Origin: Chrysochromulina tobinii
Lineage: Eukaryota
Reading direction: 5' to 3'
NCBI GenBank assembly: GCA_001275005.1
Contig: JWZX01002948.1
Location: forward strand, 1 to 39,106
Length of the DNA stretch: 39,106 nucleotides
The notes under the pieces are model-generated. The model saw only the letters and a program-made list of their open reading frames with translations. It did not search any database and was not told the DNA's origin. The translations under genes were made by a program, and so were the position numbers. Positions 1 through 39,106 of this stretch are shown piece after piece; positions within the stretch are counted from its first letter, which is position 1; the number at the start of each line of letters is the position of its first letter.

Positions 1-265
1 GGTGGCGACGGCGCCTGGGGAGGGCGGCGGCGGCGGTGGCGAGGGTGGCGGTGGCGAGGGTGGCGAAGGCATCGAAGGCATGGGAGAGGAAGAGGATCCT
101 TCCACCTTCCGGCGGTTGGATTGAGGACAGGCGGCGGCGAGGCGGCGGCGGCCGAGGCGGCGGGGGCCGAGACGGCGGCGGCCGAGACGGCGAGGGCCAG
201 GGCGGCGGCGGCGAGGGCGGCGGCGGCGATGGTCTTGTAGGTATCGGCGGCGGCGAGGCTGCCCA
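1..265 (-). pseudogene. Pro/Ser-rich (SPPPP) low-complexity coding fragment, running off the window start
   Basis: The minus strand reads SPPP/PPPSP runs like those at 24840-26150. The Pro-rich frame shifts and has a stop just upstream, so no intact start is visible. Confidence 0.3.
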
Positions 266-663
266 CCCATTCAGCACTTACTGTACTGGTCTCGTTGGAA
301 AAGGTTGCCGCGCGATGAAGTCTACCGGTAAAAAAGTCACCAGAGGAGCCGGGACACACAAATGGGCTATGACGGAGCGCGCGCCGCGCGGGGAGGGTGG
401 TTACCAGTTTCAAAAACACCGGGGGAGCCGGTACACTCAGGACAGACACACGAATAACCGGGTTGATCGCACAAACTCCCTCACAGAACCGAACCGACTC
501 ACACCGCCGTCACAGACCGCACGCGGCGCGCAAGTCTCCAGGTATCTTCACAAGAGCCGAATTCGTGGGTTGATTATGACTCTTTCGCTATGTCTTGTAC
601 CGCTCTATTCGCGGTCCCGGAGCCCGCGCCCGCACCGGCTCTGCCAGTCCGGCAACGCGGCGC

Positions 664-766
664 GGCGTCGAGCGCCAAAAACGGTGCCACGGATTCAAAT
701 GACCCCTCGCTGGGGCGTCGAGCGCCAAAAACGGTGCCACCGATTCAAATGACCCCTCAGCTGGGG
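664..766. repeat. Tandem direct repeat, 2 x ~50 bp
   Basis: GGCGTCGAGCGCCAAAAACGGTGCCAC(G/C)GATTCAAATGACCCCTC occurs at 664 and 714. Confidence 0.9.
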
Positions 767-1014
767 GGAACCGTCCTCTGCGCAGGCCCACACGAGATTC
801 TCGAGCGTCCCTCGCACCGACGATGCAAACGCGCGCGGCTAGGTACTCTGCAGATACTCCTGCACGCGCCGTGCAAAGGGCCCGCGCGGCGCGGGCGTCG
901 TCTCCGCCGGACGGCTCGCGAGCAGCCCGAGTCGATCCTGCACCATCTCGTGCTCCTCATGCCGGTTCCAATCACGCTGCACGCGCCCGCCGCCGTCGTA
1001 GCACCCCTTCCAAG

Positions 1015-1665
1015 TCACCCCTGGAATGAGTGAGGCGATATGGCACTCAGCGGCAATCGGTGGCACTCGAAGGCAATCTCCATGGGCATTTATGTCCATC
1101 AGAAGCTATCAGCAGCAATCAGTGGCCATCAGAGAAACTAACCTGCAGCGGACCGAGCTTCGCTAGGCGGCAAAAGTCGCGCCGGCCGAGCGGCGGCAGC
1201 GGCTGTTTGCGTCCGTCGATCGGGACGACCTGACCGCCAATCACGGAGAGAACATCAGCGTACAAGGGGGAGGGCGATCAAGATGCCACGGAGAGAGAGA
1301 GAGAGAAAGAAACCATCAAGATGCCATGAGAGGAAGCAAGCAGCATGGGATGCGAGGATATGATCGGGCTCTTCGATTCTCACCGAGCACTGGCCGAGAT
1401 CATCGAGGCTCGGCCGGCCATCGGCGGTGATCAGCAGCTGCGCGGGGTGGATGTCGGGGTGGATGAGTCGTGCGCACTGCATGCTCCAGCAGGCGTGGAG
1501 GAACGCGACGCTCATAAGCAGCCCGAATGAGAGGAACTTCAGCGGGTGCGCGTCCTGAGCTCCTGAGCAGCATCTCCTGAGCAGCATCTCCCCGCTCAGC
1601 GCCGTCAGCATGCTGGATGAGTTGTTTGAGCGAGCAGCACGCGCCCGGGCGGCACCAAAAGGCAA
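1015..1665 (-). pseudogene. Degenerate protein-kinase-like fragment with two introns (1230-1383, 1021-1142)
   Basis: The translation ...VAFLH...LIHPDIHPAQLLITADGRPSLDDLG resembles the kinase catalytic loop/DFG region (HxDIKPxN...DxG). Introns are GTGAG...CAG and GTTAG...CAG. The spliced frame stops one codon after intron 2 and no N-lobe is visible. Confidence 0.4.
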
Positions 1666-1735
1666 GCAACCTCTTTCGCGGCGCCGCCACCCTACCTAGG
1701 TGCCGCCGAGACCGCAAGAAGACCGCGAGTGACAG

Positions 1736-2401
1736 ATGCCGCCGCTCAAGAAGCAGAAGGCGTCACCGGCTGGCACGGCAGCGCTCACACCCAAGGATGC
1801 ATACATCGCGCGGCTGGAGAAGACAATCGACGAATATCGTTGCAAGGGCTCCATGCTGATTGTCTGCGTGCACAATCACGAGCACGACGAGGAAGATGAT
1901 GACGATGACGACGAGGAGGAACATGACACCAAGGAGTACACCGCAGAGGACATCTCGAGGTTGCGCCACATCCTCATCAACGACAGCCGCGACAAGGCGC
2001 TCAAGAAGGCGCAAAAGTTTGCCACATGCGGCTCGAGCATGATGTTTGGGACGAGTGAGGGGAATCAGATCTGCATCGGGCTCCCGCGCGAGGTCAAGAA
2101 GGCGCTCAAGCTCAAGACACTGCCCGAGCGCTTCGACACGCTGTTCGCGCTCACGTACGCCATCAAGGAGTATGACTTCTGGATGAACGACAACGAGTGC
2201 TGGGAGTCAGGGGCGGAGCTCGAGACTGCGATGAAGGTGCTTGCCAAGGCGTGGCGAGACCTGCTCAAGCGCAGCGACGCCGAGCTTGGCATCGACGCGG
2301 AGTTTACGCGCCCGGGCATCGAGGCGCTCCTCGAGCAACTCGAAGACGACTTCAAGGGCTGCGAGCCAACGGCCGAATTCGACTTCAAGTGGCGCGCGTA
2401 G
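1736..2401 (+). CDS. Hypothetical protein with acidic tract, 221 aa
   Basis: ATG-to-TAG ORF with strong GC3 bias and globular-looking composition. Confidence 0.8.
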   Translation: MPPLKKQKASPAGTAALTPKDAYIARLEKTIDEYRCKGSMLIVCVHNHEHDEEDDDDDDEEEHDTKEYTAEDISRLRHILINDSRDKALKKAQKFATCGSSMMFGTSEGNQICIGLPREVKKALKLKTLPERFDTLFALTYAIKEYDFWMNDNECWESGAELETAMKVLAKAWRDLLKRSDAELGIDAEFTRPGIEALLEQLEDDFKGCEPTAEFDFKWRA

Positions 2402-3362
2402 TCGTTGAACTGAACGACGTCTGAACGGCATCCACAGATCCACTCTCTCCGGCGGCCGGTCTTTTCGGGTCCGGACGCCCCGCGGGGTCTACCGGGGTAC
2501 TACCGGGGTCTCGGGGGCACGGCGGCGGGTGGGGGGCAGGGGGCCGCGGAGAACACATGCGCGGAGACCGCGCGTGGTTTCACTCTTTCACACATCGCGC
2601 GGCTATCGCGCGGCCGCCGGACGGTGTGACGAGATCGGTGTGGCGTTGACTCAGTTTCCCGTCCGGGAGCGCATGGGCAGATGGGCTGAGATAAGTGACT
2701 GACGAACTCCCGGTAATAGGCGTCTTGCTTGATCGCGTTCGGGTACATGTACACGGACGTCGTCCGGTAGTCGTACGGGTCGCGCGGCCCTTCATGTACC
2801 GTTGTACGCCCGGCCGCCGGCGTAGCTACGCTGTACGCTCCCACCAGGCGGGCTGGGCGTCCACGACCACGTAGTACGAAAGCGTTATCGCCCGACGACG
2901 CGACCGCGGCCCCGCCGGGTCGCATGACCGCGAGCCGGACATGGAGCCGGACCACCGGTCGGAGACCGCGCAGACGGGCAGACCCTTCGCCGAATGCCGG
3001 GGCCCCTCGTCGCGTCGTAGCACGTAGGTTCGTCCATCGTCGTTGCTTCGACGGGCGCGGGGACGGGACCGGGACGGTCGGGAAAAAGCGCAAAACTGTA
3101 ACGTAAACTGCTAAACTCCAACAGGATATCTTCAACTGTATCGTATTATCTGTCCCGCGCGCCCGTCTGTCCGGACATGCCGTCGCCGCGCGAACGCATC
3201 CATCACGTGAGACGAAACCGCGACAGTGGTTCCACGCGGCACGACACGATGTGTGTGACACAGTCACGACCCAGATAGACGTGGGTCCTTCTCTCTCATA
3301 GTCCACACGCATGCCTCCCTTCACTGGCCTCCCTTCACCACCCCGCAGAGGGCTCAAGCAGC

Positions 3363-4853
3363 CTAATGGGCGCTCTTGATCTTCTTCATGACCATCTCGA
3401 TGGGCTTCGGGTTCTTGCCCTGTGCCACGTACTCGTCCAGGCACATCTGGGCGTACTGGTCGAAGATGGCGTCCTCGTCCTTGCCAAACTGCTTGGTCAT
3501 CTCGGACTCGTACATCTCCTCGAGCTTCTCCGTGTCGAGCTTGTCGGTCTTCTCGGCCATCTGGAGGAGCAGGCCCTCGTCGCGCAGCTTGTTGCGCTCG
3601 AACTTTGCGCGGATGGCCATGGCGTGCTCCTCGCGCAACGTCGCGTTCAGCTTCTGCATCTCAGAGACGTAGTGATGATCCTCTGCCTTCTCCTGCGCCG
3701 CGCGCTCGGCCTTCCAGCGCATCTGCTGCTGCCGCGACATGTGCATCACGAGCAGCTCTGTCTTCTTCTGCTCGTCCAGCCGCTCGCGCGCCGCCTGCGC
3801 CTTGGCCTGCACCTCCATCGCCTGCTTCTCGAGCCGTTGATTGCTCGCCTTGTTCATATCGGTCAGCTTGGCGATTTGCCTGTCGATGAGCTGCTGCCGC
3901 CACGCCTGGCGCTCCTTGAAGCGCGCCTCCTCGCGGTCGCGCCGCTCGAGCAGGTCCTTCTCCTTGTGCGACGCGTACGCGAGCATGCGCTTCTCCTCGG
4001 CCTCGAGGAGCGCCTGGTCCTCGGCACGCCGCTTGAGCAGAAACTCGTTCGCCTCGACGAGCTCGGCGCGCGCGCGCTTCTCGTGCTCGAGATTCTCGAG
4101 CCGCCGCCGGTGCTCCGCCTCGGCGTCCGCGATCGCCATCTGCTTCATCGCCACGCCCTCGCGCTTCATCTCGGCGATCCGCTCCGCCTGGTCGGCCATC
4201 TGCGACTCGATCTGCTCCTGTCGAACCTTTGCCACCGCCGCGCGTTTCGTCATCTCCTCCTCGTCGCGCAGGTCCTCCTCCGCGTCCATCCGCCGGATGG
4301 CGTCCTGCTGCTTCTGGTACCACCGCTCCTCGTTCTCGATCTCCCGCAGGCGCAGCCGCTTCTTCAGCTCGATCTGGCGCTCGCGCTCCTCCATCACGTC
4401 GGCTAGCATCAGCTTCGAGTGCAGCGACTTGACCCGGTCGGTCGAGTCGTAGAGCATCTTGTTGGCGCGCTCGATGGCCAGCCGGCGCTTCTCCTCCTGC
4501 AGCGCCGCCTCCTCCTTGTCAATCTCAAGCCGCAGCCGCTCCTCCGCATCCATCTTCTCGAGCCGCAGCTTCTCTTTGCGTTCGCGGTTGGCCTCGATCG
4601 TATTGGGCCACTTGGCCTTGCGGTCGTTGGAGAGATGGTGCAGCCGATCGCGGTCCATCTGCTTCTCAGAGGCCTCCGCCGGCCCCAATCGCGAGCGGTA
4701 CGCCATAGTCTGCAGCTCCTCCGAGCTAATCACCACCTGGTCCTTGAGGCCCGCCGGCATCGTGGCGGCCCTCTTGACCACAAACTCGTGCGGGTTTCCA
4801 AAGAGGGTCTTGTCGACGTACGACGGGTACGCAATGCGCCCGCGGAATGGCAT
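3363..4853 (-). CDS. CFAP210: Cilia/flagella-associated coiled-coil protein, CFAP210/CCDC173-like (TPH domain)
   Basis: WPNTIEA...EID.EEA...TDRVKSLHSKLMLADVMEERERQI matches the CCDC173 pattern, followed by a long E/R/K coiled coil. First ATG is at 4853. Confidence 0.75.
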   Translation of the reverse strand: MPFRGRIAYPSYVDKTLFGNPHEFVVKRAATMPAGLKDQVVISSEELQTMAYRSRLGPAEASEKQMDRDRLHHLSNDRKAKWPNTIEANRERKEKLRLEKMDAEERLRLEIDKEEAALQEEKRRLAIERANKMLYDSTDRVKSLHSKLMLADVMEERERQIELKKRLRLREIENEERWYQKQQDAIRRMDAEEDLRDEEEMTKRAAVAKVRQEQIESQMADQAERIAEMKREGVAMKQMAIADAEAEHRRRLENLEHEKRARAELVEANEFLLKRRAEDQALLEAEEKRMLAYASHKEKDLLERRDREEARFKERQAWRQQLIDRQIAKLTDMNKASNQRLEKQAMEVQAKAQAARERLDEQKKTELLVMHMSRQQQMRWKAERAAQEKAEDHHYVSEMQKLNATLREEHAMAIRAKFERNKLRDEGLLLQMAEKTDKLDTEKLEEMYESEMTKQFGKDEDAIFDQYAQMCLDEYVAQGKNPKPIEMVMKKIKSAH

Positions 4854-5100
4854 GCTTCCCGAGCGGCGGCAAACGGAGTGAAGCGGTGCCCGAGAGGAGA
4901 ACCGGACGCAGTCGACTGCAGGAGGAAGAGCACCTCTGCAAACGACAACGTCGTGCAAACCGGTACGGCGCGTCGGCGAATCTTCCGTCTCGTCGGCAAC
5001 GCTGTCTGTAACCACGTGACACACGTGTCACGTAACGGACGATCGGCCGGCTATTTCGCCGAAAGCGATCGAGTGCGCGCGCTCGCTCTGCCGCCAGCGA

Positions 5101-5652
5101 ATGCCGCCAGCGAAGGACGACCTCGTCACTGCGCTCGAGATGCCCCAGTGCCATTGCCTCAACGAGGCGAGCGACCACACGCTCCGTCACTGCCTCTCGG
5201 CCGAGTCGCGTGAGGACTCGGGCGCCTTTCTGCAGTCGGATGCCGACGAGGAGCTAGTGATCACGATCAAGTTCATGCAGGCCGTCAAAGTCTCGGCGAT
5301 CATAGTGCAGGCAGTCCTCGACGACGTCGACAGTGCGCCGACATCCATCAACATCTACAAGAATGTGCCAGGTGGCAACCTGGACTTTGACGACGCCAAG
5401 TCGACGAAGCCGACGCAGGAGGTGACGCTGTCCAAGGCCGACGTGATGGCCGGTGCGCCGCAGGAGCTCCGCTTTGTCAACTTTCAGGATGTTCAGACAC
5501 TCAGCATTTTTGTGCCCGGTAACCACGGCGGCGGCGACGTGACGAAGATTGCCAAGATCGCCGTACTGGGCGAGCTTGTGCAGCAGCAAGGACTAAAGCG
5601 CAGCGCGGAGCAGCAGGCTTCAGCCACCAAAGGCGACTGGCTCAACGGCTGA
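5101..5652 (+). CDS. PITH domain protein (PITHD1/TXNL1 C-terminal-like)
   Basis: CLNE...LQSDADEELVITIKFMQAVKVSAI...LDFDDA...LRFVNFQDVQTLSIFV...TKI is the PITH signature. Confidence 0.9.
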   Translation: MPPAKDDLVTALEMPQCHCLNEASDHTLRHCLSAESREDSGAFLQSDADEELVITIKFMQAVKVSAIIVQAVLDDVDSAPTSINIYKNVPGGNLDFDDAKSTKPTQEVTLSKADVMAGAPQELRFVNFQDVQTLSIFVPGNHGGGDVTKIAKIAVLGELVQQQGLKRSAEQQASATKGDWLNG

Positions 5653-6057
5653 CAAGGCGCGCGTCTCTGTGATCACGCGCGCGCGCACACAATACATTCG
5701 ACGTAGATAACCTTCAGGGAATGCAGTGTGTCGTACACCCCTCGGTTCACTGTGGCGTCTCAGGCGTCTCAATGCGTCACGGCCGCACACGCACGCGGCC
5801 CAGGCCGTCATGGCTCATGCGTCAACGAGGCCCGAGCCCCCCGCACGCATGCGACCAGCGCACGCGTGAGGTGCCGGCCGTGCGCGGCGTGCGCGGTGTC
5901 GTGGGGTACATATGTCGTGTGGAGGCGGCACCTGTATGCGAGACTTAAACTAAGGCGATACACAACCGTCGGCGGTCTACACCCGTCACCCCGACCTGAC
6001 GTGACGCGTACCGGGTGTACTACTGTTACCGGCGTCGCGGCGTCGTCACTCGTTACG

Positions 6058-8208
6058 TCACTCGTCGCCCGTCCACTCACGGTCATGCGAGGGCTGCCTC
6101 TCGCCCCTTGCGCTTACATGTAGTCCGCTGCACGACGCCCGCGAGCACAGCGGACTCAAGTCGCGCTGAGTTGAGCGCTCGTTCGGGCTGCCGCCCATGA
6201 ATCCCGAGATGGACTCTGACCGGAATCCTGAGATGGACTCTGACCGGAATCCCGAGATGCACTCTGACCGGAAGATCGTGGGTCGGTTAGGCGAGGGGGT
6301 GCCCGCACGCGGCGCGCGCTCCCGAGCGGCCACCTGGTTGGGCAGCCCAAAGGCGGGCGGCGCGAGCGCGGGCGGTGGTTCTCGGCCGTCAAGGCTCGCC
6401 GAGATTGCACCGAGATTGCACCGAGATTGCGGTGGTTCTCGGCCGTCAAGGCTCGCGTGCCTCGCAGGGACAGGTCCAGGCACTGTCGGGGAGCCGTGGA
6501 ATTCGGCCAGCCGTTGGGAGAACGGTCCACCGATGCTGCTCACCACGGCGCTGCTCCCGCCGCGGCTCTCGACGCTCAAGAGACTATCTGAGGCTCGCGA
6601 ACCACGCGCCGCCAAGCGCCGTCGCGGCACGGGAGTGAGCGCACCAGGCACTTCGCCCATCCCCGCGAGTAGGGCAGCTGGGTGCATGGGGAGCAGTGCA
6701 GGGTGCGGGCGCGGCGGGTGCTCGGCGCTCGGGCTGCTCGGCACGGCGCTCGGGCTGCTCGGCACGGCGCTCGGACTGCTCGGCACGGCGCCGTGCCGGT
6801 AGGACGCCGTCGGTGCCCAACTCGGCGCTGAGGCGGTTGGACTGATCAGCACCGGAGGCGAGTGGGGATCCCTGTGGGGATCTTCCCCGTGGGGATCCCT
6901 GTGGGGATCTTCCCTGTGGGGATCCCTGTGGGGATCTTCCCTGTGGGGATCCCTGTGGGGATCTTCCCTGTGGGGATCCCTGTGGGGATCTCCCGAGCCA
7001 GCAGCGGTGGCGGTGACCGCGGCCGCCTCTGCGCAGTACTCGCCCTCATCGACACCGCTCATGCGCTCCCCGCTCGACGAGGCACCACAGCAGCCGGCGG
7101 ACGCGGGGCAGCATGCGGGCGTGGCGGTACCGGCGCGGGTGGCGGCGGCGGTGCGGTACAAGGGGCCATGAGCGGCGCCCATCACAGCGCCATCGCCGCC
7201 GCCCATCGTACCGGTATGGCTCTCCCATCGTACCGGTATGGCGCTGTGATGGGCGCCGCTGATGGCCAGATGGCGCTGCAGCATGCCCGGCCGGCCACAA
7301 AGCAGCATCTGCGACACGGGCGAGAGGCGCTCGTTGTCTGATGGGCTGCGTCGCCACGGCTCGCTCACATACTCGCAGCGCGTGGCCTCGTCCATCGCAG
7401 GCGAGGCGAGTCCCGACGGCATGCCAGAGGTCGAGCCGCGAGTTGCCAAGTCCGCGTCGACGGACAAGTTGCCGGGGGAATCGACGCGCGGCCAGGGGCT
7501 CGCTCGCAGCCGCTTCGGCTCGTGCTGCGTCGCGTCCGACGCCGAGACACCGAGCCGCTGGAAGGTGTTGACCAGTGCTGAGGGCGGCGGACGCTCGAAG
7601 CCCTCCTCTCCCCAGCCGTGGCCGAGCAGCGGCGAGATCTCGTCCGACGGCGTGCGCACAGCCCCGGAGGGCGAAGGCACACCCGAGCCGATGAAGTCGT
7701 CAGGATGCCGTCGCTTCAGGTGGTGTTGTGGCGGCACGAAAAGAGGAGGCGGACGGTGCTGGTCATCGTCGCTCACGGAGTCGTGCACGGCGCCGCCAAC
7801 GCTGAAAGGTCGCGGAAGCGGTACGCGGGCAAGATTGCCCCGGCAGATAGCAACAGGCTGCGCGATGGGTCTGTTACAGGCTCGCTCATGACTGGGCCAT
7901 TGTCCTTCCATGACCGGCCTTCCTTCAGCGATCGCGGAGGTGTGAATTGGCTGTGAAGCTTCTTTCCTCAGTATGCACTCCAAGCCACAACATGCCTCCC
8001 CATGCACCCATGAACCACTGTACAACATGCACAACAGCCACAACATGCACCACAGTACAATATGCCAGACAATATGCAGTCCCTCCACACCTCGTTCTAA
8101 TCGTCGGGTTGCCCTCGACGGCTCATAGCCACATGCGGGCGCACTCGGGTATCGCTGCGTCATCGGCGCACCGCACCCTGGCGCACACAGCGAGGTAAGG
8201 ATGCTCAC
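6058..8208 (-). CDS. Hypothetical low-complexity protein with several in-frame tandem repeats; start uncertain
   Basis: A 716-codon ORF. All internal repeats (24, 57, 21 and 27 bp units) are multiples of 3 and keep the frame, which suggests coding constraint. No recognisable domain. Confidence 0.45.
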   Translation of the reverse strand: MSILTSLCAPGCGAPMTQRYPSAPACGYEPSRATRRLERGVEGLHIVWHIVLWCMLWLLCMLYSGSWVHGEACCGLECILRKEASQPIHTSAIAEGRPVMEGQWPSHERACNRPIAQPVAICRGNLARVPLPRPFSVGGAVHDSVSDDDQHRPPPLFVPPQHHLKRRHPDDFIGSGVPSPSGAVRTPSDEISPLLGHGWGEEGFERPPPSALVNTFQRLGVSASDATQHEPKRLRASPWPRVDSPGNLSVDADLATRGSTSGMPSGLASPAMDEATRCEYVSEPWRRSPSDNERLSPVSQMLLCGRPGMLQRHLAISGAHHSAIPVRWESHTGTMGGGDGAVMGAAHGPLYRTAAATRAGTATPACCPASAGCCGASSSGERMSGVDEGEYCAEAAAVTATAAGSGDPHRDPHREDPHRDPHREDPHRDPHREDPHRDPHGEDPHRDPHSPPVLISPTASAPSWAPTASYRHGAVPSSPSAVPSSPSAVPSSPSAEHPPRPHPALLPMHPAALLAGMGEVPGALTPVPRRRLAARGSRASDSLLSVESRGGSSAVVSSIGGPFSQRLAEFHGSPTVPGPVPARHASLDGREPPQSRCNLGAISASLDGREPPPALAPPAFGLPNQVAARERAPRAGTPSPNRPTIFRSECISGFRSESISGFRSESISGFMGGSPNERSTQRDLSPLCSRASCSGLHVSARGERQPSHDREWTGDE
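6200..6272. repeat. 24-bp tandem repeat x3
   Basis: AATCC(C/T)GAGATG(G/C)ACTCTGACCGG occurs three times. Confidence 0.9.
6724..6790. repeat. 21-bp tandem repeat x3
   Basis: GGCGCTCGG(G/A)CTGCTCGGCAC occurs three times (AVPSSPS on the minus strand). Confidence 0.9.
6862..6990. repeat. 27-bp (12+15) tandem repeat, ~5 units
   Basis: The minus-strand unit is GATCCCCACAGG-GATCCCCACAGGGAA (DPHRDPHRE). Confidence 0.9.
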
Positions 8209-8264
8209 ATGTGCTGAACCTCATGCATGCAGGCGTACTCCTCCTCGAGCATCCGCGCGAACAA

Positions 8265-8870
8265 TCACTGCGGGTTGCAGTCCGTGGACACGTTGATGGA
8301 CATGAGGAGCGCGATGATCAGCCCGTACATCGCCAGGGCCGATGCGCAGCCCTGGATCAGCACCATGCCGACGTACACTTTGGTGACGTGCGCCGGCTTG
8401 TGCTTGGGCGCCTCGGCAACGGACCGAATGCCCGCATCGCCCGAGATACCGATGCAGATGCCGCATGCCAGACTGGCCAAGCCGACCGTCAGCCCCGAGC
8501 AGAGGTGCGCGCACGCGGTGTACAGCGAGTAGTCCGAGTACGTGCCCGACCCTTTGGAGAAGGGCTGAATGCCCGTGCCGATGACGACTGCAATGATGAG
8601 GCCAAAGATACCCAAGACGCCCGCCATGACGATGGGGATGATGTTCTTGAAGGTCAAATCCGGGCGCGTCACGCCCGTCGCCGACAGTGCCTGCCCAGCC
8701 TTGCCAGTGCCATATGCAGCGCCAAGGTTTGAGAAGACGAGGGCAGACATGGCACCCATGAAGCCGAGCAGCGGACCGTAGACGGGGCAGAGCTCGAGCA
8801 CGCCTTCGGGCATCGGGATCAAAGGCAGCTTGGGGGGCGGGGGCGGGAACGACTCCTCGGACAAGTTCAT
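8265..8870 (-). CDS. ATP6V0C: V-type H+-ATPase proteolipid subunit c-like, divergent (TM4 Glu replaced by Ser)
   Basis: LCPVYGP..GFMG...LGAAYGTGK...IIPIVMAGVLGIFGLIIAV...AHLCSGLTVGL...IGISGDAGIR...VGMVLI...YGLIIAL are canonical proteolipid motifs. Confidence 0.88.
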   Translation of the reverse strand: MNLSEESFPPPPPKLPLIPMPEGVLELCPVYGPLLGFMGAMSALVFSNLGAAYGTGKAGQALSATGVTRPDLTFKNIIPIVMAGVLGIFGLIIAVVIGTGIQPFSKGSGTYSDYSLYTACAHLCSGLTVGLASLACGICIGISGDAGIRSVAEAPKHKPAHVTKVYVGMVLIQGCASALAMYGLIIALLMSINVSTDCNPQ

Positions 8871-9216
8871 CGCGTCGGGCGGAGTTCGCGTCCTTCCATG
8901 AACACGAGTGTAAACATTGGCTGTGAATGGTGTCTTCTTTTTCGTCTTCCCCTCTCCATCGCAACTCCGCATCTCTGATCTCTCTCTCATCACATGTCTC
9001 TCATCTCTCAACTCGTCCGTGTGTTCCCGAACCACAGACATGTCCGTCCCACATCCACCCTCCATCGTCGACCGCTCATGATACACATGTAACTCGGCTG
9101 GTCGCCGATGACGCACGCAGCAACGGCACTGCACAAGGCAACCAACGAGGACCTCAACCACGCGGCGTGCGGCACGTCACATGCGCCATTGATGCCGGGC
9201 ATTTCAGCTCAACTCG

Positions 9217-10290
9217 CTACTCGGTCTCGGAACTCATTTCGCCGGAATGTTGATGACCCGGTGCAGACCCCGCGGGGAGGACGGCATGGAGAAATTCGTC
9301 ATGGCGGCACAGCGGGCAAAATGCATGCGCACCCTGCATCTGACGCCACTCGCTCCAGCACTCTGTGCACACCTTGTGCGCGCAGCCGAGGGTGGTAGCA
9401 GGCTTGGCGCCATCCGCATCGGTGAAGCTCTCGTAGCACACGGGGCAGGTGTGCTGAGCGCTGAGCAACCCCAGCTTGGTGCGGATGGCGGAGAGCACTG
9501 TATCGAGTGCCCGCGCATTCCTGGCCGCCTGTGCGGTCATTGCGTGCACAAACCACACTTGGGTGTCCTCCGCGATGCCGAGGTTGCGCTCCTGGTCAAT
9601 GGCCTTGAGGGCGTGCTCGATGGTGGATCGCACGCTTGTCGCACCCGCGAACTCACCCTTGACCTCTTCCCACAGCGCGAGCGTGGCTTGTCGCGAGTTG
9701 GTCACAGAGCTCGCGTACTGCTCGAACAGGCGGAACTTGACTGCGCAAGCCTCAGCATTGGGAGGCTCTACCTCGAGCTGACCGAGAACTTCCTGAAGCT
9801 CGGACTGCTCCGCCGCGTGCGCGTGCGCGAGCCCCGCCTCGAATGCGGCCTCCGCTCGTCCATTTTGCTCATCTTCATCGTTCATGACCAAGGTGAGGTA
9901 TGCAGCGGGCACGCTGCCGTCAGCCACGAGTGCTTCGGCCGTCTGCGCGAGGCCGCGTGAGATCAATGCCTCATCGTCGACAAAGCGGACTGGTGACGTG
10001 AAGGAATCCAGCGTCCTCATGGCTGAAGTGGCTCGGTCCGCGATGATGGCAGATGTGCGTGCGAAGTCGGCAATGGGCGATGCTTCTGCAACTGAAATGT
10101 CACGCGAGGCCGTGCGCCACGCCGCTGACGACAGGTGATTGGAAGTGCTCAATCGCCTGCATTTTTTCTGTGCTTCGGCCTGCCGACTAGCCGCTTCAGC
10201 TTGCTGTCTCACACGGTCAATCTGCTCGGGAGACGCGTTTGCCTGCTGAATGGAACGCACGCGCTCGAGCCATGGCGACCATGGCTGCAT
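9217..10290 (-). CDS. C-terminal RING (C3HC4) zinc-finger protein, probable E3 ligase
   Basis: CPVC...GCAHKVCTECW...CPLCR. The ATG at 10290 was chosen as start. Confidence 0.8.
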   Translation of the reverse strand: MQPWSPWLERVRSIQQANASPEQIDRVRQQAEAASRQAEAQKKCRRLSTSNHLSSAAWRTASRDISVAEASPIADFARTSAIIADRATSAMRTLDSFTSPVRFVDDEALISRGLAQTAEALVADGSVPAAYLTLVMNDEDEQNGRAEAAFEAGLAHAHAAEQSELQEVLGQLEVEPPNAEACAVKFRLFEQYASSVTNSRQATLALWEEVKGEFAGATSVRSTIEHALKAIDQERNLGIAEDTQVWFVHAMTAQAARNARALDTVLSAIRTKLGLLSAQHTCPVCYESFTDADGAKPATTLGCAHKVCTECWSEWRQMQGAHAFCPLCRHDEFLHAVLPAGSAPGHQHSGEMSSETE

Positions 10291-10550
10291 AACTCGACTG
10301 CTGCTCTCACAAAGCGAGCACACCCTCCCCACCCGCGGGAAGCAGTGGAGCTTGCTTTCTGCTTGAATTTTCTTGATGTGTCTGTAGCACCATGTCTAAG
10401 GAGCACCATGTCAACGCGCGCCTTCCTCAGGCGCGTATGATCGCGGCCCGTGAGTGCTTTCTTTCCTTCCGCGGCAAAGTCGCGCGAGAGCCGAAGGCCC
10501 GCCAGTCATCTGACACTCGTGACACGCGAGACACAACCCTGTGACACGAA

Positions 10551-11012
10551 ATGACCCAGTTCGGCAGCAAGCGCCGCGCCCCACTTGGTGCACCATCGCC
10601 GGCCGTGGTGATAGCCCAACCGTCGCTCGTCTTTCAGGCCGCATCGTCGACACTTGGCTCCGGCTTTGGTTCCCATAGGCGAGAGCACCCTACCCATTTC
10701 CCCCACCCAGCAAGCGCTCCGTGGGCGGCCTGCTCATCGAGCACCTCACATGACCGCGGGGAGGCGCAGACCACTGTGCAACCAACGCAGCTACAAGCGA
10801 CAGTTCTTCTACCGACGTGGGACCCAACCCAGCAGTCCTTGATGGCCAATCTGCTCGCCGATGCTCTTGCGGATGCACTGGCCTCCAGCGGTTCGTCCCA
10901 TGGCTCAACCGCCTCTAACCGCTCAGCAGCGTCGACTTGTGCTGACGCACCGGCCATTCGCAGGCAGACATCCGCGGCGGAGGCGTTGATGTTCCTGGCA
11001 CGGGCCTTCTAA
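10551..11012 (+). CDS. Possible small hypothetical protein
   Basis: A 153-aa ATG ORF in an otherwise empty interval, ending in an amphipathic AAEALMFL motif. Codon bias is weak. Confidence 0.3.
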   Translation: MTQFGSKRRAPLGAPSPAVVIAQPSLVFQAASSTLGSGFGSHRREHPTHFPHPASAPWAACSSSTSHDRGEAQTTVQPTQLQATVLLPTWDPTQQSLMANLLADALADALASSGSSHGSTASNRSAASTCADAPAIRRQTSAAEALMFLARAF

Positions 11013-11506
11013 GAAGTACCATATCGATGCAAAACAGAGCACAGAGGAGAAGAGACGCCTCTCGGTACCTGCTGAGCACAGGGTCTAACCACGGTGCGAC
11101 CCATGCTCGTGAGGCTGCCCTCTCTGGGGGCCTTTGGGCGCAACGGAGCGCACACCGTGCATGGCAGCACATGGGATGATCTCACACGATGGTACAAAGT
11201 GTGTAAATGAGTAACATGTCAACAGTCTGTGTCCCCCCCGGAGCCCCCGTCACCCAGGTCACCTTGCAATACCTTGCGTCACGGATCGAGGGAGTGACAC
11301 CTCGTTCTTTTGGGGTCGGAAGTTTTAGACCATTTTGAGAGTGGCACTCGGCAGGGTACTCGGCAGCACGGCGACACACGCGCTTTTCTGCGAAGCCTCC
11401 ACAGAATACCTTGCACACCTATTTCGGTTATGATTCGACACCCAAGACACCAGACCGGCGTAGATACGGATGAGGTTACCGCTAGCTCGGGGCCCCCTTA
11501 TTTCAC

Positions 11507-11532
11507 ACTTGACTTGACTTGACTTGACTTGA
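11507..11532. repeat. (ACTTG)n pentanucleotide microsatellite
   Basis: ACTTGACTTGACTTGACTTGACTTGA; a shorter copy lies at ~27894-27909. Confidence 0.9.
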
Positions 11533-11555
11533 ATCACACCTACGAATGGCGCCGC

Positions 11556-12302
11556 ATGTGCGAAAACCCCATCGAAACCGTGGAGACGCCTCGTCTCGTG
11601 AGGAGAATGCCGTCGCAGCCGTCGGAGTACTCAGTAGCCACATCCGCGGGTGCTCTTCTAGTCCACGCCTGGGTTGCCAGTACTGCTCCGCCTAATATGG
11701 TCATCGTCACTGTGCATCCGTGGGCACCACTTGGTGGCGGTGAGCACAACACAGTTGGCTACGGAAAGGCGCTCCCCGAACAGATTCCAGGTACCGTGGT
11801 TCTGACCTTCAACATGCGCTCGTCCTCCATGGTGTGGGGTGTACTGAGCGGTCACAGGAGCGAGGTCGCTCAAGTCAAGGCCGTGTGCGAGTGGGCTCAG
11901 AAGACGTGGAGCAACGCGCGATTGCTGCTGCTGGGCTCTTCGGCAGGAGCACCTGTGGCGGGCAGCGCTCTCGATGCCACTGCCGCAGCGGGTGCCATCT
12001 TCATCGGCTATACGTTCGGACGGCTTTCGTCCATTGCATTCGGCTCGCACTTTGGTGGTGTGCTGCGTTCAACAAAGCCGAAGCTCTTCCTGATGGGCGA
12101 AAATGATGAGTTTACATCGCCCACGGTTCTGCAGGCCAAGGTGGCGTCCTCGAAGGGCAAGAACGCGATGCACATCTTCCCGGATGTGGGTCACTTCGAG
12201 CTCGAACGGTCGGACTTCGATGAAGAGCTATCTTCGGTGATTGCCCAGTGGCTGACGAAAACATGGCCAGTCGATACATCTTGCAGCTCTGCCTCAGGCT
12301 AA
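11556..12302 (+). CDS. Alpha/beta hydrolase
   Basis: HP..GG oxyanion region, GSSAG nucleophile elbow, GENDEF Asp and VGHFE His. The start could be 11556 or 11607. Confidence 0.85.
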   Translation: MCENPIETVETPRLVRRMPSQPSEYSVATSAGALLVHAWVASTAPPNMVIVTVHPWAPLGGGEHNTVGYGKALPEQIPGTVVLTFNMRSSSMVWGVLSGHRSEVAQVKAVCEWAQKTWSNARLLLLGSSAGAPVAGSALDATAAAGAIFIGYTFGRLSSIAFGSHFGGVLRSTKPKLFLMGENDEFTSPTVLQAKVASSKGKNAMHIFPDVGHFELERSDFDEELSSVIAQWLTKTWPVDTSCSSASG

Positions 12303-12549
12303 ACGTACGGCGCTCATGGTAAAACAAAGCCGTAGCTCGTTCTGACTGACAACTTCGGCTGCCGGTCTGCGGCCTGGGCACACCACAAGGGGGCAGCTGC
12401 CGAGACGTGCCAATGTGAGACGTACCGATCGCGGATGTGTTGAATGCCGCACGGCTCGAACGGTATACACTCATGACTTTTAGGGAACCTAACTGTACTA
12501 CACGCATTCTCACCACGGGTAACCTGGTATACGCAAATTTTCTTCTGTA

Positions 12550-13272
12550 TTACGGAACCTTCACGCACACATCCCCATTGATGACGCTCTGGCACGCCAT
12601 GCGGTAATTCGCGGGCCGTTTCGTGCCCTTCTTCTCCTCGACGGCCGTCTTCGGCGAGAGATTCTCCATGCCACTGGTCACCTCCACCCAGCACAACGAG
12701 CACTGGCCGACGCCGCCGCACTGCTGCATCTTCGCCATCACGCCCTTGTAGAGGTCGGCTCCGGCCGCTTGCGCCGCAGTGCGCAAGATCACGCCCTTTT
12801 GTACCTCGACCTTCTTGCCGTCAACGGTCAAAGTTGTCGGAGCGATCGCCTCCTTGGGCTTGCGCACCACGACGAAGCGCAGCACGCCAATCTCAACTTC
12901 CGCAGGAGCGGCGACCAGCTTTTCCATCACCGCGTCAACCCCAGCCTGCGACACGTCCTCCCCTTGCACCGTTCGGATGCGGTCACCCTTCTTGAGCAGG
13001 CCCGTCGTGGCGGCCGAGCCGCCGTCTTGCAGATCGTCGACACGCACGCCAGCTGGCGCGCAGTCCACGATCACCGCACCGAGCGGCTTGGTGAGAGTCA
13101 CGGACAGCTGCTTCGGTTGCCGGAAGTAATCGAACTCGTCGTCAGATTTGAAGGGCTTCTCCTGGGCGGTAATGCTCGCAGCCCGTCTGACCGTCGCTGC
13201 CCTTGGCTGCATGAGCGAGTGTTGAGTCCAAGCTGACCAGCTGACAACGCATAGCACGCTCAGACCGAGCAT
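12550..13272 (-). CDS. PDZ domain + 2Fe-2S ferredoxin protein with signal/transit-like presequence (probably plastid)
   Basis: Hydrophobic N-terminus followed by an R/A/S-rich segment. LTKPLG...GGSAA..GLLKKGDRI..VQG is PDZ-like. CGGVGQCSLC...YRMACQ are the 2Fe-2S ligands. Confidence 0.85.
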   Translation of the reverse strand: MLGLSVLCVVSWSAWTQHSLMQPRAATVRRAASITAQEKPFKSDDEFDYFRQPKQLSVTLTKPLGAVIVDCAPAGVRVDDLQDGGSAATTGLLKKGDRIRTVQGEDVSQAGVDAVMEKLVAAPAEVEIGVLRFVVVRKPKEAIAPTTLTVDGKKVEVQKGVILRTAAQAAGADLYKGVMAKMQQCGGVGQCSLCWVEVTSGMENLSPKTAVEEKKGTKRPANYRMACQSVINGDVCVKVP

Positions 13273-13738
13273 CCGGAAAGCCTTGTGGAGAGAGATCCAC
13301 GAGCACACCGTCGAGGTCTTCATATGAATACACACAACACGTATAAAGCAAATTTCACCGTGCCATCTCGGGTCCCCGGAATCCGCAAGCCATTTCACAC
13401 AGAGCTGCACACACTTGAGGGACGGGCGATTCCGCAGCGCAGGCACGGCAGGGGATCGGTATGAATTTGAATTAAATGAATTCGGGAGGTCTCGAAACTC
13501 GAAGCGAAGTGGTAGTCGGAACAAGTCGTATAGTGTCGGAAGAGCTTGAATATCTTCTCTCTCGCAAGCTTTCTGGCACACCGTCACGCCGTCGCATAAC
13601 ACATGAACATGTCCGCGGTCTCTCAACTCTCTGCCCGCCGCGCGAGGACCCGTGCAGCGTGCATAGGTGCACTCCAAACGCCCGCGCGAGCCCCACACGC
13701 GCCACTCTTCTTGGGCGTCACTAGGGCCGTCTCACGGC

Positions 13739-16700
13739 TCACGCCGCCTCGGCGGGGACCGTCCCACCCTCGGCGGCCTCGGCCGGTGCGGCGGGTACAC
13801 CCCCCCAGATCTGCGCAACGTCGGGCGCCGCGGTGAGCTCGGGGCAGAAGCCCTCGATGACCGCCTTCGTGATCGATGCGAGCGACTGCTCGCCAGTACC
13901 GGGCGGGCCGGTCGCATCGAAGGCGCCCGCCGTGGCCATCACAAGCAGCATATTCTTAAGGGTCTCGGGCACCGCTTCGAGGAGCAGCTCGTTGTTGGGC
14001 GCGTGGGTGTATGACTGGAGCAGCTCGAGCGCGCGCAGCCATAGCAGCGAAAACGTTGGGAGGCTGAGCAAACCGGCGAGGTGATGGAGCAGCCCCTTGG
14101 ACAAGAGCGTGACGGCACGCAGCATGAGCCGCTCGTCGTCGAGCTCCCCCCCCACCGAGCGGTGCAGCACCTCGGCGAGCATCGGGAAGACGACGCCCTC
14201 GAATGCCGCCGCCCACACCTCCGCCGGCTCGCTGCGCACGTCGGGGTGGAGGAGCGCGCGCTGAAGCGCGACGATCGCCGCGTCGCGCACGGCATTCCGT
14301 GAGACGACGCACAGGGAGGCGAGGCCGCGCAGCCACGGCAACCACATGCGCAGCCACGGGCCGTGCGGCGCGAGCGCGGCGGTCGTTAGGTCGACCGTCG
14401 GCGGCAGCGGCGCGAGCGCGCCCGCAGGCAGCGCGCCCGCGACGGCGAGCGTGCGCAGTGAGGCATGCATCTCGGAGACGAGATCGACTGCTCGGATCGC
14501 ATGCTCGAGTGGAGTCGCGTCCGACGCCGCGTGCCTGATGACCGCGCTCATCACGCCCGCGAAGCAGCCCGCCAGCGGTGAGCCGGAGCCTGCAGCGGTG
14601 GCATTGGAGGCGAGGACGAGGGCGTTGAGCGCGTTGAGCGTCGCGGCGGCCGCTGCTTTGGAGGCGAGCACGTCGGGCGACGAGGCCAGCGCGAGGAGCA
14701 CGCGCGACGACGACTCGTCGACGCTCGAGACGACGCTTGGCTGCAGGAGCTCGGCGATGCCTGCGGCCATCATGTCGACCGCGGGGGCGACGAGGACGCC
14801 CTTGGCCTCAACGGTCGTCGCGAGCGGTGGCAGCAAGAGCGGCAGCGTCTCGGGATGGCTCGGCAGCAGCCGGAGGGCCATCCGAAGAGACGCGAGCACC
14901 GCCCCACGTGCGAGGGCGCGGGGCGGCGACTCGCCGAGCGCCGTATCGAGCACCGGCGCCATGCGCGGCCAGAGCGCGCCGAAGCGGTGCCCGTTATGGA
15001 TCGTCACCTCGGCGAGCAGCTGCAGCAGCAGGCTCGCGCGCCGCGCCGTGCCGGGCGCGGTTGGGGCCGCGTCGGCGCCCTCCCCCTCGAGGGGCCGGAT
15101 GCCCAACGCGGCGCGCGCGGCGTCGGCGCCTCCGAGAGGCGCGCTGCCGTCGTGCGCGGCGAGGAGCGCGGCGAGGAGCGCCTCGAGCGAGGCCTCGGTC
15201 ATCGCCGTCGTGCTTGCGAGCAGCTCGGGCAGCTTGTAGCCGCCCACCTCGGCGCGCGCGTGCTCGATCGCGCGCTGCAAGCGCAGCTCTGCCGTACGGT
15301 CGGGTTCAGCCGAGCCGACCAAGTAAGTGACGGCGCCCCAGAGCGAGAAGGACGAGGATGAGGCCAGCTTGGGAGGCTGCGCGGAGAGCTTGGGCTTCTC
15401 CTTGGCGTCGTCCCAGCAGCGGCCGAGCACCGGGTCGGCGCACAGGCTGCTCGGGAGGAGCTCCATCTCGTGCAGCGTGCAGAGCGCCTCCACCACGGGC
15501 AGCCAGTGATGCGCGCTCGTGAGCGCCGGCGCGCTCGAGTGCGCGGTCGCGAAGAGCGCGCCGCCCGCGAGCAGGCACTTTTCGCGCAGCCGCTTCGCGG
15601 CGCTCGCGGCGGCCGCTGGCTCGTCGACCGCGACACTCCCGTCGGCCCCCGGGGTGGCGGCCGTTGCCGCGCCGGCCGGGGCGGCGGCGGCGGCGGTGGT
15701 GGCCTTGGCGGCGGCGGCGGTGGCGGCAGCGGCGGCAGCGTCGACGTCGGCGGCGGCGGCAGCGCACAGGCACGAGGCGACGCCGAGCGAACGTAGGACC
15801 GCCTCCACCATGGGCTGCAGCCCGTGGATCGATGCGAGCCGCGCACACCGGCCGTAGCCCTCGAGGGCCGTGGCCACCGCATCGCGGGAGTCGGCGCGCG
15901 CGAGCATGGCGCCGAGCGCCTCCAGAACGCCCGCCGAGAGCGACGAGAACAGCTGAGCCCGCAACGCGCGCTCAGCGGGCCCGACGTGCGGCGGCGGCGG
16001 CGGCGGAAACAAGGGCAGCGCGCGCGCGGCCGATCGCGCCGTACCGGGCACTGGGGTCGAGGGCGCCGTACCGGGCACACCGACCGAGAGCGCCGTACCG
16101 AGCGCGGCGGGCGGCGGCGGCGGCCCTCCGGGGGGCTTGCCGACGGGCTTGTCTTCGAAGGCTCTCCACGCGGGGCGCGAGAGGACCAGCATCTCCTCGT
16201 TGAGCTTGATCTCGTCGGACTGGATGACGGTGTACACTCGCTCGAGAAAGGGGCGTGGCAGGTCCTTGTTGTTGTTGATGCCTCGGTTGTTGGAGACGAA
16301 CTGGTCCAGAGTCATCTTGTTCGCAATCTGGGGCGAGTGCAGGTCTGTGTTGAGCATGATGATCGCAAAGGCGAGCACGTACGCCGCGTCGCTGTTGGCA
16401 AAGACGCTCGGGTTCGCTTCGAAGACGCCGCGAGCGAAGGCCTCCATCAGCCGATCGATCTTCTGCGCCTCTCCCGGCAGGCGGAAGGACTGCAGGAACA
16501 TGCGGAGCGCCCCCTCGATCTCGTAGGCCGAGAAGTCGAATTGCGCGACGAACGCCCTGAGGACGCTCGCCGACTCGTCGCCGGGCGACGAGAGGAAGTC
16601 GCCTAGGGCCGCCTTCTCCAGCTGCGGCGTCGCACGCAGGAAGGCGGCCACCTCGGCCGGATCGAGAGGCGTCGAGACCAGGCCGGCTTTCTGCAGCGCG

Positions 16701-18529
16701 GCGAGGCCCTTGCCAGGCTTCTTGTTGAACGCATCGGCCGCGGCCTGCACCTCGGACTTGCGCCTTCGTGCGGCGAGCAGCTGCGCCGCCGACTCGTCCG
16801 CCGCGGCGTCGGCGGCCGACAGCGGCGCGCCGTCGCGGGCGCTTGCTTCGGCCTCGAGGGCGAGCACCGAGGGCAGCTCGAGGCCGTCGGCATCGAGGGT
16901 AGTGGACGCGAGCACGTCCAGCAGAGCCTCGATGGCGAGCAAATGGGCCGTGTCGACGGGCACATGCGCGGCGGGGTGCGCGGCGGCTGCGAGCGCGCCA
17001 GCGAGCGCGTGCAGCAGGTCGGAACGCTGCATGTTGCAGTCGAAGGCTGAGAGGAGTCGCATGGAGAGCAGCGGTTGCGAGAGGAGCATAGGCACGCTCT
17101 CCAGCACGAGATGGCGACGGTCGGGAGGGGGCGCGGGCTGCTTCTCGGCGGGCGGCTTGAGGAGCGCAAGGTGCACGCGCGTGAAGAGCGCCTCCTGCTG
17201 TCGGCTGCCGAGCACGCCGACCGTCTGGAGCAGCGCCTGCGCCGTCTTGAGCAGCAGCGAGAGCAGCTCAGTTGGGGGCCCTGGCTCGGGCTCCCCTTCC
17301 TTGCCGTACTTGCACTCGATGTTGGCGATGAGCAGGTAGGAGAGCGAGTCGGTGAGCAGCGTCGAGAGCGCGGGCGTCGCGCCCAGTGGCGCGCCGCCCG
17401 CCCGCAGCGCCGCGAGCAACGCCGCCAACGCAAACTCGCGCACGGGCGGCGGATTATGCGGCTCCGCCGGATCGATCAACCCGATTAGGAAGCGTAGCAC
17501 CTCGTACAAGCAGCCCACCCCGTAGGGTGCCAGCGCCGGCGCTGCCGGCGCCGCCGACGTGCCGTTCGCCGCCGGCTCCGGCTCCGCGCCACCGCCCAAA
17601 CCCGAGCGCGCAGGGGTGCTGGGCGGCTCGGCCTCGGCCGCCGCACCGACCGATGCCGCACCGACCGACGCCGCACCTTCCGCACCTTCCGCGCCTTCCG
17701 CGGGCAGCGCTTCGGCGTCGGCGTCGGCATCGGCCGTCGTGGCCTTTGTGTCGGTGGGCACCTCCCCGGCATCGGCCCCTGCCGCGGCCTCAATCTTGGC
17801 GGCGGCAGCGGCCGCGGCCGCGGCTGCTACCTTTTGGCCTGCCCAGGGAGTCGAGTGGACACGCGCGACAGGCGGCGATGTGGCGCCCGTTCGGGAATCT
17901 GGCGGCAGGGCGGCGGCGCTGGGGTCGGCGACGGTGATCTCGGGGATGCGCGCGAAGAGCGTGCGCACCATCGCGCGCAGCCCAGCCTCCGCCTGGTGGC
18001 GCAGCAGGTCCGACAGCGAGCCTTGCGATGAAATGCGGTAGCACGAGTGCACCACCTCGCACACGGCCTCGTCCGAGAGAGCGCCGCCGCTCGGGCACTG
18101 CACGCAGGCGACGAGCAGCTGCAGGATGCACATGAGCACCACCTCGTCGGCGGCCGGGTCGGTCACCTCGAAGCGGCAGTAGGTCGCCGCGCGCACGATT
18201 GCCACGATCGTTTCAGGCTCGGTGGCTGGATCAAGCGTGAGCAGCCCCGCCTCGAGGAAGGTGTGAACAGCGAGCAACGCCCGCTGCGTGACGACGCCGC
18301 TCGTGTTCTCCTGCCGAATGGTCTCCAGGAAGGGCTCGATGTACTCGAGGCTGCTCACCCGCCTCGTGAGCACGGCGCGGCGCGCCTGGTTGAAGTGGCG
18401 CAGCAGCTTCGTGCCGGACGGGGGCGGCGCTCGGTAGGCGCTAGTCGCGGCTCGCCAGTCGGCGCGAAGCTGCGTGGTGATGGATGCAATCTCGAACGAG
18501 ACGATGTCGCGCAGCTCGCCGCGCGCCAT
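13739..18529 (-). CDS. GBF1: Large Sec7-domain ARF-GEF, GBF1/GNOM type, intronless
   Basis: DCB (PFLETIRQENTSG, CRFEVTDPAADEVVLMCILQLL), HUS (FDCNMQRSDL) and Sec7 (FRLPGEAQKIDRLMEAF, YVLAFAIIMLNTDLH) motifs, plus the GBF1-type C-terminus (LLEAVPETLKNMLLVM). Confidence 0.92.
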   Translation of the reverse strand: MARGELRDIVSFEIASITTQLRADWRAATSAYRAPPPSGTKLLRHFNQARRAVLTRRVSSLEYIEPFLETIRQENTSGVVTQRALLAVHTFLEAGLLTLDPATEPETIVAIVRAATYCRFEVTDPAADEVVLMCILQLLVACVQCPSGGALSDEAVCEVVHSCYRISSQGSLSDLLRHQAEAGLRAMVRTLFARIPEITVADPSAAALPPDSRTGATSPPVARVHSTPWAGQKVAAAAAAAAAAKIEAAAGADAGEVPTDTKATTADADADAEALPAEGAEGAEGAASVGAASVGAAAEAEPPSTPARSGLGGGAEPEPAANGTSAAPAAPALAPYGVGCLYEVLRFLIGLIDPAEPHNPPPVREFALAALLAALRAGGAPLGATPALSTLLTDSLSYLLIANIECKYGKEGEPEPGPPTELLSLLLKTAQALLQTVGVLGSRQQEALFTRVHLALLKPPAEKQPAPPPDRRHLVLESVPMLLSQPLLSMRLLSAFDCNMQRSDLLHALAGALAAAAHPAAHVPVDTAHLLAIEALLDVLASTTLDADGLELPSVLALEAEASARDGAPLSAADAAADESAAQLLAARRRKSEVQAAADAFNKKPGKGLAALQKAGLVSTPLDPAEVAAFLRATPQLEKAALGDFLSSPGDESASVLRAFVAQFDFSAYEIEGALRMFLQSFRLPGEAQKIDRLMEAFARGVFEANPSVFANSDAAYVLAFAIIMLNTDLHSPQIANKMTLDQFVSNNRGINNNKDLPRPFLERVYTVIQSDEIKLNEEMLVLSRPAWRAFEDKPVGKPPGGPPPPPAALGTALSVGVPGTAPSTPVPGTARSAARALPLFPPPPPPHVGPAERALRAQLFSSLSAGVLEALGAMLARADSRDAVATALEGYGRCARLASIHGLQPMVEAVLRSLGVASCLCAAAAADVDAAAAAATAAAAKATTAAAAAPAGAATAATPGADGSVAVDEPAAAASAAKRLREKCLLAGGALFATAHSSAPALTSAHHWLPVVEALCTLHEMELLPSSLCADPVLGRCWDDAKEKPKLSAQPPKLASSSSFSLWGAVTYLVGSAEPDRTAELRLQRAIEHARAEVGGYKLPELLASTTAMTEASLEALLAALLAAHDGSAPLGGADAARAALGIRPLEGEGADAAPTAPGTARRASLLLQLLAEVTIHNGHRFGALWPRMAPVLDTALGESPPRALARGAVLASLRMALRLLPSHPETLPLLLPPLATTVEAKGVLVAPAVDMMAAGIAELLQPSVVSSVDESSSRVLLALASSPDVLASKAAAAATLNALNALVLASNATAAGSGSPLAGCFAGVMSAVIRHAASDATPLEHAIRAVDLVSEMHASLRTLAVAGALPAGALAPLPPTVDLTTAALAPHGPWLRMWLPWLRGLASLCVVSRNAVRDAAIVALQRALLHPDVRSEPAEVWAAAFEGVVFPMLAEVLHRSVGGELDDERLMLRAVTLLSKGLLHHLAGLLSLPTFSLLWLRALELLQSYTHAPNNELLLEAVPETLKNMLLVMATAGAFDATGPPGTGEQSLASITKAVIEGFCPELTAAPDVAQIWGGVPAAPAEAAEGGTVPAEAA

Positions 18530-18800
18530 CTCTGTCTCAGTGGGTTGGGTGGCGAGGTGCGAGGAACTTCGCACCGCGACGCGATGACGGCGACAATCAA
18601 GGGCTTGGAGTCGTCTCACGCACCGCTATCTCGGATGGTTGATATACGTCTGTTTGAGACCTAATCAAGGAGACCTAATCATGTAATTAAGGCCAGGGTG
18701 AGCGCTACCGTATCGCCGAACGCACGACGCGAAGACTGCGCTCACAGCCGCCGCGGCCCCGTGCTGCTTTGGCGAGGGAGGAGCCGCACGCGATTGTCTC

Positions 18801-21800
18801 ATGCCCAAGCCAGAGCCTGCTTTCTCGACGACAGACGCGCAGCGCTTGACGACGTGCCTCGACGGCATCGCGGACGACGCCAGTGAGTTGCGCTGGGCCG
18901 CGCTCGATCAGCTCCGCTACTTTTGCGACGGCGCCAATGCGGCGCTGCTCGAGGCCATCGGCGGCAAGCGCTTCCCGACGCTCGCGGTGCTAGTCGAGCT
19001 GCTCGACACGGCCGCGCGGCTCGGCGGGCCCATCGCGGTGCGCAAATGCGTCGACGTTCGACAGCGCGTGCCTGTCGGCCTCGTCGTCCAGCTGCTCGAG
19101 TGCCTGCTGTGCAATGCGACGTCCAACCTGAAGCCGTTTCTCAAGATGCCCAACGGCATCAAGAACCTCGTGACCACGCTCTCGCACTACGAGGACCTCA
19201 TCTACGACGCGGAAGGCCCCGACATCCTCGACCGCGCGTGCAACGTGCTCTCCTACTGTACCTTTTACCACCCTGCGAGCGCTGCCTCCATCTTCATCGC
19301 CGCCGACGGCGTCGCGGTCGTGACGCGCATGCTCAATGCGGCCATCACGCACTACACGCGCACGCTCGCGCGGCCCGGCACCGCGCTCCCCTCGCGACCA
19401 ATGCCTCTCTCCGGCTCGTCCGCGCAATGGGACTCGCTCACGGGCAACATCTGCGAGCTCGTCTCGAATGTCTCGTCGGCAAACAGTCAAGCCCAGAAGG
19501 CCTTCACGCAGGGCGGCGCCTTGCGCTCGCTGATCGACCTGGTGCCCTTGCTCACGACGACGCGCTCGATGACCGTCGCCCAGGGGCAGCCCTCGCTGAC
19601 GTTCGCCACCGAGCAGGTGCTCCTCGCCGCGGCAACGCTCGTCTGGTGCACGCCGCAGTCGCAGACCATGCTCCTCGAGGCGGGGACCATCGTAAGCGCC
19701 TTGGCCCCGCCGCGCCCTCACCCGCCGCCGCGCCCGAATGCCCCACGCGCCCCACCGCTGGTCTCCGCCTTGAGCTCTTTCATCTCCGCCTTGAGCTCTT
19801 TCATCTCCGCCTTGAGCTCTTTCTTCTCCGCCCCCTCCCGCCCCCAGGACGCATGCCTCAAGTACATCGACCAGTCGGCCGCGGCAAGCGCGCCCGCAAG
19901 CAGCAACCTGGACAATGGCGAGGCGCACCACGAGGCGCACCCCACCCCGGACACGATCGTGTCGCAGGCGTGCCTTCTCCTCGTGCTCAACAGCCAGCTC
20001 GAGAACAAGCCGATGCAGTCCTCGGTGCTCCAACGTGCTGAGAAGGTGAGCTCGCGGGCCGCCAAGGCGGGCCACACGCACGAGCTGCGCAGCGAGTTGG
20101 CCGCGCTCTACACGCTGCACCAGGAGATGTTCGAGGCGATCGAGCACATCCGGCTCAACCATTACCACAGTGACGAAGTGGTCAAGAGCCTCAAGCTCCT
20201 CGCTCGCTCGCTCCCTTCGAAGGGGGAGGCACCCTACCTACTCGTGCACATGCACGGGACCCAGACGCTCGAGCTCATGATCCGCTGCGTGTCCAACATT
20301 GACGAGGAGGTGCTCTCGCATGCGTGCCTCGCGTGCCTGCAGCGCTGCATGCAAGTGCTCACCACGACGCCTCGCCTCCTTCCCCACAGGTGCTCTCGCA
20401 TGCGTGCCTCGCGTGCCACGCGCTCATACAGCGCTCGCCGCCCGCGCGCATCCTCTTCCTTCGCAAGCAAGGCATCGCTGAGCTCGCCGAGTGCTTGCGC
20501 GACTACAACACCGACGTCAAGGCCACCTCGCTGCGCATCCTATGCCTGCTCGCGGCCGAGTCGGCGCACGCGCGTGACGAGATGCGCACCGAGGAGGTGC
20601 TGCTGCAGGTGCTGCGCACTATCCAAGCGTACCCAGCCGACGACGTGACCTTGCCAGTGCTCGACGCAGCGCTCGAGGCGGTCGCACACATCGTGCTGTC
20701 CTCGCGCACCAACCAGGACTACATCCGCTCGGTGGCGGGGCTCGAGCCGCTCGCTACGGCGCTCAAGCACTGCGTCGCCTCCCTCCCTCGCCACTCGCCG
20801 CCAGCGCACACGACGCGCGGCGCCGACGGCTTCGACGGGATGGGCGGCAACATGGGGGCTGCCCATGGCGGCGCGGCCATGGGCAGCGCCGGCATGGGCG
20901 CGCGGCGTGGGCGCGCGGGCATTCACGGCACTCCGACGCGCGTTGAGCCAGCGGCCACGTGCGGGGCCCCGTCGGCGGTCACGGCCGCGCAATCGCGGCC
21001 GACCACCGCGGGCCGCTCACGCCCGACCACCGCGGGGCGCGTGCGCGGCGAGAGGGCATCGGACGAGATCTCGGGCCCGGACGGTCGCTCCGCTCGCACG
21101 ACGACGGCGGTGGCGCCCAGCGGCGCGATCGACCTGTGGAAAGTGACCGAGACGGCGTGCGACGCGCTCAACAACGTGGCGTACCGTAACGTCGGCAACC
21201 AGGAGGCGCTGCTCGAGCTTGGGGTGCTCCCGGCTTGCCTCTCGCTGCTGGCGCGCCACGAGAGCGGCGATGGCGGCGAGGGCGTGGGTGCGTCGCTCGC
21301 CGCGGGAGCGCTCAACCTGCTCATCAACATGGCCGACACCAACAGCGCCACTCAGGACGCCCTCGGCTCGCGTGAGGCTGCCGAGGCGGTCCATCGGCTG
21401 CTCAGTGCGACGGGCGCGCCCCGGATCGTGTGCGCCGCGTGCCTGCTGCTCTCGCACGTCGCGTGGAACCATCCGACCAACCAACGTCTGTATGGGACCG
21501 AGGCCGCCATTCGCACCCTCCTCTCCCTCCTCTCGGCCGAAGGCCGGGCTGCGGCCCTGGGGCAGAAGAGGGCGGATGCCGCCGCCGCTGAGGGGCTCGC
21601 GGCCGTGGAAGGGCTTGCCCCGGGCTCGGCCGAGGGCGGCGCGGAAGCGGTGGGCCAAGCGGTCGAGCTCGCCCTCTACGCGATGATGGCGCTCGTCAAC
21701 CTGTCGTACTGCAACGCGACGGTGCAGGAGCTCGTGCGCGCGTGCGGCGGTGTGCCGCTGCTGCACCAGCAGCTGGCGAGCCCTCTGTACGAGGCGCGCA

Positions 21801-23263
21801 AGACGGCCGCCTTCTGCCTGGGCAACCTGGTGCGCGATAACTCCGCGAACGCGCGCGACGAACGTGATTGCATGCTGATTGCATGCTGATTGCATGCTGA
21901 TTGCATGAATGAGGATTGCCTCCCTCATCAGGTGCGCGATAACTCCGCGAACGCGCGCGACGTTGTCTTGCACGGCGGCATCGAGTCGCTGCTCTACTGC
22001 CTCAACGACGACGACGACGACGAGCTCTCGAAGACGGCCTACTCGACGATCCTGCACTTGGGCGACTCGGGCGTACAGCAGCTCCTCCACTTGAGCCGCG
22101 ACGCCGCCAAGCAGCTCGCCGATCTCCATGCGCGCACGCCGGATCTCAAGGCCGCGCTTGCGGCGGCCATGGCTGCGGACGAGGACGAGGACGAGGACGA
22201 GGAGGACGAGACGGACGAGGCGGCGGCTGGCGCGCCCGGCATCGGCGGTGCGCGCGCCGGCACGCCCTCCACGGCCAGCGGCGCGGCCAGTGGCGCCCGG
22301 GACGGCGCCGACAAGCTTCTCATGGAAGACATCGAGGATGACATTGAGACCCTCTCGCTCAATAGTTTGATCGCTCGGCACGCGCCCGCGCCCGCCACGT
22401 CACAGCATCAGCAGCAGCATCATGAGCAGCAGCAGCATCAGCCGACTCGCCGCCCCGCCTCGGCGGCCGTCGGCGGCGGCTCCTTCTTCGCGGCGCGCGC
22501 TGAGGGCGGAGGTACCGGTACCAGTGGCGCCCGGGACGGCGCCGCCTCCACCGCGTTGCGGCCGTCGACTGGGCGCCGGGGTGGTGCGGCGGCCGCGGCG
22601 GGCGCGGGTGCCCTCTCGTCAGTGCCGACGGAGACGTTGGTCACGTGCCGTACGGCGATCGCGCTCCTCGAGCGCTGCCTGCCTGTGCTCAACGGCACAG
22701 TTTACACGGCCGAGGCCCATCAGCGCGCGTTGCTCACTGAGCACGGGATGGACTGCCTGCTGCCGCTCCTCTGTGACGCCGTGCCCTTCAACCTGCAGGA
22801 GCAGGCGCTCTACGTGCTACTGAACGCGACCTCGCTCAAGGATGGCAAGGCGCTGTCGCTCGCGTGCCGACACGGCGCGGTCGGCGCGATCCTCGCGGTG
22901 GCGGCCGTGGCGCACGGCATCAAGCACGAGGACGCGCTTGGGAAGTGTCTCTCGGTGCTTGAGCACCTCGTAGAGGGCAGCCGGGAGGGGCGCGAGAAGT
23001 TCTGTGCGACCGAAGATGGCACCAAGCTCCTCATGACCATCCTTCAGGTGGGTGATGTGCAGGCGCTCAATCCTGAGGTGCGCACGGGCTCGGCGAACCT
23101 GCTCCTCGCGCTGGTCTCCGCCGAGCCCTCGCAGAAGGCTGTGCTCAGGCTGGGTGGCCGGCGGGTGCTCGAGCAGATCGCCCTTTGGGACACGAAGCGG
23201 CGCGACACCATGGTCCTCGCCGCGCGCGCCAAGCAGGCGCTGCGCGAGCTGACAGAGTCGTGA
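18801..23263 (+). CDS. Armadillo-repeat protein, spliced: 18801-19691, 19848-20309, 20390-21829, 21932-23263
   Basis: Three consecutive ORFs join in frame after removing GT-AG introns. ARM-like helices include ACDALNNVAYRNVGNQEALLELG and ALVNLSY..VQELVRACGGVPLL. Confidence 0.8.
19692..19847 (+). other. Conventional GT-AG intron (156 bp) containing a 21-bp tandem repeat x3
   Basis: GTAAG donor, pyrimidine-rich CCCCCAG acceptor and TCTCCGCCTTGAGCTCTTTC repeats. Removal gives EAGTI/DACLKY. No exon duplication. Confidence 0.75.
20310..20389 (+). mobile_element. Introner-like intron, cassette A, with 28-nt duplication of the downstream exon start
   Basis: GTGCTCTCGCATGCGTGCCTCGCGTGCC at 20310 and 20390. 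The 48-nt cassette at 20342-20389 ends in CCCCACAG. Removal restores the frame. Confidence 0.75.
21830..21931 (+). mobile_element. Introner-like intron, cassette B, with 31-nt duplication
   Basis: GTGCGCGATAACTCCGCGAACGCGCGCGACG at 21830 and 21932. (TGATTGCATGC)n is followed by GATTGCCTCCCTCATCAG. Confidence 0.75.
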
Positions 23264-23932
23264 ACGTGCCATGTGGCGGGCGCCACACGGCCACACGTGG
23301 CCGGCGCGGCGGCCGCGGCGGCGTACCCCCGCGGCGGCGTACCACGCCCGCTCCCAACGTATCGTCTAAGGACAGCCCTGGAGGTGCTCGGCGCGCGGAG
23401 ACAGAGGAATCGACATGTGGAGTCGAGAGAGGCCGCAAGTCTTCATCTGTTCGCACATTGTGGGTAACATGTACTTTGTACTAGAGGTTGTATGGCGCAG
23501 GTCACCTCAGGTCACTTCACAGTTCGTTGTTTGCAATGGTCACGCTTCAACCTTCAAGCTTCATCTTCCGACGTCCACGGTCGCCGGTCCATGTCCGAAC
23601 CTTTCCATGGACCGTGCCGTTCACGGCTCTGACTCGCGGCGTGCACTCAATTAGTCTGCACAGAGATCCGTGCGCCCATCCCGGCATCCGGTCCGATCGC
23701 GGAGCTCTGCCTTGTGGCGGAACCACTTTCCCAAACCGACGAAATCTCCAGTCCCCGCGCGAGTCGCGCGTGCCAGTACCATAAACCACTGACACCCATG
23801 CTTCTCCTCACTCTTGCGTGTGTGATGCAGTCTCGTGTGTCTTCCGTGTGTCTCGAGCGTCCGTGTCTCGCGGGTGTGATCACTGTAGCCCCCCCCCCGC
23901 GCGCGCCAGCGCGCAGCGGCCTGTTTTAACGT

Positions 23933-25231
23933 TTACAGCTGTATAGAGAGGTCCATGCTCCCCGATGGGCCGCTGCTGCTGCCGGTGACGCGGCCGCCTG
24001 CTGACGAGGCGCGGTCCCCGCTTTGTTCAACGCCGTGGCCCCCGCCGTCGTCCCCCTCCTTGCGAAACTCATAGTCGCTCAGCTGGTACTCGCCTGCATC
24101 GAGATGGTAGTCATGAGAGTCGTTCACAACGGAGAGGTCGGGAGCCGAGTGTGCGGAGGAGAGCCCCCACTGCTGCTCATGCACGATCGTCGCACCCTCC
24201 CGCGCCAACACCGCCGCCACATGCTGTGCCTCCTCCTTTTGCTGATGAGCCTCCTCTGCGGAGACCGTGCTCGCGGACGTATTGCGGAGCCAGTTGTTGA
24301 CGTCTTTGCGCCGCAGCTCGACTTGTCTGCGCCTCGTCCACCAGCAGACCATCGCCAGGCAGCACAGCAGCGCAACTACCGCGACGAGCACGGCGCTGAC
24401 GAGGATCGTGATGGCCTCACCAACGGCGCTGTTTAGCGCGCCTGGCGGCCGTTGCGGGGGCGGCGAGGGCGAGGGCGAGAAAGTTGGCGAGAAAGTGGGC
24501 TGCGGCGGCGGTGATGCGACGTCCGTGATGGTGGGTGACGTCACCACCGCAAGCACGGCGATCGAGACGCCGGTGACGCTCGCGAGCATGGCGGTCGCGC
24601 TGCTTGGGCTGCTCGTTGCGCTTGCCATCGCCGACTGCACCGAGGTCGCCATGACCGTGGGCGTGAGGACGCGCACGCCGACGATGACGCTGCCCGACGT
24701 TACAGTCACCGTCACCGCCGACGGGTCAACGTCCGCCCGGGCTGCGATCGCGCTCTTCATCTCGGTCCGCACGCTCGGGGTGAAGGAGGAGACGTCGCCG
24801 GCGAGCCGCAGGGCGAGCTCGACGACGCTCATCGCCGGCGGCGGTGGCGACTCCGAGGGCGGCGGGAGTGAGGGCGACGGTGGGGGCGAGGGCGGAGCAG
24901 GCGAGCGCAAGGGCGGCGGTGGCGAGGGTGCTGGCGACTGCGGGCTGGGCGATGTCGAGGGCGGCGGTGGTGATGGCGGCGGCGGCAATGGCGGCGGAGG
25001 CGATGGCGATGGCGGCGGAGGCGATGGCGATGGCGGCGGCGGCGATGGCGGCGGCGGTGATGGCGGCGGCGGCGATGGTGAAGGTGGCGCACTGGGCGGC
25101 TGACAGAACGACTGTCGCGCCACCGCCTGGCACGTGCTCAGGGCGCTCTGGAGGCGGCGTAGGTTGGGATGCAGCTCGCGTTGAGCCGCAAATTCTGAAA
25201 AGGAAGGTGCAGGGATGGGCAAAGGAAACAA
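23933..25231 (-). CDS. Pro-rich single-pass membrane protein (or 3' module of a larger gene); start unclear
   Basis: SPPPP stalk, a small extracellular domain (VDPSAVTVTVTSGSVIV), a hydrophobic TM (AITILVSAVLVAVVALLCCLAMVCWW), an RRR stop-transfer and a cytoplasmic tail. The ORF has a non-ATG start. Confidence 0.6.
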   Translation of the reverse strand: MFPLPIPAPSFSEFAAQRELHPNLRRLQSALSTCQAVARQSFCQPPSAPPSPSPPPPSPPPPSPPPPSPSPPPPSPSPPPPLPPPPSPPPPSTSPSPQSPAPSPPPPLRSPAPPSPPPSPSLPPPSESPPPPAMSVVELALRLAGDVSSFTPSVRTEMKSAIAARADVDPSAVTVTVTSGSVIVGVRVLTPTVMATSVQSAMASATSSPSSATAMLASVTGVSIAVLAVVTSPTITDVASPPPQPTFSPTFSPSPSPPPQRPPGALNSAVGEAITILVSAVLVAVVALLCCLAMVCWWTRRRQVELRRKDVNNWLRNTSASTVSAEEAHQQKEEAQHVAAVLAREGATIVHEQQWGLSSAHSAPDLSVVNDSHDYHLDAGEYQLSDYEFRKEGDDGGGHGVEQSGDRASSAGGRVTGSSSGPSGSMDLSIQL

Positions 25232-25248
25232 GCCGACGGTCGCTTGCC

Positions 25249-27746
25249 CTATGCGAGCGCCGGCTGCCCAAAAAGCTGCTTGAGTCGTGAGCGGAGCTCC
25301 TCATCTTTGGTGCTGGCTGTGACCTCCGGATGCTTCTCCAGATAGTAGCTGCTCACCGCGTCGAACACTTGGTTGGCAAGGATCTGGGCGTCATCGGAAG
25401 AGTCGGCGATCTCGGGTGGCACCTCGGTGGCCATGCGCCGGCCGTTGCTTGGGCTGCACGCGATCTCACATTGGTTGGTGATGGAGTTGAAGAAGGTGCC
25501 AGGGCCGCACCTCATGCTGGGAGGCGGTGGAGGCGCAAGTAGCGGAGATCCGTTAATGACCAACAGCTGCGTGGCCGACAGGTAATCAAATTGATCATCC
25601 CACACTGGGTTGGGTAGCGTTGAGAGGCAGGTCTTATAGAGACCGATGGTGGTAAGCTGGACCGAGACGGTGCCGTTGCTGATCGTTCCGCCCAACTGAG
25701 TGGCACGCGCGAAGGCTGCGCCCGCGCAAGTCCGGGAGCCGGAAGGTAGGAAGACGAGGTGGTTGCCATTGCTTGCGATCCCGCTCACTGTGACGATGGT
25801 CAAGAAGCTGTGCACGATGGTGCTGGGCGTCAGAGTCACGCTCGGAGGGGCGGGTGGAGGCGAGGGCGGCGGGGGGAGGGCGGTGGGGGCGACGGAGGCC
25901 GACGAGGAGGAGGGGGGGAGGGCGGTGGGGGCAACGGAGGCGGCGGACGAGAAGGAGGTGAGGGCTGCTGCGGCGGTAACGAGGGCGGCGGCGGTGAGGG
26001 TGGTGGAAGCGACGCTGGCAATGGCGGTGGATTTGAGGGCGAAGGTGGAGGCGGCGAGGGCGAAGGTGGAGGCGGCAACGGTGCTCCCCCAGAGGGCGGC
26101 GGCGAGGGCGGCGAGGGAGGCGGGGGTGCCGGGCAAGGAAAGGTTGTGAGGGATGGGTTTACGCCGGTGAGGGTCGTTGCCCAGGAGCAAACGCGACCAG
26201 ATGAAAAGTAGACATTGTGACCATACAGCCCATTATTGCAACAATCATATGAAGCTGTGTTACCACTGATGGTGGATGATGAGATGGCCACTATGGCACC
26301 CCCGACAAGGATACCGCCGCCGTGGCCGGCTCGGTTGGAATACACTTGGCAGTTGACGATTGAGACAGTGCCTCCCAAGAAGGCGACACCACCGCCTCCA
26401 CTGTATCCAGCTGAGTTCCCGTATATCGAGGAAGATGTGAACGTGACCGTGCCAGAAGTGACATAGACACCGCCGCCCCCATTGCTAGTAGATAAGCTAG
26501 CTGAGTTGTAGTAGATCTGTGAGCTGATGATGGAGACGGTTCCAGATGCAACGAAAACACCGCCGCCTCCATAAACATCCTGAGACCCTGATGAGGAGGT
26601 CACTGTGTTCTCACTGATGATGCACGATGAGAAGGTCACTGTGCCACCCTGGACGAAGACACCGGCGCCTCCGGTGAGAGTGTAGCCTCCCGTGATCCTG
26701 AGCCCGAACAGTTGCACGACGCCCGACGAGCCCGGGTTGATGTTCAGCACACGGCGCGGACTCGAGGAGCTCCCTTGTGCGTTCAGGATGACCGTGGCTC
26801 CCGCCGCCGCCTCGAGGATGACGCTCCTGGTGATGCTGAGCTCGGCGGTGAGGTAGTAGGTGCCGGAGGCAAGGACGATGCGGCCGACGGCGGTGTTGGC
26901 GAGTGCACTGGTCAGGTCGGCGACGGTGCTCACCGCGGTCTGCAGCGCACGGCGGTGGCTCGTGAGCACATGCTGAACGGAGTTTATTACGGGAACGTCA
27001 TTGTCGGTGGCCTCGGTGCATGGGAGCATGGTGCACAATGCAAGGAGAGTGCTGAGGAGAACGAGCTTTTCATGCTTCCCTCGAGGCTGAGACCGAATGT
27101 AAGGAGACTTGGCGAAACGATGGTGCCATGCCATGAGCGAACATGCCATCAGCATGCACCCCCAACACACAAGCTGCCGGGGAATGAGGATGATGCTGCC
27201 GCCGTCCAAACCATGAGCAGGCGCCACCGAAAGGCGAGCGGACGCCACCAGTTGGCAAGTAGGCGCCTCTGCAATGGATAGCCGCGACGAGGCGGGCGGA
27301 GCGGAGCGCGCATTGGCACGCCTCAACGAGAGGCCGACCAATGCATCGGTGAAGTTGGTGATCTGGACCAGCACTTGGCTTCGCAGGTAGTCGGTTGCAT
27401 CAAACAGAGTTCCACCGCCGTCGCTGCACGAGCTGCCGCTGGCGTTGAGACAGTTGTTCGTGCATGCTATGCCAGGGGAATGTGGCGGCGCGGGCGGCGA
27501 CGCGGTTTGCCAGTCGCAGTCGACGCAGTCGTTGTCGTACGCGCACTTCGGGACCTCCGAGGCGAACTCGCAAGCGTCGACTGTACAGAGTGACGGCAGG
27601 GGAGGCGAACTGACGCCGAGGAAGAGCTGACGGCTCGCCCGGGTCCAAGGCGCCTCAGCCCCGACAAAGGGGGTAGAGGTCGTTCTTTCGGCGCTCGCGC
27701 GCGCGCCCAAAGCGGCGGCGACGAGAAGGAATAGGAGCGGCCGCAT
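25249..27746 (-). CDS. Secreted right-handed beta-helix (pectin-lyase-fold/Pmp-like) Pro-rich protein, frameshifted near 25875
   Basis: Signal peptide MRPLLFLLVAAALG and repeated GGGVxVxxGTVxxxxxxIxxN beta-helix turns. The Pro-rich linker continues in the 25249-26190 frame after a one-base shift at the G6 run 25871-25876. Confidence 0.65.
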
Positions 27747-27952
27747 TTTGTGGAAGTTCACAGCCAATTTTTAGAATTCGACACCCAAGACACCGCGGAC
27801 CGGCGCACGACAAGAGAAGCGTCCTCTCCCCACAAAGAGGGAAAAACTTCCTAAAACCCCCCTGTGAGTGTCTTTTTAATTAGCACCAAGTCGACTTGAC
27901 TTGACTTGAGAAGAGTTTGACGATTCACGTCTGCGATTCACTGCCAATTCAC

Positions 27953-30900
27953 ATGGCACTGCCTCGCGCTCTCGCCGAGTGCCTCGAGGCGGCGGCGGAC
28001 GCGGACCCCCCCGACTGGCGCTGGGGTTTGCTTCCAGAGGCCGTGCGCGCATCCATCAGCGAAGGAGAGTGGCAGCGGGCGGCTCGTGCACACAGCCTTG
28101 GCGTGCAGGGGCCGTGGTCCACTGCGCTGGGAGGCGACGAGGCCTCGTACCTCGAAGAGCTGCTTCGCAAAAGCCGTGAGAAGTGCATGCTCTACCCGTA
28201 CCACCTCGCGGATGCGCTCGGCCGAAACCCGCGCCTCCCCACCATCACGCCCTTTGATTACTACCAAGAGATGCTCATCGAGACGATGCGCGCCGAGAAA
28301 TCGTTTGACACAATCCCCAACTTCACAGCGGCCGACTGCGGGCGCCTGGTAGGCGTGGGGCGCAACGAGTTCTTGCACGCCCTCAACCAGTGCCGCAGCA
28401 AGGGCTGGCTGTGGAAGCGTCGACGCGCCATCATCGCTAGCTCGCTGCCGGCGGCGGCGGCGCTGCCTACGATGCCGGTGCTGCACTGGTGGCAGGTGCA
28501 CCTGACCAAGGCGGCGCACAAGCTGCTCGCGCAGCGAGCCGCAGCGCGCGCGCAAGGCGCCGCGCGCCAGGAATCGCTCCGGTCGTCCATCGGCGAGCGC
28601 ATCAGCCAAGCTCTCAAGGAGGCCCGAGAGGCCGCGGCTGCCCACCACGGCGCCTCCGGGGCCGCCGCCGCTGTGAATGGCGCCGTGTTGGGCACCGCGA
28701 CCGGAGGGCCCGTCCCGCCGCCCACCACGGCGCTCCACGCAGCCAGCAATGACGGGGACGAGCTCGGCGCCGACGGGGCTGACGAAGAGGGCGCCGCGGT
28801 GGGCGGCAGCAAGGACGTCGCGGGGCCGCATGGCTTGTCCGCGGAGCAGTTGAGCGTGCTCGGAGCGATCGAGGTGGCAAGGGGCGCTCCGAACCGGATG
28901 ATTGCCTCTGATTGCCACTGATGGTCTCCCTCATTGCATGCGGCTGGCAGGCGGCGCTCTGCCCGTACCGGCGCTGCATGCAAGTGCTCACCACGACGCC
29001 TCGCCTCCTTCCCCACAGGTGGCAGGGGGCGCTCTGCCCGCTGGCGAGCTGCCGCGCGACGCGCTGCCCGCTCTGTACTCGCTCGGGTTGGTGCGCTACG
29101 ATGTGCCCGTCGCCGCGTGCGATCGGATCGCGGTGCCGCCACTCAAGGGCTTCGTCATGAATCGCGTCGGGCATGACTACCTCGAAAAGATGCTGTACGA
29201 GGTCTTCGTGTCCAACGACGAGGCCATGACCGTTGGGGAGGTAGCGTCGATGCTGGGCCACTCGCTGCATGCAAGTGCTCACCACGACGCCATACCTCCT
29301 TCCCCACAGGTGGCGTCGCTGCTGGGCCAGCCACTCCCTCGCATCCTGCGCGCCGTCTCGATCGCGTGCTTGCTTGGCTTCGCTGTCAAGCTCACCGCGC
29401 CGCCGCTCAGCTCGCCGCCGCCTCCCCGGCCGACGGCAGCCACGACGGCGAGCACACCCGCTGGGTCAGAGAATGGAGCGGAGCCAAAGCCGCTGGCGGA
29501 GCCAGCGTGGCATGCCTCGTGGCATCACCTTGCGGAAGGCGGGGGCGCCTGCAAATCTCGGGCACATATCGCGGAAGGCGGAGGCGCCACGCCTGACCCG
29601 GCGGCTGCGGGCGATGGCGCTGCGGCGGGCGCGCCCAGGACGGCGCCGGAAGCTCCGGCGGATGAAGGTACGCGCACGGCGAGCGAGGCTGCGCCGCCGC
29701 TGCAGCGCATCGGCCTGCTCGTCGATTCGAAGCTGGCGGCGTGCCTCATGATGTCCAATTTGGCTGACGGGCTCAAGCAGCACGCGGTCACGCTGTATGA
29801 GGTGGGCAAGATCCCCAACGCCTCTGATGGCCTCTGATTGCCTCTAATTGCCTCTGATTGCCTCCCTCTTCACAGGTGGGCAAGATCCCCAACGAGGCAC
29901 TCGACGCCTTCCTCGCAGCCACAGAGAAGGTGGAGCGACCGCAGATCTCCTCCGATGGCCATTGATTGCCTCTGATGGCCTCTGATGGCCTCCCTCCTCA
30001 CAGGTGGAGCGACCGCAGATCCACGAAGCTGATCTCCTCGAGTACTTTGACCAGGCGATCGCGCTGCGGCACGCCCTCCTCTTCCTGCGCAGCGACCCAG
30101 CGTGTGCGATCAACGGCAGTCTGCGGCCCCTCGACATCGTGCGCACCTGATTGCCACTGATTGCCACTGATTGCCACTGATTGCCACTGATTGCCACTGA
30201 TAGCCACTGATAGCCACTGATAGCCACTGAGCGGCCCCTCGACATCGTGCGCACCGAGTCACTCGCTCCAGTGCCCGAGCGACTCCTCAGCATGCAGGGG
30301 CTCATTACGGCGCCATCTCCCCAATGCCCCACAGGTGCGCACCGAGTCACTCGCCACCCTCGATGGCGCCACGCGCGCGCGCGTGCTGCAGCGCCAGTAC
30401 GCGCTGCTCGTCTCGATGGCGCCGATGGAGCCCCTCTGCGAACACGTGTACACCGCCGGGCTGCCGGTGATGCACTTCGGGCCCACATTCTCGCTCCTCA
30501 CCTCGCCGTGGCTCCAGCTCGCGCTCTATACGACGCTCGGCTGCGGCCCGCCCTCGATCCTGCTGCCACGTGGCGCTCGGCTCCGGCGCGTGCCGGAAGG
30601 GTTGCGACCGTATTCACACCTCCTCCTCACACCCTGGGGCGGGGAGCCCGCCGTGACCTCCACGTCACACCTGCTCTCGGTCGCCGCCGAGCTCCTCACG
30701 CGCGCCCCTCTACTGGTGCAAGCCTACGTGGCCGACGCCAGCGCCGGCACGGCCAGGCTGCCCATGCCGGTCGCCGCCGACGCCGCCGAGACGCCGAAGG
30801 CAGCTACCAATCTCGGACAGAATCTCGGGCATAATCTCGGGCGGATCGCCGACGCCGCCGAGACGCCGCGGCTCGAGTCGCCGCCCGCCGCCACGCCCTC

Positions 30901-31625
30901 GCCGGCCATGCCCACAGGCGAGGGCAGCACACGCACCGACACCGAGGCCGAGGGCGCTCACGAGGACGCTCACGAGGGCGCCCATGACGGCGCTCACGAG
31001 GGCGCCCATGACGGCGCTCACGAGGGCGCCCATGACGGCGCTCACGAGGGCGCTCACGAGGACGCGAGCCGAGCGGGCGGCGGCGAGGGTCCTCATGCCG
31101 CCGCTCGACGCGTCATGCACGCCCTCGGCCTCGAATCGTCTATAGGGATGCTCCAGCTGGTCCGTGTGCAGGCGGCGGCGGACGCGGGAGGGCCGCCTAG
31201 CACGGCGTGGGTGCCCCTCATGTTGCACTTCGGTCTGCCACTCTGCGACGTGCCCACGTGCGAGGCGGTGTGCGAGCAGGTGCGGCAGCGACTACTCTTC
31301 AGTGCGAGCCGTACCGGCGCTGCATGCAAGTGCTCACCACGACGCCTCGCCTCCTTCCCCGCAGGTGCGGCAGCGACAGCTCTTCAGTGCGAGCCAGCTG
31401 CAGGCCCACACAGACGCAGTGCGCGCGCTGCTGCGGCGCGTGCGCGCCTTCGTGCACGAGTACACAGGCATCGAGGCGGAAGCTGCGGGCAGGGGCATGG
31501 AGACCGCGACCGCGGAGGAGAGCGACGTGACGCTTGCCGACTCGGCCGAGAGCGTCACGTACCCGTGCGTACCGCTCTTCTTCGACGGCCGCTGCATGCA
31601 AGTGCTCGCCGAAGCGGCGAGGTGA
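27953..31625 (+). CDS. FAM91A1: FAM91A1 homologue, spliced: 27953-28873, 29019-29240, 29310-29801, 29876-29929, 30004-30138, 30335-31279, 31365-31625
   Basis: YPYHLAD, ITPFDYY, EKSFDTIPNFTAADC..VGRNEF, VPPLKGFVMNRV..DYLEKMLY, LMMSNL..GLKQHAVTLYEVGK and LD.VRTESL..LD..TRARVL are FAM91 motifs. Every predicted exon length is a multiple of 3. Confidence 0.88.
28874..29018 (+). mobile_element. Compound introner-like intron (cassette B-like filler + cassette A; three copies of the exon start)
   Basis: GTGGCA(A/G)GGGGCGCTC-like sequence at 28874, 28945 and 29019. Cassette A at 28971-29018 is identical to 20342-20389. Confidence 0.72.
29241..29309 (+). mobile_element. Introner-like intron, cassette A, 20-nt duplication (2 mismatches)
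   Basis: GTAGCGTCGATGCTGGGCCA versus exon GTGGCGTCGCTGCTGGGCCA. The cassette is 44/48 identical to the other copies. Confidence 0.72.
29802..29875 (+). mobile_element. Introner-like intron, cassette B, 19-nt duplication
   Basis: GTGGGCAAGATCCCCAACG at 29802 and 29876. (CCTCTGATTG)n is followed by CCTCCCTCTTCACAG. Confidence 0.75.
29930..30003 (+). mobile_element. Introner-like intron, cassette B, 18-nt duplication
   Basis: GTGGAGCGACCGCAGATC at 29930 and 30004. Decamer repeats are followed by CCTCCCTCCTCACAG. Confidence 0.75.
30139..30334 (+). mobile_element. Compound intron: divergent cassette-A intron (30247-30334) plus a second duplication across its donor with (TGATTGCCAC)n filler
   Basis: GCGGCCCCTCGACATCGTGCGCACC at 30123 and 30231; GTGCGCACCGAGTCACTCGC at 30247 and 30335; about 8 decamers at 30148-30230. 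Confidence 0.72.
30953..31060 (+). repeat. In-frame 12/24-bp coding repeat (HEGA/HDGA)
   Basis: CACGAGGGCGCC-CATGACGGCGCT is repeated inside a FAM91A1 exon. Confidence 0.85.
31280..31364 (+). mobile_element. Introner-like intron, cassette A, 31-nt duplication (2 mismatches)
   Basis: GTGCGGCAGCGAC(TA/AG)CTCTTCAGTGCGAGCC at 31280 and 31365. The cassette at 31317-31364 is 47/48 identical. Confidence 0.75.
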
Positions 31626-32056
31626 GGTGTGGGGTGCGAGGATCCGCCACTTTATCGCCACTAACCGCCTCACCCGCCATTCCGCGCACAGCAAGGCTCG
31701 GCCGCCGGGGGGGCGGGGGGGGGAGCGAGCGTGGAGACTCTCGGTCTCGCCGAGCTCTGGTCTCTGGTCTCTGCCTTCTGGCGGGCGCGGTCTGGACTGG
31801 CGGCGTAATATGTGGGACGAACTTAAATCAAACCGCCGTGCACGCACTGCTCGTTAGAGTTGACGGTTCTACTTTATACAATTATAGTTCGTCGCCGTCG
31901 CCCAATTCGCCCCGTCCGGTCGGAGAGCGTCGTATTCCTATAATTCGATGATCGATGTACGGTTCGTTAAGCTTGGTGACGTCGAGGTCACGCTGCTGGC
32001 CACTAGCCCGATAACTGAACATGCACGTCCAAGATACACGCACCTGCCACCCAGGC

Positions 32057-32962
32057 CTAGTATTTCTGCAACAGCTTCTTGAACACGTCCACGAGGCTGA
32101 ACTGAATCGCCTGCGAGAGGAAGAGGCGCGGCACGCGTACCGAGAGACCGGACGCCAGGCCGATGAAGCCTCGCTCGCGGACAAAATCTTGCAGGCAGAG
32201 GATGATACTTGAGTGCTTGCCCGCCTGGATCTTCGATTTCGCGATGTCGATGGGATTGTTCAGGCACACTGAGAGCGCGCCGCCACACCCTCCGGCTAAA
32301 AACGAGACCCACGCCGGAGCGTTGCCGACGTCGTGGCCGAGTGCACGGCAGAGCACCGCCTTGACCTCACCAAAGCAGAAGAAGCGCACGGCAACGCTCG
32401 ACGATTGGCGCAGCGCCGTGGCGGTCGCGCCCACGTAGAGTGTGCCAACGCCTCCCTCGCGCACCAGCTGCAGCGCTGTCAGCGGTACCGAACCCTTCTG
32501 GGCCGACATTGCCTGCGACAGGACCTTGACGCGGTCGGTCGGCGCGGTCAGCGAGAGGGACTCGATGACACCCGAGCCGAGGCCGCATGCGAGCGAAGAC
32601 AGCCCAGGGTACTTGCTCCTGTCCACACCGATATGCTTGAGGTTGTCAGACAACAACTCGAAAGAGAAGAACCGTACTGAGGTCTTGGCTGCCGACTGCA
32701 AGAAGAAGGCCCAGAAGCCGTTATAGAGGCCAATAATGCCATTGGCCTGCACGATGGCCCGGGTGCACTCAATCGGAGAGCGGTACTTTTGCAGCTGCAC
32801 CTGCGTTGACAAGGTGTCCATGGGCATCGTGAAGCAGCAGTCAATGGCGCCAGCGCCTGCACCAGCAGCAACGGTGCGCCAGCCGCCCTTGCTTTCGGAG
32901 GTGGTGGGCTTGGGTGTCAGCATCGGCTGAGTCGTGACCTTGAGTGATATGTGAGCCGCCAT
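32057..32962 (-). CDS. Mitochondrial carrier (SLC25), citrate/tricarboxylate or succinate-fumarate type
   Basis: Three carrier repeats (PMDTLS, PTDRVK, PIDIAK) and contact motifs KTSVRF, LRQ..SVAVRF and RVPRL, typical of the CTP1/SFC1 group. Confidence 0.88.
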   Translation of the reverse strand: MAAHISLKVTTQPMLTPKPTTSESKGGWRTVAAGAGAGAIDCCFTMPMDTLSTQVQLQKYRSPIECTRAIVQANGIIGLYNGFWAFFLQSAAKTSVRFFSFELLSDNLKHIGVDRSKYPGLSSLACGLGSGVIESLSLTAPTDRVKVLSQAMSAQKGSVPLTALQLVREGGVGTLYVGATATALRQSSSVAVRFFCFGEVKAVLCRALGHDVGNAPAWVSFLAGGCGGALSVCLNNPIDIAKSKIQAGKHSSIILCLQDFVRERGFIGLASGLSVRVPRLFLSQAIQFSLVDVFKKLLQKY

Positions 32963-33203
32963 GTGAGCCGGTGTGCGAGTGGTCCAAGTCGTCCACGTGA
33001 GCCTTTCGGGATCGCAACCAACCGCGGGGTCTTAGAGTTGGACGCCATGTTCGTAGATGCACCTCAGTCGACGTGGAGATTCACATTCAAGATTCGTGGA
33101 GGTCTTGTGAAATTGTGTTCACAAAGGTTATATAACCGTGTACTAACCAGTCGTTCCGCATCACCTGTGTTTTCAGCACACCGATTGTGTCCGTCTGAGT
33201 CCG

Positions 33204-33890
33204 TCATGCCATCGCGAGCCGCAGCACAGCCCAGTCGCCTACCGTCACTTGGCAGCCCTTCTTGCCGATGGCAGCCTGGATGGCTGCCTCGAGCTTGCGC
33301 TCCGTTGCCGCCTTGGCATCTTCCGCCTTGGCCACCTCGGCCGCCAGGCGTGCCGCCTCGAGTTCCTCGGCTGTCCGCACAGTGTACTCCATGGGCACCA
33401 CGTCCAGCGTGATGGCCGTGCCCCCGGCTGCGACGGCGGCGTAGGCCTGCTGGAAGGCGAGCTCGGCGGCTGCGGCAGCCTGGCGCTGCTTCTCTATCGC
33501 GCGCTGGCGCTCCTCAGGGGTGATCACCCGCGCGGGCGCTGCTGCCTTAGTCTTGCCCGCCTTCTTTGGCGCTGCACCCTCCGCGGCTGCCTCAACAGAG
33601 GGCGCGCCCTCCGCGTCCGCGCTGCCGCTCGGCTCGCCCGCGGAGTCATCCGTCGCAGCCTTCGTGTCCTTCTTTTCCTTCTTCTTCTTCTCCGGCTGAG
33701 CCAGGCCAGCCACCATCGCCGCGGCCTTGGCCTTGGCCTTCTCGAGCTTCTTCTTTTCATCAAGCGCTGCCTGCTCCTTTTTGGTCAGCACCTTGGGCTG
33801 CGCGAACTCCGCTGACTTCATGTCCTGGACCTTGAAAGGCCCTTCAATGGCCTTGCCGCCCAGTGACGCCAGCGCCTTGTTGATGTCCAT
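33204..33890 (-). CDS. Hypothetical Lys/Ala/Glu-rich protein, 228 aa
   Basis: ATG ORF with strong GC3 bias and coiled-coil-like composition. Confidence 0.7.
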   Translation of the reverse strand: MDINKALASLGGKAIEGPFKVQDMKSAEFAQPKVLTKKEQAALDEKKKLEKAKAKAAAMVAGLAQPEKKKKEKKDTKAATDDSAGEPSGSADAEGAPSVEAAAEGAAPKKAGKTKAAAPARVITPEERQRAIEKQRQAAAAAELAFQQAYAAVAAGGTAITLDVVPMEYTVRTAEELEAARLAAEVAKAEDAKAATERKLEAAIQAAIGKKGCQVTVGDWAVLRLAMA

Positions 33891-33965
33891 CTCTCAGTGA
33901 CGCTGCTTCACCACGAGAACCGCGTTTTGCGACGACGTGCCGAGGTGTGAACGTTAACACGCACA

Positions 33966-33990
33966 CAAGCAAGCAAGCAAGCAAGCAAGC
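33966..33990. repeat. (CAAG)n microsatellite
   Basis: CAAGCAAGCAAGCAAGCAAGCAAGC lies immediately upstream of the ATG at 34000. Confidence 0.9.
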
Positions 33991-33999
33991 ACGCAAAAC

Positions 34000-36900
34000 A
34001 TGGCGCGCGCCCTGCTCGTCGCGGACCCGCTCCTCGCGGCGACTGCGGATAACGACGCGCATGAGGCACGGCCGGGGCATACGCCTGCCGGCACACCGAC
34101 AACTACGCTGTCCTTTGCGTGCGGGCACGGGCGCGACTCGCACCGCCCGCATGCAGAAAAAGCAAAAACTATGCTGAACACAGAAACCGATACAGAAAAG
34201 CTGTCTGTGCAGCCGCGGCCTGACGCTGCGCAGGCGCCAGAGCAGGCGAAGAACCAGACCGTGTCTCAGCCTTGCGACCTGGAGCACGCGGAGCAGCAGA
34301 CGCAACATCTTGCGCAACAGCAATCGCAGCAACAGCTGCTGCTGCTGACGCAGCAGCAGGAGGCCAGCTCGGACGCTACGGCTGCGTCAGCGCAGCCGCA
34401 GCTCGGCGGTGCACATGCTTCAGAGCAGGCGCAGGAGCTCCAGGCCGCAGTGCAGCCGCGCGTTCCGGCTCGGGTGGAACTGCAGACGCAGCATCCAGCG
34501 CCGCAGCAGTCGCAGCAGCAGACGCTGCCAGGTGGGCGCGGCGGGCGCGAGCGCACAGTGTCTGGCGAGATGCTGGCGCGCGCTGAAGGCGCCGCCGGCA
34601 CCAGCAGCGAGCCGGCTGCCACATCCAACGCAGCCCAGACTGACTGGGGCTACGGCTTCGACGAGGAAGTCGGGTATCCGGGCGAAGGTAACACGGATGA
34701 AGAGAGCACGAGCGACGACGAGCGCGACGAAGGCGAAGCTGCAGCAGTGCAGCGACGCGCGCAACGACGTGCCTCGGCGCACGCCAGGCTAATCTGGCAG
34801 AGCCAAGCGCAGCAGCAAATGCAACAGCAGTTATTGTCGCAAACGCAGCTGCAGCTGCAAGATCAAACGCAGCGGCAGGCGCAGCAGCAAATGCAGGTTG
34901 ACATGGGCCACGGCCCTGACGAGGAGGTTGGCATTCCCGGCGATGGGAACTCGAACGTGGACTCGAACGAGGAGAGCGACGACGAGCACGACGACGGCGA
35001 CGCCGCTGCGCAATTGCGTGCAATGGCGCGAGCGATGCAGCACCAGCAGCTGCAGGAGCAAGCGCAGCAACAAGCGCAGCAGCAGACGCAGCTGCAAACA
35101 CAACAGCAGGAGGCTGGCTCGAGCGCGAGCGGCGCGAAGCGCGAACGCGGCGAGCGAGGTGGGCGCAGGCGCAAGAAGAAGTCTGGCGAGAAGCAGGCAT
35201 GCAACGAAGGGGCCGCTGGCTCCATCTCCGGACTCACCACCACCGCCACCTTCGCGTCGACGCAGGATGCCGCGCTGCGAGAGCACGAGGCGAGCGTCGC
35301 AGGGCTGAGCGGCGAGCTCAAGCGCCACGCGCTACGCGCATTGGAGCAGATGAGAAGCACGCACGCCCTTGGCGCACATGCCCCGGTACAGGCTTGGGAG
35401 CTGGCTGCAGCGCAGCTGCCCGTTCCGGCGCATGCGGTGCACCTGCAGATGCAGCATCCAGCTCTGCAGCAGCCGCAGCAGCAGACGCTGCCGCAAGCAG
35501 CTCACTCGGATGCCACAGCGGCAGGCGGAGAAAAGCGCGGGCGCGGCGAGCGCGGCGGACGCGGGCGCAAGAAGGCTGGCGAGAAACAAGCGCGCACCGA
35601 AGGGGCTGCCGGCTCCAGTACCGACCCGGCCGTCATCGAGTCGGCCACCATCGCCACTTCCTTGGCGACTGTGGACGCCGCACATCATGAGCACGCGACG
35701 CATGTTGCGGGGCTGAGGGGCGAGCCTAAGCGCCACGCGCTTCGCGCACTCGAGCAGATGAGTGCGACGCGCGCTCGACTACTGGATGCCATCCAGGGGG
35801 CGAGCGGTCGCAACGACGCGGAGGCGTTCAACGCGATTGCGAGCGTCCTGCGCGGCGCAGCTGGCGCGCTGCAACGCTTGGCCGGAGGAGTCGAGCAAGC
35901 CGGGCATGACATGCATCACAAGCGCAGGGGCGCTGACGCGCGTCACGCACAACACGACGCGCGCCAAGGTCACCGCGGCCCGGCGGCGACGCACACGGGC
36001 CACGCGAGCGGCAGCGGCAGATACGGCGGCGGCGGCAAGGGCGGCGGCGACAAGGGCGGCGGCAGCAAGGACGGCGGCAGCAAAAGCAGCGACGCACGCC
36101 AACAACAGCTGCAGCTGGCCAGTGCGGACGCTGCGACGGCGCGCGACGACGCGGCACACGCTCCAGTGCAAGCTCAGGAGCAGACGGGCGTGGCCGTGCA
36201 CGCCAGCTTCCTCTCAACAGCAAACTCAACTGGCGACGCAGCAGCAGCAATCTCGCCCAGAGACATGCAGACTGACTGGGGCTACGGCCCCGACGAGGAA
36301 GTTGGCTATCCAGGCGAGGGAAATTCGGACGAGGAGAGCAGCGACGACGAGCGCTACGGCGACGAAGCTGCAGCGCTGCGACGTGTGCAGCGACGCGCCT
36401 CGGAGCATGCTAAGCTGCTCTGGCAGAACCAAGCGCAGGAGCAACAGCAACAGCAGATGTTGCTGGCTGGCACGGGCAGCACGAGTAGACATCACCCTCC
36501 CTCGTCGCCACCGCCACCGAGCGCGCCGCCGTCACCGCCAAACAGCGACAGCGAGGAGGACGGCGAGGCAGACGGCGAGGCAGACGGCGAGGGAGACGGT
36601 GAGGAAGACGGCGAGGAAGACGGCGAGATGCACCCTGGCGAGGATGATGACGAAGAGGAGGGCGCCAGCGGCGAGGACGGCAGCGGCACGGCACACGTGC
36701 CAGCTCCAGCTGTGCCAATGGACGAGATGGACGGCGACGAACCTGAAGATGAGGCTGCCCTCCAAGCCGGCGCTGACGACGACTACGATTACTACTTCTA
36801 CTCCACGGCTCTGGTGCCTGGTGGCGAGGGCACTGGCCTGAGCATTCTCGCGGCACAATTCGGAGACACAATGGAGCTGCGTCGGCGGCTCGCCGCGGGC

Positions 36901-39106
36901 GAGGACATCCAACTTGCAGACATGTCAGGTTTGCCGCCAGTGGCGGCAGCGCTCGGCATTCATCGCAGGTCCTACAGTCACTATCCGGCGTATGCGAACG
37001 CGCATCCGGTGCACGAAATCGTCACGCTGCTTCTCGAGCACGGTGCTAGTGCAAACACGCCCGATCATCACGGCTACACGCCGATGGCGTATGCGTGCTT
37101 GATCAACAATCTTGACACGGTTCAGCTCCTCTCTTCCTACGGCGCCAGGCGCAGCTTCCCCCCTTACATCTTCCGCCCCGGAGAGCCTGTGCCCGCGTTC
37201 CACCACTTGCTGTTCCCGAGAGCCGCCGAGGAAATCGCGGGGCGCGCGATCAAGGCCTGGCTCGTCAGGACGCAGGCGTGGAAGACGCCGCTCCACCACG
37301 TGGCACTTATCACGGGCCCGCGCGCTCTGGCTCTCTTACGCAACGGCGCGACCATAGATCACGCCGACGTGCTCGGCGAGCCCACGCCGCTCTCCCTGGC
37401 AATGGAGCTGGAGGCCGAGGGCGCGGCGCCGGAAGGCTCCGCGCCGGCGCTGGTTCTCTTGGCGGCGGCACCCTGGGGACGAGCGACGCATCGACTCTTT
37501 CCCACAGAGGCGAGAGCATACGCGGTGCAACTGCTACTACTCGGGCACAACCTATCTCGACAACTTGAGCTCGCTGCAGCGGCACAGCAAGGCATGCTAG
37601 ATCCGTGGGTCGACAATATCATGCCCCGCCTAGTCGCTCGAGAGTACCGCGACGGCAGCAGCGACGCAGGCGACGGCAGCAAGGGCGACGGCAGCAAGGG
37701 CGGCAGCGGCTCGGGCGGCCACGACAGGACAGGCGGCAGCAGCACCAGCAAGGATGGCGGCGGCAAGGGCGGCGGCGGCAAAGACGGTGAGCCCGCGCCA
37801 GTCCGAGATGTGGCGTCTGAATCCACGACCGCGCCGTTCCGAGATGAGGCGTCTGAATCCACGACCCAATCTTCATCCCAACAGAACCGCATGACTGAGC
37901 CACCTATGATCGCCACGGCCGTCACTGGAATTTCGGTCATGCCAGACTGTTCGATGCTGATGGTCAACGACAAAGGCCCTCTACCTCGTTGCAGCGGCGC
38001 GGGCAACGATGAAGGCCCTCTACCTCGGCCAGATCTAGCCGCCGCCAGAACAAGGCCGTCTACTCCTGTCCCGCTCCTTGAGCTTGACGACGACGACGGC
38101 GGCAAGGGCGCCGACAGCAAAGAGAGCGGCGACGAGAAGGGCGACGGCAACACGAGCAGAGTTCACCCTCCCTCGTCATCACCGCCACCAAGTGCACCGC
38201 CGTCACCGCCAGGCAGCGACGGTGAAGAAGACGGTGAGGAAGACGGCGAGGGGCATTCCGGCGACGATGGCACCGTGAGCAGAGGCGACGCTGCGCTGCC
38301 CGCAATACTGCCCATCAGCGAGACTGCCGTGGCTGCACAGGTGCAACCGCGAGCACCGCAGCAACGGCTAGAGCGGCCAGCGCGTGCGCGCGTGTCACCG
38401 TCTAGGCTGCAAGCAATCGACTGGACGCTGGTGCGTTCAAGCGGCGGTGCGGGCAAGAGCGCGGCGCCTTCTTCGGTCGGCAGAGGCGACGGCGCAAGCG
38501 CCAAACTCGCTGGCAAGGCCAAGGCGAGCGGCGAGCGACCGTCTCGACCAGCGCGAGTACGCCAGTCACCGGATCGAATGCAGCCGGCCAATTGGTTGCG
38601 CAGCACGCCTGCACTGGGCGCCGGCGGCAGCTCAAGCATTCACAGCGGCGGCAAGGCCAAGGCAAGCGACGTGCCACCGAGACTCAAGGCGGTCGTCAGC
38701 AGGCCAACGGCGGCGGGCGACAGGATGATGGCTGAGGAGCGGCAGGCCGCGCTGGGTGATCGGAGGTTACTCACCAGCCTTGCAGGCCCCTCTACCAAAG
38801 GCGCGACAGATCACAGTGAGCTCCTGCTACAGCTTCGAGCGGCACGCTTCAGACACGAAGCGCGGCTACCAGCGCCTGAGCTACCAAGACACCGCGTCAC
38901 GGTCAACGAAGGGAAAGCAGTCATGTCGGATCCCGTCGATGTGCTGCTCAAGCTCGCACTGCGTACTGTCGTGTTCCTGAACGAACAGCGGCAGATGCAC
39001 ACTGGTCTCAATACGGCGCTCATCGAGGCTAAGGAGGCTCAATTGAACATGATCCGCGAGAAGCTTGCGGACAGGGGTGTCCAACTCGAGGAGACTGGAA
39101 GTGAGG
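34000..39106 (+). CDS. Very long (>1700 aa, 3'-truncated) repetitive Q/E/D-rich protein with an ankyrin module; possibly a retroelement ORF
   Basis: AAAACATGG start after an in-frame TAA at 33955. The ORF track lists no ORF in this frame, consistent with no stop before the window end, and the lines I spot-translated are open. Ankyrin-like segment HEIVTLLLEHGASANTPDHHGYTPMAYACLINNLDTVQLLSSYGA at ~37010-37146. Confidence 0.75.
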   Translation, partial: MARALLVADPLLAATADNDAHEARPGHTPAGTPTTTLSFACGHGRDSHRPHAEKAKTMLNTETDTEKLSVQPRPDAAQAPEQAKNQTVSQPCDLEHAEQQTQHLAQQQSQQQLLLLTQQQEASSDATAASAQPQLGGAHASEQAQELQAAVQPRVPARVELQTQHPAPQQSQQQTLPGGRGGRERTVSGEMLARAEGAAGTSSEPAATSNAAQTDWGYGFDEEVGYPGEGNTDEESTSDDERDEGEAAAVQRRAQRRASAHARLIWQSQAQQQMQQQLLSQTQLQLQDQTQRQAQQQMQVDMGHGPDEEVGIPGDGNSNVDSNEESDDEHDDGDAAAQLRAMARAMQHQQLQEQAQQQAQQQTQLQTQQQEAGSSASGAKRERGERGGRRRKKKSGEKQACNEGAAGSISGLTTTATFASTQDAALREHEASVAGLSGELKRHALRALEQMRSTHALGAHAPVQAWELAAAQLPVPAHAVHLQMQHPALQQPQQQTLPQAAHSDATAAGGEKRGRGERGGRGRKKAGEKQARTEGAAGSSTDPAVIESATIATSLATVDAAHHEHATHVAGLRGEPKRHALRALEQMSATRARLLDAIQGASGRNDAEAFNAIASVLRGAAGALQRLAGGVEQAGHDMHHKRRGADARHAQHDARQGHRGPAATHTGHASGSGRYGGGGKGGGDKGGGSKDGGSKSSDARQQQLQLASADAATARDDAAHAPVQAQEQTGVAVHASFLSTANSTGDAAAAISPRDMQTDWGYGPDEEVGYPGEGNSDEESSDDERYGDEAAALRRVQRRASEHAKLLWQNQAQEQQQQQMLLAGTGSTSRHHPPSSPPPPSAPPSPPNSDSEEDGEADGEADGEGDGEEDGEEDGEMHPGEDDDEEEGASGEDGSGTAHVPAPAVPMDEMDGDEPEDEAALQAGADDDYDYYFYSTALVPGGEGTGLSILAAQFGDTMELRRRLAAGEDIQLADMSGLPPVAAALGIHRRSYSHYPAYANAHPVHEIVTLLLEHGASANTPDHHGYTPMAYACLINNLDTVQLLSSYGARRSFPPYIFRPGEPVPAFHHLLFPRAAEEIAGRAIKAWLVRTQAWKTPLHHVALITGPRALALLRNGATIDHADVLGEPTPLSLAMELEAEGAAPEGSAPALVLLAAAPWGRATHRLFPTEARAYAVQLLLLGHNLSRQLELAAAAQQGMLDPWVDNIMPRLVAREYRDGSSDAGDGSKGDGSKGGSGSGGHDRTGGSSTSKDGGGKGGGGKDGEPAPVRDVASESTTAPFRDEASESTTQSSSQQNRMTEPPMIATAVTGISVMPDCSMLMVNDKGPLPRCSGAGNDEGPLPRPDLAAARTRPSTPVPLLELDDDDGGKGADSKESGDEKGDGNTSRVHPPSSSPPPSAPPSPPGSDGEEDGEEDGEGHSGDDGTVSRGDAALPAILPISETAVAAQVQPRAPQQRLERPARARVSPSRLQAIDWTLVRSSGGAGKSAAPSSVGRGDGASAKLAGKAKASGERPSRPARVRQSPDRMQPANWLRSTPALGAGGSSSIHSGGKAKASDVPPRLKAVVSRPTAAGDRMMAEERQAALGDRRLLTSLAGPSTKGATDHSELLLQLRAARFRHEARLPAPELPRHRVTVNEGKAVMSDPVDVLLKLALRTVVFLNEQRQMHTGLNTALIEAKEAQLNMIREKLADRGVQLEETGSE

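What the first reader, a model, noticed from the sequence alone, without database searches (positions are those of the whole stretch)
20310..31364. Intron-generating system: exon-start duplication supplies the donor, an inserted cassette supplies the acceptor
Seen: eight introns in two unrelated genes (20310, 21830, 28874, 29241, 29802, 29930, 30139/30247, 31280) share one architecture: [18-31 nt copy of the downstream exon start, beginning GT] + [shared cassette ending CAG] + [original exon]. Splicing removes one copy plus the cassette exactly and restores conserved FAM91A1 and ARM reading frames. There are no terminal inverted repeats, duplication length varies, the cassette 3' end is fixed at the AG and its 5' end is ragged. 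Established: described introners are mostly DNA-transposon-like with short fixed TSDs, while variable TSDs with a fixed 3' end and ragged 5' end characterise target-primed reverse transcription. Inference: intron 3'-end RNA, or a short template, is copied into staggered breaks at proto-splice sites, creating self-excising insertions. I cannot tell from here whether this has been reported for this organism.
Basis: partly seen in the sequence, partly recalled or inferred. Interest (0 to 1): 0.95.

Follow-up and report, generated by a model that had tools for sequence, protein, structure and literature searches.

The report
Introns stitched from exon and intron
A freshwater alga carries many young introns, present in some strains and absent in close relatives, each built from a short duplicate of the exon plus a piece of another intron, likely made by a DNA-copying slip that borrows from existing introns, which would be an unusual way for introns to breed more introns.

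Summary
Real. All eight introns exist; the six in FAM91A1 are skipped in RNA contigs at the predicted sizes. Four (A1, A2, F1, F2) are absent from near-identical relatives. The layout is genome-wide in this Chrysochromulina: 73 of 130 sampled cassette sites carry an exon-start duplicate (control 0.1).

There are two cassette families. A mirror class exists, in which the duplicate supplies AG and the cassette GT (13 clear cases by eye; no RNA check). Only 2 of 37 linkers fit one template, 60 of 61 tails differ, and there is no poly(A).

A strain-specific intron copies its neighbour's 3' end exactly over 51 nt. One captured piece spans another gene's exon-intron junction. Junction microhomology is raised. 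Duplicate-flanked inserts without splice sites are in frame (6 of 6).

Best reading (0.55): two-jump template switching during DNA repair or replication, filtered by selection for exact splicing. It resembles introners, Daphnia break-repair introns and a single potato case, but is none of them. I did not find it in print in 10 searches.

The parts
18801..23263 (+). ARM-repeat gene (host 1), three introns
19692..19847 (+). A0: older intron without duplication or A/B cassette; shared by relatives
   Evidence: spliced form aligns with homologs; P0106 reads through it; no RNA test
20310..20389 (+). A1: 28-nt exon-start copy (20310-20337) + type A piece; absent in 5 proteins of 95-98% identity
   Evidence: no RNA test
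21830..21931 (+). A2: 31-nt exon-start copy (21830-21860) + type B piece; absent in 6 near-identical proteins
   Evidence: no RNA test
27953..31625 (+). FAM91A1 gene (host 2), six introns, 1009 aa spliced
28874..29018 (+). F1: composite of 16-nt copy + B-like piece + second 21-nt exon-start copy (28945-28965) + type A piece; absent in relatives, whose site reads Met
29241..29309 (+). F2: 20-nt copy + type A piece; absent in 8 relatives, present in P0015
29802..29875 (+). F3: 19-nt copy + type B piece; shared with the relatives that lack F1/F2
29930..30003 (+). F4: 18-nt copy + type B piece
30139..30334 (+). F5: composite; a 24-nt repeat across the 5' junction (30123-30146 / 30231-30254) flanks nine B units; inner 20-nt copy at 30247 + degenerate type A piece; outer donor used
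31280..31364 (+). F6: 31-nt copy + type A piece sharing 56 nt (1 mismatch) with the 3' end of F1
29532..29588 (+). Exonic, unspliced 39-nt insert: 18-nt direct repeat around an AATCTCGG-type unit, in frame
   Evidence: covered without gap by an RNA contig (record 2)
30775..30868 (+). Exonic, unspliced 72-nt insert: 22-nt direct repeat around three AATCTCGG-type units, in frame
   Evidence: covered without gap by an RNA contig (record 5)
6372..6456 (.). 57-nt insert: 28-nt direct repeat around three AATCTCGG-type units, no splice register

Best explanation
These are young spliceosomal introns in a Chrysochromulina alga, each made of a 12-50-nt duplicate of the host exon and a piece of one of two related intron-end sequences, likely created when a broken or stalled DNA strand jumps by microhomology onto an existing intron (often a nearby one), copies part of it and jumps back behind its starting point. 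SHOWN: the architecture, splicing of six, presence/absence among relatives, both polarities in DNA, and one exact neighbour-to-new-intron match. INFERRED: the two jumps produce the duplicate and the captured piece in one event. The fixed splice end, the sense orientation and the 65-95-nt length would be set by selection, because only inserts that splice out exactly or stay in frame survive in exons. Every new intron would become a donor, so the family would spread without a master copy or an enzyme of its own. The enzyme (theta-type end joining or fork template switching) is not identified.
For: (1) L095 has an 81-nt intron absent from orthologous L012 (97.9% identical, single copy of the 33-nt duplicate); its 3' 51 nt match the next intron of the same gene, about 490 nt downstream. 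(2) Window A1/F1/F6 share 48-56 nt of 3' end across two genes 8.5-11 kb apart. 3'-anchored matches of 40 nt or more: 4 of 75 same-region pairs vs 14 of 8051 others. The best match of the captured piece lies in the same region for 11 of 86, the region being about 1.8% of the search space. (3) Both polarities and junction-spanning repeats occur. (4) An L072 intron holds 62 nt (95%) of L129's exon end plus intron start, with no other homology between the loci. (5) Junction microhomology averages 1.6 nt (n=16) and 2.1 nt (n=11) vs 0.4 in controls. (6) Repeat-flanked AATCTCGG inserts without splice register are multiples of three in 6 of 6 vs 33 of 99 intron-type inserts. (7) Duplicate length and captured length anticorrelate, rho -0.57, n=70. 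(8) Phases 34:14:25 track GT availability 262:83:208. (9) The same sites are hit twice (F1, F5). (10) All 8 fall in 2 of 15 ORFs, P=0.0006 (ORF set chosen by me).
Against: 75 of 86 introns have their best match outside the 5 kb or less of flank held. The four long same-region matches come from only two regions. The larger nearest-neighbour excess (22 of 85) includes tandem copies. Microhomology is modest (3 nt or more in 7 of 27), and the mirror set was hand-picked. Only 6 of 9 type-A inserts without acceptor are in frame. [quoted passage not shown] Why one 20-nt core stays so conserved is unexplained (it was also my search pattern), and a conserved core is what a transposase-recognised element would show. 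Local similarity could come from later gene conversion. Mirror introns have no RNA check. No enzyme was tested.
Confidence: 0.55

Rival explanations
1. Reverse-transcriptase route (the first reader's, or its template-switching variant): a LINE-type or other RT primed at a staggered nick copies intron-end RNA or unspliced nascent RNA into the site.
For: Variable duplications of 12-49 nt and junction microhomology are typical of non-LTR insertion (own knowledge). 99 of 147 automatic calls have the acceptor end fixed. Non-LTR introners make up 5% of classified families (PMC12130899, section 6 read). Nascent RNA could give a local bias.
Against: Opposite-polarity class. 2 of 37 linkers nested. 60 of 61 tails distinct and no A-tail. 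Donor exon captured. Identical tails shared between two separate genes. The 99:27 ratio is biased by searching with a 3' motif.
Confidence: 0.15
2. Tiny non-autonomous copy-and-paste element moved by an HUH transposase of Replitron or Helitron type, with fuzzy ends.
For: Replitron-1 inserts in one orientation after RG, makes variable-length duplications and carries flank from its parent copy; one Replitron protein was recovered from C. tobinii (PMC10288648, section 9 read and passages). G precedes 79 of 99 sites. The core is conserved and donor flank is carried along.
Against: No constant termini at either end, and pieces are 5' halves, 3' halves or as little as 10 nt (L126). No terminal direct repeat or hairpin (fold z-scores -0.35 to 1.08). 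Only 48 of 99 sites follow AG or GG while 31 follow CG or TG, as a splice donor preference would give. No transposase in the window.
Confidence: 0.15
3. Two steps: a classical ~70-nt introner inserted whole, and one half was later overwritten by local exon duplication or conversion.
For: Full-length copies with both splice sites exist (L010, 69 nt, 6-nt flank match), and A and B occur joined in them. Marine Chrysochromulina have 58-108-nt introner families (PMC9860276 supplement rows).
Against: The one DNA-level polymorphism goes from empty straight to chimeric. 41 of 99 duplicates are perfect. Repeat-flanked inserts also occur with no splice sites.
Confidence: 0.1
4. Assembly artefact or chance repeats.
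For: Short repeats are prone to misassembly, and DNA runs X1/X9 may be the window's source.
Against: RNA joints at all six FAM91A1 introns. Identical sequence in another assembly (L105, L106). Relatives' proteins run into the same introns. Permutation control 0.1 vs 73.
Confidence: 0.01

Closest known systems
Introners with a splice site recruited from the target-site duplication (Gozashti 2022, PMC9860276, passages and supplement rows; 2025, PMC12130899, section 6 and supplement rows)
   Same: Repeated intron sequence at many unrelated sites; one splice site from the duplication (donor in Symbiodinium, acceptor in marine Chrysochromulina); mRNA unchanged; about 70 nt.
   Different: Reported duplications are 3-9 bp (4 bp in those two examples) and the whole intron is one element. 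Here the duplicate is 12-49 nt and variable, makes up a third of the intron, either end can come from it, and only a fragment is shared. The 2025 table lists C. tobinii with 0 families. The two motifs were not found in the held, cut 2022 supplement.
Potato RdRp intron gained by tandem duplication across an intron-exon boundary (PMC4974935, abstract only)
   Same: Donor from a copied exon piece; branch site, pyrimidine tract and acceptor inherited from a parent intron.
   Different: A single event adjacent to its parent. Here the piece lands 0.5-11 kb away or in other genes, at many loci, which needs two jumps.
Daphnia introns from staggered double-strand-break repair (PMC4202315, passages)
   Same: Polymorphic new introns; exon-end repeat at the far end of the intron; repeated hits at one site.
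   Different: Repeats are 4-12 bp and the source of most fillers is unknown. Here repeats are longer and the filler is a recognisable intron piece.
Same-gene intron duplications in fungi (PMC3609843, passages) and local intron propagation in Oikopleura (as cited in 10.1101/051292, first part read; original paper not held)
   Same: New introns resemble neighbours.
   Different: Whole introns, rare events, no long exon duplicate reported in the passages seen.
Replitron-1 of Chlamydomonas (PMC10288648, section 9 read)
   Same: Variable duplication, parent flank carried along, G before the site.
   Different: 0.9-3.6-kb elements with constant terminal repeats; not introns.

Membership tests
Introner (DNA-transposon type) | Many near-identical whole introns at unrelated sites | tested here: not met
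   Only 35-65-nt fragments are shared; 60 of 61 tails differ
Introner (DNA-transposon type) | Short fixed target-site duplication (3-9 bp) | tested here: not met
   12-49 nt, variable
Introner (DNA-transposon type) | Terminal inverted repeats | tested here: not met
   6 nt or more in 3 of 99; no significant fold
Introner (broad sense) | Repeated sequence creating precisely spliced introns, with empty sites | tested here: met
Non-LTR/SINE insertion (TPRT) | Variable-length duplication | tested here: met
Non-LTR/SINE insertion (TPRT) | One constant 3' end with nested 5' truncations | tested here: not met
   Mirror class; 2 of 37 linkers nested
Non-LTR/SINE insertion (TPRT) | Poly(A) or simple-repeat tail at the fixed end | tested here: not met
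   A-run of 3 or less in 99 of 99; B tandem units lie inside, not at the fixed end
Non-LTR/SINE insertion (TPRT) | Autonomous RT partner sharing the end | not testable with these tools
   No genome held; none among 19 window ORF pieces
Replitron/HUH element | Constant termini with short direct repeats | tested here: not met
   Both ends vary
Replitron/HUH element | Insertion after RG | tested here: inconclusive
   AG/GG 48 of 99, CG/TG 31 of 99; confounded with donor consensus
Tandem-duplication intron gain | Intron wholly made of adjacent duplicated DNA | tested here: not met
   The middle is foreign to the site; met only by secondary events such as L026 vs L062
Break-repair / templated-insertion intron gain | Direct repeat plus filler from another locus, with junction microhomology | tested here: met
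   (small samples)
Break-repair / templated-insertion intron gain | Dependence on a repair polymerase | not testable with these tools
   Needs a mutant or mutation-accumulation lines

The most novel reading that the evidence does not exclude
An enzyme-less, masterless intron lineage: existing introns breed new ones through the host's repair machinery. Each birth fuses half of a parent intron to a duplicate of the target exon, in either polarity, spreading locally from gene to gene. The flanking repeats would also allow exact deletion, giving a live intron birth-death cycle in a culturable alga that whole-intron introner screens score as having none.
Probability: 0.4. Interest if true: 0.92.

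Novelty: new variant of a known kind. Interest (0 to 1): 0.8.

Why it matters
How new spliceosomal introns arise is a long-standing open question, and most young introns have no traceable source. Here parent, child and empty site can be seen together (L012/L095), the process is frequent and still segregating among strains, and the genus is culturable, so the mechanism is directly testable. It joins three separately proposed routes (exon duplication, break repair, intron propagation) in one event. It also suggests that screens for whole near-identical introns can miss a prolific class.

Tried and rejected
No whole genome is held, and the records behind the metagenome loci are not searchable, so copy number, distance decay and an autonomous partner stay open. 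Read depth over the cassettes is 50 to over 1000 times single-copy depth, but the tool says it is no copy number.

Viral-contig scan: 1 hit at a contig end (L001), not used. Prokaryote-genome scan: 1 hit (L138), about the chance expectation for a 20-mer, not used. Lake run X19 gave only short pieces.

All eight window introns are phase 0, but the wider sample shows no phase bias (73 called, 41 ambiguous), so this was dropped as a feature. Inner F5 donor 30247: rejected. Secondary structure: none. Linkers templated from the immediate flank: 5 of 27 are simply longer, mutated duplicates; the rest are not.

The generic-scan controls are inflated by reverse-strand views of real repeats and were not used. 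The systematic flank-sharing scan had faulty masking and cut output; only two pairs read by eye are cited. 14 of 27 automatic mirror calls and most of the 21 spanning calls are shifted registers, tandem copies or doubtful.

Literature: 10 searches found no description of this architecture. Subscription papers (for example the dinoflagellate introner and later Chrysochromulina genome papers, recalled) are not held. The 2022 supplement was cut, and two 2025 supplement files were not searched. The Oikopleura original was not held. Earlier scan notes: nothing on this system.
Full report
1. Observation. A scan for GT..AG segments whose start repeats after the AG found the perfect cases at once, and inspection fixed all eight: A1 20310-20389, A2 21830-21931, F1 28874-29018, F2 29241-29309, F3 29802-29875, F4 29930-30003, F5 30139-30334, F6 31280-31364. 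Splicing yields a 1009-aa FAM91A1 (Pfam FAM91_N and FAM91_C) and an ARM protein; haptophyte homologs align without gaps across each junction. In four RNA runs, contigs skip exactly 145, 69, 74, 74, 196 and 85 nt with GT..AG ends, in 2, 3, 2, 2, 3 and 2 runs. One contig retains F6 and one covers the start of F1, from intron retention or DNA. Neighbouring window proteins cluster at 90% with Chrysochromulina parva proteins, so the host is a Chrysochromulina.

2. Corrections. There are two cassette families, not one. Type A has a 20-nt core holding a likely branch point and a C-rich tail (A1, F1, F2, F6; degenerate in F5). Type B has 10-11-nt tandem units (A2, F3, F4). Some loci carry both joined in a full ~70-nt intron (L010). 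F1 holds two copies of its exon start and both types. F5 was hit again at its 5' junction, which moved the donor.

3. Youth and polymorphism. Eight proteins of the 85%-identity cluster read through F2, seven of them through F1 as well (P0017 starts at that site), and all eight stop inside F3. P0015 lacks F1 but runs into an F2 intron. Five ARM proteins at 95-98% identity cross A1 and A2 unbroken; P0106 also reads through the older A0 intron, which shows its source is unspliced DNA. More distant haptophyte proteins cross all eight sites, though some may come from spliced models. At DNA level, L095 has an 81-nt intron where L012 has one copy of the 33-nt duplicate. The outgroups point to gain; the flanking repeats would also allow exact loss, so some absences may be losses.

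4. Genome-wide. Of 147 distinct sites with enough flank, 130 have an acceptor, and 73 of these carry an exon-start duplicate scoring 12 or more; permuted controls average 0.1. Most of these introns are 67-95 nt; donors are GT in 69 and GC in 4. An automatic classification gave 99 donor-from-duplicate calls in 68 regions, 27 mirror calls and 21 spanning calls. By eye, 13 mirror calls are clear (for example in L004, L032, L034, L042, L072, L080, L129): the cassette gives GT and branch units, and a 15-44-nt copy of the upstream exon end gives AG. None has RNA support, and the sample is biased to type A by the search motif.

5. Against target-primed reverse transcription. Both polarities occur. 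Linkers between duplicate and core fit a common upstream sequence in 2 of 37. 60 of 61 tails differ; there is no A-tail and no inverted termini; there is no significant fold. An L072 intron contains 62 nt of L129's exon end and intron start, so in that case the template was unspliced.

6. For copying from existing, often local, introns. The 3' 51 nt of the strain-specific L095 intron equal those of the next intron in the same gene. A1, F1 and F6 share 48-56 nt across two genes. Matches of 40 nt or more occur in 4 of 75 same-region pairs against 14 of 8051 others, but the four come from two regions. The best match of the captured piece is in the same region for 11 of 86, against about 1.8% of the search space; 75 have no local donor in the flank held. 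Type B variants also cluster (9 of 20, expected 1.1). Junction microhomology averages 1.6 and 2.1 nt against 0.4 (n=16 and 11). All eight introns sit in 2 of 15 ORFs (P=0.0006).

7. Selection shapes what is seen. Repeat-flanked AATCTCGG-type inserts with no splice register are multiples of three in 6 of 6; two lie in FAM91A1 exons and stay in the RNA. Intron-type inserts are multiples of three in 33 of 99; type A inserts without acceptor in 6 of 9. Duplicate and captured lengths trade off (rho -0.57). Phases follow GT availability.

8. Mechanism. Most likely a nascent strand at a break or stalled fork jumps by microhomology into an existing intron, copies 10-65 nt, and re-anneals 12-50 nt behind where it left. 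This makes the duplicate and the filler in one event (inferred, 0.55). Products survive if they splice exactly or keep the frame, and each survivor is a new donor. Rivals: RT on unspliced RNA (0.15), a Replitron-like element (0.15), and whole introner insertion followed by overwriting (0.1). The conserved core is unexplained under the best reading.

9. Known systems. It works like introners that take a splice site from the duplication (PMC9860276, passages), but fails their defining tests: short fixed duplication, whole shared intron, inverted termini. The 2025 survey lists C. tobinii with no families; whether the window belongs to that assembly was not determined. The potato case has the same chimeric logic as a single adjacent duplication (PMC4974935, abstract). 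Daphnia break-repair introns have 4-12-bp repeats (PMC4202315, passages). Replitron-1 shares variable duplications and parent flank (PMC10288648, section 9). Ten searches found no report of this architecture; subscription papers and parts of the supplements were not visible.

10. Verdict. New variant of a known kind; interest 0.8.

Noticed in passing
window 31590-31607: 18 nt of the type A core sit in the last codons of FAM91A1, just after the conserved FDG motif, without duplicate or acceptor; present in RNA contigs of three runs. Looks like an exonised capture.
   Followed up: partly
window about 1018-1142, minus strand: Older GT..AG segment with degenerate type B units and no evident duplicate.
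   Followed up: no
window 28360-29250: DNA runs X1 and X9 show a second, several-percent-divergent allele or strain at about half depth that also appears to carry F1.
   Followed up: no
window 19692-19847: A0 intron holds three 21-nt tandem units whose number varies among relatives; it is in frame in some (P0106) and frameshifted in others.
   Followed up: partly
L126 vs L058: 42-nt polymorphic insert made of a ~33-nt duplicate plus only the last ~10 nt of a type A acceptor.
   Followed up: partly
L026 vs L062: 94-nt polymorphic tandem duplication of exon plus intron 3' part, the potato-type event.
   Followed up: partly
L003 1935, L049 1015: Type B units resemble the start of the adjacent duplicate, as if built by repeated slippage at the junction.
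   Followed up: no
window 34000-39106: Open 1700-aa low-complexity ORF with internal repeats and one ankyrin stretch, running off the window; repeat-like or mobile origin untested.
   Followed up: no
window 1736-18529, 32057-33890: GBF1/Sec7, TPH, PITH, V-ATPase c, RING, hydrolase, PDZ-ferredoxin and mitochondrial carrier ORFs read without interruption; introns cluster in two genes.
   Followed up: yes
L001 2001-2060: A type A acceptor sits at the end of a viral contig, probably a chimeric join.
   Followed up: no
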